A DNA stretch of 64,000 nt from a virus. Below, in pieces: positions 1 through 64,000 of this stretch. The stretch's first letter is position 1; every line of letters begins with the position of its first letter. Location of the stretch: positions 28,114-92,113 of the IMG/VR virus record IMGVR_UViG_3300027836_000009. One strand, given 5' to 3'. The position numbers and the translations under genes were made by a program. The notes beneath the pieces are model-generated. The model ran no database searches and was not told the origin of the DNA. It worked only from the letters and a program-made list of their open reading frames with translations.

Positions 1-1065
1 GAGAAAAAGAAATCTATCGTGTCTCCTGCTTTTATTGAAAATTTATCAAAAAAGGTTTCATATGTAGTTAAATCTGAAGAAGGCATTCAAAAACTTAAAG
101 CAAATGCTCAAGAAGCATGGGTTTCTTTTAGATTAGGAACAGTATTAGATACAATACGCAAAAATAAACTTACATTGCCTATTGTTTTTCAAAAAGATCC
201 AAATCGCCCAGCAACTGATAAAGCAATATCTGACGCAGCAGACGCTCACACAAAAGCTGAATTTGCATCAGCAGGAATTGGTGATAGACGTGGAAATTGG
301 GAAAGCAATTTAATTAAAGGCATTGATGACGGCCAGAAAATTTTTAATGGCTGGTGGGAAAAATCTTATTTGCCTACATTAGCATCTGTGCAGAAAGATG
401 TATTATTAACAACCGTTTTAGAAGCTACTCAAGATCATCGTGAAGTACAAGAATCTTTAAGGGATGTTTTTCAAAATGATCCTGATTTTTTAAAGTGGCT
501 TATTTATGAAGCCGCAACAGGGCAAGTAAAATTTAGCGGAAATGTCAATATTGATTCATCCACTGGTGTTACAGCAATTGCTGATAAGTTTTTGATATTT
601 AATGATACTGGACTTGCTGAGCCTATTGCACCAATTACTATTGGATGGGCTAAGGATCATATTAAAGAAGTTAAAACAACGGTAGGGTTTAAGTCATCAG
701 GAAGTAGGTCAGCTTCATCTATAAGATTAGCGATAGGTGGTAAATTAGACGAAAGTGAATCTCTTCAATTATCAGGCATGGAAAGAATAATTTTTGAAGA
801 ATTTAATAAACTAAATAATGATTTATTAGCATTAAATGAATCCTTTATTGATTCTTTTAAGAAAACACTTAATAACGTAAAAACTTTTGCGGCTCAAACT
901 TGGACTGCTGTGACAAACGCAATTTCTTATTTTTATCAAAATATAATAGTAAGAATTTCTAAAGCATTTACAGATGTATTCAGTCAAGGAATTGATGCTA
1001 TATGTAGTTTTTTTGGTTTTACAATAGACGGAGCAGTTGACGGAGAAATTAACATAAGTTTTTAA
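1..1065 (+). CDS. Hypothetical phage protein, 5'-truncated by the window; possible head-internal protein with an amphipathic C-terminal segment
   Basis: Frame is open from base 1 (ORF track starts at the GTG at 19). LDE/LNE motifs precede an amphipathic C-terminal helix (SFIDSFKKTLNNVKTF...). Confidence 0.6.
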   Translation, partial: EKKKSIVSPAFIENLSKKVSYVVKSEEGIQKLKANAQEAWVSFRLGTVLDTIRKNKLTLPIVFQKDPNRPATDKAISDAADAHTKAEFASAGIGDRRGNWESNLIKGIDDGQKIFNGWWEKSYLPTLASVQKDVLLTTVLEATQDHREVQESLRDVFQNDPDFLKWLIYEAATGQVKFSGNVNIDSSTGVTAIADKFLIFNDTGLAEPIAPITIGWAKDHIKEVKTTVGFKSSGSRSASSIRLAIGGKLDESESLQLSGMERIIFEEFNKLNNDLLALNESFIDSFKKTLNNVKTFAAQTWTAVTNAISYFYQNIIVRISKAFTDVFSQGIDAICSFFGFTIDGAVDGEINISF

Positions 1066-1118
1066 CAAAAGAAATTAAAGATAAACGATTAGGACCGTTT
1101 GCTTGTTACGACAAGTTT

Positions 1119-1159
1119 AGACTGCAGAGATTCGCTATCATCTGCAGTCTTCCTTTTTT
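1119..1159 (+). terminator. Rho-independent terminator (last hairpin of a three-hairpin element, 1083-1159)
   Basis: agactgcaga (1119-1128) pairs with tctgcagtct (1141-1150), followed by tcctttttt. Confidence 0.7.
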
Positions 1160-1160
1160 A

Positions 1161-1186
1161 GAACTATTTCAAATTGATGAATATAA
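1161..1186 (+). promoter_or_regulatory. Putative non-late promoter, GAACTAWTT-n-TATA class
   Basis: gaactattt at 1161 and tataa at 1182; the same motif occurs twice, divergently, at 28313-28376. Confidence 0.4.
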
Positions 1187-1202
1187 TATAAAAATCATAA
1201 TT

Positions 1203-1442
1203 ATGTCAAACGAAAATTTAGAAAAATTAGAAAAATTAGAAAACATAACATATCCTGATTGGGATAACGTTATCGTACAATTGTGCCAAGGTGAAAAAGG
1301 AATTGCTAACATCAAAATGCAACGTCAAGATATGGAAGCAATTCAAGCATTACATGGAAGTGAAAGAACTGAAGTTATTGAAATGATGCTTCAAGCACTT
1401 GAAGAACAAGTTAAACAATCTGAACCAACACAAGAAGATTAA
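1203..1442 (+). CDS. Hypothetical protein
   Basis: 79-aa ORF with an A-rich leader; its stop overlaps the next start (taatg). Confidence 0.7.
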   Translation: MSNENLEKLEKLENITYPDWDNVIVQLCQGEKGIANIKMQRQDMEAIQALHGSERTEVIEMMLQALEEQVKQSEPTQED

Positions 1443-1768
1443 TGCCTTACGTAAAAGATTTTACGGAACTTACAGGTAAAGGATCTTTTAGTATGGAAGT
1501 TCCTAATTGGGTGCCTTTAACGATTGAATATGGATATGATCGTATAAGTTTAGCAACATATTTTTTCTGGCGCATATCAGGAACACAACACACCTTTCGT
1601 ATTAATTATAACGATTTAATGACAGAAACAAATGGGAATTTGGAAGAACATATTTCAACGTTTCTCAAAGGATTCAGAAACGACTATCTTACCTGGGCCC
1701 GAGACGGTTTCTCCGTTGACTGGATGCGAGAATACCACAGAGAATACAGAAATTTTATTGAACTTTAA
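1442..1768 (+). CDS. Hypothetical protein
   Basis: 108-aa ORF translationally coupled to the upstream gene. Confidence 0.7.
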   Translation: MPYVKDFTELTGKGSFSMEVPNWVPLTIEYGYDRISLATYFFWRISGTQHTFRINYNDLMTETNGNLEEHISTFLKGFRNDYLTWARDGFSVDWMREYHREYRNFIEL

Positions 1769-1774
1769 AGAGGG

Positions 1775-1782
1775 AATATATA
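1775..1782 (+). promoter_or_regulatory. Putative late promoter box RATATATA
   Basis: aatatata 14 nt before ATG 1797; the motif recurs before many gene starts. Confidence 0.5.
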
Positions 1783-1796
1783 CTAAAACAAAAACA

Positions 1797-2375
1797 ATGA
1801 GTGATATTAAAACTTTCCAATGGCTTAAAGGCGAAAGATCAGGGGAATTCGTAAAATGGGATGGTACAATAGTTCAAGACGGGGATCTTAACTTTTTACA
1901 ATTTGAAGACGGATCACGAGGTAACGAAAATTTATTAAACGATTTTTTCATTGAGGTACCTAGTGAACACGAGCCTTTTTACATTACGGAAAAAATGGAA
2001 AATAAGTATGCACAGGATGTTCAAACAATGAATGACCATTTGCATAATTCACATGAATTAAAACAACAAGATTCGTTTCCAGCACCCGGCATTTTTCAAA
2101 CTAACACACAGCCAGATAACCCAATTGCTAAATTGTTAAAAGATAGTAAGAAAATAAAATCATCTATAGAAATTTCGATTGTAGTTGACATACCACCGAT
2201 TGAACTTATGAAGGTTTTGTCTGATTCTTATGACGATGGTGAAAAACGAGTTCTTGATTATTTGTCAAGCAGTTTAAGTTCAGAAGATATTAAGAAACAA
2301 ATAGCCCATCAGATTTGGGTAAATTCATTCGCAAAAAAGAAAACGAAAAGCACAAGAATAAATGAAGCAATATAA
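1797..2375 (+). CDS. Hypothetical protein (start revised from 1632 to 1797, MSDIKTFQW...)
   Basis: ATG 1797 follows an A-rich leader and promoter box and avoids a 137-nt overlap with the upstream gene. Confidence 0.65.
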   Translation: MSDIKTFQWLKGERSGEFVKWDGTIVQDGDLNFLQFEDGSRGNENLLNDFFIEVPSEHEPFYITEKMENKYAQDVQTMNDHLHNSHELKQQDSFPAPGIFQTNTQPDNPIAKLLKDSKKIKSSIEISIVVDIPPIELMKVLSDSYDDGEKRVLDYLSSSLSSEDIKKQIAHQIWVNSFAKKKTKSTRINEAI

Positions 2376-2904
2376 CGTATTATTTGAAGATAAGTGGTTT
2401 CAAGTTGTTGACATAGAAGGCCAGATAGGTTTAAAGAACAAAGAAATGTCAGTTGCTATTATGCCATATCGTGTAAACGAATTAGGAGTAATAACTGAAA
2501 TAGGATTACTTAAAGAACTAAATTATTTTAGAGAAGGAAACTATGCACAAACACTTATCACAGGAACAATTGAAAAAGAAGACGATTCCCTTTTGTTAGC
2601 GGCAAAAAGAGAACTTCTTGAAGAAGGTGGATTTGAACTTACTGAAGATGATAACGAAAGATGGTTATTCTTAGGGCCTGTTTATTTATATAAGACTAGT
2701 GACCAAATGATCCCCGTATTTGCTGTTGACGTAACTGGAGTTGAACAAAGAAAAGCAGACGGAGACGGATCGGTTAAAGAAGAAAAGTCTGAATTAGAAA
2801 TGGTTGAAATAGGAAACGGAATTTCATCGTCTGAAGCATTAGTATTATCATCCTTCTTAAAACTATTTAATTATATGTACGCTAAAACTTTAAATTATGT
2901 ATAA
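2362..2904 (+). CDS. NUDIX hydrolase
   Basis: Nudix-box-like GTIEKEDDSLLLAAKRELLEEGG (G-x5-[ED]-x7-RE-L-x-EE-x-G). Confidence 0.85.
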   Translation: MKQYNVLFEDKWFQVVDIEGQIGLKNKEMSVAIMPYRVNELGVITEIGLLKELNYFREGNYAQTLITGTIEKEDDSLLLAAKRELLEEGGFELTEDDNERWLFLGPVYLYKTSDQMIPVFAVDVTGVEQRKADGDGSVKEEKSELEMVEIGNGISSSEALVLSSFLKLFNYMYAKTLNYV

Positions 2905-3250
2905 CAGAAAAGAAAGAAGAAATCTTGAAAAACGCATAGGTCTTTTTAAAGAAGTTAAAGATATGCCAGCTGATAAAAAAGCTGAGTTTTCAAGAAGAAA
3001 GCAAGAAGCAGGTCACCAAATTTATTTAAAGAATCTTGAAGATGTTACAAATAAATTAATGGAAGCTGAAGCAGAAAGATATTCACAACAACTTGCAAAA
3101 CTTGTAGAAAGTGGTATTGAACATTCTGACGCAGAAAAAATCCTGGAAAAAAACATCACAACTGAAGAAGCAAGAAAAGAAAAGTTAGCAGAACGTCGTG
3201 AAAGACAAGCCGCAGCTTACGCTGAAAAACTTGCAGCAACTAAAAAATAA
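2897..3250 (+). CDS. Hypothetical charged coiled-coil protein
   Basis: 117-aa E/K/R-rich helical ORF overlapping the NUDIX stop. Confidence 0.7.
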   Translation: MYNRKERRNLEKRIGLFKEVKDMPADKKAEFSRRKQEAGHQIYLKNLEDVTNKLMEAEAERYSQQLAKLVESGIEHSDAEKILEKNITTEEARKEKLAERRERQAAAYAEKLAATKK

Positions 3251-3713
3251 CATTGTGCAATTGAATCTTTACATCACATTCGACGATAAGTCAAAAATCA
3301 AAAAGTGTTTCTTAAACCTACGTAAGTATCTTATTATAGAAATCTCGGAGGTAATTGAAAGCTTAGGCTTTGACCAAAATGATTTAGACGACTGTAAGTC
3401 GTTTATTATAAATCAAGAAATCTTAAAATTGATTAAGGATGGTAGTAGCGGTAGGAAATTATTAGGAATCGTTTATAGCAATCCAAATCTTAACGATGAA
3501 ATTGCTAGAGGAATAATTCATTACGTTGAAGAAGTTAAAAATATTGAAAAAGCAATATTCTTAACTGACAAAGATGTACATGATGAATTTATTGAACTAT
3601 TTGAAGAAGCTATCTTTTACCCTACAATGAAAAAGGTTCATATTGTTGAATGCAAAGTTGTTCCTATTGTCTGGCTTGACCGACTGAATGAATTAAACGA
3701 AGAATTTATATAA
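3198..3713 (+). CDS. Hypothetical protein (true start possibly the GTG near 3255)
   Basis: 171-aa ORF ending at a bidirectional terminator. Confidence 0.6.
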   Translation: MKDKPQLTLKNLQQLKNNIVQLNLYITFDDKSKIKKCFLNLRKYLIIEISEVIESLGFDQNDLDDCKSFIINQEILKLIKDGSSGRKLLGIVYSNPNLNDEIARGIIHYVEEVKNIEKAIFLTDKDVHDEFIELFEEAIFYPTMKKVHIVECKVVPIVWLDRLNELNEEFI

Positions 3714-3746
3714 AAAAACTGCAGGTTTAAACCTGCAGTTTTTTTT
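3712..3746. terminator. Bidirectional Rho-independent terminator (perfect 34-bp palindrome)
   Basis: aaaaaaactgcaggttt|aaacctgcagttttttt lies between convergent genes and gives a T-tract on both strands. Confidence 0.85.
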
Positions 3747-3939
3747 ATTCCTCATCATTATCTTTTGGCTTCTCAAGTTTTTCTTGAGTTTGCTGAATTG
3801 TTTTTAATAAGGTTTGCTTAGGACCCATATTTCTCATAGCCAATGGCTTATTAACTTTTGGCTTTGTTGTAAACGGCTTCTTTTCTTGTTGTTTACCCAA
3901 TGACAAAAAGTCTCGAGTAAACTTGGCGTTTTGTTTCAT
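3745..3939 (-). CDS. Small basic hypothetical protein
   Basis: 64-aa ORF in tandem with 3942..4193, ending at the terminator. Confidence 0.6.
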   Translation of the reverse strand: MKQNAKFTRDFLSLGKQQEKKPFTTKPKVNKPLAMRNMGPKQTLLKTIQQTQEKLEKPKDNDEE

Positions 3940-3941
3940 AA

Positions 3942-4193
3942 TTAATTAGGTATAGCTGGTGACGATTTAGGTTTCTCACCAGTTTTTAAATATCCTTTAA
4001 TTGCTTGCATATTATGATGCGCAATCGTAATCTTATCTTGAACCCAAGCTTCTAAATCAACATCATCATTAATCATACCAGCGATATCTTGAGCATCTTT
4101 TGATATTTCTTCCAATTTTGGTTTATACATAAACCCTTCAGACTCTTCGTTCATATCTTGAACGTATTCATTATAGCTTTTAACTGTACTCAT
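3942..4193 (-). CDS. Small putative head-internal protein
   Basis: N-terminus MSTVKSYNEYVQDMNE resembles T4 capsid-targeting sequences; late-promoter box upstream. Confidence 0.6.
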   Translation of the reverse strand: MSTVKSYNEYVQDMNEESEGFMYKPKLEEISKDAQDIAGMINDDVDLEAWVQDKITIAHHNMQAIKGYLKTGEKPKSSPAIPN

Positions 4194-4211
4194 TTTCGTT
4201 ATACTTTATTT

Positions 4212-4248
4212 TATATATTTATGTGTCATTTACATAAAGTAATATATA
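4212..4248. promoter_or_regulatory. Divergent pair of RATATATA late-promoter boxes
   Basis: tatatatt at 4212-4219 (aatatata on the minus strand) and aatatata at 4241-4248, with internal dyad tttatgt/acataaa. Confidence 0.55.
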
Positions 4249-4269
4249 GAAAAAATAGCAAGTATAATA

Positions 4270-6564
4270 ATGGCTACAGGCACGAATGCACAAGCAACCA
4301 ACCCGCCATCTCCTCCCTATCTGATAGAGATTGTTGGTCCATCTGCTTCCGGTTTACAAGTAAATTACTTAACTGAACCACCTTTTATTAATCAAGAAAC
4401 ACCTGAGGAAGAACCTCAAGAAGATGATGTGCCAGTTCCTGAAGGCTCAACAGCAGAAACTTCATTATCAAGTAGTACAGGAACAAGTCCAGAAAGTGGA
4501 ACAAGTGGTTCAACTGGAGCAGGAGCTCCTGTGGAGGACCCTGCAGCTTCAACAAAAATACCTGCATTTTTAAATAAGTCAGAAGCCGAAGTTAGGTCAA
4601 CATATCCTACGGGAACTGTTTATCCTGAAGCAGCAGGAACTGGTGGTACTGCAACTATCGATACAACAACTGGAGATGATACAGGCAATTCAGCTACGCT
4701 AGATGGTGACGGAGAAGTGCCTCTTGACCCAAGATTAATTTATCTTGTATCCGAACTTGATAATTCAGTTATCTATTCATTTTCATCAAAGGATTCGGTA
4801 ATGGCACCACTATCTGACGGATTTGTTGTTAAAGATCCTAAAGATCCAAACACTGTTATAAGCGCAAATGATCCTAGATATACAGCAGATGATGCAAAAG
4901 GTTTAACCGAATTTTACGGCGTTCCTTCCATAATGAACTACAATGCTTACATTAACATTCAAGCAGCTGGAGGTAAAAACGGTAATAAGTTTTTAATTGA
5001 CCGTGAAAATCAACCTAAGTTTTATGAATTTAGCGGAGGCGGTATTCAAAACGCGGAAACACCAGGCACAAACGATATCACAGTAACGTCATTAGTTAAT
5101 TGGGCACAACAAGATAGGAATCAAAAGTTCCCATATAAGTATCAAGATTTTGTATATCTTAAATGGTGGAAGAAAATTCCACTTAACTATATGATTACTT
5201 TAAGAAGATACCCTGCACCAACAATTGACTCTGTAGGATCTGCTGAAGAAGCAAAAGGACAAGTTTCTAAAGATAAGCTATTACCTGTAGCAACAGCAAT
5301 AACATTTTTAGGTGAAGACACAGGTAATAAAATATCAACGATTCTTGGTCCTATTGAAGCAGGCTTAAGATGGAAAGATGTTAAAGCAGATGTTTGGGAA
5401 GTTTCTTTTAACGGTTCTAAAGCATCAGCTGACTCACCAGCACCAGGATTAGCTAAAGTATTAGGTTTAATTAATGGTGGACCAGGCGGAGCAAATCCAC
5501 AAGTTGATAACGGAACACCGCTTGACCCATATAATAATGGGCCTTACTCAAATAAAGTTCTTGGTCCTGTTACAGTTATTGACCAAGTTCAAGCTCGTGA
5601 TCGTGGTGTTAATTTCAAACATGAACTAAGTCTTATATTTGAATATTCAGCAAGATCTATTGGTGGTATTAATACGAAAGCTGCAATGTTGGATATAATC
5701 GGTAACTTAATGATACTTACGTATAATGAAGCTCAATTTTGGGGTGGTATGAACCGATTCATGCCTCAAGGCCAAGGCGGGGATCTTGACCCATTCTTAG
5801 GTGGCCCTGCTGGTCGTTCTGCTTGGCTAAACGGTAATCCTGAAGGATTCTTTAAAGCAGTAGGAGATCAGTTTACAAAAGCTTTTGATACATTAGGTGA
5901 TGTCTTTAATAAATTCTTTGAAGATCCTATTGGAGGACTGAAGGAGCTTGCGGGTAAAGGTATGCAAACTTACATGAAGTTAAACACAACTGCAGCTAAA
6001 GGACAAATGCAAGGTATTCACTCATTATTAACTGGAGCACCAGTTGGTGAATGGCACGTTACGGTAGGTAACCCAATGAATCCAATGATGATGATTGGTA
6101 ACTTAATATGCACAGGAATTAAAATTGAATTTAATGATGAACTTGGCCCTGATGACTTCCCAACTGAATTAAAAGCAACAATCTCACTTGACCATGGTAT
6201 GGCTCGAGACAGATCAGGAATTGAGTCAATGTTTAACCGCGGTCAAGGTCGTTTATATTCATTACCTAAAGGTTACGAAGAATCTCTTTCATCGGTTAAT
6301 ATGACTGCAGTTGATAAAACAACAGGCAAAGACTACGGAGCTAATCCTAGTGAAGTTGAAGTAACAAAAAGTAGTACGCCTGGCACAAGTAATTCAAATG
6401 GCAGACCGAAAAGTAATGCAAGTAGGAGAAGCCCTTCAAGTGGTGACCCAGGGATTATTGATGGAATATTTGGTTACTATAAGCAATCGTTTGTTCCTCG
6501 CGTAAAAAGTACTTCATCTGCAATTTATAGTCACGGTGTTAAATTCGTTGCAAGCAAAACTTAA
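4270..6564 (+). CDS. Putative baseplate/tail-tube initiator protein (gp48/gp54-like C-terminal domain) with a low-complexity acidic N-terminus
   Basis: First gene of the baseplate cluster; C-terminal WHVTVGNP...IGNLICTGIKIEF...FPTELKATISL fits a tube-fold beta pattern. Confidence 0.45.
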   Translation: MATGTNAQATNPPSPPYLIEIVGPSASGLQVNYLTEPPFINQETPEEEPQEDDVPVPEGSTAETSLSSSTGTSPESGTSGSTGAGAPVEDPAASTKIPAFLNKSEAEVRSTYPTGTVYPEAAGTGGTATIDTTTGDDTGNSATLDGDGEVPLDPRLIYLVSELDNSVIYSFSSKDSVMAPLSDGFVVKDPKDPNTVISANDPRYTADDAKGLTEFYGVPSIMNYNAYINIQAAGGKNGNKFLIDRENQPKFYEFSGGGIQNAETPGTNDITVTSLVNWAQQDRNQKFPYKYQDFVYLKWWKKIPLNYMITLRRYPAPTIDSVGSAEEAKGQVSKDKLLPVATAITFLGEDTGNKISTILGPIEAGLRWKDVKADVWEVSFNGSKASADSPAPGLAKVLGLINGGPGGANPQVDNGTPLDPYNNGPYSNKVLGPVTVIDQVQARDRGVNFKHELSLIFEYSARSIGGINTKAAMLDIIGNLMILTYNEAQFWGGMNRFMPQGQGGDLDPFLGGPAGRSAWLNGNPEGFFKAVGDQFTKAFDTLGDVFNKFFEDPIGGLKELAGKGMQTYMKLNTTAAKGQMQGIHSLLTGAPVGEWHVTVGNPMNPMMMIGNLICTGIKIEFNDELGPDDFPTELKATISLDHGMARDRSGIESMFNRGQGRLYSLPKGYEESLSSVNMTAVDKTTGKDYGANPSEVEVTKSSTPGTSNSNGRPKSNASRRSPSSGDPGIIDGIFGYYKQSFVPRVKSTSSAIYSHGVKFVASKT

Positions 6565-6579
6565 AATTAATCTCTATAT

Positions 6580-7197
6580 ATGTTACCATTTTTATATACA
6601 CAAGATACTAAAAAAGAAATAACTCACCCACAAACAGGTGTTAAATATGTTGATCTTTTAGAAAAAGATATTGTTTACGGTGATACAAATAATGGGCCAC
6701 AAGGAGTTGCTTATTATCTTATCACCGCAGATACTGCAATGCGACCAGACTTAATATCAAAAAGCATGTATGGGAATTTTGACCAAGTTGAAAAAATGTT
6801 AAAATTTAACGGCATATCAAATCCTTTAAGTCTTGATGAAGGCGACATATTAATACAATGGGATATCTTTTCATTAGAACGTAATATGAGAAGTCGTAAT
6901 AATGAAGGGGAAGCTAAAATGGATGTAAGAAAACAATACATCACACCTGAAAAGAAATCAAAAATTGATCCTGCTTTACAAGAATTTAATAAAAGACTTA
7001 CAGCTAAGAAAATTCCTGATACTGCGTTACCGCCTAATTACGCAAACTTTGGGGAAAAAGAAATTGAACTACGAAACGGAACAATGGTTTTTGGCGCTAA
7101 TGTAAGTAAAAGTAGTAATGGTGCTGCTGGAAACGAACCTTTAGCAAGAACTGAATATATTAAAAATTTGGTGAATAACCGAAATAATAACTTATAA
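6580..7197 (+). CDS. gp53: Baseplate wedge protein, LysM-like (T4 gp53-like)
   Basis: Y-x-I...RPDLISKSMYG...LKFNGISNPLSLDEGDILI is a gp53/LysM pattern; position before hub and spike genes. Confidence 0.7.
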   Translation: MLPFLYTQDTKKEITHPQTGVKYVDLLEKDIVYGDTNNGPQGVAYYLITADTAMRPDLISKSMYGNFDQVEKMLKFNGISNPLSLDEGDILIQWDIFSLERNMRSRNNEGEAKMDVRKQYITPEKKSKIDPALQEFNKRLTAKKIPDTALPPNYANFGEKEIELRNGTMVFGANVSKSSNGAAGNEPLARTEYIKNLVNNRNNNL

Positions 7198-7199
7198 AT

Positions 7200-8705
7200 A
7201 TGGCAAATGATAAATCAGTCATAAGATCTCTATTTGGTCCAACTATAAAATTGGATGATATGGTATTAGAAGATTTATCCACAGGTACGTCTGCTGAAGT
7301 TGATGCTAAAGGTGGAAAAAGCGGAAGACAATACCAAAATACATTAGGAACAGACTATCCTTTTATTATTATAAATAGTTACGTATTTAATGTTGGCGAA
7401 ATTATTGACTTTGAAATTGATGCAGATGGCTTTTTGCCTAGTATTGACTTAACAGTATCAATGTCTAATACAGCTGGCTTTAAAACAACAAAATTTCCAA
7501 AAGATGGGGATATCATATCTGTTTTTATTAGAGCAAAGAATGATGCGTTTAAACCGATTCGTAATGATTATTTGATAACATATGTTGATAGTGGGCCTGG
7601 TAGTTCAGAAGGCCGAGGTTCAACAATAACATTAAGAGGAAGTCTTTTTATACCTCACATGGACGATGAAGTTATTAAATCATTTGAAGGTACTTCAGTT
7701 GATGTACTGCAAAAAATTTGTAAAGAACTGAAGCTAGGATTCGCAACAAACGAAGATACTACCGACGATTCACAAATTTGGATATGTCCAGGTGACACTC
7801 TAAGGAACACAATTACAAGTATTGTAGATCATGCTTACAAAGATGATAAAAGCTTTTTTAAATGCTTTATTGATGTTTTTTATCATTTAAACTTTGTTAA
7901 TGTTAATACTCAAGTTGCTAGCGAAGGCAAAATGACTGCAGCCATACTTGACATTGTTTTTATGAAAGACGATAAGCCAGATCTTGCTTTAGAAAAATCT
8001 TCACAACAACAAGTTAAGAAATTCTTATGTGATATGGATAACTTTAAAGATACGAATATGTTTATTGAAACATACACAGTACAAAATAATAGTTCTGACA
8101 TATCAAAAAGATGGGGCTACAAAACGTTTGCCCAATTTTATGACCAACAAACACAGGATACTTGGAGCTTATATGTAGATCCTATTGTAACTGATGGCGC
8201 AAATGATACTGCAATCTTATTAAAAGGTAGACCGTATCCTAAAGCTGCTGATGGAACAGCTGAAGAAAAATATTGGGAAAAACAAAATAGATATGTTTGG
8301 CTAGGTGTGCAATCAAAAAATTCACATGATATGTATCTTTATTCAGAAATCTGGAATAGAAGAAATCTTGAAGAACTTGACAAATTATATATTGAAGCTC
8401 ACGTTACACGTTGGAACCCAAACATATATCGAGGTGAAAAGATTCCTATCTTATTACATTCGTTTGGTGATATCAACGATAGGGTTGCCAACAGAACTCC
8501 CAATGATGCAAACTTACCTACTAGTGAAACTGCTCCTACAGCAAATCAATTCTACAGTGGATATTATATGGTTGATGGTATCAAATTAAAGTACACAATT
8601 TCTAAAACTGATACATCAAGTAGTCCACCAGCTGAAGGAACACCAGGTATGACACAAGTTTTTTTATTACGTAGAAGAGAATGGCCAATTCCTGCTACCG
8701 GTTAA
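7200..8705 (+). CDS. Putative baseplate hub protein (gp27/late-control-D-like)
   Basis: Lies between the LysM wedge and spike genes; motifs SFEGTSVDVLQKICKELKL, FIDVFYHLNFVNV and FYSGYYMVDGIK. Confidence 0.55.
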   Translation: MANDKSVIRSLFGPTIKLDDMVLEDLSTGTSAEVDAKGGKSGRQYQNTLGTDYPFIIINSYVFNVGEIIDFEIDADGFLPSIDLTVSMSNTAGFKTTKFPKDGDIISVFIRAKNDAFKPIRNDYLITYVDSGPGSSEGRGSTITLRGSLFIPHMDDEVIKSFEGTSVDVLQKICKELKLGFATNEDTTDDSQIWICPGDTLRNTITSIVDHAYKDDKSFFKCFIDVFYHLNFVNVNTQVASEGKMTAAILDIVFMKDDKPDLALEKSSQQQVKKFLCDMDNFKDTNMFIETYTVQNNSSDISKRWGYKTFAQFYDQQTQDTWSLYVDPIVTDGANDTAILLKGRPYPKAADGTAEEKYWEKQNRYVWLGVQSKNSHDMYLYSEIWNRRNLEELDKLYIEAHVTRWNPNIYRGEKIPILLHSFGDINDRVANRTPNDANLPTSETAPTANQFYSGYYMVDGIKLKYTISKTDTSSSPPAEGTPGMTQVFLLRRREWPIPATG

Positions 8706-8710
8706 AAATG

Positions 8711-8718
8711 AATATATA
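8711..8718 (+). promoter_or_regulatory. Putative late promoter box RATATATA
   Basis: aatatata only 4 nt upstream of ATG 8723. Confidence 0.45.
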
Positions 8719-8722
8719 AATT

Positions 8723-10858
8723 ATGCAATATACAGATAAACTAACAAAAGGTTTTTTAAACGGTAATGGCTTTCTAACTCAAGACGCGCGTTCACAAGGC
8801 GTTGGTAGTGGTATAAGATATGATATTGAAGATCCTACTTATTTAGGATTTTATTGGCACATAGTGCCAAACACTGTTAAAGATCCACTTAATTATGATT
8901 TAGATTATTTGCCTCAAGGATTATTTTTACCTGAGGATCATCCTGATTCAGCTATAGATTATTTAAAAAGAACTGGTGAATATTACCGCGCCAATATGAT
9001 GCGTGAATTTTCTGAAGGTTTTAAAACATTATTACGAGATCAACCTTGGGCTTGGGACAAAGTATCTGGGCTTGGTGAAATTTCAAAAATAGATCCAAAA
9101 CAAAACTTTAGAGGTAAAGAGAAAAAAATAATTTTTGAAGGCAACGAAACAATTTCTATGCGTTTAACTTATCTTTTGGATCTTTATCGCAAAGCTGCGT
9201 TTGACCCAATTTACATGAGGTGGAAATTGCCTGAAACTCAAAGACTTTTTGAAATGCGAGTTGTTGTTGCTGAAATCCGAACTTTAGGTAATGGATTTGG
9301 TGGAATTAATGAGCCAGCAACTTTTATAGATTTTATTTTTGAAGAATGTGAATTTACAGCTATTGAAGATGGCTTTGAACACATTGATGAATTAACCAAT
9401 TACCCAGGTGAATCTCCTAGGGTTAAATTTGGTATAAAAGTTGGTCGTATTCGTGAAAGCAATCATTATGGTTTATTTGGTGCTCTTTTAGCTGATACAT
9501 TTCAACCTTGGATGAATGGTAAAGGTTTTGGTTCAGCTGCTTTTAATGAATTAACACGAGCAGTTAACCCAACTGGTGAAGCAATTAATTTAGCAGGTAC
9601 TATATTACAAGCACTTAGATCACCAGATGGTATAAATGATTACTTAACTCCTGATAGCATAAGATCTGATAGAGAACAAAGGTTTGCTGCAGGCAGCGAT
9701 TCTCGTATTAGGCCAGACGGAACGTTTAAATGGTCAGAAGTTGGTGAAATATTAAAAGGTATTGATGTTGCGACAGAAGGAATTAATATTGGTTTAAGAG
9801 AAGCACCTAATAATGAATCCGAGCAACCATTAGGTAATAATAATCCTGAAGAGCCACAGAAAAATACGGATCCTACAGATTTAGGAAAGGGGGATTTAAC
9901 AACAGTAGGGAAGCCAATAGGAAAAGGCGATTTACAAGTACAAAAAAGTCAGCAAGAATCTTTTTTAGGTAGGGCTATTCGTAATTACATAGACCAACAA
10001 ATCAATGCAGCTAAACTAGGAAACGTTTATGGTTTTTCTTTAGCAAACATAAGTGCTCAATTAGCGCTTGCTGCTCAAGATCCACTTTATGCTGCACAAC
10101 AGCTTATACAAAAACTTTCAAAGCCTAAGCCGCCTGGAACTTTAGGTAACATAGGAATAAGTAAAACGCAAACAAACTTATTACAAATATTTGCTTCAAC
10201 ATTATCAAATGCAAATGCTGAATATTCAGCCGCAGCTAAAAAAGCAAAGGCTTCACAAATATTAACTGGTAAGCCTGGAACTGAAACGTTAGCAAACGCA
10301 ATTGACCCTTCTGGAAACCCAGGAAAAGCTTTTGACGCGCCTAAGCCTTCAAGTTCATTGATAAACCCAATTGATAAATTATTATTAGGTGGTAGTTCAA
10401 ATTTAGTAGGTAATCCTGGGAAAGAAATAATTTCAGGTTCACCTTCATCAATACAAGGATCGTTAGGAAAAGAACCTTTAATGATCCCACCAAAAAGTAC
10501 AGGCGATGATAAAATAAAACTTGAAGGGCCACAAGTTAATCTTGTAGGTGATCCAGGAAAAACTGAGTTATTAGGAAACAGTTTATCATCAAGTGCTGAA
10601 TCAGCGGTTGAACTTAGCGGACCAAATGTAAGTATAAGCGGTAAACTTGATAAAGAAATTCTTGAAGGCGAAGGTTCTTTTTCTGGTGATTCATTAGGAC
10701 AAGAAAAACTTACAGGTGAAGGATCTTTATCTGGTGATTCGTTAGGTCAAGAACAACTTAAAGCGCCACAATCAGGTCCTGCCGAAAAACCTGGAGCTGA
10801 AGAACTTAAAGGACCAGTTATTAAAAATGAGAAATTAGGTAATATAGGATTATCATGA
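8723..10858 (+). CDS. Structural protein (baseplate/tail region) with C-terminal Gly/Pro/Lys repeats
   Basis: 711 aa within the baseplate cluster; globular N-terminal half and repetitive C-terminal third. Confidence 0.55.
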   Translation: MQYTDKLTKGFLNGNGFLTQDARSQGVGSGIRYDIEDPTYLGFYWHIVPNTVKDPLNYDLDYLPQGLFLPEDHPDSAIDYLKRTGEYYRANMMREFSEGFKTLLRDQPWAWDKVSGLGEISKIDPKQNFRGKEKKIIFEGNETISMRLTYLLDLYRKAAFDPIYMRWKLPETQRLFEMRVVVAEIRTLGNGFGGINEPATFIDFIFEECEFTAIEDGFEHIDELTNYPGESPRVKFGIKVGRIRESNHYGLFGALLADTFQPWMNGKGFGSAAFNELTRAVNPTGEAINLAGTILQALRSPDGINDYLTPDSIRSDREQRFAAGSDSRIRPDGTFKWSEVGEILKGIDVATEGINIGLREAPNNESEQPLGNNNPEEPQKNTDPTDLGKGDLTTVGKPIGKGDLQVQKSQQESFLGRAIRNYIDQQINAAKLGNVYGFSLANISAQLALAAQDPLYAAQQLIQKLSKPKPPGTLGNIGISKTQTNLLQIFASTLSNANAEYSAAAKKAKASQILTGKPGTETLANAIDPSGNPGKAFDAPKPSSSLINPIDKLLLGGSSNLVGNPGKEIISGSPSSIQGSLGKEPLMIPPKSTGDDKIKLEGPQVNLVGDPGKTELLGNSLSSSAESAVELSGPNVSISGKLDKEILEGEGSFSGDSLGQEKLTGEGSLSGDSLGQEQLKAPQSGPAEKPGAEELKGPVIKNEKLGNIGLS
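10661..10759 (+). repeat. 48-nt in-frame tandem duplication
   Basis: Encodes LEGEGSFSGDSLGQEK and LTGEGSLSGDSLGQEQ; DNA copies share gaagg-tcttt-tctggtgattc-ttagg-caagaa. Confidence 0.8.
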
Positions 10859-11595
10859 GAGGATTATCAAAAGAAGTTTTAAAAGCATCATATTTTATTG
10901 GAAAAATAGTTGATGCAGACGATCCCGATAAGGAAGGGAAAGCTAAGATCCGTGTGTTTGGTTTATTTGACGATTTAGAAGATGACAAGCTTCCTTGGTA
11001 TCAGCCATTTAATCGTCAAATGTTTTCAGGCGATGGCGGGTTTGCTGATATATCAATTCCAAAGAAAGATGTGTTTGTACAAGTCAGATTTTCTGAAGGT
11101 AATGTTTATTCAGGCGAATATGCGTCAATCCAAAATTTTAGCGAAGCTGTTAAAAAAGATATTTCTGATACATATCTAAATTCGCATGTCCTTGCATATG
11201 ATACTGAAGAAGAATTAAAAGTTTATTATACACCAGGCAAAGGTTTGGTTATAACTTTAAAAAGTTCTTTAATTAATATTGCACCAGATTCAAGTATCGT
11301 AATTGAACACAAAGATACTAAAAGTTCAATTTATTTAGTAGGCGATGAAATACAAATATCATCAGAAAACACTGTTAACGTTACAACAAAAAATGTTGTT
11401 ATAGATCATAGTGAAACTGTTGAACTTGGTGCTGGAGCTAGTGAACGACTTGTTCTTGGTGATTCATTTAAAAGTTTTTTTAATTCACACGTACATATTG
11501 GAAACTTAGGTGCTCCAACAACACCACCTACTATGCCAATGTTAGATGTATTATTAAGCGGCAAAGCTAGTCAACCCGTAGTTAAAACAGTATAA
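10855..11595 (+). CDS. gp5: Baseplate central spike (gp5/gpV-like OB fold, beta-helix and HxH tip)
   Basis: GKIVDADDPDKEGKAKIRVFG OB-fold motif; beta-strand repeats; C-terminal NSHVHIG HxH motif. Confidence 0.85.
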   Translation: MRGLSKEVLKASYFIGKIVDADDPDKEGKAKIRVFGLFDDLEDDKLPWYQPFNRQMFSGDGGFADISIPKKDVFVQVRFSEGNVYSGEYASIQNFSEAVKKDISDTYLNSHVLAYDTEEELKVYYTPGKGLVITLKSSLINIAPDSSIVIEHKDTKSSIYLVGDEIQISSENTVNVTTKNVVIDHSETVELGAGASERLVLGDSFKSFFNSHVHIGNLGAPTTPPTMPMLDVLLSGKASQPVVKTV

Positions 11596-11611
11596 ACCAA
11601 ATATTAAAAAT

Positions 11612-12178
11612 ATGTTAGTACCAGAAGTATTAGAACAACAATTAAAGAAAGCTTTCGAAGATCTTCAGCCTACAATAGAATCTGAACTGAACACTCATTT
11701 TTCTGCAAAAATGACAGGTCACACAGCGCTAGGTGTTAATGAAGATCTTGACATGGGTGGAATTGTAGAAACTGAAAGTGTTAATAGCATTTACACAGTT
11801 CAAGAAAAAACTGATAAGTGGGCTATTGAAAATCCGGCAGGAGAAATTAATTCAACAATATTACGAGCAGTATATAAAGATAAGCTATGGACTGAAGTTT
11901 CAAAAAACTGGGCAAAAAGTTTATCTGAACATATCTCGAAAGATATCACAATGACAATGTCAAAAGAATTAGCTCCTGCATTAACAGAAATTATAACTGA
12001 CTATTTAAAATCTGCAACGATATCAGTAATTATACCAGCACTCGCGATAAACATCCCAAGCCCCACTGGACTTCCAATACCGAATCCATTACCATTGGAA
12101 CTTCTTCTTAGCCCAATCATACCAGACGCAATAGAAGCTTTATTGTTTAAGATTAATTCGTTTGGTGGAATAAAGTAA
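11612..12178 (+). CDS. Hypothetical protein downstream of the spike, probably baseplate-associated
   Basis: 188 aa; helical N-terminus and Pro-rich hydrophobic C-terminus. Confidence 0.6.
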   Translation: MLVPEVLEQQLKKAFEDLQPTIESELNTHFSAKMTGHTALGVNEDLDMGGIVETESVNSIYTVQEKTDKWAIENPAGEINSTILRAVYKDKLWTEVSKNWAKSLSEHISKDITMTMSKELAPALTEIITDYLKSATISVIIPALAINIPSPTGLPIPNPLPLELLLSPIIPDAIEALLFKINSFGGIK

Positions 12179-12196
12179 TTAGTTATCTTAGGGTAT

Positions 12197-12204
12197 GATA
12201 TATA
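12197..12204 (+). promoter_or_regulatory. Putative late promoter box GATATATA
   Basis: gatatata 19 nt upstream of ATG 12224. Confidence 0.5.
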
Positions 12205-12223
12205 CCTTAACAAAAATAAAAAT

Positions 12224-13420
12224 ATGATCATTCAAAAAACATTAGAAGAAGCGTCTTGGGAAGCAATAATGCAACAAGACAAGAAGACTCCCAACCCGGA
12301 GATCTTGGAGAAGTACGGAGTAAAAGTTTTTAACAATCAGCCTTATGCTTTAGAGTATTACGAAAAGGTGTTTTTAGGTTCGGATCCTGAAAGTAAAGAA
12401 CCAATTATTGGGGAATCTCGTAGAATCTTAACTATCAATTCAGTTAACGATAAAGATATGTTAGTTACATTAAGTGGATTTGTTGAAGCCTCAATTGATA
12501 TTAGAGGTGAAAAACATTTCTGTTCTTTAATGAATACTACGCCAGCTGATTTATTAGAGTGGTTAAAAGAAACTGAAAACAGAGAATCGTTTGTTGCTAG
12601 CGGACATACCGTTATTGTTGAAATGATTAAGCCGTATGTTAAAGCTTCAATTTCAAAAGGACATTCATTAAAAATGAAGTCTGAATTCTTTGGGGAAATT
12701 CGTAAACCGTCTGCGGCATATTACGGAAAAATCAAAGAAAAGAACGGAGGAGGATTTATTATTAACGTACAAGGAATTGACGGATTCTTACCTGGGTCAT
12801 TAGCTGCAACAAATATCGTTCGTGATTTTGACTCAATGTTAGGAAAAGAAATTCCAGTAATGGTTGAAGATTACTTAAAAGAAAGTGACACATTTGTTTT
12901 TTCTTATAAGAAATATATTAGTACTGTGATGAACAGTAAAATTAATGAACTTGATTTAGACAAAAAATACGCAGGTACAGTAACTGGAAGTGCGAAGTAT
13001 GGTGTCTTTGTTGAATTTGATGAACTTTTTACAGGTTTAATTCATACAAGCAAAATGACTCCGGAATTGCATAACAAATTTGTTAAAGGAACATTTAAAT
13101 CTGGAGACAAAGTTGAATTTTGGATAAAAGAAATTACTGACGATAAGAAATTGATCTTAACTGATGAAGATCCTTCAATTCGTCGTAATCAATTAGAAGA
13201 ATTCAAAACTGCAAGCCTAGGAAAAATTGTTGAAGCTGAAGTTGTTTCAGTTCAACCGTTTGGTGTACTATTTAAAGTTCAAAAAGATATTGTTGGTTTA
13301 GTTTCCCAAAAAGAAATCAAGACCAAGAAAAAGAACTACTCAATTGGTGACAAAGTAATGGTTACAATTGATAGAGTTCACAACGATAAAATTTTCCTTT
13401 CACTGCCAAATGAAGATTAA
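12224..13420 (+). CDS. Multi-S1-domain RNA-binding protein (ribosomal protein bS1-like)
   Basis: Three S1 repeats: GKIKEKNGGGFIINVQGIDGFLPGS, GTVTGSAKYGVFVEFDELFTGLIHTSKM and AEVVSVQPFGVLFKVQKDIVGLV. Confidence 0.85.
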   Translation: MIIQKTLEEASWEAIMQQDKKTPNPEILEKYGVKVFNNQPYALEYYEKVFLGSDPESKEPIIGESRRILTINSVNDKDMLVTLSGFVEASIDIRGEKHFCSLMNTTPADLLEWLKETENRESFVASGHTVIVEMIKPYVKASISKGHSLKMKSEFFGEIRKPSAAYYGKIKEKNGGGFIINVQGIDGFLPGSLAATNIVRDFDSMLGKEIPVMVEDYLKESDTFVFSYKKYISTVMNSKINELDLDKKYAGTVTGSAKYGVFVEFDELFTGLIHTSKMTPELHNKFVKGTFKSGDKVEFWIKEITDDKKLILTDEDPSIRRNQLEEFKTASLGKIVEAEVVSVQPFGVLFKVQKDIVGLVSQKEIKTKKKNYSIGDKVMVTIDRVHNDKIFLSLPNED

Positions 13421-14825
13421 AAAGAACTACTCAAAAGCTGAAGTACTTGACGGAATTAAAATAGGATTCGAGTTTGAATTCTATTCCTCACTTGATGTTT
13501 TTGAAACTGCAAAACAATTAGCTAAATATACTAAGAAGAGAGTGGTAGTTCCACTTTCTCTTAGTGATATTTCAAATCCTAAACCACTTTACCATTCACC
13601 AGTTACACCAACTGCTGATATCTTTAAACTTGAACCTGATTACTCAGGAGGTAAAAAGATGTGTGAACTTGTAACAGGACCTATAAAATATGCAGATGCC
13701 AGAAACATCTTAATTAAAGTTTTTGAGTGGATTCAATCAAATGGTTATACAAATGAAAGATGTTCAATTCACGTTAACATGAGTATTGACGGTGATGTTG
13801 TTCCAACTTTATACACAATTCAAAACATAAACATACCAAAGTTTATTCTTTCGTTTGATGAAAACAAAATTTTTGACAAATTTCCTGAACGTAAAGATAG
13901 TGTTTATGCAAGAAGTATAAAACAAATCAGACCTAACCGAGTTCTTTTTTATTCTCCAACGCTTGAAGATTTTAGTCGTTCAACACTTAATCTTCCGTCT
14001 GACGAAAAATACTACGGTGTTAACTTTTTGAAAGCTGAGAAAGGATATCTTGAATATCGTTACTTAGGTGGGAAAGATTATCAAAAGAAAAGCAAAGTTA
14101 TTCTTGACATAATTGATTACCAAGCTTTACATTTATTTGACACACTTAACTTTACAGGTTTTAGTGATAAAGAAAGAGCTGACTTTAAAAAGATGATAGA
14201 TCTTGACAAAAAGATTTATGAAGGCTTTAGTAAATATTCGGAATTTAGAAAGAAATTTCCTGATATTAAAGTTGGTGTTGATATGGTTGACGATCCACAA
14301 GTTCTTGAAGCTGTTTGGGGTAATTTGAGAGAGAAATTATATGAATTAATCGTTACAGGTAAAATGTCAAAAGGTGAGTTTAATTACGATACTGAATTAG
14401 GACGTTACCAATTGAAGAAAACAAAACTTAAAAACTGTAATCTTTCTGATTTTGAATTTATTGATTGTGAAATAGAAGGTATTATGACAAGATCTTGGTT
14501 TTACGAATGTAAAATTAAAAACAGTCGTATAACAGAAAGTGAGTTTTTAAAAGCAAACACAATTGACTTTTCAAAAATTGCTGATAGTGAATTACATGTA
14601 GGTAATACTTGTAATGACTGTTACATTGAGAATAAAAAAATGAGTATCAACTGTGAAGTTAATGCTGGTGTTATTCGTAACGGCGAAATTGGTAAATTAG
14701 CAAAAATATCAAAAGATACACTTATCGTTGAAGGTCAGCCTGCTGAATCTGGAAACGCTGGTAGTAGTTCTTATAGTGATCCTAATCAAGATAAGAATAA
14801 TAAGAAAAAAATAAAAGAAAAATAA
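13410..14825 (+). CDS. Putative amidoligase (COOH-NH2 ligase type 2) with a C-terminal beta-helix/pentapeptide-like region
   Basis: IGFEFEF, ELVT, CSIHVN and LEYRYLGG motifs; C-terminal repeats such as LKNCNL, FIDCEI, FYECKI and IKNSRI. Start revised to ATG 13410. Confidence 0.7.
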   Translation: MKIKKNYSKAEVLDGIKIGFEFEFYSSLDVFETAKQLAKYTKKRVVVPLSLSDISNPKPLYHSPVTPTADIFKLEPDYSGGKKMCELVTGPIKYADARNILIKVFEWIQSNGYTNERCSIHVNMSIDGDVVPTLYTIQNINIPKFILSFDENKIFDKFPERKDSVYARSIKQIRPNRVLFYSPTLEDFSRSTLNLPSDEKYYGVNFLKAEKGYLEYRYLGGKDYQKKSKVILDIIDYQALHLFDTLNFTGFSDKERADFKKMIDLDKKIYEGFSKYSEFRKKFPDIKVGVDMVDDPQVLEAVWGNLREKLYELIVTGKMSKGEFNYDTELGRYQLKKTKLKNCNLSDFEFIDCEIEGIMTRSWFYECKIKNSRITESEFLKANTIDFSKIADSELHVGNTCNDCYIENKKMSINCEVNAGVIRNGEIGKLAKISKDTLIVEGQPAESGNAGSSSYSDPNQDKNNKKKIKEK

Positions 14826-14827
14826 TC

Positions 14828-15196
14828 ATGAAGTACATTAAAAAATTTGAAGATTATGTTGCTTCTTATAAAGACAGCAATCTTCAAAATGATGACGAGG
14901 AACAATTCAAAAAAGCTGCAAAAGTAACAACTAACGAAAGTGGTTTTGTTATTGAATATAATGATGATAAAGTTACAATTGAAAGCGGTCTTGATGAAGG
15001 TAATGAAGAAGTTCCTGTAGATGAAATTGCTGAAGCACTAAAAAAACTTGGCGCTGAAACTGTTACTTTTGAAAATGAAGATGGTGAAACTGAATCTCAT
15101 CCAGTTAATGAGTTTTTAAGAAAATTGAATCCGCTTCGTTGGAAATTATCAAAGAAACATAGGTCAATTGCTGGTGCAATAAAAGACGACGAATAA
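14828..15196 (+). CDS. Small acidic putative head-internal protein
   Basis: N-terminus MKYIKKFEDY (CTS-like) with TNE/LDE/VNE motifs. Confidence 0.55.
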   Translation: MKYIKKFEDYVASYKDSNLQNDDEEQFKKAAKVTTNESGFVIEYNDDKVTIESGLDEGNEEVPVDEIAEALKKLGAETVTFENEDGETESHPVNEFLRKLNPLRWKLSKKHRSIAGAIKDDE

Positions 15197-15211
15197 AATT
15201 ATCATAATGAC

Positions 15212-15943
15212 ATGACTAGAGATGAATTAATTGAAATGGTGAACGCTGAGGTTACAGGAAGTGGTTCCTTGCCATATTCAGTTCCTCCTAGGGAATCTGA
15301 ACGTATCGTCAATCAAGCTCTTAATTGGTTTTATGCAAATTACGGTCCTTCTGTTGAAACTCAATATTATGTAATTGAGAAAGCTTGGTTTACCAGTGAT
15401 GAGTTTAAAAAGACAAGAAGTATTCTCTTGCCTGAATGTGTTATGTCAATTACCGAATGTAAAGAAATTAGTGGAGGCGGTCGTTTAGGAACAATTGACA
15501 AAGACTTTTCTGACAACCGTTTACTTGCAGCTGAGATTTATCTTGCACCTTTTGCTTCTGATGATTTAGTTTTAAGAACTGCTCAATATTCATATTGGGA
15601 TTTAACTAAAGCGTTCATTCTTGAAAAGGTACGTTTTGATTTTAATAGAAATACTCATCGTTTAAAAATCACAGGTCGTAACCCAAAGAAAAATGTTTTC
15701 ATTGACACGCTTGTAAAAATTGAAGAAAACAAATTATATGATGATTGGTTTTTTCAAAGATGGGTTACTGCTCAAACAAAAATATCTCTAGCAAATATTA
15801 TTGGATTCTTTCAATTCAACTTGCCTGGCGGAATTGCTGTTAATGCTGACGGTTTAAGAGATGATGGTAAAGAAGAGATCGAACAAATTAAACAAAGAAT
15901 AGATGACGAGAACACACCAGATTGGTTCTACATCTTCCATTAA
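15212..15943 (+). CDS. gp13: Neck protein (T4 gp13-like)
   Basis: FDFNRNTHRLKI and FNLPGGIAVNADGLRDDGKEEIEQI match the gp13 C-terminal pattern. Confidence 0.75.
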   Translation: MTRDELIEMVNAEVTGSGSLPYSVPPRESERIVNQALNWFYANYGPSVETQYYVIEKAWFTSDEFKKTRSILLPECVMSITECKEISGGGRLGTIDKDFSDNRLLAAEIYLAPFASDDLVLRTAQYSYWDLTKAFILEKVRFDFNRNTHRLKITGRNPKKNVFIDTLVKIEENKLYDDWFFQRWVTAQTKISLANIIGFFQFNLPGGIAVNADGLRDDGKEEIEQIKQRIDDENTPDWFYIFH

Positions 15944-15949
15944 TAAATT

Positions 15950-16312
15950 ATGTTAAAAGAAATTTATTGCCGAAACGAAAACGATCCTAAATATGTTAAC
16001 ACCATATTGGAAACGACAGATGCGATAGAAGCACTCTTAACAAAATTACGCATGATCCTCTTTACTGCAAGAGGTGAAGTCCTTGGATATCCTAATTTAG
16101 GCCTAGATCTTGATTCTATGTTGTTTGAGTTAAATTACTCAGGATTCCAAATCCAACGAGACTTTTATGCGCAAATTGCGTCATATTGTCCTGAAGCTAA
16201 AAATTATAAAATAAATATTGAAGTCAATTTCGTACCAGGAAGTGTTAGGGATATCTGCTACATAGATATATACATAGACGGTACAAAGTATCTAGGTGTC
16301 GTCGCAAAATAA
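15950..16312 (+). CDS. gp25: Baseplate wedge subunit (gp25-like)
   Basis: 120 aa; LRMILFTARGEVLGYPNLG motif; directly upstream of the gp6-like gene. Confidence 0.75.
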   Translation: MLKEIYCRNENDPKYVNTILETTDAIEALLTKLRMILFTARGEVLGYPNLGLDLDSMLFELNYSGFQIQRDFYAQIASYCPEAKNYKINIEVNFVPGSVRDICYIDIYIDGTKYLGVVAK

Positions 16313-16322
16313 GACATCAGAA

Positions 16323-18020
16323 ATGGCATTAGAAATTTTTAAGTATAACAGGATTCGTTTTGAGCAACTTTATCAAGACTCTAAAGATTACCTCACAAAT
16401 AAATTTTTACAAGTTGGGGATGTGTTCTCTCCAGCCAGTGCATACGGTCAGCTTTTAGGTGTAATAATTGATTTAGGTAAACTTATCTTTTATTATGTTG
16501 AAGACAGTATTACTGAATTAAACATCTACACGGCAACTCGTGATTCATCAATCCGAAGTCTTGCCAGAATCGCTGGGCATAACCCAACGCGAGCAATTGC
16601 TGCATCAGGTACAGTTATGATATCATATAACGGTAACCCAATTGATATGTATGGCAATACAGCAATCATCCCTAATTACACTAGAATTATTAATAATGCT
16701 ACAGGTTTAACATATACAATTGTTGCCGATAGTGAAGATATAAGAGTTCAACTTAGTGGTTCAACTACAATTGAAACTAAATTACTTCAAGGAATCATTG
16801 AAGCTCAAACTGTTACAGGAACAGGATTTGCATTACAATCATATAACATAAATGTAAAAAGAGGATCACAAGTTGATAACTTCTTTGTGTATGTTTATGT
16901 AAATGGGGAAAAGTGGCAAACATACGATTCTATTTATGATATGCCATATGAAAAGAAAGGCGTTGTTGTAAAAACAGGTATTAATGCAGGTATTGACCTT
17001 TACTTTGGTAACGGTTTCTTTGGATCAATTCCTGATTTAGGTGCTTCTATTAGAGTTGAGTACTTATCAACAAGTGGAAACGCTGGAAACATTCTTGAAG
17101 GCGAAACTACACAATTTACATTTGTTGATGATGTTTACGATTTAGCAGGTAACGTTATTCCTATTAATGATGCTGTTAAATTAAACATTGGTAAACCTAT
17201 CATTTTTGGATCTGATGCTGAACCTATTTACTTAACAAGAATTCTTGCGCCAAAAACAAGTAGATCATACGTATTAGCAAATGCTGATTCTTACGTTTAC
17301 TTTTTAGAAAAATTTAATATCTTTAGTGTAATTGATGCTTTTAATACATTTGATGATAATGACTTAAGTGACGATAATGTTGTTTACTTATTTTTAATAC
17401 CAGACGTAAATAAAAGAAAGCCATCAAACGCTGATTACTTTACTGTTCCTATTAAGTTATTTACGCTATCTGAAGCAGAGAAAAATAAAGTATATGATTT
17501 TATTGAACAAAGCGGGCAAAAGATAATCACAACAGTTGTTAAAATTGTTGACCCAATCATAAAGAAATACGTTCTTAATATAAACATTACTGCATATGAA
17601 GGGTATAGTAAAGATAATGTAAGACAACAAATCATTTCTAAATGTAGCGATTATTTCTTAAAGAATCGTCGTAGAGATCGTATACCAAAATCTGATCTTA
17701 TTTCAATCATTGAAAACATACAAGGTGTTGACTCAGTTAACTTGTGGTTTGTTGGTGAAGAAAATGAATACATTAAATCAGACCCAGCAAATGCTTCTTT
17801 ACCTGACGTAGGAATTGATACATTTGGTGACATTGTTATTAATCGTGGTGAGTATGCACTTATAAGAGGGGGTTGGAATGATCGTAATGGATATGTTTAT
17901 TATGATACTTCATCAGCAACTAAGCCTGGAAGTATTAATATTGCATTTGGTAAAGATTCGTCAAACTCAATTAATATGGAATTACATCGTATAAATGTAG
18001 ATAGCATAAAAACATCTTAA
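16323..18020 (+). CDS. gp6: Baseplate wedge subunit (gp6/baseplate J-like)
   Basis: ATRDSSIRSLARIAGHNP, LYFGNGFFGSIP, IRVEYLSTSGNAGN and GSDAEP motifs. Start revised from 16296; a GATATATA box lies at 16265. Confidence 0.8.
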   Translation: MALEIFKYNRIRFEQLYQDSKDYLTNKFLQVGDVFSPASAYGQLLGVIIDLGKLIFYYVEDSITELNIYTATRDSSIRSLARIAGHNPTRAIAASGTVMISYNGNPIDMYGNTAIIPNYTRIINNATGLTYTIVADSEDIRVQLSGSTTIETKLLQGIIEAQTVTGTGFALQSYNINVKRGSQVDNFFVYVYVNGEKWQTYDSIYDMPYEKKGVVVKTGINAGIDLYFGNGFFGSIPDLGASIRVEYLSTSGNAGNILEGETTQFTFVDDVYDLAGNVIPINDAVKLNIGKPIIFGSDAEPIYLTRILAPKTSRSYVLANADSYVYFLEKFNIFSVIDAFNTFDDNDLSDDNVVYLFLIPDVNKRKPSNADYFTVPIKLFTLSEAEKNKVYDFIEQSGQKIITTVVKIVDPIIKKYVLNINITAYEGYSKDNVRQQIISKCSDYFLKNRRRDRIPKSDLISIIENIQGVDSVNLWFVGEENEYIKSDPANASLPDVGIDTFGDIVINRGEYALIRGGWNDRNGYVYYDTSSATKPGSINIAFGKDSSNSINMELHRINVDSIKTS

Positions 18021-18025
18021 TTATC

Positions 18026-18292
18026 ATGGAATATAAAAAAGGAAAATATTTAACTAGAGAAAGTTATTATGATGTTATGCATCACCAGTTTGATGACCTG
18101 AAAAATAACGGTTTTGACTGGAGGGATAAAATGATGACAAATTCAGTGTCAGGATATCTTTTAAGCGATCCTAAACGATTAACGATAATTAAAAAGTTTA
18201 CAGAAATGATGGTGTATATCATGGATTGCGCAAGTCAAATCAAGAAAGCTTTTAATTATACGGTAAATAAAAACTACAAGCACTTAAATTAA
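18026..18292 (+). CDS. Small hypothetical baseplate-region protein
   Basis: 88-aa ORF coupled to the next gene (taatg). Confidence 0.65.
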   Translation: MEYKKGKYLTRESYYDVMHHQFDDLKNNGFDWRDKMMTNSVSGYLLSDPKRLTIIKKFTEMMVYIMDCASQIKKAFNYTVNKNYKHLN

Positions 18293-21200
18293 TGTTACTA
18301 ACGAATCGATTTAAGCTTTTTAATAAGCAAGGATATAACCTTAACCCGGACTATACAAGTCCTATAGGCGTAATTATAAACGATCCTGAAGGTATAGGTT
18401 ACGGAGCTGTGATTAATGCTTACACAAACCCAAGTGGTGAAATTACTTACGTAGAAATTTTAAGTGGTGGTAGCGATTATTCAACAGATACATACTTTGA
18501 ATTTTTTGATGAATTTACAGGTTCAAGATTTGTCACTAGCACTAGCGATATAACATTAAGTGTCACCGGTGAAATCTTATCATTTATAATTCCTATAAGT
18601 TCAAACAATAAAGGTTTTACATATCCGTCTACAACATTTTTTGTTAACGAATTCTTAGAGCCTGTTTCAACTGGACTTATAGCAACGGATCACATTTTCG
18701 TTATTGAGAATGTTTTTGATTCTGACGGTAGAGAAACATATACTAAACCTAGAGTTGAAGAATACGGTCCGTTTAACATTGCTTCGTATAGCAGCAATGG
18801 TCTTACAGCAAATATCAAAATTGAAACATTTGCTATAACAGGATCAGTTCTTGGTGGGAATCTTAATAGGATAGTTGGAATACCTGCATTATTGATACCT
18901 AACTTAAAAGTAGGTATGTATCTTATTGGTACTGGAATTCCAACAAACACAAAGATTACTGAAATAAACACAACGTATAATTACATAACTGTTTCAAATA
19001 ATCTTGTATTAACTGGTGCTTATTCGTTTACTTGTTATGAACCACATAATTTAAGAAAAGGAAATAAGATACGTATTTTTGATACATCATCGCCAACTCT
19101 TTTAGATGGGGAACAAGTTGTAACTGGTGTAACAATTACTGACATTTATTTTGCCAGTACTCAAACTATATCAACGACTGTAACATCAACTACTCAGTTT
19201 GGTGTTATTCCTGTTTATAGTGCGTACTTAACACCTAGTAGTGATTCTGAGTTTTTCTTATTTGATGTTTCTTATAATGTAGATTACCCAACAATTAATA
19301 AAAGAAAACAAGTTTACTTTCAATTAAATAATGCTTCGTTAGCAAGCCCCGCGGATTCAATTCCATCAGGAACTAACACAATTTATCAAAGAACAGTAAA
19401 CGAATACATTCATAAAGAATCGCTGCAGTTTAATATCGGACTTCAATCAGACGTTGAAGGCGTGTACACAGCACAAATTATGATTGACGATATTACATAT
19501 CCTACACCTAAGAAAATATTTGTAGGACTGTATGAAGGTGAAACAATACCTGAAGATGAACGATTAGGTTCATTGCTTGAAAACTTTGGTCGCGATGTTG
19601 ACATGGAGGAAGAACTTATTATGCGTGATTCTGATGTCAATGAAGATCGTGTAGATAATAAGTTGTTAAACGAGAAAAGAAAAGAGATGTTACTTGAAGG
19701 AGATAACATCTGGCCTTATGTAGGTTCTTATCGTGGTTTGGTTAACATCGTTAACTGGTTTGGCTATTATGATATTCGTATTAAAGAATATTGGTTAAAT
19801 GTAAATATTGAAGACGAGTACTATGGTAAGTATCGTCAAATGGAAATTCCTTTTCAGCTTAAAGATAAAGCAAAGGAAAGCGAAATGATATCTTTACTTC
19901 CAAGTAGCCACTATAAGAAGACAAATAAATTTGGACTGTATTATGATATTGTTAGAAATAGTGGGGAATTTGACGAATTTGGTGTACCTGTTACAGAAGA
20001 TGCGTTTGCTTATACAAACGAGGAAGTTTTAATAAAACTTTTTGCATTAAAAAGATACTTAAAAAATAAATTCTTACCTCTTAATACAAGAATCGTTGAT
20101 ATTACAGGCGAAGGTGTTTATTATGAAAGATACGCAGTAAACAGTTGGTACGATCCTAACGTTTATTTAAACATTGAATTAACTCGTGATATTGATTTTA
20201 AAACAAATTCACCAGTTCAAATAATTGATGCAAGGCCTTTTGATAATAATGATGGGATGACAAGTCCCGATATGAATACTCTTGTGTCAAATTACTACAA
20301 CCAATTTAAAATTTCAGATGCATTTATTGATAACCCAGGTGGACCATACTATGGTGTTATACCTCTTGTTTCATTTGTAGGAAATTCTGTTAATCAGCCT
20401 CGAGGCATTGTTAAAATGAAAGGCAATGTAGCATCTATAACGTTTGCTTCTGTTACAGGAACTGGCTATTTAGCTGGAGACGTTATAACATTAGCAGGAG
20501 GCTCTTATATAAATCCTATACGTTTAACAGTAACAAATGTTAACGCAAATGGCGGTGTCATTGATGCTGATATTTTAGCAGGTCCTGACCAAGGATCTCT
20601 TTATGCTTCATTACCACCAACTTTTTACCAAGCACTTGTATTAAGACCAAGTGGTACAACTTTTTTTGTTCCTAACGCAACTGGGTTTAATTGTCTTGCT
20701 ACTGACATCCCGTTAATTGCTGAAGATATTTATTTCTACGATCGTTTTGACAGCGGCGAAACATTTTCAACATTGCCTACCGCAGTTTTCTCGCCAGCAA
20801 TAGGCGGTATATCTGCATTATTAGATGTAACTACTGTTCCTGGAACACCTATTGGTTATTTTACCGATACTGATACAGTAGATCCTTGGGTTGATGCTCC
20901 AGGTATTCCTGTGGGTGGTCCTCTTAATTTGTCAACATCTTTTGATGTTACATGGGATGATATGCAATACGTATGGAAAGATTTAAGCGGTGCGTCTGAC
21001 GCGTCTTTTAAGGCATGGGTAGATGGTCAGCTTCAAGCAATTGAGATTCTTAACCCAGGAACTGACTATGCTTATGCACCAGATATATTTGTATCAGGAG
21101 GAGGAGGGTTTGGCGGGACAGCTGATTCTTCAATTATTAACGGCAAGATTAAGATACTTGAATATGAAATACTAACTGTTAGTAACTCAGTAGGTATTAA

Positions 21201-24200
21201 TGACTTAATAACTGTCACGCCTGCATTACCTGTAGCTGGCTTATATCAAGTAAGTATTAATAAAATTGTTAAAAGCCCTAATGTACCTGACGGTACAATG
21301 ACAAGCATAGTTAATCAGCCGCTTGATGAAATTGAATTATCTCTATACGATGGTTCGGCAATTACAACAGCGTTAGCGCCCGGTGATAAAATTTACATAC
21401 ACGAAGGTATAAATGTTTTAACAAGTGGTACTTATTTAGAATCTCCAACAGTATCAGCAAATGGCGGTAGAGGTGATTCTTACACTTGGGATAAAATGGG
21501 AAGATACGATATGTATCAAATGGCATGGAGAATTTCTTTGACTGGTCCTGAAAATCCTAATCAACAGTTTAACTATTATACTGATATAAAGCCTATAGAT
21601 GAACTTATAAATCATACTGTATTGTTACCTTATGAAGGTGTTTACGCAGTAGAAATGGTGATATATGATACAGATAACAATTTCTTAATTAAAAGAAAAG
21701 ATATAACTGTGACAATGCCATATGCAAACTTTTCGTTTGTTGCAAGATTTGTTACTGATTGTGTTGACACGTGGGATGATTTAGCTCAAGTACCTACTCC
21801 GGTGTTTTCGCAAACGCCAGGTCAATTAAACCCACCAGACAATGAAGGACCTCTTTATGATTGGGATCATGCAACTGGTCGTTGGGTAAATCCAGTGTTT
21901 AACCCAACAACATGGGATGATTCAGAAATCACATGGAATCATTTAGAAGGAGGACCTTTATCTGTATTTAATGATTATAATTTCCCATTAGAAAATCCTT
22001 TAGAAGTGATCCAAATCTCTGCAGAAGATAATCTTGAATACTATGTTTTATCATATAAAGATTCAACAACAAATCCTGCTGTAGTTAACCCAACGATATC
22101 TGTCTTTGGGCAAAGACCATATCCAAAAATTGAACCTTTAATAAATCCTAATGATTGGATTTTTATTAGAAGAGATGATGTTACATATCAATTAGAAGTG
22201 TTATACACAGATTATTCTGTGGCTAATGAAACTAAAATTGAATTAACTACAACTCCGCCATTAGCGTTTACACAAAATCCAACTACGTGGGAAGTTCTTA
22301 GAGAAATAGGCGGCACTATTGTATTAAAAGGAAATCAAATATACGATCCTATCACAAATCCTACAGGTATTGAAATTGGAAAGTACATTAGATTAATTGG
22401 TGTTGACGATGTACCAAAACAAAAAAGAGTAGGAATTGTTGGAAAAGATAATTACGCAGGAAATCCTAATTACATAGTTTTAAATGGTGATGTTAACAAT
22501 TACACAAAAGGTGGCGAAATTGGAAAGATTTATAAAATACGTAATTACGATTCAGCAAATGGCAATCTTAATTGGAATTCTGTAGAATCTACGTCAGCTT
22601 GGGTAGTAAGACCAGGAATAACTGATAATGTTGAAAAAAATAAATATGTAGGTAAACTTTATATTAATAGTTCGATTGAAGTAGGGTGTTTACCTGCGGT
22701 CCCATCATCTGAAATAAGACCAGGGTTTACAAACATTATTATTTTTGTTCAACTTGATGGCAAAATTATTTATGAACAAAGATTAAGAACTTTACATACG
22801 TTCTTTGACACTAGTAACACTGGTGTTATTTATGATGTATGGAACGGAGCTGGAGTAAATTATAATGGAATTCATGTAATTGACATTTCTACAGTTGACG
22901 GCGGTGAATTATTTAATTTAAACGCGCAGCTTGCCGATTGGTTTACAGCTGGTGCTTCAATTTGGCTGGAGTATGAATATAATGAATTTCCAACTCGTAC
23001 TTATTTAGGTTTAGGATCTGCTGGTGTACCAGAAGTTTATATGGACTTTAATATGTTCCCACCATCAGGCGAATTTATAAGTGCAGACCTAAGTTCATTC
23101 CCTGCGTCATCATTACCTTTTACAGGTTGGTATTATGATCATGGCATAGCAACTGGTGATTACAGTTTATACGTAGTAAACACAGGTACTTGGAGAAATG
23201 GATTAGGCACAATTATAACTGTTGATGATTCAGCTTCTGAATTGCTTAGAAGTTCATCGAGTTTTACCGCATATCAATATGACTTTGATACTGATAATTC
23301 AGAAAAGTATATTGGTTCATTAACTAAAACATGGGAAAATTCTCAACTTATTAATTGGACTGAAGCATGTAACCAATCATGGGATACATATGATTATCAA
23401 GATAACTTAGGTTGTAATTTTAACTTAAGCAAAATTGCGCAAAACGGCGGAATACAAATGAATAACGATATTAGTTTCTTATTCACTGGAATTGTAGGTG
23501 GTATGTCACCGGCACAGCAATGGTCACAAGCACTTTATGAATTAAGAAAAACTGATAACCCATCACTTTCAAGATTTAGTTATCAACTTAATAGCGTTTC
23601 AGATATGAAATTTATATTAGGAAGAGTTGATACATACACGGATCCTACAAAGATATTTGATTACCAAACTTCTGGTCCAACCCCAGTTGTAGGAGATGTC
23701 ATTGTTGCTGAAAACGTCGGACCTGCTCAAGATATTGTTAATGTAACATCTGATTTAGAATTAGCAAATCCTATACCTAAAAAGGTTGCTTTTACAGCAA
23801 CGGCTACTGCTGGTGATTATTCAATTAAGAATATTACAGGCTTAATGGAATCTGAAATTTATATAGGAGATACAATCACAGGTCCTGGATTACCCGTTAC
23901 GCCAAGTACTGGAGCAACAGTTTTAGAAATATATGCTTATGATGGTGTTGTTAGAACTTTAAGATTATCTGAACCTGCGTCAGTAAATGCAACATGGAAT
24001 ACTTATTACTTAGAATGGGTAACGCCTGCAAACAGTTTATTAGGTTTACAACATTTATTGGAAAACGGAACTTTTTTAATTGATGCATTTGCGAATACGC
24101 CAAGTGTTGACCAATTAGGATGGTTAATTGGACAAAATGGTATTGAATTCTATAATGAAGTAACAAGATCAAACGATCCTATTTCACATACATATCCTAT

Positions 24201-24747
24201 TAAAAATCTTTATCACAATGTAGGCTATGGAATCGGTAAAGTTGGTGGTTTCTTAACGGGGATGAAAGAACTTGTAATTAATGAAAGATCATTACAAGTT
24301 TATTTTTATGAAGGCATAAATCCAAATGCTGGTGAACCTGGATGGTATCCTGCAGCTTCGTTAGCGCCTGCTTATTCATTTTTTAATGACCCAGCTTTTA
24401 GTAATGTTTTAGAAGCTGAAACACAATCTAATCGTTTACCTTATGAATCAGCAATAGGCGGATCTTGGAGATGGGAAGATTCAATTATAGGAACGCTACC
24501 TGCAAAAATACCACAAGGCACAAGCGTTTTACTTACACCGGATGCAAGTAAAATAGCAGGAAAAACAAAATTTGGTTGGAAGATATATGAAGATTCAAAT
24601 CTTCTTGTCGAAACAACTGACCCAACTATCTTATGGGAATTTTCATACCCGGGTAAGTTCACTGTTGAATTAACCATAGAAGATACAAACGGTAATGTAA
24701 GAATAGATACGAAAAAAGATTTCTTTGAAGTTTATGGCGAAAACTAA
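18292..24747 (+). CDS. Large baseplate wedge/structural protein (gp7-like) with a C-terminal PKD-like domain
   Basis: 2151 aa following gp6; GEITYVEILSGGSDY-type repeats, YVGSYRGLVNIVNWFGY, and C-terminal FSYPGKFTVELTIEDTNGN. Confidence 0.65.
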   Translation: MLLTNRFKLFNKQGYNLNPDYTSPIGVIINDPEGIGYGAVINAYTNPSGEITYVEILSGGSDYSTDTYFEFFDEFTGSRFVTSTSDITLSVTGEILSFIIPISSNNKGFTYPSTTFFVNEFLEPVSTGLIATDHIFVIENVFDSDGRETYTKPRVEEYGPFNIASYSSNGLTANIKIETFAITGSVLGGNLNRIVGIPALLIPNLKVGMYLIGTGIPTNTKITEINTTYNYITVSNNLVLTGAYSFTCYEPHNLRKGNKIRIFDTSSPTLLDGEQVVTGVTITDIYFASTQTISTTVTSTTQFGVIPVYSAYLTPSSDSEFFLFDVSYNVDYPTINKRKQVYFQLNNASLASPADSIPSGTNTIYQRTVNEYIHKESLQFNIGLQSDVEGVYTAQIMIDDITYPTPKKIFVGLYEGETIPEDERLGSLLENFGRDVDMEEELIMRDSDVNEDRVDNKLLNEKRKEMLLEGDNIWPYVGSYRGLVNIVNWFGYYDIRIKEYWLNVNIEDEYYGKYRQMEIPFQLKDKAKESEMISLLPSSHYKKTNKFGLYYDIVRNSGEFDEFGVPVTEDAFAYTNEEVLIKLFALKRYLKNKFLPLNTRIVDITGEGVYYERYAVNSWYDPNVYLNIELTRDIDFKTNSPVQIIDARPFDNNDGMTSPDMNTLVSNYYNQFKISDAFIDNPGGPYYGVIPLVSFVGNSVNQPRGIVKMKGNVASITFASVTGTGYLAGDVITLAGGSYINPIRLTVTNVNANGGVIDADILAGPDQGSLYASLPPTFYQALVLRPSGTTFFVPNATGFNCLATDIPLIAEDIYFYDRFDSGETFSTLPTAVFSPAIGGISALLDVTTVPGTPIGYFTDTDTVDPWVDAPGIPVGGPLNLSTSFDVTWDDMQYVWKDLSGASDASFKAWVDGQLQAIEILNPGTDYAYAPDIFVSGGGGFGGTADSSIINGKIKILEYEILTVSNSVGINDLITVTPALPVAGLYQVSINKIVKSPNVPDGTMTSIVNQPLDEIELSLYDGSAITTALAPGDKIYIHEGINVLTSGTYLESPTVSANGGRGDSYTWDKMGRYDMYQMAWRISLTGPENPNQQFNYYTDIKPIDELINHTVLLPYEGVYAVEMVIYDTDNNFLIKRKDITVTMPYANFSFVARFVTDCVDTWDDLAQVPTPVFSQTPGQLNPPDNEGPLYDWDHATGRWVNPVFNPTTWDDSEITWNHLEGGPLSVFNDYNFPLENPLEVIQISAEDNLEYYVLSYKDSTTNPAVVNPTISVFGQRPYPKIEPLINPNDWIFIRRDDVTYQLEVLYTDYSVANETKIELTTTPPLAFTQNPTTWEVLREIGGTIVLKGNQIYDPITNPTGIEIGKYIRLIGVDDVPKQKRVGIVGKDNYAGNPNYIVLNGDVNNYTKGGEIGKIYKIRNYDSANGNLNWNSVESTSAWVVRPGITDNVEKNKYVGKLYINSSIEVGCLPAVPSSEIRPGFTNIIIFVQLDGKIIYEQRLRTLHTFFDTSNTGVIYDVWNGAGVNYNGIHVIDISTVDGGELFNLNAQLADWFTAGASIWLEYEYNEFPTRTYLGLGSAGVPEVYMDFNMFPPSGEFISADLSSFPASSLPFTGWYYDHGIATGDYSLYVVNTGTWRNGLGTIITVDDSASELLRSSSSFTAYQYDFDTDNSEKYIGSLTKTWENSQLINWTEACNQSWDTYDYQDNLGCNFNLSKIAQNGGIQMNNDISFLFTGIVGGMSPAQQWSQALYELRKTDNPSLSRFSYQLNSVSDMKFILGRVDTYTDPTKIFDYQTSGPTPVVGDVIVAENVGPAQDIVNVTSDLELANPIPKKVAFTATATAGDYSIKNITGLMESEIYIGDTITGPGLPVTPSTGATVLEIYAYDGVVRTLRLSEPASVNATWNTYYLEWVTPANSLLGLQHLLENGTFLIDAFANTPSVDQLGWLIGQNGIEFYNEVTRSNDPISHTYPIKNLYHNVGYGIGKVGGFLTGMKELVINERSLQVYFYEGINPNAGEPGWYPAASLAPAYSFFNDPAFSNVLEAETQSNRLPYESAIGGSWRWEDSIIGTLPAKIPQGTSVLLTPDASKIAGKTKFGWKIYEDSNLLVETTDPTILWEFSYPGKFTVELTIEDTNGNVRIDTKKDFFEVYGEN

Positions 24748-26146
24748 TAGATTAATAATTAATGTGCCTGACGCTTTATTAAAAGCTCAAGACCAATTTT
24801 TAAGAACACCTTCTATTGAAGATGGTAATAGTGATGATGTGCTACAAGGAAAGATATACACATCTGAGTTAACAATTAATGATAACTATAGTGTAAATTA
24901 TACATCAAGTATAACAAAAGTTGACTTTCAAAATATAAAGTCAGGAAATTTTTACATTGTTAACATACATTGTTCATATCTTGCGCAACAAGCAAGCGTA
25001 GCAGCAACAAATCCTGGACTATACGGGTCTGAATTAATAAAAACAGGTGAGCCGTTCACAATTATAAGTTCAACTGGTGATTATGTAAGAGGTGTTGTTT
25101 CGGAAATTGTTGAAATTATACCTACGCAATTACAATCTAATTATCCTGAAGTTTGGGAGTATAATTTTGAACTTTCATGTATTATTGCGCAAGGCAATCC
25201 TAAAGAAATCTCGCCAGGCCAGTGGTTTATTTGGAAAAGACAAATGTATCAAGATCATTCAACATTTAATGAAGCATATCCGCCAGTTAATTTAACTGCG
25301 TCTTTTAATTCAACGACAAAAGAAATCTTCTTTTATTGGGATGATGTTAATCAATCAAGTAGAACTTACAGGCTACAGCTAAGAGACCCATCAGATAGTA
25401 TTACCCCTTACATATATAAAACACAAGTTCATGGCCCGCTATCAAATAGCGATACTTCGTTAAAAGCTTTTGTTAATAATGGAAATGTACAAACAATTAA
25501 AATAGTTGAGCCGGGCGTAGGTTTAAATTCCAATCGTTCTTTAATAATTAAAGGAGTTGGAACAGGCGCAGTTTGGGCAACTCGTCTTGATAATAAAGGA
25601 GCATTAATGATAAACACGTTTGATGTTTGTGCCATATCTGGTTCTGCAAATCCTTCATACCTTGAACTTGGTTTATTTGCAAGAAAGACACGTCCTGAAT
25701 ATGGCGGCACATATCCGCTACCTACAATTAATTCATACATTGAAGGTTTACCGCCTTTAGGCACAACAACAAATTTTTATGTGCATTCTATATTATATTC
25801 AGGCAGACAATTTGGAATTGAGGTTCGCGATGCTGATACAGGATTGGGGGTAGACATTACACAAGAATGGTATGATGAAGTTCTTAAATCTGAAATCAAA
25901 ACACATGATGGTGTATATAAAATACAAAACGGATCAGGATATAATTACAGAACATTGGCTAGTGTAAAAACTATACCTAATGGCGTTCGTGCTTATTGGG
26001 ATCCCGTTTTTGGAGTACCTACCAATTCAGCTCCGTTTAATTATTCAACAAATAAACTCTGGGCTTGGTCAGTATCCGCAACATATGATGAGATAAATAA
26101 ACTATACACAGAATGGACAGCAGAAGAATACATAAACCTAGCATAA
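24734..26146 (+). CDS. Structural protein (baseplate/fibre) with FN3-like segments
   Basis: PPVNLTAS...FYWDD and WAWSVSA...EW motifs; TIKIVEPGVG repeat. Start revised to ATG 24734. Confidence 0.55.
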   Translation: MAKTNRLIINVPDALLKAQDQFLRTPSIEDGNSDDVLQGKIYTSELTINDNYSVNYTSSITKVDFQNIKSGNFYIVNIHCSYLAQQASVAATNPGLYGSELIKTGEPFTIISSTGDYVRGVVSEIVEIIPTQLQSNYPEVWEYNFELSCIIAQGNPKEISPGQWFIWKRQMYQDHSTFNEAYPPVNLTASFNSTTKEIFFYWDDVNQSSRTYRLQLRDPSDSITPYIYKTQVHGPLSNSDTSLKAFVNNGNVQTIKIVEPGVGLNSNRSLIIKGVGTGAVWATRLDNKGALMINTFDVCAISGSANPSYLELGLFARKTRPEYGGTYPLPTINSYIEGLPPLGTTTNFYVHSILYSGRQFGIEVRDADTGLGVDITQEWYDEVLKSEIKTHDGVYKIQNGSGYNYRTLASVKTIPNGVRAYWDPVFGVPTNSAPFNYSTNKLWAWSVSATYDEINKLYTEWTAEEYINLA

Positions 26147-26700
26147 ACGAAATTTCAATAAAAGGGAAACGATCTGAAAAGCTTGCTATATTTGACTTAG
26201 ATGATACGCTCATCATTTCACAAGCGAAGATACAGGTCATAGATCCTAAATCGGGGAGGGTTCTTAAATCCCTTACACCGGAACAATTTAACCATTATGT
26301 ACATGATCACAATCACGCATTATCATTTACTGAATTTGAGGATGCGGAAATTTTGAGAAGATCTACATTTATAACAGAGATATTGGAAAAGTTATTAAAT
26401 TTTTACACCAGCGGAGTACATGTCTCAATTGTAACAGCAAGATCTAATACAAAACTGATTCGTGATTTTTTCTTAGAAAAAGGAATAAACATTCACCCGG
26501 ATTTGGTGTTTGCCGTAAATGATCCCAGGTATAATTTTAAAGGTAATGTTGCCGAAAAGAAAAAGCAAGCAATACACGGGCTCATAGAATACGGTTATAA
26601 AGATTTAGTTTTCTTTGACGACAACGATGACAATCTCCGATTAGCAAAAGAAATTGAAAAGGAGAAAGATGTCAAAGTTGAAACTGTCAAAGTTGGTTGA
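26113..26700 (+). CDS. HAD-superfamily phosphatase
   Basis: Motif I IFDLDDT, motif II IVTAR, motif III K, motif IV FFDDNDDN. Confidence 0.85.
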   Translation: MDSRRIHKPSINEISIKGKRSEKLAIFDLDDTLIISQAKIQVIDPKSGRVLKSLTPEQFNHYVHDHNHALSFTEFEDAEILRRSTFITEILEKLLNFYTSGVHVSIVTARSNTKLIRDFFLEKGINIHPDLVFAVNDPRYNFKGNVAEKKKQAIHGLIEYGYKDLVFFDDNDDNLRLAKEIEKEKDVKVETVKVG

Positions 26701-26740
26701 AATTATATAGGACGAGATCCTATGCAAAAAATAAAAGATT

Positions 26741-27529
26741 ATGGCAAGACCTAAAAATAAAGCCAAGACAGATGAATACTTTGATGAAGTATTTCCACTT
26801 GGATATACATCTTCATCACAAACATCAAACAAGTTTAATCTTGATAAGATTACGGTTGATTTGAAATGTAAAAATCCAAACCAAAAAACTTTTATTAACT
26901 TAATCAGTGATAACAAAATTACAATCGCTGCTGGCCCTGCAGGAACAGGGAAAACATATCTTGCTTGCGCACAAGCATTGAAAATGTTAAAGTCAGATCC
27001 AAAATTTAAAAGAATAATACTTGTAAAAAGTGTAACGGTTTTAGAAGGCGAAGAAATAGGATTCCTAAAAGGAGATATGAAAGAAAAAATGTATCCTTTT
27101 ACAATTTCTTTTCTTGATAACTTTCACAAACTTATTGGAGAAGGCATAACACAAATCATGCTTGACATGGGACTTATTCAAGTTCTACCATTAGCTTATA
27201 TTCGTGGTCGTTCAATTGACAACGCAATCATAATCGTTGACGAAGCTCAAAACATTACTAAAAAGAATATGAGGTCTACATTGACCCGTATCGGTACTGA
27301 TTCTATAATGATCATTACAGGTGATACTAAACAAATTGATATGAAGAATCATCAGATGTCTTCACTCGAATTGGTTGTTCACTTATTTGCCGATAAGCCT
27401 AATATAGGAGTATTGGAATTTGATAAAAATGATATCGTTAGGGATCCTATCGTTATGTTAATCGAACAAACTTTTGATGATTGGGAAGAATCCCAAACAA
27501 CTACACATCCTAAAAAGGATATTTCGTAA
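26741..27529 (+). CDS. phoH: PhoH-like ATPase
   Basis: GPAGTGKT Walker A, IGFLKG, LAYIRGRS, IIVDEAQN, TGDTKQID and DIVR. Confidence 0.95.
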   Translation: MARPKNKAKTDEYFDEVFPLGYTSSSQTSNKFNLDKITVDLKCKNPNQKTFINLISDNKITIAAGPAGTGKTYLACAQALKMLKSDPKFKRIILVKSVTVLEGEEIGFLKGDMKEKMYPFTISFLDNFHKLIGEGITQIMLDMGLIQVLPLAYIRGRSIDNAIIIVDEAQNITKKNMRSTLTRIGTDSIMIITGDTKQIDMKNHQMSSLELVVHLFADKPNIGVLEFDKNDIVRDPIVMLIEQTFDDWEESQTTTHPKKDIS

Positions 27530-27962
27530 TATAACCAATTTTTGAATTAAACCAATGTTCGCCGTATGAAACAAATAACTGTTCTTCGGCGGATATTGGT
27601 TTTATTGTTTTTATACCAATAAGATTAAGTTCGTAGTCAGCAATAAACTGACAATTATTATCATCTTTATGATTATACAGAGCCACCCATCCCATTGGGA
27701 ATCCACCGTCTGCTTGCCAGTTCACAGTGTATTGGTCAAGTTTTAAATCTCCGTTTGGAATTCCTTCAGCTTGACAAGACCAAATTGCTATTTCCATTAA
27801 CTGTCGTGGATAAACAACAACAGGAGCTATTTCAATAATAACTCCGTCGTTGATGTTTTCTTTTGTAAAAATCCCCCAGCCGCCTATTTGTGGAACTGAC
27901 TGAATTTCTAATCTCGAATCTATAAAAGGTTTATAATTCGAGTCCTGAAGATTTTTTTGCAT
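27510..27962 (-). CDS. SET-domain protein lysine methyltransferase
   Basis: GWGIFTKENI, YNHKDDNNC and KPISAEEQLFVSYG motifs. Confidence 0.85.
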   Translation of the reverse strand: MQKNLQDSNYKPFIDSRLEIQSVPQIGGWGIFTKENINDGVIIEIAPVVVYPRQLMEIAIWSCQAEGIPNGDLKLDQYTVNWQADGGFPMGWVALYNHKDDNNCQFIADYELNLIGIKTIKPISAEEQLFVSYGEHWFNSKIGYITKYPF

Positions 27963-28221
27963 TACAAGTACTTTTTAAATTTTCAGGAAAATCTGGTACT
28001 TGAGAATAAACAAACTCAGGTACTTTCCCACATTTTTTACAAATGACAACATCCATAGGTAGATATTCTTCTTTGCCACTTGGACTCAATAATGCTGGTA
28101 ATCTTTTAAATATAGATACAGATTCAAATAGCTGTGGTTCCTCATCACATCCTACCCATTCTAATGTTCGTGGATCGACTCTCATCTGTCCTAATCCATC
28201 TTCTTTTCCTAGATTCATCAT
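27931..28221 (-). CDS. Small hypothetical protein, possible degenerate zinc ribbon
   Basis: VGCD...CKKCG with the LSPSGKE motif; overlaps the SET gene start. Confidence 0.65.
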   Translation of the reverse strand: MMNLGKEDGLGQMRVDPRTLEWVGCDEEPQLFESVSIFKRLPALLSPSGKEEYLPMDVVICKKCGKVPEFVYSQVPDFPENLKSTCNAKKSSGLEL

Positions 28222-28312
28222 TCTTTCTTTTCTTATGTTTCTACTGTTGTTTACTATCTTAGTCTACCTACTTCAATCTATCTATCCTTCCACCTGACTA
28301 ACCGTATAGTTT

Positions 28313-28376
28313 TTATACATAGTTTGTAAATAGTTCTGTCTAATATGAACTAATTAAAGAAAAATGTATATAAAAA
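28313..28376. promoter_or_regulatory. Divergent pair of GAACTAWTT-n-TATA promoters
   Basis: Minus strand gaactattt...atgtataaaaa (28336 to 28313); plus strand gaactaatt...atgtatataaaaa (28347-28376). Confidence 0.5.
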
Positions 28377-28394
28377 TTAAAATAAATTAAAATT

Positions 28395-29117
28395 ATGTTT
28401 AGTGAAAGTAAATTAAAAACAATGCTGTTCTTTGATATTGAAACAGCTGGTAAGTATTCAAACTACGAAGAATTTGAAAACGCAGATCCTGCAGGTGCTG
28501 AGATGTGGCATAAGAAAATGAATCGTCAAAAAATTGAAGACTACAAAAAAGGTTATGAACAAAACGTTGCTCTTTATCCAGAGTTTGGACAAATCGTAAC
28601 AATGTCGTATGGCTTATGGAATCCTGATAAATATGCAGGAGGGAACGGTTATAATGTAGGTTCAATAACATTAGATGACGGCGATACTGAATATGATTCT
28701 TTAAAAAGAATTGCGATGGTATTTCATAATGCATCAGCAAACGGTTTAGTTCCTACCGGCTGGAATATCAAAAACTTTGACGTTCCGTGGATTGTTCGTA
28801 AATTACATAATGTAGGATTACAAGTTCCATCTTGCTTAAGTACTTATGATAAAAAGCCTTGGGAAGTTGGTGTTATTGATTTAAAAGAAATGTGGAAAAG
28901 TAATTCAAGTCTTGATGTAACTTTTGAAGAAGCTGCTTATAGTATGGGAATCCCAACTCCTAAAGATGACATTGATGGAAGTCAAGTACATGAAACATAT
29001 CATAATTATGGATTGGATAGAATTCAAACTTATTGTGAAAAAGACGTTAAGACAATGATTCATCTTGTTACTGCTATTTCAAAAATTTACAACCCAGGAG
29101 TATTAAAAACTGTTTAA
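28395..29117 (+). CDS. PolB-like 3'-5' exonuclease (DEDDy)
   Basis: ExoI FFDIET, ExoII GWNIKNFDVPW, ExoIII YCEKDV. Confidence 0.9.
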   Translation: MFSESKLKTMLFFDIETAGKYSNYEEFENADPAGAEMWHKKMNRQKIEDYKKGYEQNVALYPEFGQIVTMSYGLWNPDKYAGGNGYNVGSITLDDGDTEYDSLKRIAMVFHNASANGLVPTGWNIKNFDVPWIVRKLHNVGLQVPSCLSTYDKKPWEVGVIDLKEMWKSNSSLDVTFEEAAYSMGIPTPKDDIDGSQVHETYHNYGLDRIQTYCEKDVKTMIHLVTAISKIYNPGVLKTV

Positions 29118-29118
29118 T

Positions 29119-29946
29119 ATGCCTGAATTAGCAGAAGTAAAAATAATGTCCGACTTCATTAATAATGTTGTCGGCATTGACCCATTTTTTGAAGTTGTTG
29201 AAAAATCAGAAGTTTCAAAAGTAAAAACTGATCTTGATGTTTTTGAAGGAGGAATCTTTGCTATTTCTGCTCAATCACGTGGAAAGGAATTAATGCTTAA
29301 TCTTGAACTTGTTGGCGGTGACATTAATGGCGTTTTAATGAAAAGACTATCTTGTTCAATGGGTATGAGCGGTAATTGGATTTACATAAAGAAAGATAGT
29401 GCAAAATTAGAAACAGCTTTAAAACATGCGCATTTAAGATTCATAAGTACTCGAGGCAATTACTTAATTCTCTATGACGTAAGAAGATTCGCAAAGTGGA
29501 AATGGGCAGATACTTGGAATAAAGGCAGAGGTAACTGTCCGCTAATTGAATATAATGATTTTAATCTTGTTTTAAGAACAAACATATTTAAACATAAAGA
29601 TTTTAATAAACCTATTTGCGAAGTTTTAATGAATCAGAAATGGTTTAACGGTGTTGGTAATTATTTAAGAGCTGAAATACTTTATCGGTTAAACATTAAT
29701 CCTTTTCAGTCCGCCAACCAATTAACAGATCAAGATGTTGATCTTTTATGTACAATTACACATCTTTGTGTTAGAGATGCATATCAATTAGGTGGTGGCC
29801 AATTAAAAGATTGGTATAATCCTAATGGTATAAGTGGTGATACATTTAAAGAATGGGTTATGTGTTATGGCAAATTAAGTTCAATGGTTGATAAAACAGG
29901 CCGCAAGTTTTGGTATGATCCAAAATGGGAATCTTACCGAGTTTAG
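29119..29946 (+). CDS. nei: Fpg/Nei-family DNA glycosylase/AP lyase, NEIL1-like with a zincless finger
   Basis: N-terminal MPE, RGKEL, GMSG, DVRRF and H2TH FNGVGNYLRAEILY; no CxxC zinc finger. Confidence 0.92.
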   Translation: MPELAEVKIMSDFINNVVGIDPFFEVVEKSEVSKVKTDLDVFEGGIFAISAQSRGKELMLNLELVGGDINGVLMKRLSCSMGMSGNWIYIKKDSAKLETALKHAHLRFISTRGNYLILYDVRRFAKWKWADTWNKGRGNCPLIEYNDFNLVLRTNIFKHKDFNKPICEVLMNQKWFNGVGNYLRAEILYRLNINPFQSANQLTDQDVDLLCTITHLCVRDAYQLGGGQLKDWYNPNGISGDTFKEWVMCYGKLSSMVDKTGRKFWYDPKWESYRV

Positions 29947-29952
29947 CAATTA

Positions 29953-29960
29953 GATATATA
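29953..29960 (+). promoter_or_regulatory. Putative late promoter box GATATATA
   Basis: Located where the structural genes resume, 30 nt upstream of ATG 29991. Confidence 0.55.
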
Positions 29961-29990
29961 AAACAAATCATAAGAAAATAACTTAGAAAA

Positions 29991-30806
29991 ATGGCAAACA
30001 TTTCAATCACGGAATTGTTAGGAGGGGATAATATCGCAGGATCTCGTATAACAATTAACGACAACTTCAAAAAATTAACAAACGCAATCAATACTCTTGA
30101 AGGACGTTTGGACACTTCTTTTAACCCAGGTGGAGCCTTAAATGTAGGTAACGCAATTATTAAGAAGTACACTAATCCTGCATCAGCACAAATATTTACA
30201 TGTGAAGCTACTGGTTTATTCCAAGGCAATTTAAATGTCGCATTAAGTTTAGGTGTTACGCAAAGTATAACAGTTGCACAAAGCTTAACTGTTAATAAAA
30301 ATATAACTTTTGATGGTTCAGCTGTTGGCGGTGGAACATTAACATCTGCAGTGCCTTCAACTTTTTCTAATGAATTCCGTATTTCACAATTAGGAACAGG
30401 TGGTTTATTGTTAGATCCACAAACTTTAACAGGAGGCACAACAACAAGAACAATGGCTCCAGGCACGTTAAATAACAGATCAGTGTTAAGACTTAACTTG
30501 TCAGCTTATACTGGTACAGCACCATCTGATTGTGATACTATTAATTTACCAGCAGGTAATTTAGGACAAATTGTAACTATCTTTATACAAACACCAATTA
30601 CATCAGGCATTTCATTAAGTACATTTACAATCGGAACTGCAAATTTAGCAACTTCTGCGCCAATTGAATTTAAAGCAATATCAAGTCTATCTTTTGCAAG
30701 TACAGACGTTAAAAAATTAGCGGTAACGTTATTTTATGATAATTCTGGTTGGAGAGTAATAAGTGCAGCTAATCCAGGTGATAGCGTATACTCAATTGAA
30801 TACTAA
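29991..30806 (+). CDS. Short tail fibre/structural protein
   Basis: N-terminal docking-like helix (ELLGGDNIAGSRITINDNF); T/S/G-rich; C-terminal INLPAG..GQ...AVTLFYDNSGWRV. Confidence 0.6.
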   Translation: MANISITELLGGDNIAGSRITINDNFKKLTNAINTLEGRLDTSFNPGGALNVGNAIIKKYTNPASAQIFTCEATGLFQGNLNVALSLGVTQSITVAQSLTVNKNITFDGSAVGGGTLTSAVPSTFSNEFRISQLGTGGLLLDPQTLTGGTTTRTMAPGTLNNRSVLRLNLSAYTGTAPSDCDTINLPAGNLGQIVTIFIQTPITSGISLSTFTIGTANLATSAPIEFKAISSLSFASTDVKKLAVTLFYDNSGWRVISAANPGDSVYSIEY

Positions 30807-30823
30807 AAAATTAGAGACCTTAA

Positions 30824-32968
30824 ATGATAGCTCCATTAATTAAACCAATCCGTTTACAGGGTGGTACATTTTATACGTTTTCATCAGCATCAGAAGATTT
30901 AGGACTGTCTTTGAATAATTCGCAAAAGAAATTTAAGTTTTCTACATTTGCGTTATTAAACATACCTGACATAAAATCTTCTCCGTTAGGTGAAAATAAT
31001 ATAGGCTTGTCAAATACACCTGGCGCGTTTACAGTTATTGACCAAAGCAAGACATTAAATGATTACTTTGCGGAATCATTACAAAATTACTGTCTTAACT
31101 TAGAATCAATGATCACATCTGATCCTGATTATGATCCAACATTAAGTCGTACAGTTTCTGAACGTGTTTTTTATAAATGGTTAAAGGAAATTGGAGCAAT
31201 TCGTTTTCGTGAAGCTAATGCAAGTGAATTAAGTTCAAACATATACGGTTTAAGATGGGTTGAAGAAGATGAAACACCAACTTACAAAAGAGTTGTAAGA
31301 TATGTTGGTGATATAAACATCATTAATAGTGTTAGAAATAATTTTAATGCTTTTACTGAAGTTTATATTTACGTTCCTACATCACATGGTAACACACCAA
31401 CTGTATTATTTAATTCAATTAGTGATGCTAATTATGCTCCTAATAAAGTTTTTACAAACACACCCGAAAATCCTTTAGCTGCTGAATACTTAAACGGTAG
31501 AGATGCTGCAACTGTTCAGCCTGCAGGTTTAAGTACATTAGCGTTTTTTGACAGTGATACATTTACTTATACAGTTGATGATCCACAAAGTACATTAGGT
31601 GAATACTATTACTATAGTCCTGTTACAAATTCTTACATTCAAGAAGGATTCCCAGGGTTCCAGTGGTGGTTCCCAAATCCAATTGCGAATACGTATTTCT
31701 TAGAGCCTGCTGCATTTGGTGATTCAGCAAATGACAAGTTTAAAATTGAAAGTACTTATAAAATTGTAGAATACACAAGATCACGTCTCGATGGTATTTC
31801 AGTTGAATTTAAAACCGATGTTTATGCAGGAATTAAAGGCGCTATAACAGATTTTGGTACATTTAATGATTCAGCATTAGCACAATCTTTTGATTTTAAT
31901 GCTGTACTTATTTATTATGATTTATACGATCCATTAAATCCTAGCGATTCAACAACTAACTTATTTGGAGTTTTATTCCTAGATAATGTAGATCCTCTTG
32001 CAAGTGGTGGCGGATACATACCAAGATTAACAAAATATAAGCCTAATTCATTAACAGGTGATAACGGTAACTCTTATGCTTACCGAGTTAACTTGAAGTT
32101 TGATTTGAATACTCAAGATACTTCAATTGAGACAAACATTAATAACTATAACCCATTTTCATTACAGCTCTATATGGATGCTTTAAATGAAATGAATGCT
32201 GCAGTTACAATATTAATGAATAACAATCAGTTAGTTAATGATCTTTATGCTGAATTTCAAAACTTACAAAGTTTAATTTTATCTAATGAAACTGCGCAAC
32301 AGATTGAAGCTCGAATGACAGCTTTAGAAGATAGCATTACAACGAACGCAGGGCTTTACGCAAATACAACAAACATCTTAAACTTAATTCAACGAAATTA
32401 CGAAGAGATAACAAACATTTATAAAAATCAGACAAGTGTTCAAATGTCTTATAACCTGGATCTTTTACAACCAGGTCAAGGTATTTATTTAGATAAGAGT
32501 CAAGCAGGGACTGTTCAGATTGTGAACACGAATCAGCAATTTAATTTAGGAACTAAACCTCTTGTTTCAATCTTAGATGATTTCTTATCAAATCCTAACA
32601 GTTATTCATACGTTAAACCACTTATAGATTTTACAAATTATATTAAGATAACAGACGGCACACCAAACAACCCACTTATTGTTGACCGTGATGTTGTAAT
32701 GTACATCGATGATACAAATAAAAGTTGGCAAAAAGGCCAAGTATTAAGAATATCTTTTGTTAATGGTATTGACTTAAATAACGCAAACGGCAAATTTAAC
32801 TTTATTGTGTATTCTGATGCAACTGATTACTTGAACACAGGATTCCCTTATTCAGCTGAAATTGGTTTTATTACTTATCTTGATTTTGAGAATAAAGGAA
32901 ATTCTCCAATTATTGAACTTGTATGTTTAGATCCTGCGACATTTACGTTTGCAGTTGATATATTCTAA
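30824..32968 (+). CDS. Virion structural protein
   Basis: 714 aa in the structural operon; globular N-terminus plus a coiled coil. Confidence 0.6.
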   Translation: MIAPLIKPIRLQGGTFYTFSSASEDLGLSLNNSQKKFKFSTFALLNIPDIKSSPLGENNIGLSNTPGAFTVIDQSKTLNDYFAESLQNYCLNLESMITSDPDYDPTLSRTVSERVFYKWLKEIGAIRFREANASELSSNIYGLRWVEEDETPTYKRVVRYVGDINIINSVRNNFNAFTEVYIYVPTSHGNTPTVLFNSISDANYAPNKVFTNTPENPLAAEYLNGRDAATVQPAGLSTLAFFDSDTFTYTVDDPQSTLGEYYYYSPVTNSYIQEGFPGFQWWFPNPIANTYFLEPAAFGDSANDKFKIESTYKIVEYTRSRLDGISVEFKTDVYAGIKGAITDFGTFNDSALAQSFDFNAVLIYYDLYDPLNPSDSTTNLFGVLFLDNVDPLASGGGYIPRLTKYKPNSLTGDNGNSYAYRVNLKFDLNTQDTSIETNINNYNPFSLQLYMDALNEMNAAVTILMNNNQLVNDLYAEFQNLQSLILSNETAQQIEARMTALEDSITTNAGLYANTTNILNLIQRNYEEITNIYKNQTSVQMSYNLDLLQPGQGIYLDKSQAGTVQIVNTNQQFNLGTKPLVSILDDFLSNPNSYSYVKPLIDFTNYIKITDGTPNNPLIVDRDVVMYIDDTNKSWQKGQVLRISFVNGIDLNNANGKFNFIVYSDATDYLNTGFPYSAEIGFITYLDFENKGNSPIIELVCLDPATFTFAVDIF

Positions 32969-32989
32969 TATTCTAAAAAATTAAAAAAT

Positions 32990-35900
32990 ATGAGCACACC
33001 TAATACGACTGAAAATAGTCTTGGCACAATATTAGCTAATTTTATTCGCTTACAAAATAATTCATTAGATACACTGCAGGCAATTCAAACTGCAACAACT
33101 TCTAATGCGGATACTGTAGCTATAACTGTTTCAAACAGCGATGGAACAACTACGTCATACACAATCCCTTCGTTTGGGTATCTTAAAGGCAGTATTGATA
33201 GAATTGATAACACAATTCAAAAACTAACAGGATTTGACGGTAGCGATGCTTATATAAGAATGCCTGATGGAACATTTAAAAGAATTTACCAAGCAGCACT
33301 TATAAAGAATCCTGCACCAATTGGTAATCTTACAGTTCCGTCAAAATTCATTACTGAAAATAATTATTTCTTTGAGAGTATGTACACACCTGCTCTTAAA
33401 GTTAGTTTTGATGTAACGCCTTACATACCACAACAAGAATCAAAAATTTATGCTCAACGATTAATTCTTAATCTTGACGATAAAACGAAACAAGATTATT
33501 TTAACAATAACTTAAAAGGTAAAAATAATCTTGATTATGTGCAGCTTCTTGTTGGCTTACAAAAACAAAACATTAATTATTTTACAGACGATGCTGTTCT
33601 TGACATGCCTCTTTCAATTGTAAGATATGCCGGTGATTTTTTAGTTGTAAACATACAAGATAGAGAAGTTACAAATCCTGATGGTAGTACAGGTAAAAAG
33701 AGATGGTACTTATTTAATAAGTTATCATATACCGATAATCTTTCGTTAACAAAAGATACGCTTTCATTAAAAATAGGTGATCGCCTTGTTAAAGGCGAAA
33801 CGATGTATGAAATAGTAGAAATTGATAATTCAACAAAATACGTTAGAGTTACAAGATTAAATGGATACGACCCTTTTATCGTTGGTGAACCTGTAGGATT
33901 TTATTCTGAAACATTCTCGCCTAAAATTGCTAATGTAGGAATCGGCTTTAACGAATATAATGTTATTTTCTTTAGAACTGTTAATGATGAAGAAAACTTA
34001 ATCTCTACAATTTATTCACCAGGCGTTGCTTTTGCTACTAATGACTTAAGTACTGAAACTGGTGCAGGAACAATGATAATGAAAGATTTTTATCAAAAGA
34101 ATGTTCTTGATTTTGGTAACATTTTATTATCACAAGCAAAAGAAAATAAAATATCAGCAGTTGATGGTATTACACCGATAGCTCCTGAGTTAGATCCGTC
34201 AAACTTTAAAGTTGTTACAATTAACGATCATAAACTTGACCAAGCTGAGATTGACTCAATCAGAAAGAAACAATCTGATAAGGTTACACTTGAGTCTGAG
34301 ATTACTGAATTAGAAAAATCAATTGATAAAAAGAAAGAAGAACTAAATTCACGTAAGTTTAATTCGGATACTGAACGTCGTGGAGTTAAAAATGAATTAG
34401 ATAATTTAATTCGCGAGAAAAGCACAAAATCTTCCCTCTATGCATCTATTGTAAAAGAACTTGCGGTTATTGCTGAACAAAAACCGGCAGCATTAGACAC
34501 ACCTAAATTTCGTATTAGAGGGTTCTTTAATATGCCTGACCCACAATATAGTGAGAAAACAGGTAACCAAAGTGTAATGCAATTTAGAATCTATTGGAGA
34601 TACGTTAGGCCTGATGGAAGTCAAAATAATGTTCAGCAGTTTGACTTTATTGATGCAAATGGACAAATTAAAAAAGGTACTTACTCAAATTTAAATGAAT
34701 ACACATCAGCTATACGAGCAAAAATATACGATGTAGGCACAGGTAAATACGTATGGGCTTCAGAAGATATTGAAAATCCCGATGCTGTAAATATTAACCA
34801 AATTGATATTCCTATTAGTAAAGGTGAAAAAGTTGAGTTTTATGTAATTTCAGTTTCTGAAGCAGGCTGGCCTGATAACCCTCTTCTTTCAAATTCTTCT
34901 AATGTTATATCAATTGACTTTCCTACTGATCTTGCTACTGAAGATGAAGCAACTATTGCGCTTCAACAAGCAAATGCAGAAGCTGTGCGAGTTCAACTTA
35001 ATAATGATTTAGCTGCTAAAGGAATTGATACCCATTTAGAAAGTTCATTCTTTGTCGGCCAAAAATATTATGCTCACAATGCTGAAACAGTTTCTTCAGG
35101 ATATTATACGTCTGAAGGCAATGTTATTACACTTTTACAAAAACTTCAAGAATATGAAATAAGAATTCTTGAATTAGAAAATAGAGCTAATCGTGTTGCT
35201 GGTATTCTTAGCATATATCTGATTGATCCTGATAAGAAAACTAAAACAGCTATTACACGAGGAAGTGTTATTCAACTTTTTGCTGGCTATTACTTAGATT
35301 ATGTAACATTATTACCTGTTAATGAGAGACGTGGCGCAATTGTAAATAAGACATACCAAATTTCATTAGAAAACGCTGAGGCAACACCTTTACAATTAAT
35401 TTCAAGATTCCCAGGTGGAATTGGTGCTGCTTTGCCTACTACATTAACAACAGCAAATATTCCTGTGTTCCCTTCAGTACAACCGTTTGTGTCTCCGTAT
35501 AATACAACGACTTTATTCCCAACTACTAGTGATAGCGATTATAATAACTTTAGATTATATGACCAAACGCCTATAGTTCAAACTTCTATACAAAAAGATG
35601 ATACAAATAACGGTAACAAGTACGCAACAGCGTTTTATCAAAGCGGCCAATCAAAAGGGCAATACATTTATAGCAGATTTAAAGATGTAGGACTTGTTAA
35701 CAATTTATATGAAAATCCAATAACAGGAAGATATTATGTTCCACCAACGCCAACTACGTCAGGTGCCGTTAACGCGGAAACATGGATATGGAATGGAACA
35801 TATTCATTGACAAATGTCCCTAATGGCGGTTTAGCTGGTGAAATTAGCGATTTTTGTATACATACAGATCACCCAGCAATAAACCCAGGGTTTCCAGGAA

Positions 35901-36637
35901 CTGCGCTTACATTCAACAATTTACAATTACCTTCTGTTAATATTGACCCAACGACTGGGTATCCTATTGCTCCTGAGGCTGCATCAACATTCAGACATGC
36001 TAAAAATGTTGAACTTGAAGCAAGTACAGTAAATGGATATCGTCCACAATTAGGATATTACCAGGCATTCTTAGACAATGTTAAAGTTGCTGTGTTGCCT
36101 ATACCAGCGCCTCCTGCGTCACCAACTTATAAATATGAAAATGTTTATCAGCCAGTTTCTCTAAACGAATATCCTGATAAGTTTGGATTCGTATCAAACG
36201 ATAGATATTTAATAGGGAACAAAACTTGCGGATCTTATTTATTTTTAGGACCAAGCACATTTAATCAATTAAATGTAAACGGCATTGATGCTAGAGCTAC
36301 GCAAGAACTTAAAACCGGTGACACAAATGCAATTGTAATTCCTGTAGTTTTTCAATTTAGAATGGAAGATTATTGGGGTCCGTCAGGCGGGGCTGGCGCA
36401 GGTATCATAGGTGGATATAAAGGATCTACACCTCCAACTAATTTAACTTATGGTAGAAGAATAGGTCTTGACCTTTATGCACAAGATGAAGATACATTCT
36501 CTTTTGATATTCAAGTAAGCGCTACATATAAGAAAACTTCGTTAAGTCAAGTTATAGCAACAGCTTACCCAACATTTAACAAAGAAACTAAAAATATTGT
36601 TTATGATAAATACACTATCAAAACACTTATCTCATAA
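32990..36637 (+). CDS. Virion structural protein with a central coiled coil
   Basis: 1215 aa; coiled coil EIDSIRKKQSDK...; T/P-rich C-terminus. Confidence 0.6.
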   Translation: MSTPNTTENSLGTILANFIRLQNNSLDTLQAIQTATTSNADTVAITVSNSDGTTTSYTIPSFGYLKGSIDRIDNTIQKLTGFDGSDAYIRMPDGTFKRIYQAALIKNPAPIGNLTVPSKFITENNYFFESMYTPALKVSFDVTPYIPQQESKIYAQRLILNLDDKTKQDYFNNNLKGKNNLDYVQLLVGLQKQNINYFTDDAVLDMPLSIVRYAGDFLVVNIQDREVTNPDGSTGKKRWYLFNKLSYTDNLSLTKDTLSLKIGDRLVKGETMYEIVEIDNSTKYVRVTRLNGYDPFIVGEPVGFYSETFSPKIANVGIGFNEYNVIFFRTVNDEENLISTIYSPGVAFATNDLSTETGAGTMIMKDFYQKNVLDFGNILLSQAKENKISAVDGITPIAPELDPSNFKVVTINDHKLDQAEIDSIRKKQSDKVTLESEITELEKSIDKKKEELNSRKFNSDTERRGVKNELDNLIREKSTKSSLYASIVKELAVIAEQKPAALDTPKFRIRGFFNMPDPQYSEKTGNQSVMQFRIYWRYVRPDGSQNNVQQFDFIDANGQIKKGTYSNLNEYTSAIRAKIYDVGTGKYVWASEDIENPDAVNINQIDIPISKGEKVEFYVISVSEAGWPDNPLLSNSSNVISIDFPTDLATEDEATIALQQANAEAVRVQLNNDLAAKGIDTHLESSFFVGQKYYAHNAETVSSGYYTSEGNVITLLQKLQEYEIRILELENRANRVAGILSIYLIDPDKKTKTAITRGSVIQLFAGYYLDYVTLLPVNERRGAIVNKTYQISLENAEATPLQLISRFPGGIGAALPTTLTTANIPVFPSVQPFVSPYNTTTLFPTTSDSDYNNFRLYDQTPIVQTSIQKDDTNNGNKYATAFYQSGQSKGQYIYSRFKDVGLVNNLYENPITGRYYVPPTPTTSGAVNAETWIWNGTYSLTNVPNGGLAGEISDFCIHTDHPAINPGFPGTALTFNNLQLPSVNIDPTTGYPIAPEAASTFRHAKNVELEASTVNGYRPQLGYYQAFLDNVKVAVLPIPAPPASPTYKYENVYQPVSLNEYPDKFGFVSNDRYLIGNKTCGSYLFLGPSTFNQLNVNGIDARATQELKTGDTNAIVIPVVFQFRMEDYWGPSGGAGAGIIGGYKGSTPPTNLTYGRRIGLDLYAQDEDTFSFDIQVSATYKKTSLSQVIATAYPTFNKETKNIVYDKYTIKTLIS

Positions 36638-36640
36638 CCT

Positions 36641-39600
36641 ATGAGTACTCCAAACTTTTATAATATAAATTTTGAAAGAGAAGTAGTTGTTCAAGGAAAG
36701 AACACTACTTTTCTTTCTATTACAAGGAATGACGAAGAAATTGGTGCTGACCAAGATTTAGTTATCGTTCTTTATCCACAAAGAAATACATGGGAACAAT
36801 ATAAAAATGTTAGTGTAATTTCAAAAGGACAAGATAATACATATTATCCTGAAATTGTTTGGAAATTCCAATATACATCACCGCAGGAAATTTCTAAAGT
36901 AAATGACCCAAAATTTGAAAGAATCTTTAATGACTTAGAGGTTCTGAATTGGTATGATATAGATCCTAATTTAATTACAGCTGGAGGGGTGCCTCTTACA
37001 GTTATTGATTATAAGCCTGGCATAGGATTTTCTTTGAAGTCATTAAACAACCAATATTTTACGCCCCCAAATAATGTGATAAATCTAAACTTAGGTAAAA
37101 ACGATATAACTGATGCAGATAATTGGAAAATAAATGCCGGTGTTGTAAGTGAACAAATTAAAGCATTAGAAAATCAAATTTCACCCACATACTGGAAGCC
37201 ATTTGATAATTTACCTAACCCGTTTGACGGCACGACTCTTACTGTTGTATCTGATTATGGAAAATACACAGGATTCTTTAGTAGAAAAAATGCGTCTTGG
37301 ATAAGAATCCCTAAGGATAACACAAACGTAAATAATAATGGCGCAAGTATACGTATAGATTTTGACGGCAAAAAAAATAGTCATTTAAAACTTAACATAC
37401 TTGTTGCTAGGATGAGTAATTTAGCAGCCCAACCACAAGATTTAGTTTATGGTCACACTACTACTGGGGAATTTGGATGGAAAATTCAAGGTGCATCACA
37501 AGATGAATCCCGCGATTATCAAGAAGTACATTTCTTTGGCTATACTGAAGATTATGTTAAAACAAAAAGAGATAACACACCGGTTTCATATAAAATTGAA
37601 AATCCTATATACGATGACCAGGCTTCTTATGCGTTATTAAAAACTAACCCTAAAATTAGTGGTAACGTTAAACTTACAACAGATTCTAATGGTGATATTT
37701 GGCTAAACTCATTTGACGCAAATGATGAGCTTGCAAACTCATCATACAAAAAATATGCTATAAGTCCGTCTTCAACATACCAAAGAGATTTACATTACTT
37801 CTTTAAAAAAGGTAAAACACCAAGTAATATAGTATTTGAGCCTTACCAATTTGACAACCAATACTTAAATACAAAAAGAACATTTGAGCAACAATATGAT
37901 AACTTTTACAATTATGGCGTTGAACAATTAAGAAGTAAGTTGTATGATGAAGATTTTACTTTTTTAGCTCCTCTTTGGTTAAGAAAGGATGTACCAGATT
38001 TCTTTTTAATTTTTAGAATTGACGGACCTCTTAATATTGATTCTTACTTAAATAAAGGTAATGATGATAAGTTTAACAGTTTCTTTGCTGGAGCAAGACT
38101 GATAAAAACTTTTGATATGCGAAACTCATCTAAGCTAGGTTCGTATATTAGAAAAATTGTTAACGATCCTCGTTATCAAGAAAGACCAATTGAGGTTTCA
38201 TGGGAAACTGATGTTGCTACATATTGGAATGGTCTTTCATATAAAGATGGCACAATGACAGCAAAAGGTGAATTCTTATATGATTATTATAAACAAGATC
38301 GTCCTATTAAAGAATTTGAAGAATTTGTGACAAATGGCTTTGAACGTAATGGAATTATTAGTTCAAATTTATTAAACTTAGAATTTTTATTTGATGATGA
38401 CGAAGCTGATCTTTATAGCATTAATCGTTATTTTGGAATTTATGTAAACGAGAACCAACTTGCAGAATTTCAAATTGAGCCTTCAGTTTTAGGCAAGATA
38501 CAAGTTCCTTCACTATCAAGTCCAGATCCTTCAGTTTTACCTATTTATCAAACTCCACCACCTAAACCTGGTGTTGATGGCGAGCCTTATACTTTAAGAG
38601 AGTTTACACAAACTAATCCTGATGGTATACAGCTACCTATACATTATTATCATAATTCAGTTTTTACAAATAACACAACAAACATACCTGAGTACCAAGG
38701 AAACGTTATAGGCAAATTACCTTTGCCTGCAATGGTTGACGATCCTTTAAGATTCTTTTATGTAAAAGATAGAAATGATGTATTTAAAAGAGTTAATAAA
38801 TTAACTGAAGTTGATTATGGTGTACCAGGATCAAAAGATTATATTAGAGCAACACAATTACAGTTATTTGATAACGAAGAAAACATTAGTTCATATGGTG
38901 GTGTAACAAATATCACTTCTCAATTAAAAGCTGAACTACTTGACTCAGGCAAATCACAACTTGTTTTGGAATTATTTGACCAAGCAGGCACTGGTGTAAT
39001 TGCTGAGGATGAAGAATTTATTATAAATGTAGAAAATTATAATGACTATTCTTTTGACGATGACGTTAAAAAATATTATGTTCAAGTAACTGATACTGTT
39101 CTAGGTAATTATGTAAAAGTAAAATACTTTATAGGTGATTACCTTACTTCAACAACATCGTCTACTTACATTCAGCCTCCTGTGAATGATATTACACCGG
39201 TTGCTGTGGAAGATGCATCTGAATTGTTACTAGGCGACTTTATTTATATTATAGGTGGCGGTTATTACCAAATTACAGGTTTAAATACTGTTATTGCATT
39301 TAATAATATAGCACAAATTCAGCCAAAAGGACAACCTGTTTTTTCCTTAGGCTCAATTCAAACTAATACGGTGTCAGGTGCAACTCCTGGTATTACAATA
39401 TGTCCACAGTTATCAAATAGCGGAAATGGCATAGGAGCTAATTTTAATGTTACAGTTGATGGCACTGGTGCTGTTACAGTTGTTTCGTTAAATTTACCTG
39501 GCACGCAATACACATTATCAGATGTTATTACAATTGACCTAACTCCTATAGGCGGTTCTGGTACATTAACAATTTCACCAGCAACATTATTAGAGATAAC

Positions 39601-42600
39601 ATATAATGTAATAAACACAACGTCTTCAGGCAATGGAACAGGAGCAAAATTTACAGTAAGCTATGATAATTTAGGTGTAATGACAGTTCTTCATATTTCA
39701 GGAGGATCTAATTATGTTGTTGGTGATACGATTACAATACCTGCTTCTGAAGTAGGTGGGTTGCCAGGGACAGATATTACGTTTGATGTTACTGTAGCAT
39801 TGTATAGTATTATTATTAAAAATTTAGGTTTAACAGGTAATGCGCCAGCGTCAACAATAATAAATGGATTTGCTTTAATAGGTAAACATTTTGATGGTGA
39901 GCAAACTTATTATGTAAATCCTATAAGTACTAATCTTCAATTAGACACTTACCTAACAATTAATTTATATGGCGGTACATATTCAGTAGGTGACTGTTGG
40001 GAAATAAGTGTTGATAATGGGAAAGTTATTAAAACACAGTTAGGAAACACAACACATAAATTAGATGCTTTTATACCACAAGATTATGGGCAATTCCGTT
40101 GGAGGCTAATAGCTAATGGCACAGGTTTACAGCCTGGCGATTCTTGGGACTATCCAATTTATGATCCTAATGGTATTGATTACATTACACATTTCTCTCC
40201 TGAAGGAACAGCTGAACAAGTTGCTGCTGCAATAACTAAAGCTGTTTCAACTTTTGATAACATACCTGTTAAATCATATTCCAAAGGAAGCAAAGTTTAT
40301 CTTAAAGGTAAGTTAGAATACGAAGATGGAAACACAATTCTTTTAACAAGAAATTTAAAGCCAACAAGTTATTATACAAATGTAGGTTTTTATGAAAAAG
40401 GCTTTTGTAATAGAAAGGAAAAATTGTCACAGATTACGATTGATGGTTCTCCTCTATTAAACATAAATCTTAATACTAAATTTGTTGAATATGTAGACCA
40501 ACCTACTGATACGTATTATTACATTAAAATTGAAAAAAATGACTTAGGCGCAATAGTTTCAGGGAAATTAAAATGTTTAGGGGGTACATATGCAAATTTA
40601 ACTTCTACAGGTACACTTTTTTGGGATAACCTCGTAGGTGATGTTTTTGAGTATTCAGGATTACCGATATCGCTTGACATATCAAAACTTGTTGCTGGCG
40701 AAACATACGAAGTTGCATATTCTTTAACTTCAACATCAGAAATAAAACAAAATTTTATTGGTGGAACTAGGAGAAAAAGAAATCGAGCTAAAGTATCATA
40801 CACTGATGGAACTAAATATTTCATCGATAGAAGATCTATTCGTTTAGGCAATACGGTAAATGGGTCAAAGACAATTAAACTTGATACAAGTGATCTATAT
40901 GTAGGAGCGGCTGTCTCTGGTAATGGAATCCCAGCCAATACTTTTATAGTTGACGTTAATGCAAATGATATTAAATTAAATAATGCTGCATCTGTAACTG
41001 CATCAAATGTTACACTAAACATTGGGGAAATCACCGCATTAAACGATAATAAAATTAACAATCAATGGTTTCAGTCTTTAAAAGGGATGTATAGTCAAAT
41101 TAAAGGTTGGGATGTACAAGGAAAGTTTTTATACAGTTTGCCTTACTTAGAAGAACCTACGTATAATGAAGTTGATGAAATCTCAAGTTACACAAGTTTA
41201 AATGAAAATTTAATTATTCAGATTGAAAATCCTACACAGGAAATTTATATAACCGATGATAAAAGAATCGTTGCTTGGGATGTGTATAAACCAGTGATGG
41301 GAATATTTTCTTTATATCCTATTAAAGAATTTGATTTTGACTTTATACTTTCTGATTATTCTTATACACCAACATTAGAAATATTTCCATATTTTTATAA
41401 AGAAACACTAAAAGAAAACGAAGAAATTGAATTAAGTATAAATGAAAACTATAAGTTAGAATCTAGAGATAAATTTAGTCTTGAGATTTCAGTAAAAAAT
41501 CCAAATGATAATATTTGGTATAATATTGATACTTTAACTTTTAACGGGGCAATGGGAACAGACCCAAGCGCAAATCTTGAAATTTTATTTAATACATTTT
41601 ACCCGCTTTATGTTTATGATAAAAATGAATATCCTTACTTAGCAGTTGGTCCTAAACCAGATTATACTATTTACCAAAATAATTATAATTATCGTGGTAC
41701 AGGTAAAAGAAACTTTGAAAGAATTTATTTAAAAACAGAAAATGCAAAAACTGGAGCTGAAGAAATCTTTTACCCAGAAACATTAAAAATTAAATACATT
41801 CCAATTTCGCCATTATTAAATCCTGAGCTAATAATAACAAAGTACAATTATGAACAAGATCTCGATTTAAAACAATTTAATGGATTTGCTGGTCTGCAAG
41901 ATATCACAAGTGTTAATGACATAAGTATAATACAAGATTTAAAAAATGAAGGTAAATATCTTGATGCTTTTACATATCAGTTACTTTTATCTGAATATGA
42001 TCGTTTAAGAGAAAATTTTAATATAGATTGGGCAGTAAAGTCTATTGTTGTACCTTATGTAAATAAATGGGTTCTTGAAGGAACTGATGCAAGAGATAAT
42101 TATTATCGATTAAATAACTCAATGGCTTTCGGCATTAATAATATGTCGCCAAGTGATCAGATTGACTTTACGGATACATCTGTACTTACTAATGAATTCC
42201 CATATATAGACGCTACACCAAAAGACTATTTTGTTTCAGCATTGGAAGGATCAAGATCATATATGTTCCAAAGACTTGACGATGTTGCATATGATGGTAA
42301 AACTTGGTATGAATTACTTACAACAAATAACGAAAACGATTGGTTTACAAAATACTTTAGTGTAGGATACCCTACTGAAGAAACTTATTCAGGTGATAAA
42401 ATTACAAAGTCTAGAGAAGAAAGATTTACTTTTTTCAGATACATAAATGGCTTAGGCAAATCTCAAACAGTTTTCAGAGGTGTGAAAATACAAGCTGTTA
42501 CTTTTGATGATGCTGGCATTGACCCAATTGAAATATCTGACTCAACATATTTTGACGATTACAAATTCGCTTCTGTTGCAAGATTTGTAAAGCCTGGTGT

Positions 42601-44656
42601 TAATTTTGATAAAGAAACTCCTGTAAAAATTGAAGTAATAAAAAACGATACTTATAAAACAATCGTTATGATTTTTACTGTGTATGTAAATGATTACCGT
42701 ACACAAAGTGGACATAATAATTATTTCTTACAGTATGTGATGAATGATATTCTTAAAAATGAAAATCAAAATCAGTTACCGTTTATATCTTCCGGTAAAG
42801 TTTCTTTAGCGTTAAAATCATTTTTACCATACGGGCCTCTTAATAATCTTCCCCCATACATTTATTTTAATTATTTCTCCCCATTTCAGAATCAAGTAGC
42901 AAGGCCAAGACAAGGATTCTTAGGTGGAGGATATTTACAATTAGGAAATAAAAGATTAGGCGGTAATTTGGATTTTAGAAAATTTACAGCAAGTATGCGA
43001 AATTCAGTTACAGGTGAAATTGTAATGCCATTTAAAAATGTGCTTCCTACATATTCTTTTAATATGTTAAACGAATTAAGCACTACTGTAAATAATTATA
43101 ATAATGATTTAACAAAATTTATAATTAATAAGACTTATATTAGGGTTTACCCTAAAGAATTAACTAAGGAGGGTTTCTTTAGTTCCTTTTCAACTGCGTC
43201 AAAAGATCCAAATGCAGGATTTGTTTCTGTTCGTAACTTTTTTGACTCACAGGTAGGACAAGTTAGTATTAACCCGCTTTCTTTAAAATTCTTTACATCG
43301 AAAAAAGCTGGTAGAACAAACGTAGCAAATTACGCAAGTTTAAATACTGGACTTGAGTACCAACCATTTGGTATGAATACAACTTCAACTTCAGATAAAA
43401 ATAATGAAGTTGAAACTTATATAATAAGTGGCGGAACTAATGGATATGTGTCAACACAAAAATATTTAACAATAGGAAACATTCAATTTTTAGTAAATAG
43501 TGAAAGCCCTGCTATTGAATATTATAATGTAGGTTCAACTGAAATATCGACAAAATACAGAATAAGATTCGTATCACCGGATTCTATCATAAAAGATGGA
43601 GTATTACAATTTGCTGATGATACAGATAAGCCACAAGAATACTCAAACGTGCCTTTAATAGGATATGATATTGTTGACACAAACACGCAAGAATACATGT
43701 TAAGACACCGTGGATATTATGAACCTAAGGCTCGTGATATTATAAGTTTCTGGGTAAGAGAAAATAATGAATTTTCTAATCATTATGAAAAAGATTTCTT
43801 ATTAGGTAATACACACATTAATACAAGTTATTCAATTTCAGGATTATTAAGAAATTACGGAATTAACAAAGTGGCGACAAGTGGCGAAGTTTTAAAAATT
43901 GCTCGTGAATCTGCATACAAAAGTTTATACCCTCTTATTGATGAAGTTTCTGTTGATTCTATAACTGCTTTTGCATTAAATAGTTCTTGGGATGATAAAT
44001 TTTATCGCGATTACGCAACAACTAGTGATTGGGTTAATGTTGAAGGAATTGCTGAAATGAAGGAACTTAAATCGTTCTTAGCTTCTAAAGCAATGAACAT
44101 ACCTAAGTCACATGAATTTAATACTTTTAATAATACAGAAGTTACATATGTACTTGATAACCCAACTCAATCAATTGGCGTAAATTATTTAGCTGCAAAT
44201 AATTCTTCTACTAATCAGCAATTACCAAATTCTGACAAACCGGTGTTAACAATTAACATCAATGTTAAAGATAGATTATTAAGACAACTTATAGAAGATA
44301 TTAATAGTGGAAGCTATACTGATGAATTTGGGAAACTTCCTTATTATTCTGTTGACGTACCTGTGTTACATGATTTAACTAGTCCTCAAATTAATACACT
44401 GAAAACTAATTACTTTAATAAGAATATAATTAATCTATATTATGTTTCTGAAATTAATCTTTGGTCTGTCATACGTGAAGGTGTTCAGTTAATGTCACTT
44501 GAGCTTACCGAATTAGATAAATCAAACGCAGGCTATAATATTGATAAAGATTGTGTTGTTACGCAAGTAACTGATTACAACTTCAAGATTACAAAAACGC
44601 TTGACACAAAAGTGCCTTCAGGATTTGCATTATCTATTTTAGTGAAAAGAATATGA
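36641..44656 (+). CDS. Giant virion structural protein (baseplate/tail)
   Basis: 2671 aa; contains G-x-G-x-GA-x-F-x-V and VG-x2-V-x-G-x-GIP modules shared with 18292..24747. Confidence 0.6.
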   Translation: MSTPNFYNINFEREVVVQGKNTTFLSITRNDEEIGADQDLVIVLYPQRNTWEQYKNVSVISKGQDNTYYPEIVWKFQYTSPQEISKVNDPKFERIFNDLEVLNWYDIDPNLITAGGVPLTVIDYKPGIGFSLKSLNNQYFTPPNNVINLNLGKNDITDADNWKINAGVVSEQIKALENQISPTYWKPFDNLPNPFDGTTLTVVSDYGKYTGFFSRKNASWIRIPKDNTNVNNNGASIRIDFDGKKNSHLKLNILVARMSNLAAQPQDLVYGHTTTGEFGWKIQGASQDESRDYQEVHFFGYTEDYVKTKRDNTPVSYKIENPIYDDQASYALLKTNPKISGNVKLTTDSNGDIWLNSFDANDELANSSYKKYAISPSSTYQRDLHYFFKKGKTPSNIVFEPYQFDNQYLNTKRTFEQQYDNFYNYGVEQLRSKLYDEDFTFLAPLWLRKDVPDFFLIFRIDGPLNIDSYLNKGNDDKFNSFFAGARLIKTFDMRNSSKLGSYIRKIVNDPRYQERPIEVSWETDVATYWNGLSYKDGTMTAKGEFLYDYYKQDRPIKEFEEFVTNGFERNGIISSNLLNLEFLFDDDEADLYSINRYFGIYVNENQLAEFQIEPSVLGKIQVPSLSSPDPSVLPIYQTPPPKPGVDGEPYTLREFTQTNPDGIQLPIHYYHNSVFTNNTTNIPEYQGNVIGKLPLPAMVDDPLRFFYVKDRNDVFKRVNKLTEVDYGVPGSKDYIRATQLQLFDNEENISSYGGVTNITSQLKAELLDSGKSQLVLELFDQAGTGVIAEDEEFIINVENYNDYSFDDDVKKYYVQVTDTVLGNYVKVKYFIGDYLTSTTSSTYIQPPVNDITPVAVEDASELLLGDFIYIIGGGYYQITGLNTVIAFNNIAQIQPKGQPVFSLGSIQTNTVSGATPGITICPQLSNSGNGIGANFNVTVDGTGAVTVVSLNLPGTQYTLSDVITIDLTPIGGSGTLTISPATLLEITYNVINTTSSGNGTGAKFTVSYDNLGVMTVLHISGGSNYVVGDTITIPASEVGGLPGTDITFDVTVALYSIIIKNLGLTGNAPASTIINGFALIGKHFDGEQTYYVNPISTNLQLDTYLTINLYGGTYSVGDCWEISVDNGKVIKTQLGNTTHKLDAFIPQDYGQFRWRLIANGTGLQPGDSWDYPIYDPNGIDYITHFSPEGTAEQVAAAITKAVSTFDNIPVKSYSKGSKVYLKGKLEYEDGNTILLTRNLKPTSYYTNVGFYEKGFCNRKEKLSQITIDGSPLLNINLNTKFVEYVDQPTDTYYYIKIEKNDLGAIVSGKLKCLGGTYANLTSTGTLFWDNLVGDVFEYSGLPISLDISKLVAGETYEVAYSLTSTSEIKQNFIGGTRRKRNRAKVSYTDGTKYFIDRRSIRLGNTVNGSKTIKLDTSDLYVGAAVSGNGIPANTFIVDVNANDIKLNNAASVTASNVTLNIGEITALNDNKINNQWFQSLKGMYSQIKGWDVQGKFLYSLPYLEEPTYNEVDEISSYTSLNENLIIQIENPTQEIYITDDKRIVAWDVYKPVMGIFSLYPIKEFDFDFILSDYSYTPTLEIFPYFYKETLKENEEIELSINENYKLESRDKFSLEISVKNPNDNIWYNIDTLTFNGAMGTDPSANLEILFNTFYPLYVYDKNEYPYLAVGPKPDYTIYQNNYNYRGTGKRNFERIYLKTENAKTGAEEIFYPETLKIKYIPISPLLNPELIITKYNYEQDLDLKQFNGFAGLQDITSVNDISIIQDLKNEGKYLDAFTYQLLLSEYDRLRENFNIDWAVKSIVVPYVNKWVLEGTDARDNYYRLNNSMAFGINNMSPSDQIDFTDTSVLTNEFPYIDATPKDYFVSALEGSRSYMFQRLDDVAYDGKTWYELLTTNNENDWFTKYFSVGYPTEETYSGDKITKSREERFTFFRYINGLGKSQTVFRGVKIQAVTFDDAGIDPIEISDSTYFDDYKFASVARFVKPGVNFDKETPVKIEVIKNDTYKTIVMIFTVYVNDYRTQSGHNNYFLQYVMNDILKNENQNQLPFISSGKVSLALKSFLPYGPLNNLPPYIYFNYFSPFQNQVARPRQGFLGGGYLQLGNKRLGGNLDFRKFTASMRNSVTGEIVMPFKNVLPTYSFNMLNELSTTVNNYNNDLTKFIINKTYIRVYPKELTKEGFFSSFSTASKDPNAGFVSVRNFFDSQVGQVSINPLSLKFFTSKKAGRTNVANYASLNTGLEYQPFGMNTTSTSDKNNEVETYIISGGTNGYVSTQKYLTIGNIQFLVNSESPAIEYYNVGSTEISTKYRIRFVSPDSIIKDGVLQFADDTDKPQEYSNVPLIGYDIVDTNTQEYMLRHRGYYEPKARDIISFWVRENNEFSNHYEKDFLLGNTHINTSYSISGLLRNYGINKVATSGEVLKIARESAYKSLYPLIDEVSVDSITAFALNSSWDDKFYRDYATTSDWVNVEGIAEMKELKSFLASKAMNIPKSHEFNTFNNTEVTYVLDNPTQSIGVNYLAANNSSTNQQLPNSDKPVLTININVKDRLLRQLIEDINSGSYTDEFGKLPYYSVDVPVLHDLTSPQINTLKTNYFNKNIINLYYVSEINLWSVIREGVQLMSLELTELDKSNAGYNIDKDCVVTQVTDYNFKITKTLDTKVPSGFALSILVKRI

Positions 44657-44661
44657 TCTTG

Positions 44662-44669
44662 AATATATA
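44662..44669 (+). promoter_or_regulatory. Putative late promoter box AATATATA
   Basis: Intergenic, 29 nt upstream of ATG 44699. Confidence 0.5.
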
Positions 44670-44698
44670 CATTATAAAGAATAAAAAATACTAAACGG

Positions 44699-47600
44699 AT
44701 GTTAACACTTAAGCAATTACTTGAAAGTGATAGCTTGGCTACGATAGTTGCCAAACTAAACCAAAACTTACAAGTTATATCAAATTCAAACGGAGGTCCA
44801 CAAGGTATTCGCGGTCCACAAGGTATTCCTGGATTGCCGGGTAAAATAGGCCCATTAGGTCCAACTGGAGCTGTTGGCCCAACAGGTACTATTTTAGGGA
44901 TTGTTCCTTTTGCTGAAACACTTTACGATAGCAGCATAGCAGGTCCTCTTTTTGATAATTTTCCTCCTTATGGAAAGATAGGTCCTTGGCCTATATCTTC
45001 GTTAACATGGCTAGAAGCATATCATACGCCAGCAGCAGCTGGTGAAATATACCTAGATCATCGAAATAATGGATACTGGAAGTATTTAACAGCACCTGAT
45101 GTAGATGGCGCAGCTTATCCTGGAAATACCACTGGTAACCCATATCAATATGCAGCAAATTTATCTTTTGTATATCCACATCTCGGTGATGGATCTAATC
45201 CACCTACACCAGACCCAGGATTTTATGCAGGGCCAGGGTGGTATTTTTATCCTGTTCAAGATTCTGCGTCTTTAGGTATAGGGCAAGTATGGGTTGAAGA
45301 TTATAGTACATACACAATTAAAAATTTAGGAAGCACAGGCCCTTACGCTCAAGGACCTACTGGTACTATGGGTGCAGGTAATTTAAAAATACCAAATGCA
45401 AGACTTGTAACAAAATATGGAACTGTTTGGATAACATCAGGGAATGACGCATCAGCATCAGCAAATGATGGAACATTAAAAACTTCTTTAATAGGGAAGT
45501 GGGGCGAAGGGCCAGGATTGGATAATTCTCAGCCAGGAAGATATAGCTCAGGCGTTGATCGTTTATTCTTTAAAATGAGTATAGACGGTTTATCATTTTA
45601 TAATAATGTTGCTGCTAGAGGATACACAGGACCTGCTACAATGTTATCTGGTCTTACTGAACCAAATCTTTTAGAATCTAATGAATTCCCAATTAATAAA
45701 GATCTCGTACAGTATAGTAGCGCGTCTGACCAATTTTGGGTAAAACCTCAGTATGAAGTTTCGATTGACCAATATACTCCTTTATTATTCTTATCACATA
45801 GAAATGACGAAGATGATCAGACTAAAGGTACATACGGTACATTGGGTATTTATATGTTTACTGACGTTGCAGATGATGGACAAACAGAAGGCTTGTACCC
45901 ACAACCAACTGAACCTTATGGCCATGGTGATTTAAACTATAATAATGTATCAAAAACTTTACATTTATTTACATCAAGATACGCTCCAGATCCGTTAATA
46001 ACTTGGGATCCTGTAAATGCTCCATTAAGTAGCAATCAAACTGTAAACTACGGCGAAATGATTCTTGACTTTAGAAGAGTCATTGCATCAAATCAATACG
46101 TTTGTTCTTTACCAACTGATATGAAATTATCAAGTGACCATAGAACAGGTGCAAACGGAAATTATGTTGAATCATTAGGAAGCTCATCGCTTAGATATAG
46201 AACATATCAAGGATTCGTTTCAGCAATTAATGGTAAATCATTAACAGGTAATGGTTTAACTCCATACCAATGGGAATATGGTTTAGGCGATGGTGTTCCT
46301 TATGGCGCAACTGCAGGTAACCACGATACCACGTCAGGCACTGATGGCATGTTAACACGTCGTACTTGGTACGGAACATCTGTATTATCAGAATCACAAT
46401 TTAATACAATAGCGCCTGGCACTAATGATTATATCAGAAATGCTGGTATGTTAGAACGTGGCCGTAGATTTACAACAACTACAGCATCAGGTGGTGGCTC
46501 AGGAGCTACAGGATCATACTTTTTATCGGAATTAGTTTTTTATACTTCACAATTTAAAGTTAATGGAGCAACTGCAAGTTCACCAATTAATGATACTGAT
46601 AAAGACCCTCAAAACAATGAGCATAACAGTTTACCTTCATTATATGTTTCACCTTTTAGAAATATAGGTATAGGTACATTCGTTGGAGCTACAGGTGGAA
46701 GCGATTTAGGACCTCTTGAACCTTCCGCTAAAATGCATGTTCATGTTAAAGAAAATTTAAGAGATTCAGATCCAACGTTTACGTATTTTGCTAATACAGC
46801 AGGAACAAATGCTTTTGCTACATTACCAACAAAAGTTTTTGCTGCAGCTGCATTTAGCGGTCAAGTTGTTAACTCTAATAGACAAGCATTAACTGATATC
46901 TTATTAGGTAACATTGTTACAACAACTGATGAAAAAGTTATTCCTACTGGTAATGTTGTAAATCAAGTAACAGTTGATAAATTTAGAAACGCTGTTCGTA
47001 CTGAATCTTGGAGAAACTCTACAGTAAGTTCAATGCACTTAGGAGCACAACCTTATGCTATGAATGTAACAATTGGTAGAAATGGTGTTGAGGCGTATCG
47101 TAAAGAATTCCAAATTACTTTAGCTCCTTTAAATATTTCTGCAAACACAGCAACAGGATTTGCTGCAAACACAGGTGTAGGTATTCATAACTTATATCCA
47201 AGAGCAAGATTTCATATGTATGGTAAAAATACATATAATGAAACAGAATTTGGTCAAGAACTATGGACTCCTGGTTATACAATTGCTGGAAGTACTTCAC
47301 CAGGATTAGGCATTAATTATCCTTTTTATGGTACAGCTGCGACAAACACAAATTCAGCAAATCAAGTTGCTATTGATTATTTAGGAAGTACATATAATTA
47401 TCCTGTAGGTATTTATGAATACCAATATTATGTGTTTAACGTAAGTTCATTGGCTAACTTAGGTAGTCCTACATTAACATCGCAATATTCAGCAAATGCT
47501 GCTGTTTATCCTAACCGTGATTCTATTACACCAACAAGAAACGCTGTTCCTTATGGTGGTGTTTTTAATGCAAACTTTGCGTTTCCATTTACATCACCCT

Positions 47601-50600
47601 CTACTGTATTAAATAATTCATATAAACATGGGGGGACAGGAAATGCTTTCTGGGATCCGCAATCATATATAGGGTTTAACTTATACAGAGATTTGTCATC
47701 CGCAAATGGCGGAGCAAGTACAGGTCAAAACACAACAGGTGATAACCAAGATAACACGAGATGGATCTTAGGTACACAAGGAGCAACAGCTGTTGGACAT
47801 GGTAATAATGGTGGAGCTGCAATTATAAGTAGTTCACATGGGGAATTAGGTATTATTACAATTCCTAGAGGACGTGATGGAGGCCGTGCTTATGAACAAT
47901 GGGAACAGAGAGGATTAGGAACACGTGATGTTCTTAGTCATATGAAAATTGTGTTTGATAAAAACGGTAACATTGCTGTAGGTAATGCTGCTGGTTGGGA
48001 TCTTGATGCTTACCCATCGTTGGATCTTAACATTAACACAGGATACATCAATTACTTGCCATTGTCAAATGCTGATGCGGTTGGTCCTGTAAGTGCATTA
48101 AATGCTACAAGTTCACGTAATAGATATGGAAATGTATTGTATGCTGGTTATAATGAAACATCTTCTATAAGTACAGCCGCATTAATTAATAAAAAAGCAA
48201 CAAATTCCGAATATGTTCGTTTAGAAGTTGCAGCTGAAAAGGCTTGGTCTAGAGATGGTCGTTTAATTCAAAAGAAAGGTTTTGGTTACCCACCGAATTC
48301 AACAATCACAATCACAGGCGCTGCTTTATCAAATTACATTAGAACAGACTTCAATTTCTTACCATACACACCTACCATTTTAAATTGGGTATTAGTAACA
48401 GATAATGAAGGCCGTATTACAACAAGTAGAATAACATATAATGTATCGCCTACCCCATTAAATATATGGCTCAGTAGTCCAGTAACAAGCTCAAATTATA
48501 TTGCAGTTGTTTACCCACACCCTACTGAATTTAACGCAACTGGCCCTTTAGCAAATTTAATATCAATTTCTTATATTGCACCCGCGGGAGCAATAGCTGC
48601 TGAATGGGCAGGATTAAATGATATGCCTTCGGATTTTGGCCCAACTATATACACAGGAAATAACGCAGGTGGAGGCAATTTGTTTACACAAATCTATATA
48701 GATCCAGTATTAACAATCGATTTAAGAGGTAGCGCAAATGTTCGTTTAAATAACTTTGTTTACGGAGAAGGCTTTGGTTTTAGCGGTGGTAATAACATGA
48801 ACACTTTTGATGATCTTACAAAAGTTTATGTTCAAATGCAAAGACAAAACTCGCCAAAACTTATATTATCATTTTTAGAAAAAACTCCAAACGCTGCAAG
48901 ACCACAAACAGGTGTTTCTCCATATAAGAAAGTTAATACTGTTATTCAATCTGCGCAAAATGAAGTATCATTAAGAGAATATTGGATTCCTAAAACTGAT
49001 AACACAGGCGGTACATTTATGGTATTCACTGATCATTTTGGTAAAAAAGAAAAAGATAATCTTTTCCAAGATACTCCAATATACTCAGGTACGGTTACTA
49101 CTGGCGGCACAGCTCGAAGAGCAGGACTGCATTTAGAAGAAGTTGTTACACAAGAATTTCTTGGTGGATATACAGGAATAGACGCAACCGTAATTACATC
49201 ACCATTAATAGGAAATAGCGATTTCTTAAATAATATAGATGGCCGACCAATTAATATGTCGCCTGGATATGTAAGATATTACAATAGAAGTTTTAATACT
49301 CCTAATGTGCCTTCAGTGTTTACTGGAACGCAGTATGGACAAATAATAGCAAATAACCCACCTGCGCCACCAGAAATAAGCACGGGCTCAAATACCTTTA
49401 CAACAACAGGCGCTACAGTACAAACGTCACCAAAAAATACTTTTGCTTGGCACGCAACGGCGGTACAAAATAGTGGTCCGTGGGAATTTGAAATTGCTGG
49501 AGGTGGCAGTACCACAGCCTTCGGTATGCAAGGTGTTGTTCAGCAATGTGATACTGATAGTGACAATTGTAATTATGGAAGAGACAACCGTCCGCTCTTT
49601 ACTTGGTTCAACTTACCTGAATTCACACCTTGCACAGCAAGAACCGTTGATGTTGTTGAAGTAAATGGCGGTGGTCCTTCGGGTTCGCAAGGCGCTAACT
49701 GGTATAATAGCTCTACTAAACAAATCAGATTACCTGCGGGAAATTATGAATTTGAGGTAGCGTCAAGCTATTTATGTTCAGGCACACCATATCCAACTGG
49801 TTTAAGTTCGGGTCAGTATAGCAGAGGTAATAATGGTAAAACAGTTGAGCTGTTTATGACTTATGGAACGCCGTTCACTGAATTTGAATATATTGCCAGT
49901 TCTGTGCAACACGGCTGTGGCACTGTTGCGAATGGCCCAAATGAACAACGTTTAACTTGGCCAGGTCCTTTTCCTAATCCTGAAACTGGTGGTACGGTAA
50001 CCAAAACATTTTCACAACTTTTTACGTCTGCACAAGACATTGATTTATTATATCGATTTGGTGGTAATGTTATTCATGGTTGTTCCTGTTGCACCGGTAA
50101 TACGCAATCAACAAATAGCGTTGAGTCGTATTGGAACATAAAAATACGTTCCCTTGACGCAGCTTGTTCAACTGAACCAACTCCTGGCATAATGTATCTT
50201 AACCCAAGTAATTCACAGCCATCCGGTGCGCTTGATACTAGATTTTCTACACCAGACGCCGAAGCTTTTATTTGCCCTTCACACTCAGCTATAAATGTGG
50301 CTGATACGAATCCTACAAATATAGGTACGCTTTCAGGCTCAGCCGCAAGTGTGACACAAGCTAATAATCCTGCTGTATCCGATAACTACTTTGTTAGGAT
50401 CAGTCAAACACCAATAGTAGGTGATTACGAGGGTGTAAAAATTGGAATAAACTTTTTAGCTAAAACGCCAAACGGCAAACCATATTATGATTCTCAAAAT
50501 AGAGATCTTGTATTAAGATTTATGAATGCGTGGACTGGAGGCGTTAATGGAACAGAAGATAACCCCGCATGTACAGGATCTGGTGTGACAGACTACAGCC

Positions 50601-52258
50601 CATGTAGTTTTTCTAAAAATGCATCAGGTTTATACACAGGGTCACAATTAAATAACGTTAATTATCCAGAGGCTGTTGTTTATGCGGTTATGCCAGGCTC
50701 TGCTGTGCCAGGCGCAACAGCAGGCGTTAGTAGATACCAATACGGCGGGTATGCTGAACTTTACTTCCCTAAAGATTTATGGGAACAAAATTTTATACAG
50801 CCTACCAACCAAAATGATATGTATTTGTGTGGTGCATTTTTAAGAAAAGGCTCTGATTACCCGCCAACTCCAGATCCAAATATAATGAACTCTAATAATT
50901 TTTTTGTAGCCATAGAGAGTTCTCAAGATGCTTGGGAAGTTGAAAGATTACAAATGACATTTGAAGTATTACGCGGGTCTGCAAGCGCAACAACTCCAAT
51001 AAACACATCTACAGCAACTTCGCCTGGTTTAACTGGAGCAAATCGAGTTTCTGTAAGAAGAAACATTGATCATTTCTATGAATTATTTACGCCTAATACA
51101 AATTATGATAATGGGTGGAATACATTAAGTGAATCTACTCCTTTACAAAATCCAGCGACAGCAATTAGAATGAAACGAATAAATTCTGAATTTGCTCTTG
51201 TAGATTTTAACATTACGGTAAAAGCTAATAATCCTTGGATAGGGAATCAGAGTAATGCAGCTAAAAGTTTAGTTGATTTAGGTACTCCTAGGTTTACACA
51301 GTATTTAAGATTTACATATACACCGGATGAAGCATTTTGGTCTGAATCTGAATATGATTTAGGTATTGCGCAAAATCTTTACGGTAACGGAATGTGGCTA
51401 AGCAATTGGAGTTCATATAAAAACTGGTACCCAGGTACAGCAATTGTTGGTGACGATGTAAATAATACACAATATACTGCATCACAAGCTTCAATAGGAA
51501 ATAGGGCAAGATATCAGCCTGGCACCGGAATAGGCCCAGGATCTAATTTATTAAATGTTACTAGTGACTGGAGCCCTAGTTTTTATGACAATGGACTTAC
51601 TCAATATGTAAATCCACAAAACAATCAACCTTTTGTTAGAAGTTGGAATGGAAACATATTAGAAACTTTAGCGTTTCATGCACGATATCGTTGGCAAGAA
51701 ATGGCTGTTTTAAGAGGATCTATAAATTTTGGAATATTAACAGATCCGTTATTAAACACAACCAACACATTCGGAATTGCTAATGATTCTCCTGGTGATT
51801 CTGTATTTTCAGCATTTGGGCAAAGCGATAATTCATTAAGAAATGCTAGACTGTTATTTAATTACGCTGAAATATCTAACCTTAATATTGGTACATATGC
51901 ACAAAGGGAAGAGCTACAGCAAAAACAAACCGCATTTGTTGGTTATCTTGGTGCAATGTATGCACTATGGGGGAATCAAGCATTTGAACGAAATACTAAT
52001 GTACAGTGGAGAATATCCCCTACGCAAAATTTTGCTACGGATGCAGATATACAGCAACAGCCATACACTGAAAACACAGGGTTTAATTTAGAAGTACAGT
52101 TCTCTAAACCTATATTACATACGGATACTCCATTAGGTGCTTCATACTATGGGTTGCCATCAGGTACTTACCCACAGCAAATGATTGTTCAGCCTTATAG
52201 ATATTTAACAGTAAGTGGACAAGCTATCGTACGATATGCAAGAACTAAGAACCAATAG
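44699..52258 (+). CDS. Giant tail fibre/receptor-binding protein with an N-terminal collagen-like stretch
   Basis: 2519 aa; (GXY)10 at about 44795-44887; NIGIGT...PSAKMHV and VGIHNLYPRARFHMYG repeats typical of Bacteroidota fibre proteins. Confidence 0.7.
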   Translation: MLTLKQLLESDSLATIVAKLNQNLQVISNSNGGPQGIRGPQGIPGLPGKIGPLGPTGAVGPTGTILGIVPFAETLYDSSIAGPLFDNFPPYGKIGPWPISSLTWLEAYHTPAAAGEIYLDHRNNGYWKYLTAPDVDGAAYPGNTTGNPYQYAANLSFVYPHLGDGSNPPTPDPGFYAGPGWYFYPVQDSASLGIGQVWVEDYSTYTIKNLGSTGPYAQGPTGTMGAGNLKIPNARLVTKYGTVWITSGNDASASANDGTLKTSLIGKWGEGPGLDNSQPGRYSSGVDRLFFKMSIDGLSFYNNVAARGYTGPATMLSGLTEPNLLESNEFPINKDLVQYSSASDQFWVKPQYEVSIDQYTPLLFLSHRNDEDDQTKGTYGTLGIYMFTDVADDGQTEGLYPQPTEPYGHGDLNYNNVSKTLHLFTSRYAPDPLITWDPVNAPLSSNQTVNYGEMILDFRRVIASNQYVCSLPTDMKLSSDHRTGANGNYVESLGSSSLRYRTYQGFVSAINGKSLTGNGLTPYQWEYGLGDGVPYGATAGNHDTTSGTDGMLTRRTWYGTSVLSESQFNTIAPGTNDYIRNAGMLERGRRFTTTTASGGGSGATGSYFLSELVFYTSQFKVNGATASSPINDTDKDPQNNEHNSLPSLYVSPFRNIGIGTFVGATGGSDLGPLEPSAKMHVHVKENLRDSDPTFTYFANTAGTNAFATLPTKVFAAAAFSGQVVNSNRQALTDILLGNIVTTTDEKVIPTGNVVNQVTVDKFRNAVRTESWRNSTVSSMHLGAQPYAMNVTIGRNGVEAYRKEFQITLAPLNISANTATGFAANTGVGIHNLYPRARFHMYGKNTYNETEFGQELWTPGYTIAGSTSPGLGINYPFYGTAATNTNSANQVAIDYLGSTYNYPVGIYEYQYYVFNVSSLANLGSPTLTSQYSANAAVYPNRDSITPTRNAVPYGGVFNANFAFPFTSPSTVLNNSYKHGGTGNAFWDPQSYIGFNLYRDLSSANGGASTGQNTTGDNQDNTRWILGTQGATAVGHGNNGGAAIISSSHGELGIITIPRGRDGGRAYEQWEQRGLGTRDVLSHMKIVFDKNGNIAVGNAAGWDLDAYPSLDLNINTGYINYLPLSNADAVGPVSALNATSSRNRYGNVLYAGYNETSSISTAALINKKATNSEYVRLEVAAEKAWSRDGRLIQKKGFGYPPNSTITITGAALSNYIRTDFNFLPYTPTILNWVLVTDNEGRITTSRITYNVSPTPLNIWLSSPVTSSNYIAVVYPHPTEFNATGPLANLISISYIAPAGAIAAEWAGLNDMPSDFGPTIYTGNNAGGGNLFTQIYIDPVLTIDLRGSANVRLNNFVYGEGFGFSGGNNMNTFDDLTKVYVQMQRQNSPKLILSFLEKTPNAARPQTGVSPYKKVNTVIQSAQNEVSLREYWIPKTDNTGGTFMVFTDHFGKKEKDNLFQDTPIYSGTVTTGGTARRAGLHLEEVVTQEFLGGYTGIDATVITSPLIGNSDFLNNIDGRPINMSPGYVRYYNRSFNTPNVPSVFTGTQYGQIIANNPPAPPEISTGSNTFTTTGATVQTSPKNTFAWHATAVQNSGPWEFEIAGGGSTTAFGMQGVVQQCDTDSDNCNYGRDNRPLFTWFNLPEFTPCTARTVDVVEVNGGGPSGSQGANWYNSSTKQIRLPAGNYEFEVASSYLCSGTPYPTGLSSGQYSRGNNGKTVELFMTYGTPFTEFEYIASSVQHGCGTVANGPNEQRLTWPGPFPNPETGGTVTKTFSQLFTSAQDIDLLYRFGGNVIHGCSCCTGNTQSTNSVESYWNIKIRSLDAACSTEPTPGIMYLNPSNSQPSGALDTRFSTPDAEAFICPSHSAINVADTNPTNIGTLSGSAASVTQANNPAVSDNYFVRISQTPIVGDYEGVKIGINFLAKTPNGKPYYDSQNRDLVLRFMNAWTGGVNGTEDNPACTGSGVTDYSPCSFSKNASGLYTGSQLNNVNYPEAVVYAVMPGSAVPGATAGVSRYQYGGYAELYFPKDLWEQNFIQPTNQNDMYLCGAFLRKGSDYPPTPDPNIMNSNNFFVAIESSQDAWEVERLQMTFEVLRGSASATTPINTSTATSPGLTGANRVSVRRNIDHFYELFTPNTNYDNGWNTLSESTPLQNPATAIRMKRINSEFALVDFNITVKANNPWIGNQSNAAKSLVDLGTPRFTQYLRFTYTPDEAFWSESEYDLGIAQNLYGNGMWLSNWSSYKNWYPGTAIVGDDVNNTQYTASQASIGNRARYQPGTGIGPGSNLLNVTSDWSPSFYDNGLTQYVNPQNNQPFVRSWNGNILETLAFHARYRWQEMAVLRGSINFGILTDPLLNTTNTFGIANDSPGDSVFSAFGQSDNSLRNARLLFNYAEISNLNIGTYAQREELQQKQTAFVGYLGAMYALWGNQAFERNTNVQWRISPTQNFATDADIQQQPYTENTGFNLEVQFSKPILHTDTPLGASYYGLPSGTYPQQMIVQPYRYLTVSGQAIVRYARTKNQ

Positions 52259-52276
52259 ATAAACATAAGTAATATA

Positions 52277-53059
52277 ATGAAAACAAAATTACAAAACATT
52301 GACTTCCGGCTAATTCTTTTAGCCGGAATTGTCCTTTTAGGTTTTTTCCTATTTAGACAATGTGAAGAAACTAAATCTTTAAAATCAGATTTAGCAAACT
52401 CAAAGAATAATCAAGCTGCTCTCGTAGATTCAGTTCGTGTTTCAAAAAATCGAGCTGGTGAATTACAGTATCAAATAAGATCGTTTATCTCCAGCGCTGA
52501 AGAATTAAAAACACTAAATGCTGATCTTGCAGCTGAAGTACAAAAACAAAAAGGACAAGTTGCTCAGCTAACAAAAATTATTGGCCGATTAACTACTGTA
52601 CATGTAGATCCTATTCCAGGAATAACTATAGCAAGCGGACAGCCTTGTGATTCATTAGGAGGCTCTTTTGTTACAAAATGGGAATCTTATAAACAATATG
52701 ATAGTGTAAACTCTAGAAGACTTAAAGGCGAAACGACAGTAAAACTTAAAGATAAAAAAGTACTAAATTCGGAAACGAATATATTAATTGATGATATTAG
52801 TTTTGATCTTGTAACTGGGCTTACTCAAGTTAATGATCATTTTGAAATATTTGTTAAAAGCAATTACCCAGGGTTTAAACCTACAAGTATAAAAGGCACT
52901 TTCATACCTACTGATAAACTTTGTCCTAAAGATCCTCCAAAGAAATGGAGTTTTGGTGCAGGTCCTCAAGTAGGCGTTGGAGTATCAGGTCCAGGTCTTT
53001 CACTTGGATATTACTTTGGAGTCGGACTCAGCATTCAATATACACTGTTTAAATTTTAA
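52277..53059 (+). CDS. Putative lysis accessory (spanin-like) membrane protein
   Basis: N-terminal TM segment (LILLAGIVLLGFFLF), coiled coil, and a C-terminal amphipathic beta-hairpin ending in F. Confidence 0.55.
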   Translation: MKTKLQNIDFRLILLAGIVLLGFFLFRQCEETKSLKSDLANSKNNQAALVDSVRVSKNRAGELQYQIRSFISSAEELKTLNADLAAEVQKQKGQVAQLTKIIGRLTTVHVDPIPGITIASGQPCDSLGGSFVTKWESYKQYDSVNSRRLKGETTVKLKDKKVLNSETNILIDDISFDLVTGLTQVNDHFEIFVKSNYPGFKPTSIKGTFIPTDKLCPKDPPKKWSFGAGPQVGVGVSGPGLSLGYYFGVGLSIQYTLFKF

Positions 53060-55449
53060 TGGCTACATCAACTTACATACAGATATCCGAATACCTTCTT
53101 TTAGAATACATTTATTCTAATGAGACTATCCAAACGACTAAAGCAAAGCCTTATCGTTTATACAACAAGTACAGTAATGAATATCAATTCTTAAACAGTA
53201 CTCAAGCAATAAATCTTACAGGAAACGTTTTAGACTATAGTGCTGTGCGAATGGGTAGGGAATCTACCCAATGGGGATATCTTGATATGGATACACCATC
53301 TCCACTTGTTCAGATTGATTCTAATTTAAAGCTTGAAGATGTATCAGCTTTAATGGGTGCTACTATAAAATATGATAGAGTTAAGTTACATTTGCTTTCA
53401 GGATATGACCTTCCAGGTATTGACGGATTTATCATGGAAATTGGTTGGAGAGAATGGGATATTAACGGTGACACGGGAAGAAAATTTACTCCAGCTGCTC
53501 AAGTTTATGTTAAAGGGGAAGAAAGAATTGACTTTAGCCCAATTCCTCTTTTTTTAGGTGACCGTTTTTATGACAGATACATTGAGTTTGCTCTGCCTTC
53601 ACTTGCTGATGCAAATTTTGATTTTTGGAATTCTCCAACTGCACCAACAACATTAGGTTATAACTATACTTTTAATAATGTAGGTTTTTCAAAGACATCG
53701 CAGATTTATGCAACTCTTTGGGAAATAAATTCAACATCTGAAAGCCGTGGTAACCGATTCTTTATTACTGGAGCTTCTTACTCAGCTTCTTTTAATCAAG
53801 CTGACCTTTACTCTTACGTAAATGCTGTAGTTCAAGAAAATGCTGAATATGATTACATTGAGTATTACCCAACTTGGAACGGACAGTTCTTAGAAGATTA
53901 CATTAATCTATTAAATGATAGCGGTGGAGATTGGGTTGTTATTAATCAACTTGACTTGTATGAACAACTTGGAATGAACTTTATTAAATCATTTAGTATG
54001 TCTTCGTTACAAGATACAGCTTTTAATGCGCCTGCTGCTTACAGACCTATTATCCGTAATGCTGCATTAGCAATATCATATACAATTGAGTATACGATGC
54101 GATTAATGAATAAAACAAATGGACAGGAAATTATTCGTAAAGCAACTTGGACTTCAACAGATCCTAAAAAATACGGCCCTAGCCTACAAAGAATAAATGT
54201 TCTTGAAGGATTCCGACCTGTTAAAGTTTATAATAAGATTGTAAATCAAACATCTGATACGATTAACACAAGTGTACAGTATTTAGGATCTCCTAATTTC
54301 TTAACACAAAATGTTTATGTAAATACTTATTATGATGTTAATTACATTAGTGTTGATAGCTCAACCGATTTAAGCGTTACATTAGGAAATGTTGTTTACC
54401 CACAAGGAACTAACTACATATTCATAAACAAATTTGATAATTACGTTAAGTTTAAAGTATTTACAAAGTCTGCTGATAAATTACAAAACGTAACAATGGA
54501 CTTTGCTTCAACTGGTATGAATGTTAAATTAACTTTTATACTTGATGATAGTACAAAAATTTATATTGACCTAACGAGTGATTTAAATGCAGCTAATCCA
54601 GGTGCTCGTGAATTGTTATTCTTTCTTGATGATACATTAACAACAAAACTGTTAGGAAACGCTGAGAAGGAATATTATTTAGTTAATAAAAATCCTGATG
54701 GAACTGAAACTTTAATTTACAGAGGACAATATGCTGACTTAAAAAATAGGTCTCAAATATTATCTGAACTTTCCGCGACATTATTTAATCAAATCGGTAA
54801 TCAAGCAAATGGTGCAGGCAATGCTGCTGGCATTGGACCTGCGTCAACCGTTATCTTAGGTCTAGGTAATGTAAATAGCTTTGCTGATCCTAATAATGCC
54901 AATTTCGGTGGAGGGCTTGATCCTAATAATTTAGGTTTTGATCCTGCTGGAGGTGGTAGAAATAACGGAGCTGGTGGGAATGGAACTAACGGAGCTGGTG
55001 GATTTGGAACTAACGGCGTGGGAGGTAACGGAACTAATGGTGGAGCTGGAGGTAACGGAACTAACGGTGGAGCTGGAGGTAACAGTTCAGGCAATGCTGC
55101 TTTAAATAATTCACAATCAGCTCAAATTTCTCAATCGCAATCTTCTTTATCTCCGTCGTCTGCTGGTGCTCAAGGAGTTCAATCAGCAATTGCTAATGCT
55201 GCAGGAAACGCAAACAGTTCAGCTGCAGGAAACGCAGGTGGAGGTGGTGCTGGAGGAAACGGCAGTACATCAAACTTAAACATTGTTAGCATCCCAGGTG
55301 TAACACCAGGATTAGGAGCAAATATAAATAGTTCTTTAACGCCAAATGTTGTTAAGCCATCAAGTCCAAAAACTGTATTATCTTATGCTGCTATGGCGCT
55401 TGCTGCTTTTCAAATGTTAAGAGACTTAAAGAAAAAAGCAGGATTGTAA
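53059..55449 (+). CDS. Virion structural protein with a Gly/Asn/Ala/Ser-rich C-terminal tail
   Basis: 796 aa; globular first ~570 aa followed by low-complexity repeats. Confidence 0.6.
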   Translation: MATSTYIQISEYLLLEYIYSNETIQTTKAKPYRLYNKYSNEYQFLNSTQAINLTGNVLDYSAVRMGRESTQWGYLDMDTPSPLVQIDSNLKLEDVSALMGATIKYDRVKLHLLSGYDLPGIDGFIMEIGWREWDINGDTGRKFTPAAQVYVKGEERIDFSPIPLFLGDRFYDRYIEFALPSLADANFDFWNSPTAPTTLGYNYTFNNVGFSKTSQIYATLWEINSTSESRGNRFFITGASYSASFNQADLYSYVNAVVQENAEYDYIEYYPTWNGQFLEDYINLLNDSGGDWVVINQLDLYEQLGMNFIKSFSMSSLQDTAFNAPAAYRPIIRNAALAISYTIEYTMRLMNKTNGQEIIRKATWTSTDPKKYGPSLQRINVLEGFRPVKVYNKIVNQTSDTINTSVQYLGSPNFLTQNVYVNTYYDVNYISVDSSTDLSVTLGNVVYPQGTNYIFINKFDNYVKFKVFTKSADKLQNVTMDFASTGMNVKLTFILDDSTKIYIDLTSDLNAANPGARELLFFLDDTLTTKLLGNAEKEYYLVNKNPDGTETLIYRGQYADLKNRSQILSELSATLFNQIGNQANGAGNAAGIGPASTVILGLGNVNSFADPNNANFGGGLDPNNLGFDPAGGGRNNGAGGNGTNGAGGFGTNGVGGNGTNGGAGGNGTNGGAGGNSSGNAALNNSQSAQISQSQSSLSPSSAGAQGVQSAIANAAGNANSSAAGNAGGGGAGGNGSTSNLNIVSIPGVTPGLGANINSSLTPNVVKPSSPKTVLSYAAMALAAFQMLRDLKKKAGL
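54964..55083 (+). repeat. In-frame 24-27 nt tandem repeats encoding NG(G)AGGNGT units
   Basis: About five imperfect copies of aacgg(tgg)agctggaggtaacggaact. Confidence 0.8.
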
Positions 55450-55450
55450 T

Positions 55451-55996
55451 ATGATTTTAAATGCTCGAAATAACAACTTTATTGTAAGATTCAATAAAGG
55501 ATTCTTTTACCCGACAATCGTTAAAAAATATGAAACTTATTTAAAACGATTACCGATGCCGTATGAGAACTTACATGATTATATGACTGCTTCAATTCAG
55601 GCTATGACATTTCCGCCATTAACAGCTGAACCTGTAGAACAAATTCTTAATACAGATAACTATTCATCTAAAGGCGGTTTACGTTTAGAGAGATATCTTG
55701 ATCGTAATATTACATTAACCTTTAAACTTTATGAAGGTTATATAAACTACTGGGTAATGTTTGATATGTTTAGAGCTTTTTATGATCTTGACAATAAAGA
55801 AACTTTTTTACCTGACATTACTTTAAGTTTCCTAGACCAAACAGGATTTGAATTTATTGCCGTTAATCTTAATCAGATAATAATGACAAACATATCGGAA
55901 CTGGAACTTAACTATTCATCAAACACAGCGGAGTTCAAAACATTTAATATGAATTTCAGATACAATTTTATAGACATTAAAAAACGATTAGATTAA
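55451..55996 (+). CDS. gp3: Tail tube terminator (T4 gp3-like)
   Basis: 181 aa; ITLTFKLYEGYINY, ITLSFLD and ISELELNY...TFNMNFRY tube-fold pattern. Confidence 0.6.
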   Translation: MILNARNNNFIVRFNKGFFYPTIVKKYETYLKRLPMPYENLHDYMTASIQAMTFPPLTAEPVEQILNTDNYSSKGGLRLERYLDRNITLTFKLYEGYINYWVMFDMFRAFYDLDNKETFLPDITLSFLDQTGFEFIAVNLNQIIMTNISELELNYSSNTAEFKTFNMNFRYNFIDIKKRLD

Positions 55997-56331
55997 TGAA
56001 AACATTTAAAGAATTTAAGTACACAGGTAGTGATGGACCAATTTTTGAATCACATGAAATTTCGCACTTAAACGAAGCAGAAATCCTAGAAGCAGAACGT
56101 GTTTATAAAGATCTGTCCGAATACATTGCTGAACATGGTATTGAAAACATCGACGAAGGAATCTTTGGTAAGATCTTAGGTGGTATTGCAGGTTTTGTAG
56201 TAGGACCAGCAATCGGTAGAATTATTGCTCGTGCTTTAGGAGTTGAGAAAGGAATACTATATGACATGTTTACATCACGATTAGTTTCAGCTGCGTTAGG
56301 TGCTGCTATCGGCAATAACGTAACTAAATGA
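55996..56331 (+). CDS. Capsid-targeted internal protein with a glycine-zipper/amphipathic C-terminal half
   Basis: MKTFKEF N-terminus; acidic pro-region with IFE/LNE/ILE/IDE; then GIFGKILGGIAGFVVG...AALGAAIG. Confidence 0.65.
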   Translation: MKTFKEFKYTGSDGPIFESHEISHLNEAEILEAERVYKDLSEYIAEHGIENIDEGIFGKILGGIAGFVVGPAIGRIIARALGVEKGILYDMFTSRLVSAALGAAIGNNVTK

Positions 56332-57005
56332 TCATAGGAATTGATTATTCTATAAAGAGCCCTGCCCTAACAATACTGAATGCAAATAATGAAATCATTT
56401 TTGTTACGTTAGCTCGTAATTCAGTTATTAAAAAAGGGATCGTCACTGCTTTAGAAGCGGCTGACGTTAAAGTGGTTTTAATTAATGATGAACCTGCACA
56501 CCCGAAAAAAACTGTTCTTGAAAAAAGAGAACGATCTTCACTTGAGGACGCAATAATGCAAACTGCAACTATTAGCAGTCTTATCAAGGAATACGAAGAA
56601 AAAGATTTAACAGGCCTGAGTGAACATGAATTACATATAGGAATTGAAGGTTTCTCTTTTGGCTCAACTGGTAATCGTTTAGCTCAAATAAGTGGGTATC
56701 AGTATATGCTTAGGTACATGCTCTATTCAAAACATGATTTGAATCCTGCGAACTTTTGGGTATATGCACCAATGACAATTAAAGCTATAGCAGGAAAAGG
56801 TAACTTCAAGAAAGAACAAATGATTGAAGCTTTTATCAATTGCGAAGACCCACGTTTACGAGCAACAGGATTATGGAAAGCTATTTCTGAAAACCCTGCT
56901 CAATTCCAAACCAAACGTGGATTGTGGGAAAAACCACTCGATGATATTATTGACTCTTTCTGGGTCTTAATAACACTGGAATCCAAAACTATTAAAACTA
57001 TTTAA
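56328..57005 (+). CDS. RuvC-like Holliday junction resolvase
   Basis: IIGIDYS, IGIEGFSF, PMTIKAIAGKGN-K and DDIIDSF RNase H-fold acidic motifs. Confidence 0.75.
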   Translation: MIIGIDYSIKSPALTILNANNEIIFVTLARNSVIKKGIVTALEAADVKVVLINDEPAHPKKTVLEKRERSSLEDAIMQTATISSLIKEYEEKDLTGLSEHELHIGIEGFSFGSTGNRLAQISGYQYMLRYMLYSKHDLNPANFWVYAPMTIKAIAGKGNFKKEQMIEAFINCEDPRLRATGLWKAISENPAQFQTKRGLWEKPLDDIIDSFWVLITLESKTIKTI

Positions 57006-57083
57006 AGGACTCTGTATATAATTATTAAATACCAATAACAATTATATTTAAAGTCCTTCTAAAGGCATCTATTTACACAAGAT

Positions 57084-57455
57084 ATGAGTAATATAAAATT
57101 TACAGAAGAAGAAAGAAAAACAGTTTGGGATATCGTAACGGAATACACAAATCTCAATTCATCAGCTGCTACACTTAAAACAGAAATATTAAGTAATAAA
57201 GAAACTGTTGCTGAACTTATTGATAAATTACAAAATGGCAAAATAGCTGAATCTGAAGATGCTTTAGTGTTAAATGAAAGACTAGGTAGCATAATGCAAA
57301 ATCATCAAGATCATTCTCAATCATTAAACAATATCATTGAAGAAATTACAGTCGTAAAGTCAAAAGAAGAATCTTTTTACAAACAACTTGCATCAAAATA
57401 TGATGTTGAAGTAAATACGATTATATCAGAAGTAACGAATTTTATTTTATCATAA
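57084..57455 (+). CDS. Hypothetical coiled-coil protein
   Basis: 123-aa helical ORF. Confidence 0.65.
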   Translation: MSNIKFTEEERKTVWDIVTEYTNLNSSAATLKTEILSNKETVAELIDKLQNGKIAESEDALVLNERLGSIMQNHQDHSQSLNNIIEEITVVKSKEESFYKQLASKYDVEVNTIISEVTNFILS

Positions 57456-57489
57456 TTTAAAAAATGTTAAAACTTTTTTAGTCTTCGTG

Positions 57490-57665
57490 AATATATAATC
57501 TACAAACAACTCAAGGATACACTAACCGTAAATATAGCAGATTGACTTATCGAGTACAAGTCAAAATGTAAAAGAAAGCTGACAGTATACTTAAAGCATT
57601 TAAGATCTAACAGTTAAAGTACTCACAGATAAATTTTTATAAACTTAAAACAACTAAAAGAAAAC
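57490..57665 (+). promoter_or_regulatory. Promoter box plus long structured 5' leader of the SSB gene (candidate autoregulatory pseudoknot)
   Basis: aatatata at 57490; stem ttgactt/aagtcaa whose loop gagtac is complementary to gtactc at 57619-57624; A/T-rich stretch up to the ATG. Confidence 0.55.
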
Positions 57666-58607
57666 ATGGAAAATCTAAATGACATTTTTAACTTATCACT
57701 TGACGATTTTAAAGAAACAGAAAAGCCTTCAGGAGGCGGTAGAGCAATCTTCAAACCTGAAGCAAAATCTGGTAAAGACGGAGTTTACAAAGCAGTAGTT
57801 CGTTTCTTGCCTTGGCACCAGGATGTTAAAAAATCCGTAATGAAAAAATGGTCTTGCTGGTTAACCAATACAGCAACGAATGAGTCTAAAATGGTAGACT
57901 GTCCTTCAACAATTGGTAAAAAATCTGTATTACAAGATTTATTCTGGAAGTTTAAAAAATCTGACTCAGTAGCTGAGCAAAAACTTGCAGATAATTTCTC
58001 TCGCCGTCAACGTTTTGCATCCCTAGTACAAATTGTAAAAGATGATAACAATTCTGAAAACGTTGGTAAGATTATGGTATGGCCTTACGGGGTTAAAGTC
58101 TATAACAAACTTCAGGCTGAAATGAAACCTGAGTTCGGTAAACCTCACATTCCTTTTGACCTTTTTGAAGGTAAACCTTTCTTAGTTCACGTAACACTAG
58201 TTGCTGGCTTTAACAATTATGATAACTGTCGTTTCTTGGATGAGAAATTGCCTATCACAATTGACGGACAACAAATGGAAAAGAATCAAGATGACTTGAC
58301 TAAAATCAAAGCATTCTTAGAAACTTCCCCTGATTTGAACACATATGATTACCAAGATTGGGATCAGACAACTGAAGACTTCGTACAAGGAGTTATCAGA
58401 TCAACTGTACCAGGCGGTCACATCTCATCTTCTGTTGAGACACAAAATCGTTCTGCTGTTCCGCAAGCTCCTAAAACAGTTATTGCTGAATCTGCACCTG
58501 CTGCATCTTCTCAATCAGTACCTCCTGTCGCATCGGCTACATCAAACTTTGATGAGCTAACACTTGATGATTCAAGTTTTGATGATGACTTATATGGAAG
58601 CTTATAA
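57666..58607 (+). CDS. gp32: Single-stranded DNA-binding protein (T4 gp32-like)
   Basis: AVVRFLP, IVKDDNNSENVGKI, PFDLFEG-x-F, GFNNYD and an acidic C-terminal tail (DDSSFDDDLYGSL). Confidence 0.9.
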   Translation: MENLNDIFNLSLDDFKETEKPSGGGRAIFKPEAKSGKDGVYKAVVRFLPWHQDVKKSVMKKWSCWLTNTATNESKMVDCPSTIGKKSVLQDLFWKFKKSDSVAEQKLADNFSRRQRFASLVQIVKDDNNSENVGKIMVWPYGVKVYNKLQAEMKPEFGKPHIPFDLFEGKPFLVHVTLVAGFNNYDNCRFLDEKLPITIDGQQMEKNQDDLTKIKAFLETSPDLNTYDYQDWDQTTEDFVQGVIRSTVPGGHISSSVETQNRSAVPQAPKTVIAESAPAASSQSVPPVASATSNFDELTLDDSSFDDDLYGSL

Positions 58608-59709
58608 TAATAACAACAATGAAAACGAGAGGGATAACCTCTCGTTTTCTTTTTCAGATAAGACTAAGGTTGTATCTGTTGAAACATTATCATATACAGT
58701 TAAGGAATCGTTACAAAGAATCTTAAATGAAAGACATTCTTATGGTGAGAAAAGAATCATTGATCCTAAACACGAAAGATTAAACTTTGCTTGTCCTTAC
58801 TGTGGTGACTCTACTCACGATCATTACAAAAAACGTGGTAACATTTATTTAACAAAAGGATTTTACTTTAAGTGTTATAACTGCGGTAAGTATCGTGACA
58901 TTGAAGGTTTTATGAAAGACTTTCAACAACCTCTAGCAGCTGATGAAATTGTTTTAGCTCGTGAACTAACATCAAAACTGACAAGCTCAGTTAAAGGTAT
59001 TGACCCAACAATGTTTCTTGACGTTGAAGGATTAAAGAAATGGGCAATTGACCGCAAAGTGATTGAAGAAAAGAATAAACTTGTTCAAATTGATAAGTCA
59101 TCAATTTATGTTTATTTACTTAAACGTCTCCAATCCGATATGAATAGATTTGCCTGGGATCCTGAAAAGGAACAGCTTTACATCTTTCACCTAATCCCTG
59201 AAACAACACTTGTGTTAGGTTACCAAATACGTAACTTTAAATACAAACCAAAATATATGACATGGAAACTGTCAAAAATTTATGAAGACTACGGATATGA
59301 CATACCTCAAGAGGTTTTAGACATTGATGATATCTCTACAACTTTTGGCATTCTTGAACTTGATTTAAGTCAACCTATAACCGTTTTTGAAGGTCCACTT
59401 GATTCATTCCTGTTTCGTAATTCAGCAGGAACTTGTTCTTCAAATATTGACTTCCCTATTGATTTAGGATCGTTAAGATACTTATATGACTATGATGACG
59501 CAGGTAAAAAAGCAGCAATGGCAAAACTTGAAAAGGGCCGTCCTGTTTTTTTATGGAGGAAACTATTGCGTGACTTAGGTATAACAATTGAATGGAACAA
59601 GAAAATGGACTTAACTGAATTACTTGTTTACTGTAAACGAAAAGATATCAAACTGCCTGCTTTAAGTGGGTATTTTAGTCAAAGCAAATATGACATATAT
59701 GACATCTGA
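58594..59709 (+). CDS. gp61: DNA primase (T4 gp61-like)
   Basis: Zn domain FACPYCGDS...FKCYNCG; TOPRIM VFEGPLDS and YDYDDAG. The last in-frame ATG before the Zn domain is 58594. Confidence 0.88.
   Translation: MEAYNNNNNENERDNLSFSFSDKTKVVSVETLSYTVKESLQRILNERHSYGEKRIIDPKHERLNFACPYCGDSTHDHYKKRGNIYLTKGFYFKCYNCGKYRDIEGFMKDFQQPLAADEIVLARELTSKLTSSVKGIDPTMFLDVEGLKKWAIDRKVIEEKNKLVQIDKSSIYVYLLKRLQSDMNRFAWDPEKEQLYIFHLIPETTLVLGYQIRNFKYKPKYMTWKLSKIYEDYGYDIPQEVLDIDDISTTFGILELDLSQPITVFEGPLDSFLFRNSAGTCSSNIDFPIDLGSLRYLYDYDDAGKKAAMAKLEKGRPVFLWRKLLRDLGITIEWNKKMDLTELLVYCKRKDIKLPALSGYFSQSKYDIYDI
58621..58654 (+). terminator. Rho-independent terminator after gp32, inside the primase reading frame
   Basis: 12-bp stem gaaaacgagagg/cctctcgttttc with loop gataa, followed by ttttt. 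Confidence 0.75.
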
Positions 59710-59899
59710 CAGAGATAAATTAGGGCTCGAGAAAAATAAAGATACAATAAAAGGTGGTCTTTGTTCCTTTCAGATAGATAATCTGGAATTCGTAAATTTA
59801 GAAATGAATGAAATGAAACCAAAGTTAAAAACGAATGATGAAATAGTAATCGTTAGAAATGGAAAATCAAGGAACAACAGAAACACAAGTCTCTTCTAA
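59699..59899 (+). CDS. Small hypothetical protein
   Basis: ORF bridging primase and uvsY, overlapping both. Confidence 0.45.
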   Translation: MTSDRDKLGLEKNKDTIKGGLCSFQIDNLEFVNLEMNEMKPKLKTNDEIVIVRNGKSRNNRNTSLF

Positions 59900-60320
59900 T
59901 AACGAGCCAATTTATACAAGATTCGCAAAAGAACGCGATGAATGGAGTTTAAAGGTTCAAGATATGGCAGAAAGGCTAAAAGACATTTATAAGTTATCAG
60001 ATCTCTTAACGGACTTGTACTCGTATAGACAAATTGCATTGGAATATACACACACACTGATGTCACATCTAAGCAAATTAAATGCAACATTTCGAGTTAA
60101 GAAAGTTGAGAGATATGATTACTATTCAAGAGGATATGATTTAAGATTGGATAAAGATCCGAAAAATGATCATATCAATGCTGACTTGAATTTAATCGTT
60201 GAACGACGAGAATTGCTACAAAATCATTTAGACTATTTTCGTTCAACAGTAGGTACAATTGACTCAATGTGTTTTGGTATTAAACATCGTATGGCACTTG
60301 AGGAATATAAAAGAGGATAA
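59859..60320 (+). CDS. uvsY: Recombination mediator (UvsY-like)
   Basis: Helical; RYDYYS...INAD...LDYF...FGIKH pattern as in T4 UvsY; near uvsW. Confidence 0.7.
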   Translation: MENQGTTETQVSSNNEPIYTRFAKERDEWSLKVQDMAERLKDIYKLSDLLTDLYSYRQIALEYTHTLMSHLSKLNATFRVKKVERYDYYSRGYDLRLDKDPKNDHINADLNLIVERRELLQNHLDYFRSTVGTIDSMCFGIKHRMALEEYKRG

Positions 60321-61102
60321 TGGGACAAGTAAAAAGAATTGATACACCAGTAGGTAGATTTTATAAATATACGATTGACGCAAACAAATCGTACGACGAA
60401 GGTGGATTTAAACTTATGCCTAGCGTTACAACTGTTTTAGGAATTTTAGGTTCTGATAAGTTGGATAAACTTGAAGCTGCGATGGGTAAAGAAGCTCTAC
60501 AAAAATTGGGACAAAAAGCGGCCTTGAGAGGGACTGCAATGCACATGTTTTTGGAGAACTATTTTATCTGCATCAAGAATGGGAAAGACGCAGATTCTTG
60601 TTTATTATACACACAGAAGAAATCTCCAACCGATTTAGTACATGATGGTTTAGAAATGGAAAGAATCACAGCAGGTCGTGAGCTATTTTATAATTATCTT
60701 TACGAAGGATATCTTGACCGAGTTAAAAAAGTAATCTTTACTGAAAGATTCATTTGGTCAATCATAGCTTTATTTGCTGGTACTGCAGATTTCTGTTTTG
60801 TAAATGAAAACGGACAACTTGTAATAGGTGACTTTAAAAGTGCAAGTTCAATTAAAGACGAAGAAACAATACATAAGTATGAGTTACAGCTTGCTGCATA
60901 CATCATTGCTTTTGAGGAAATATATAAAACAAAGGTTCATCACGCTGAATTATGGATATCTCATCCGCTTGGGATTCAAGAACAGATTTTAGGTGGTGAT
61001 GAATTAGAAGAAAGAAAAAAACAATTTTTAAGCCTAGTTGAGAAATATCATAATGGCTGGGATGCAAGAACTGTCGCAAACAAGTATTGCACCACAGCAT
61101 AA
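60320..61102 (+). CDS. PD-(D/E)xK exonuclease
   Basis: PSVTTVL, RGTAMH, AGTAD, IGDFK and QLAAY motifs. Confidence 0.85.
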   Translation: MGQVKRIDTPVGRFYKYTIDANKSYDEGGFKLMPSVTTVLGILGSDKLDKLEAAMGKEALQKLGQKAALRGTAMHMFLENYFICIKNGKDADSCLLYTQKKSPTDLVHDGLEMERITAGRELFYNYLYEGYLDRVKKVIFTERFIWSIIALFAGTADFCFVNENGQLVIGDFKSASSIKDEETIHKYELQLAAYIIAFEEIYKTKVHHAELWISHPLGIQEQILGGDELEERKKQFLSLVEKYHNGWDARTVANKYCTTA

Positions 61103-61113
61103 AATTACTACTA

Positions 61114-62646
61114 ATGGAAGTGAAAGCAAGAGTAACGCCAGATAACAGATTCTTACAGATAACTGAATGCTCAGAAATAGAACTTGAACAAATAAGATTT
61201 TCATTTAAGAAAAGAATTACTAATTGGAGATTCCACCCACTTGTAAAAAAGAAAATCTGGGATGGCTATATTGCATTTATTGATAAGTACAACAGAATAC
61301 CTGTTGGTCTTTGGAATGAATTAAACGAAACTTGTAAAAAATACGGATTTGACTTACAAGTTGAAGGATTCGGCAATGTTATAGATGAAGAATTTGATGA
61401 AGAAGATTTTCGTCAATGGGTTACTGAGTTTTTTACCGATCATCCAAAAATAGTACCACGTGATTATCAAGTTGACGCATGTATTCCGATTCTTAAATAC
61501 CGTAGAAGTATTAGTGAAATTGCTACATCAGCAGGAAAGACATTAATCATATTTATGATTTTTGGTTATTTACAAAATCGTAAAGGTGCTGGTAAGTTCT
61601 TAATGATTGTTCCTAACACTAACTTAATCTTACAAACTGTTGAAGATTTTGAACTTTACAATAATGATAAGTTAAGATACCAAACTCAAATGTTACATGG
61701 TGGAACTGACAAAGCAAAAAAGAGTGTTGACTTCGCAATAGGTACTTATCAAACACTTGTGAAACAAGCTCCAGAATACTTTGACGATATTGATACTGTT
61801 TGTGTTGATGAAGCTCACCATACTCAAGCAAGTTCAATCAAAAAGATTCTTGTTAACTGTATTAACTCCAGATATGCTTTTGGTTTATCAGGAACCATGT
61901 TACAAAATGGAAGTACTGAAGCAATCACAGTTCAAGCTTACTTAGGACCACTTGTAAATAACATTAGTGCTTCTTTCTTAACAGCAAATAAATTCGCAAC
62001 TCCAATTATCGTTAAAGTTGTTGAAATGGACTATCTTGAATCTGAAGCTCGTGACAAACTGGAAGAACTCCGTAGTCGTAAAGCTGAAATTGAAGGATCT
62101 AAATTATTGGATCTTGAAAGAAGATTAGTTATAGATAACCGTTCAAGATTTCTTTTTGTTTGTGACTTTATTTGTCGCTCAACTAAAAACTCACTTGTTC
62201 TTTTCCAAAATGTAAAAGACGGATACGGAAAAAGGATTTATGATTATATCCGAGAAAAAACAAATGATAAAGTTGTCTTTTATGTAGACGGAAGCACATC
62301 ACCAGATTTACGTGATGATTATATTCACCGTATGGAAGAAGGTGAAGACAAAATAATGGTTGCATCATTTGGTACATTCAGTACAGGTATCTCAATTAAC
62401 AACATTCATAATGTTTACTTTGTTGAATCTTATAAGTCTGAAAAAATCATTCGTCAATCAATTGGTCGTGGAATGAGATTATTTGAAGGCAAGGAAAGAA
62501 CAACTATCATAGATTTCGTTGATGATTTTTCAACAAGCAAGTCAAGTAAAAATGGAAAAAACTATTTAATGAAACATGCGGAAGCAAGAATTCAAATCTA
62601 TCAAGAACAAGGATTCCCATACAAGAAATATAAGGTAAAATTTTAG
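61114..62646 (+). CDS. uvsW: SF2 DNA helicase UvsW
   Basis: WDG-x-I, PRDYQ, ATSAGKT, VDEAH, GLSGT, FSTGISI and QSIGRGMR. Start revised to ATG 61114. Confidence 0.93.
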   Translation: MEVKARVTPDNRFLQITECSEIELEQIRFSFKKRITNWRFHPLVKKKIWDGYIAFIDKYNRIPVGLWNELNETCKKYGFDLQVEGFGNVIDEEFDEEDFRQWVTEFFTDHPKIVPRDYQVDACIPILKYRRSISEIATSAGKTLIIFMIFGYLQNRKGAGKFLMIVPNTNLILQTVEDFELYNNDKLRYQTQMLHGGTDKAKKSVDFAIGTYQTLVKQAPEYFDDIDTVCVDEAHHTQASSIKKILVNCINSRYAFGLSGTMLQNGSTEAITVQAYLGPLVNNISASFLTANKFATPIIVKVVEMDYLESEARDKLEELRSRKAEIEGSKLLDLERRLVIDNRSRFLFVCDFICRSTKNSLVLFQNVKDGYGKRIYDYIREKTNDKVVFYVDGSTSPDLRDDYIHRMEEGEDKIMVASFGTFSTGISINNIHNVYFVESYKSEKIIRQSIGRGMRLFEGKERTTIIDFVDDFSTSKSSKNGKNYLMKHAEARIQIYQEQGFPYKKYKVKF

Positions 62647-62660
62647 CATACCTCAGCAAA

Positions 62661-62668
62661 GATATATA
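62661..62668 (+). promoter_or_regulatory. Putative late promoter box GATATATA
   Basis: Intergenic, 18 nt before ATG 62687. Confidence 0.55.
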
Positions 62669-62686
62669 GTTTAAATTAGATCATAA

Positions 62687-63058
62687 ATGAAGAACTATTC
62701 AGAATTTATTACTGAAGGTAAAAAAGGTCCAACTCCAGCAGGTAATGTTATTACACCTACCAATGCAGGAGCTATGAAGTCAACAATCAACACTACTGAT
62801 GAAACGTCAGAAGCATTGAGAAGAAATCTTCTAGACAAATTTTATACAAAGCTCGAGAATGACGAGGACAAAGACGCAGTTAATAAATGCGTCTCTACAG
62901 TAGTTTATTGTCTGAGCAAAAATATGCGAGTTGATAGTGACATAATTGAGCTTCTTGCGAAAAAAACAGGTAAAGAGAAAAAAGATGTTGTAAAAACTAT
63001 TGAAGATGAAACAAATAGTTATTACGGCGGTGCTGATAATCTTTACGGAAGAAAATAG
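62687..63058 (+). CDS. Head-internal protein with a T4-type capsid-targeting sequence
   Basis: N-terminus MKNYSEFITE compared with T4 IPII/IPIII MKTYQEFIAE. Confidence 0.7.
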   Translation: MKNYSEFITEGKKGPTPAGNVITPTNAGAMKSTINTTDETSEALRRNLLDKFYTKLENDEDKDAVNKCVSTVVYCLSKNMRVDSDIIELLAKKTGKEKKDVVKTIEDETNSYYGGADNLYGRK

Positions 63059-63084
63059 TATTAAAAATAAAATCATAATATAAC

Positions 63085-63996
63085 ATGAAAAAGTTTACAG
63101 AATGGGTAGGAGCAATTCGCGAAGCTGAGGAAAAACAGATGTCAGAATTACAAAAATCCTATAAAGATTACTTTGGAGCAAAGCTTAATAAATTTAACGC
63201 AAAATCTCCAGCTGATTTAACAGAAGAACAAAAGAAAGAGTTCTTTAACGAAATCAAAAAAGATTGGGAAATAGGAACTGGCGCAAAACCTGCGGGTAAG
63301 AAAGATGTTGAAGAACATGGTGTTAAAGAATCAGAAGAGTTTGATATGAGTGAAGGAGTTTTTTATAGACTTCCTAGAAAAATGATTCAAGATGAATTGT
63401 GGTTGACTACAAAAAATTTACAAAACTTCTTTAATAATGCATCAGCTGGTACTGATGTTGACCCAGGAGTTCTTGACACAATTATTAAAAGTTTAGGAAA
63501 TGCTAAAAAGGAATTAAAAAAATTCACTAACGTTGAAGATGTTAAAGGTTCTGTTTACGAATCTAAAGAAGTTAAAGAATCTTTAAATGAAGGTGGCCAA
63601 GAAGAACAAGTAAAGAAAGAATGTATTACTAAACTTTCTCAATTTTTCGGGGTAAATCCAGGTAACTTATCTAAATTTAATTTTGACGGTAAAGATAATA
63701 TCAAAGAACTTACTAAAGCTCTTGGATCTACATCAGATGAAGGTACTGAACATATTTACAGAGTTGCTGTTACGGTGGCAAAAAGTAATTTGGGTGTTAA
63801 AGAATCTGAAGAAGTTAATGAAGCAGAAGTAAAAAATGCTAAAGACTTTGAAGAATATGCTATGGCTATTCTAAAAAAACAACACGGTGATGATTTTGAC
63901 GAAGCTAAAGCTAAAAAAACAGTTAGTGGTTTAACTGCAGCTGCTGAGAAAGATGGTGACTGGGGCGCTGCTGTTGGAAAATTACAAAACGCATAA
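63085..63996 (+). CDS. Head-internal/prohead-core protein with multiple protease-site-like linkers
   Basis: MKKFTEW...IRE N-terminus; repeated VKESEE, VKESLNE and VNE linkers between small helical domains. Confidence 0.65.
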   Translation: MKKFTEWVGAIREAEEKQMSELQKSYKDYFGAKLNKFNAKSPADLTEEQKKEFFNEIKKDWEIGTGAKPAGKKDVEEHGVKESEEFDMSEGVFYRLPRKMIQDELWLTTKNLQNFFNNASAGTDVDPGVLDTIIKSLGNAKKELKKFTNVEDVKGSVYESKEVKESLNEGGQEEQVKKECITKLSQFFGVNPGNLSKFNFDGKDNIKELTKALGSTSDEGTEHIYRVAVTVAKSNLGVKESEEVNEAEVKNAKDFEEYAMAILKKQHGDDFDEAKAKKTVSGLTAAAEKDGDWGAAVGKLQNA

Positions 63997-64000
63997 TATG

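Follow-up and report, generated by a model that had tools for sequence, protein, structure and literature searches.

Organization of the locus

The two genes considered here are carried by an uncultured freshwater jumbo phage, in a window of 64,000 nucleotides that comprises the whole stretch of DNA analysed. The first encodes a protein with S1 domains and the second a protein with an amidoligase-like fold (Table 1). A sequence-only reading of the window had placed this pair between spike and neck genes, and profile searches bore this out; the upstream edge of the block in the window's clade is a gp5-like hub gene, the product of which also matches PHROG 430 (hub subunit/tail lysozyme N-terminus; E 5e-10), and the downstream flank is formed by a gp13-like neck gene. 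The PHROG 211 match of this neck gene reaches no more than the C-terminal portion of a long profile, and its match to T4 gp13 (PDB profile, E 0.0017) involves residues 173-229 only. The small acidic ORF that precedes it has homologues only in the two closest contigs. The overlap between the S1 and ligase-like genes, also noted earlier, is real: the TAA stop codon of S1 occupies positions 13418-13420, the ATG of the ligase-like gene lies at 13410, and the start that this ATG opens, MK[IVT]KK, is kept in 16/16 aligned homologues.

Table 1. Features of the S1/ligase-like locus and its flanking genes (window coordinates).
Feature	Position	Strand	Basis or remark
gp5-like baseplate hub/spike gene	10855..11595	+	PHROG 37871 baseplate protein, E 3.8e-15
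GATATATA late-promoter-like box	12197..12204	+	20 nt 5' of S1 ATG
bS1-like gene	12224..13420	+	398 aa; Pfam S1, E 7e-21
S1 N-terminal helices	residues 1-60	+	AF2 model m2696b9696fa9
S1 OB domain D1	12416-12649 (residues 65-142)	+	AF2 model m2696b9696fa9
S1 OB domain D2	12719-12904 (residues 166-227)	+	AF2 model m2696b9696fa9
S1 OB domain D3	12965-13162 (residues 248-313)	+	AF2 model m2696b9696fa9
S1 OB domain D4	13226-13402 (residues 335-393)	+	AF2 model m2696b9696fa9
S1 stop/ligase-like start overlap	13410..13420	+	11 nt, read directly from the sequence
Ligase-like gene	13410..14825	+	471 aa; AF2 model m40e27e5e9fad
Ligase-like glutamine-synthetase-fold domain	13428-14156 (residues 7-249)	+	AF2, VIA
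Ligase-like helical linker	14157-14321	+	AF2 model m40e27e5e9fad
Ligase-like beta-helix	14322-14744 (about residues 305-445)	+	AF2, VIA, Foldseek, profile
Ligase-like disordered Lys-rich tail	14745-14822	+	AF2 model m40e27e5e9fad
Small acidic ORF, 122 aa	14828..15196	+	Fills the space from ligase-like to neck gene; poorly conserved
T4 gp13-like neck gene	15212..15943	+	PHROG 211 head-tail adaptor, E 3.4e-13
gp25-like baseplate wedge gene	15950-16312	+	PHROG 43, 219, 6 (shared with gp6/J-like); Pfam GPW_gp25
gp6/J-like baseplate wedge gene	about 16296-18020	+	PHROG 43, 219, 6 (shared with gp25-like); Pfam Baseplate_J

Phage COOH-NH2 ligase systems, as set out by Iyer et al. in 2009, reportedly include glutamine amidotransferase (GATase) or gamma-glutamyl cyclotransferase (GGCT) partners. 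Their absence from this locus, as proposed from the sequence, was upheld within the 92-kb record, which represents about a third of the genome and contains no match to GATase_4 or GGACT (PF13230, PF06094); among the genes from 4270 to 18020, neither Pfam nor PHROG searches matched a class II glutamine amidotransferase or gamma-glutamyl cyclotransferase. A blastn search of the region against GenBank phages returned no match, a tRNA scan of the window found no tRNA, and a Pfam search of the giant proteins encoded at 30824-52258 gave no match.

The S1 gene had been credited with a sequence box of its own, and a (G/A)ATATATA box is indeed found approximately 15-25 nt before the S1 ATG in 12/12 clade relatives, the flanks of which have otherwise diverged. 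Since GATATATA as a word is not enriched (4 sites against 3.9 expected), it is position and conservation in relatives that support the box. Each of the four sites reads along the + strand; a start follows three of them at a distance of 26-38 nt, and the remaining one, at 16265, precedes a GTG by 31 nt and the J-gene ATG by 57 nt. RNA-library contigs from two studies start at 12200 and 12207, which gives a weak hint of a promoter, and contigs from three runs span the S1/ligase-like junction. With no + strand terminator found in 11500-16400, these junction-spanning contigs weakly suggest that the two genes are co-transcribed.

The leaders of the phage genes are rich in A (53%) and poor in G (9%), and Shine-Dalgarno-like words occur in 3/36 of them against a background of 12%, in agreement with the earlier view that the late mRNAs lack Shine-Dalgarno sites. 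Huge phages with possible rpS1 genes have been reported to lack these sites, and the Mahaphage clade was predicted to infect Bacteroidetes (PMC7162821). The host of the present phage is probably a member of the Bacteroidota.

The S1 and ligase-like proteins

The first protein had been described as carrying three S1 domains. Its family assignment stands, with the Pfam S1 match falling in three stretches, but the count does not, as the AF2 model contains four OB domains. Derivation from bS1 was supported by both sequence and fold. The best PDB profile matches are to bS1 (E 7e-23 to 1e-22) and are colinear with its N-terminal domains, with residues 157-386 aligning to 116-351 of 8wi7_b and residues 114-299 to 52-242 of E. 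coli S1, each in a single HMM stretch. Foldseek pairs the model with 30S-bound bS1 (9gut_B; E 1.4e-19, 380 columns) as well as with ribosome-bound D1-D2 chains (9guq_B; TMt 0.65, reported without residue ranges). Within domain 2, the signature GIDGFLPGSLAA does not vary among 13/13 clade sequences and reaches a conservation of 90% or more in 46 distant homologues; in the PDB profile, bS1 has GIEAFLPGS opposite GidGflPGS of this domain. An RNA-binding aromatic/His motif (YGVFVEF...GLIHTSKM) lies in domain 3, and D2-D3 form the most conserved portion of the protein across the 46 distant homologues.

The phage protein thus shares with cellular bS1 a colinear run of S1 domains, with GFLPGS in the second and the RNA-binding Phe/His motif in the third. 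Its four domains compare with six in the bS1 of E. coli and four in those of mycobacteria and low-GC Gram-positive bacteria. It differs from bS1 at the N-terminus, where the first ~110 residues (1-113) have no sequence alignment to bS1 and the AF2 model has a pLDDT of 37-74, so that a helix and first domain docking on uS2 of the 30S subunit, as in bS1, are at most putative. It differs also in score: the NCBIfam rpsA models are its top matches (E 1e-23 to 3e-26), but at 91.8/524 bits (NF004952), 83.8/577 (TIGR00717) and 81.2/368 (NF005208), the 81-92 bits obtained are 4-10 times below the curated bS1 cut-offs of 368-918. The gene belongs to the conserved core of the group, with 393 homologues at E<1e-5. 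Genes of this kind were reported in 2020 as 'possible rpS1' genes of huge phages (Al-Shayeb et al.; PMC7162821), and these resemble the S1 gene of the window in encoding multiple S1 domains, in belonging to phages without Shine-Dalgarno sites, and in the Bacteroidetes hosts predicted for them; LR745206, LR756500-LR756504 and the Lak phages encode direct homologues that share 28-36% identity with the S1 protein of the window. That report does not describe a four-domain family of ~400 aa or its place at the head of a ligase-like/neck/baseplate block (PMC7162821).

The second protein had been read as an amidoligase with an additional C-terminal beta-helix. Both the beta-helix and the glutamine synthetase (GS)-type fold were recovered, but the score of the single protein against Pfam Amidoligase_2, at 18.7 bits (E 0.0017), is below the gathering cut-off of 22. 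The link to this superfamily nevertheless holds, because 15/44 family members match it (best E 7.1e-14). In VIA comparisons, the model aligns with human GS (2ojw_A) over 175 residues (Z 9.5, rmsd 3.9 A), and other GS chains align with residues 7-249 at Z 8.2-9.0 and rmsd 3.5-3.6 A. Foldseek matches are to GS (E 7.5e-4), YbdK and MfpA. The beta-helix scores 20 bits against Pfam Pentapeptide_4, the cut-off of which is 38; the family profile matches MfpA at E 7.6e-6, and structural comparison gives Z 7.6 and rmsd 2.3 A with NP275/276, left-handed helices reaching Z 9-10 with poor rmsd. A beta-helix is held in common with the pentapeptide-repeat proteins MfpA, Qnr and NP275/276, but the repeats of the phage protein are Cys/Asn-rich and fused to an enzyme fold, and there is no sign of DNA mimicry.

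The window's clade has the GS-type fold of Amidoligase_2 (PF12224)/GS, YbdK/GCS2 and PafA, together with the Glu/Glu/Glu/Asp/Glu/His/Asn/Glu/Arg set at the expected strands. In contrast to these ligases, the phage protein adds a helical linker and the beta-helix, is virus-specific, is encoded in a neck/baseplate block and has no GATase or GGCT partner in the 92-kb record; its family is catalytically dead in one third of its members. The family is broad: 204 representatives score E<1e-30 and 917 score E<1e-3, almost all of them of full length, and viral sequences make up 97-100% of the protein-atlas clusters closest to it. The protein has no match in NCBIfam, neither it nor S1 matches any PHROG, and a literature search found no account of PF12224-type proteins associated with necks or baseplates.

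Conservation of the catalytic residues, on which an amidoligase activity would depend, was found in one part of the family and not in another. The set E21, E23, E75, D77, E86, H121, N123, E215 and R217 is invariant in 16/16 sequences of the window's clade, whereas every one of these residues is replaced in a distant clade that keeps a separate set of residues invariant. Among 133 full-length sequences (the window protein and 132 representatives), catalytic status is bimodal: 83/133 keep 7-9 of the 9 residues and 42/133 keep 0-3. E151 is kept in 133/133, and F24, K144, Y218, G220, G221, Y224, F279 and N325 are near-invariant in intact and dead-site groups alike. Because the dead-site clade has lost the catalytic set yet keeps other residues invariant, the conserved role of the family is not catalysis on S1. 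The invariance of the site among clade sequences that are 59-87% identical argues, from the alignment, for selection on ligase activity in the window's clade, and was counted against the view that the two proteins have separate jobs.

Linkage of the two genes in relatives

The contexts of distant homologues of the ligase-like gene were surveyed in IMG/VR loci and in GenBank records of huge phages. The order of S1, ligase-like and neck genes is present in all 24 close contigs and in two deeper lineages (L039/L040 and LR756500), and is ancient. In the distant dead-site clade, S1 adjoins the ligase-like gene in 45/48 loci with a median gap of 92 nt, and the order across 53 loci is S1, ligase-like, gp13-like, gp25-like and J. 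Adjacency persists down to identities of 26-33% for the ligase-like protein and 35-43% for S1. Adjacency so long-lived is unusual for a phage pair without a functional tie and was counted against separate jobs, as was the recurrence of the -11 overlap at 7/18 junctions in relatives; other junctions have gaps of 14-19 nt (5), 41-133 nt (6) and about 0.7-1.3 kb (2).

The synteny expected of the pair thus held among the close contigs and the distant dead-site loci, but broke down in the >630-kb Mahaphages (four lineages, five records), in which the two genes are 49-442 kb apart and baseplate or neck genes are found no more than 12 kb from the ligase-like gene. The most constant neighbour of the ligase-like gene is the gp13-like gene, which is next downstream in nearly all lineages and adjoins it in L048 and LR756504 without S1. 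The neighbours of S1 across lineages are hub or neck genes, or homologues of the giant proteins of 1215 and 2671 aa.

We consider it unlikely that the two proteins form a functional pair, in which the ligase-fold protein would serve as a non-catalytic adaptor or regulator of S1 or of the S1-loaded ribosome and, in clades with an intact site, would also modify S1 or a ribosomal protein in the manner of RimK. This proposal draws on the S1-then-ligase order, kept over very deep divergence with the dead-site clade included, on the recurrent overlap, which is fit for translational coupling, on the RNA-library contigs across the junction, and on the acidic C-terminal tail of S1 (...LPNE-x), which is invariant within the window's clade. 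It is opposed by the separation of the genes in four >630-kb lineages despite their intact ligase sites, by the lack of an upstream S1 in L041, L048 and L096, by a terminator-like hairpin that splits the genes in L010, and by two complete genomes with one partner each: Lak-C1 has S1 (E 9e-64) and no ligase-like gene, and the Salicola phage SCTP-2 has a ligase domain (E 3e-13) and no S1. Moreover, catalysis is dispensable in about one third of the ligase family, and the C-terminus of S1 is unconserved outside the window's clade. Since relatives retain the gene order with a dead ligase site, tagging of S1 by the ligase-like protein is unlikely. Co-folding of the two proteins scored 0.01, 0.41 and 0.00 where the mark was 0.32, which speaks neither for nor against binding.

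RimK is an ATP-grasp ligase that glutamylates the ribosomal protein bS6, and it provides a precedent for an amide ligase acting on the acidic C-terminus of a ribosomal protein. The phage protein differs in having a GS fold and a site that is dispensable elsewhere in its family, and the acidic tail of the phage S1 is clade-specific. The LPNE-x tail as a RimK-type acceptor was rejected as a general mechanism because it is confined to the window's clade. The Mahaphage unlinking, the singletons in Lak-C1 and SCTP-2, the dead-site clade and the clade-only tail together leave unsupported the initial proposal of an obligate two-gene system in which the ligase would act on S1, the ribosome or a virion target. 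Unlinking of the genes in relatives, an outcome that the sequence-only reading had named as refuting its proposal, was thus seen in part of the relatives.

Proposed roles of the two proteins

The best explanation, to which we assign about an even chance, is that these are two late genes of one old block with different jobs, S1 as an RNA or translation factor and the ligase-like protein in assembly or structure. Their adjacency and 11-nt overlap would then be a legacy of inherited gene order and of co-transcription, not the sign of an enzyme paired with its substrate.

With a low though not negligible probability, the ligase-like protein of this clade works as an ATP-dependent amide ligase and, in the course of assembly, attaches a tag to a neck or baseplate protein or cross-links it, S1 being unrelated to this activity. 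The GS catalytic fold, a catalytic set that is invariant in 16/16 clade members and kept in ~62% of family representatives, and the want of any GATase or GGCT partner of a small-molecule pathway favour such an enzyme, as does the position of its gene, which adjoins gp13-like/baseplate genes in all lineages examined except L096 and SCTP-2. However, the dead-site clade shares the position, length and invariant non-catalytic residues, so that a non-enzymatic role suffices for retention of the gene; furthermore, no substrate motif was found, and the confidence of the AF2 model is low at residues 165-201, the site of the active-site loops in GS enzymes. The possible forms of such a reaction include glutamylation, or an isopeptide bond as made by the GS-fold Pup ligase PafA. 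Kozloff is said to have found folyl-polyglutamate in the T4 baseplate (gp28/gp29), which was not counted as evidence here.

It is very unlikely that S1 is a neck-region nucleic-acid-binding structural or packaged protein recruited from bS1, located in the particle or on the packaged DNA end: its late-type promoter, its place among late or structural-type genes in every lineage and its standing as a conserved core gene would suit such a role, but it keeps the bS1-specific signatures and RNA-binding residues, matches no structural-protein family and no PHROG, and belongs with phage rpS1 genes already correlated with Shine-Dalgarno-less genomes (PMC7162821). There is an equally slight chance of a conserved three-gene unit of S1, the ligase-fold protein and the gp13-like neck protein, in which the ligase-fold protein, alive or dead, would be a non-catalytic adaptor that tethers ribosome-binding S1 at the neck/collar or assembly site; were this true, a translation factor would enter the next host, or late translation would be coupled to neck/tail assembly.

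Under the favoured division into separate jobs, the S1 gene encodes a shortened, four-domain derivative of bS1 and has a conserved late-type promoter box to itself; the bS1-type domains, the box and the composition of the leaders are what the analysis showed. Its product would most likely bind the A-rich, Shine-Dalgarno-less leaders of phage mRNAs and pass them to host 30S subunits, either replacing host bS1 on the ribosome or acting beside it; we infer both the ribosome binding and the effect on translation, and the low scores against the curated bS1 models and the unaligned N-terminus were counted against this reading. For the ligase-like protein, the role conserved across the family belongs with the neck/baseplate block and can dispense with catalysis; most likely it is that of an assembly factor or of a virion-associated scaffold next to the gp13-like product. 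The protein may still make an amide bond in the window's clade, because the catalytic residues are all intact there, and a virion protein would be as likely a target as S1.

Phage copies of S1 are already known since 2020. With ~400 homologues, a late promoter of its own and hosts without Shine-Dalgarno sites, the present family is a clean candidate for probing phage-steered initiation and translation of the Bacteroidota type. That the pair is unlikely to be an enzyme-substrate system guards against over-reading the same gene arrangement. The ligase-fold protein is the less expected half of the pair: because a large, virus-only family keeps its length, beta-helix and non-catalytic residues beside a neck gene while no catalytic residue survives in one third of the members, it looks like an enzyme fold co-opted for virion assembly or structure.

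Setting and anatomy of the locus

The window forms the final 64 kb of a 92-kb virus record, which CheckV puts at 32% complete; the phage would thus be a jumbo phage of about 290 kb. Its GC content is 33%, nearly all genes lie on the + strand, and the stretch is present in DNA runs of many lake and freshwater studies. Enzyme genes are interspersed among the structural genes, which makes the genome a mosaic and not a single clean late operon. Pfam gave no match to any of the four large ORFs; that of 1215 aa matches PHROG 29329, of unknown function.

The anatomy of the locus as first noted was confirmed: ORF coordinates and flanking gene matches bear out an 11-nt overlap between the genes for the bS1-like protein (S1) and the ligase-like protein, situated between spike and neck genes. 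The ATG of the latter was chosen because this start is common to all 16 aligned homologues. Upstream of S1 lies a gp5-like hub gene, and ligase-like is followed by a small acidic ORF and by gp13-like neck, gp25-like and gp6/J-like genes. The acidic ORF, with homologues in the two closest contigs only, begins MKYIKKFEDYV, similar to T4-like capsid-targeting N-termini (e.g., MKHIKLYEDYINE).

Features of the window (window positions)
Feature	Position	Strand	Remarks
Strain-variable stretch	12015-12112		3' end of gene preceding S1
S1 ORF	12224-13420	+	398 aa; stop 13418-13420
Ligase-like ORF	13410-14825		471 aa; longest frame from TTG 13368; start taken, ATG 13410 (MKIKKNY...)
Small acidic ORF	14828-15196
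Enzyme genes amid structural genes	26113-29946, 55451-62646		include PNK-like, PhoH, 3'-5' exonuclease, RuvC-like, SSB, primase, exonuclease, helicase
Four large ORFs	30824-52258		714, 1215, 2671, 2519 aa
181-aa ORF	55451-55996		weak tail-tube PHROG match

The S1 protein and its expression

Pfam S1 domains (E 7e-21) uphold the identity assigned to S1 from sequence, but not the count of three domains, as four OB domains and N-terminal helices are seen in its AF2 model (pLDDT 77.6). With a profile of 13 homologues, the first matches were bS1 chains (E 7e-23 to 1e-22) in colinear alignments that take in the GFLPGS signature of domain 2, and the first Foldseek match was bS1 on the 30S subunit (E 1.4e-19). 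The rpsA models are the top NCBIfam matches, yet scores fall 4-10 times under their cut-offs. The family numbers 393 proteins at E<1e-5, the best 120 of which are all about 350-425 aa; D2-D3 is its most conserved part, and a C-terminal 'LPNE-x' tail is confined to the window clade. The base composition of the window's leaders is 53% A and 9% G, and 3/36 contain Shine-Dalgarno-like words. Such sites are rare in huge phages with possible rpS1 genes, and Bacteroidetes are the predicted hosts of the largest Mahaphages and Lak phages (Al-Shayeb et al.; PMC7162821). Given the bS1-type matches, the leaders poor in such sites and this precedent, S1 is a further member of the already known phage rpS1 kind, and we infer that it binds the ribosome.

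S1 had been credited with its own GATATATA box; GATATATA is not enriched as a word, but a (G/A)ATATATA box approximately 15-25 nt 5' of the start is kept in 12/12 clade relatives with otherwise diverged flanks. Four freshwater or sediment metatranscriptome runs, each of a different study, yielded RNA-library contigs that cover the two genes, and those of three runs bridge the junction. No + strand terminator was found within 11500-16400. Contigs of two studies (runs X20 and X8) start next to the box, at 12200 and 12207, as they would if transcription began there; contigs are no proof of this. Because DNA carry-over is possible, the RNA contigs as a whole are a weak hint. Just upstream of the box, a contig of run X21 has 93 other letters for 96 nt of the strain-variable stretch.

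Fold and catalytic site of the ligase-like protein

The description of an amidoligase with an extra beta-helical C-terminus holds at the level of fold and family: residues 7-249 superpose on glutamine synthetases (GS; Z 9-9.5, rmsd 3.6-3.9 A), a beta-helix spans residues 305-445, and Amidoligase_2 is matched by 15 of the 44 diverse members of the family that were compared (best E 7e-14), the window protein scoring just below the cut-off. The family has 917 representatives, nearly all full length. When nine GS-type catalytic residues were scored in 133 full-length sequences (the window protein and 132 representatives), catalytic status was bimodal; 83 keep 7-9 of the nine and 42 keep 0-3. F24, K144, E151, Y218, G220, G221, Y224, F279 and N325 are near-invariant in intact and dead groups alike.

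Linkage and dissociation of the two genes

Synteny across relatives supports the pairing. Ligase-like directly follows S1 in 24 distinct close contigs (identity 54-99% for S1, 58-98% for ligase-like), and the order is kept, with spacers, in two deeper lineages (L039/L040 and LR756500). Among 18 junctions examined (16 close loci, L040 and LR756500), the -11 overlap occurs in 7, gaps of 14-19 nt in 5, of 41-133 nt in 6, and of about 0.7-1.3 kb in 2. The gap in locus L010 (9174-9306) holds a terminator-like hairpin (gggacag...ctgtccc, then a T run), so the genes are probably separate transcription units there. The 131-nt gap of L014 and L016 (9165-9295 in both) encodes a tiny Cys-rich, zinc-ribbon-like peptide (MAECPRCK...CSC...CEEC), of which the window has no equivalent. 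In LR756500 (L028:10931-11713), two adjacent 127-aa ORFs, possibly paralogous morons or inserts of homing type, interrupt the pair on the opposite strand, lying between S1 and ligase-like.

A search with the dead-site subclade, from a distant clade in which every catalytic residue is replaced, gave 53 IMG/VR loci; S1 lies 39-2229 nt upstream (median 92) in 45 of the 48 that extend far enough in that direction. These loci run S1, dead ligase-like, gp13-like, gp25-like and J, and homologues of the window's 714-, 1215- and 2671-aa ORFs directly adjoin S1. By these comparisons, the order S1, ligase-like, neck is ancestral and well kept and, as the dead-site clade retains it, independent of ligase chemistry.

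The genes are unlinked in the huge-phage records LR756502, LR745206, LR756501/3 and LR756504, 49-442 kb apart with the ligase site intact; the complete Lak-C1 genome has S1 without ligase-like, and that of Salicola SCTP-2 the ligase domain without S1. In the same LR genomes, ligase-like is never more than 12 kb away from baseplate or neck genes, and S1 adjoins homologues of the 1215- and 2671-aa proteins (directly in LR745206 and LR756502) or of the 181-aa ORF. As a neighbor of ligase-like, the gp13-like gene is slightly steadier than S1 (L048, LR756504).

With the order kept by dead sites, the genes dissociated elsewhere and the S1 tail clade-specific, the undescribed two-gene translation/PTM system proposed in the sequence-only reading is not supported as stated. 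It is possible that the ligase-like protein serves as a non-catalytic S1 adaptor. On the better reading, S1 derives from bS1 and serves as a late translation or RNA factor; the ligase-fold protein is linked to the neck/baseplate and has a non-catalytic core role, and in the window clade this protein may still be active. The split of its family into intact and dead sites, with the gene order kept by the latter, is the key new result of the analysis.

Follow-up and report, generated by a model that had tools for sequence, protein, structure and literature searches.

How a phage comes to carry a DNA glycosylase that resembles an animal repair enzyme, and what such a gene implies for the origin of that enzyme, is the question raised by the locus analyzed here. 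In a 2011 classification of the Fpg/Nei family, the NEIL1 subfamily was described as metazoan, with mimivirus Nei1 as its only viral relative (PMC3188539). In the present study, we analyzed a window of 64,000 nucleotides (the whole stretch of DNA considered below), which is part of a 92-kb IMG/VR record with a completeness of 32% as estimated by CheckV. The window was AT-rich, with 30-38% GC throughout, and nearly all of its genes lay on the plus strand. It encoded gp32, UvsW, a baseplate-J protein, PhoH, and several giant structural ORFs, which indicated that the DNA belongs to a large tailed phage, and the stretch was present in freshwater and lake metagenomes of many studies. According to the original prediction, which was made from the letters of the DNA, one ORF encodes a Nei-type glycosylase that is colinear with vertebrate NEIL1 and carries a zincless finger, and its presence in a phage bears on the origin of NEIL1. 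The ORF was found to be intact and to lie exactly where it had been placed (Table 1).

Table 1. Features of the glycosylase gene and of the neighboring genes in the window
Feature	Position	Strand	Basis
NEIL1-type Fpg/Nei DNA glycosylase/AP lyase (P0001), predicted; 275 aa, ATG start	29119..29946	+	phmmer, Pfam, AlphaFold2 (AF2), Foldseek
N-terminal beta-sandwich catalytic domain, residues 1-127	29119..29499	+	PF01149, 42.1 bits (cut-off 25.5)
Helix-two-turns-helix (H2TH) motif, residues 158-229	29590..29805	+	PF06831, 45.5 bits (cut-off 34.7)
Zincless finger, residues 242-267, with Arg262	29842..29919	+	PF09292, AF2 strands, conservation
DEDD-type 3'-5' exonuclease (PolB-exo/RNase H-like), 240 aa	28395..29117	+	PF10108 (9e-10), PF13482 (7.8e-11)
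HAD-superfamily phosphatase, 195 aa, DxDxT at residues 28-32	26113..26700	+	phrog_415, TIGR01681
PhoH-like ATPase, island member	26741..27529	+	PF02562 (6.7e-64); synteny
SET-domain protein, 150 aa, island member	27510..27962	-	PF00856 (9.1e-12); in 20 related loci
96-aa ORF conserved in the island	27931..28221	-	tblastn

Sequence Identity of the Glycosylase

The predicted protein was compared with all PDB sequences using phmmer. The best matches were fifteen constructs of human NEIL1 (endonuclease VIII-like 1), with E-values from 2.8e-40 to 1e-38; the next-best were E. coli Fpg (1.3e-9) and mimivirus Nei1 (2.5e-9), and the matches to E. coli Nei (4e-3) and to NEIL2 and NEIL3 (about 1e-2) were marginal. 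In terms of score, the protein reached 141 bits to NEIL1, and no other family member of solved structure exceeded 41 bits. BLASTP, which the original prediction had proposed as a check, matched mammalian NEIL1 at 36% identity over 298 columns (E 1e-51). Structures of human NEIL1 are deposited as 1TDH, 5ITX, and 6LWx. It was observed that all of the motif pairs listed in the original prediction were present in the phmmer alignment to deposited human NEIL1. The phage/human pairs were VEKSEVS/VEKSSVS, ISAQSRGKEL/ISASARGKEL, GMSG, HAHLRF, DVRRFAKW/DIRRFGRW, WNKGRGNC/WQPGRGPC, QLGG, FKEWVMCYG/FRAWLRCYG, and DKTGRKFW/DRHGRTIW, and the long H2TH block KPICEVLMNQKWFNGVGNYLRAEILYRL of the phage protein also aligned to human NEIL1, so that the two proteins were colinear over the whole core.

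The same protein was compared with the ordinary members of the superfamily. Bacterial Fpg/MutM and Nei, and the Fpg proteins of cultured phages, share with it the superfamily, the two-domain architecture, the N-terminal PE dyad, and the H2TH motif. However, these proteins carry a C4 zinc finger, which the phage protein lacks, and the Fpg/Nei outgroup proteins used below all end in CxxC...CxxC. Their identity to the phage protein, including that of the Fpg proteins of Bacillus phages G, SP-10, SP-15, and YungSlug, was only 22-31%. The NCBIfam equivalog scores were far under the respective cut-offs, with 95 versus 203 bits for TIGR00577 (fpg) and 46 versus 252 bits for PRK10445 (nei).

Mimivirus Nei1 (MvNei1, L315, with structures 3A42, 3A45, and 3VK7) matched the phage protein with about 40 bits, as against 141 bits for NEIL1. 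Mammalian NEIL1 itself matched MvNei1 with only 25.9 bits, over the H2TH alone. The bit scores of 141 and 25.9 indicated that the clade of phage and bacterial relatives described below is, by sequence, far closer to NEIL1 than MvNei1 is. Like the phage protein, MvNei1 is encoded by a virus, belongs to the Fpg/Nei family, and has a zincless finger (PMC3188539). A paper cited there as reference 72 calls it a viral NEIL1 ortholog in its title, and it is the only characterised protein of that designation.

Domain Architecture and Predicted Fold

The N-terminus of the protein reads MPELAEV, i.e., the Met-Pro-Glu start of the Fpg/Nei superfamily, and the catalytic domain carries Pro2, Glu3, Glu6, Lys56, Met83, Arg122, and Phe124. 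In pairwise alignments, Lys56 corresponded to NEIL1 Lys54, Met83/Arg122/Phe124 to the void-filling residues Met81/Arg118/Phe120, and Arg262 to Arg277. Among 121 aligned relatives, M1, P2, E3, and K56 were invariant, and E6, M83, R122, F124, N177, R184, R262, and W265 were conserved in at least 90%. The AlphaFold2 model, for which these 121 relatives served as the alignment, had a mean pLDDT of 96.8, and its top Foldseek matches in the PDB were all NEIL1, with TM scores of 0.83-0.87 over about 272 columns.

The C4 pattern (C-x2-C...C-x2-C) was absent from the glycosylase and from 93 of 93 full-length short relatives. The finger was modeled as a beta-hairpin with strands at residues 254-257 and 263-266 around the conserved R262, and its segment aligned to DRHGRTIW of NEIL1; the Neil1-DNA_bind profile PF09292 matched it with an E-value of 7e-4 and 19.7 bits, under the cut-off of 25. 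The missing C4 pattern, the modeled hairpin, and the conservation of R262 bore out the zincless finger of the original prediction. Overall, the analysis supported the reading of the gene, at the level of sequence and modeled fold, as a phage-borne, NEIL1-type, zincless-finger glycosylase that bears on the origin of NEIL1.

The phage protein and NEIL1 have the same colinear catalytic core, with Pro2/Glu3/Glu6, the Lys, and the Met/Arg/Phe triad, as well as the H2TH and an Arg-bearing zincless finger, but several differences were also found. NEIL1 has a disordered C-terminal interaction tail of roughly 100 aa, whereas the phage protein ends at residue 275, just past the finger; the animal NEIL1 forms are 345-590 aa long. 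A 21-residue segment of NEIL1 past the H2TH is missing from the phage protein in the BLASTP alignment. The lesion-recognition loop reads QLGGGQLKDWYNPNG in the phage protein and QLGGKGYGSESG in NEIL1; the phage loop is three residues longer, is differently composed, and has no equivalent of Lys/Arg242, which together with the Tyr244 region marks the NEIL1 loop, and its consensus among the 121 aligned relatives is LGGGxxxxWxNP. Given the 21-residue deletion and the lack of a tail, the substrate range and the partners of the phage protein may differ from those of NEIL1. Such compact, tail-less, zinc-free NEIL1 cores are on offer for structural and substrate studies.

Distribution among Phages, Bacteria, and Eukaryotes

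A word-indexed search returned 1482 homologues, over 1400 of which were intact; more than 100 clusters were 50-87% identical to the glycosylase, all of them metagenomic. Many of these homologues are labeled 'endonuclease VIII-like 1' by the JGI pipeline. In an exhaustive HMMER search of 50%-identity representatives, 112 clusters were found at E < 1e-30, and short proteins (250-314 aa) formed about 70 clusters that outranked the first long match, which stood at about 1e-35; full-length short forms made up 93 of the 150 matches listed. The long matches were eukaryotic NEIL1 proteins from tuatara, amphioxus, limpet, crab, sea urchin, Hydra, and coral, together with the choanoflagellate Salpingoeca, the amoebozoan Planoprotostelium, and protist transcriptomes. 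With a single conserved peptide pattern, relatives were retrieved from at least 362 IMG/VR contigs. The more than 1400 intact homologues and the 362 IMG/VR contigs implied that the family is under purifying selection. In INPHARED, tblastn found no NEIL1-type gene in cultured phages, the matches being ordinary zinc-finger Fpg genes with at most 31% identity, and megablast of 20 kb of the window against cultured phages gave no match.

The family was also found in cellular bacteria. A scan of one genome per prokaryotic species, which relied on a single strict peptide pattern, yielded 11 loci, seven or eight of which were in Candidatus Poribacteria MAGs from independent studies. The genes in Candidatus Poribacteria and in one Neomarinimicrobiota MAG belong to the same zincless-finger clade, with 35-40% identity to the phage protein and a similar length; those of Poribacteria are chromosomal and cellular, unlike the phage gene. 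In the three Poribacteria MAGs searched, the NEIL1-type genes were the only PF01149 matches, and no canonical Fpg/Nei catalytic domain was found there. It was further observed that Poribacteria (L031-L034, L036, and L038-L040) have two paralogous NEIL1-type genes in two conserved contexts, and that one MAG has both. The first context contains sulfatases, an RlmL-like methyltransferase, and a YkuD transpeptidase, and the second contains a SAM hydroxide adenosyltransferase and a 320-aa PhoH. Those loci that had been assigned to Saprospirales and Flavobacteriaceae by binning paired with IMG/VR phage sequences in the trees described below, and the Saprospirales-binned locus has a phage-like gene context. 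The glycosylase is thus no singular case; it is one of hundreds, and many aquatic phages carry their own predicted gene for oxidative base-excision repair. Such a gene bears on the survival of phage genomes under sunlight and oxidants.

Phylogenetic Relationship with NEIL1

Three trees were constructed: a FastTree tree of 158 rows and two IQ-TREE trees under LG+C20 PMSF, with 99 and 56 rows. The outgroups were Fpg/Nei proteins from annotated records; NEIL2, NEIL3, MvNei1, plant and fungal Fpg, and actinobacterial Nei stood outside the trees and were compared through PDB E-values only. In all three trees, the zincless forms split from Fpg/Nei with a support of 96-98 (SH-aLRT 98 in the 99-row tree). 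The glycosylase was accordingly placed with NEIL1, apart from ordinary Fpg/Nei, as the original prediction had anticipated. The scores pointed the same way: for 117 of 117 phage and bacterial rows, the score to eukaryotic NEIL1 exceeded that to Fpg/Nei, with medians of 144 and 60 bits, respectively.

Eukaryotic NEIL1 was monophyletic (SH-aLRT 96-97), and all phage and bacterial forms, including the window protein, lay outside it. The eukaryotic clade comprised cnidarians, molluscs, crab, sea urchin, amphioxus, a choanoflagellate, an amoebozoan, and other protists. The likeness to NEIL1 that had been claimed was therefore upheld, but the word 'vertebrate' was too narrow, since NEIL1 is not specific to vertebrates and its eukaryotic clade spans cnidarians to an amoebozoan. 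The window protein fell in a phage clade with loci L002-L006 (support 97-98), apart from the eukaryotes. Forcing this clade together with animal NEIL1 cost 72.5 log units and was rejected by the AU test (p 0.0023). The monophyly of the eukaryotes and this test led us to reject, on phylogenetic grounds, a capture of the gene from an animal.

In the free trees, the eukaryotes branched from within the phage and bacterial forms, with weak support along the backbone (81-87). This nesting was considered as evidence for a phage donor and was rejected as such: when the phage and bacterial forms were held as one clade, the likelihood rose by 11.2 and 10.6 log units over that of the free tree (p-AU 0.62 and 0.76). 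The best-scoring trees thus show the two clades as sister groups and favor neither side as the gene donor. The original prediction had offered a phage or bacterial donor and a capture from a eukaryote as the two origins to be weighed. That the locus bears on the origin of NEIL1 held good; capture from an animal was rejected, and the best trees lent no support to a phage or bacterial donor. These results suggested that the phage/bacterial clade is sister to, or possibly paraphyletic around, eukaryotic NEIL1, and that the relationship is ancient and sister-like, with no recent animal capture. By these sequence comparisons, the clade is the nearest known kin of NEIL1, so that the origin of eukaryotic NEIL1 gains a concrete and testable sister group, namely a very diverse clade of mostly uncultured large phages plus Poribacteria.

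In the literature searched, the coverage of which was incomplete, no paper describing a NEIL1 clade of phages or bacteria was found. Automatic annotation already names such proteins; new here are the conserved exonuclease-glycosylase island described below, the chromosomal context in Poribacteria, and the AU tests.

Integrity of the Locus

The likeness to animal NEIL1 is striking for a phage, and it could in principle arise from eukaryotic contamination, from a chimeric assembly, or from a very recent capture from an animal genome. The GC content of the glycosylase gene was the same as that of its surroundings. The junction between the exonuclease and glycosylase genes was bridged by contigs of two independent studies (28290-29363 and 28743-29455), and a contig from the probable source run spanned the whole glycosylase gene plus both borders. 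A nine-gene order was common to the IMG/VR contigs of the first scan, and a five-gene core was kept in 20 contigs of different metagenomes. The bridging contigs and the conserved synteny excluded the misassembly against which the original prediction had asked for a check. Furthermore, the best identity of any phage or bacterial row to any eukaryote was 41%, and the monophyly of the eukaryotes and the AU test stand against a very recent capture as well. Refuted by the GC content, synteny, bridging contigs, identity, and tree results, an artefactual origin of any of these kinds is left with a negligible probability.

Conserved Island and Neighboring Genes

The glycosylase gene is part of an island with the order HAD phosphatase, PhoH, SET (opposite strand), 96-aa ORF (opposite strand), DEDD exonuclease, and glycosylase, followed by structural genes. 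The island was kept in 20 of the 102 loci examined, in which the glycosylase identity was at least 57%, corresponding to the phage lineage of the window. The stop codon of the exonuclease gene ends one base ahead of the glycosylase ATG (TAA-T-ATG), and the adjacency of the two genes is a further difference from NEIL1. The exonuclease matched phrog_25228 ('3'-5' exonuclease') at 5e-28, and no solved sequence relative of it was found. Of 102 related loci, 24 had the exonuclease adjoining the glycosylase, and the pair was seen in two arrangements. Since most related phage lineages had no exonuclease within 6 kb of the glycosylase, the linkage is recurrent but not universal.

The HAD gene was conserved in the island in the 20 loci. 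Its product matched phrog_415 ('polynucleotide kinase') at 1.3e-10 and TIGR01681 (HAD-IIIC) at 7.7e-8, the latter below its cut-off, and a PDB sequence search was empty. The AlphaFold2 model was of moderate quality (pLDDT 75.5), and Foldseek returned only weak, non-discriminating matches to capless HAD phosphatases, with the phosphatase of T4 Pnkp at rank 9-10. The protein is possibly a DNA 3'-phosphatase. The 96-aa ORF had no Pfam or PHROG match and was found by tblastn at 40-71% identity in 9 related loci of the first scan (L002-L009 and L011).

Other lineages showed other neighbors. In a second lineage, the order was UvdE, glycosylase, one further gene, and exonuclease. This repair cluster (L030:5074-7489, L014, L017, and L021) consists of a UvdE UV-damage endonuclease, the NEIL1-type glycosylase, and a PolB-exo-like exonuclease, and a FEN-type 5'-3' exonuclease was observed near it in L017 and L030. 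In some aquatic phages, UvdE and a 3'-5' exonuclease thus accompany the predicted repair gene. The largest of the other lineages (37 loci, among them L101:7013-8602 and L080:8603-10471) had genes for an SF2 helicase (ResIII/Helicase_C_2) and a GyrB-like topoisomerase subunit after the glycosylase gene.

The SET family is best known from eukaryotic lysine methyltransferases. A SET-domain methyltransferase within the conserved island, together with a lesion-recognition loop unlike that of NEIL1, would fit an enzyme that acts on DNA modification instead of damage. Such an enzyme would excise particular modified or unmodified pyrimidines, e.g., host-type bases or editing intermediates of hypermodified cytosines, and would serve host-DNA degradation, modification quality control, or counter-defence and not oxidative repair. 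The title of PMC5566547 reports activity of NEIL1 on 5-carboxylcytosine, which would agree with this role. However, the damage-recognition core residues are conserved, the family is the only Fpg/Nei member in the Poribacteria searched, where it lies in housekeeping contexts, and a UV-damage endonuclease lies beside the glycosylase in other phages. The Poribacteria contexts and the UvdE neighbors point to generic damage repair, and we consider a role in modification improbable.

The replication neighbors, namely gp32 and UvsW in the window and the helicase and topoisomerase in the largest other lineage, would be consistent with an enzyme that is mainly an AP lyase or acts at replication forks, handling abasic sites or unhooking crosslinks in single-stranded or forked DNA, as has been described for NEIL3 and mycobacterial Nei2, instead of serving as a broad base-excision glycosylase of duplex DNA. 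Nei2 offers a precedent, being described in the abstract of PMC11323726 as a single-stranded DNA AP lyase linked to a helicase. However, the sequence and the predicted fold of the phage protein are specifically NEIL1-like and not NEIL3- or Nei2-like, and the full void-filling triad for duplex DNA is conserved. An enzyme devoted mainly to abasic sites or forks is therefore an unlikely reading of the gene.

Proposed Role and Mechanism

Taking the family, conserved residues, gene linkage, and distribution together, we propose that the gene probably encodes an active, core-only, NEIL1-type bifunctional glycosylase/AP lyase for oxidative repair of phage DNA, the 3' ends left by which would be cleaned by the exonuclease and/or the HAD phosphatase. 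During infection of a freshwater host, the enzyme would remove bases that have become oxidised or ring-opened from the DNA of the phage itself. By analogy with the solved NEIL1 structures, the amine of Pro2 would attack C1' of the nucleotide with the flipped-out damaged base and form a Schiff base with the help of Glu3 and Lys56. As in NEIL1, Met83, Arg122, and Phe124 would fill the helix gap left by the flipped base, and the H2TH and Arg262 of the zincless finger would grip the lesion strand. Beta,delta-elimination would then produce a one-nucleotide gap with a 3'-phosphate. The blocked 3' end may be cleaned by the exonuclease, which is presumably translationally coupled to the glycosylase, by the island HAD phosphatase, or by both, and the replication enzymes of the phage would subsequently fill and seal the gap. 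End cleaning of this kind would resemble the established NEIL1-PNKP route of mammals.

A further proposal, which is put forward tentatively and which we think doubtful, has two parts. The phage/bacterial forms and NEIL1 would go back to one ancient inter-domain transfer, the simplest course being that an early eukaryote received the gene from a zincless-finger lineage of phages or bacteria, and the exonuclease, glycosylase, and HAD protein would form a self-contained base-excision pathway that works without an AP endonuclease. If this were true, such an AP-endonuclease-free phage pathway would be functionally parallel to the NEIL1-PNKP route of mammals.

Other Features of the Window

TATATA-type boxes ahead of the exonuclease gene (28367) and past the glycosylase gene (29953) were not enriched over shuffles, and their reading as promoters was dropped; scans for sigma-70 promoters and terminators were at chance level. 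In the intergenic stretch 28170-28437, before the exonuclease gene, the summed contig depth was 2-3 times higher in three runs, and loose contig ends recurred at 28290 and 28336. No repeat within the window accounts for the excess, and several co-occurring phage genomes or contexts may have a short element at 28170-28437 in common.

A 473-aa ORF (24725-26146) overlaps the start of the HAD gene; it had no Pfam or PHROG match, but related contigs contained it at 30-43% identity. Located among the structural genes, the ORF at 12224-13420 encodes a protein of 398 aa with two S1 RNA-binding domains (Pfam S1, 7e-21). The 1215-aa product of the ORF at 32990-36637 matched phrog_29329, a family of unknown function, with an E-value of 1e-147. 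The island itself is flanked by giant ORFs at 18292-24747 (2151 aa), 36641-44656 (2671 aa), and 44699-52258 (2519 aa).
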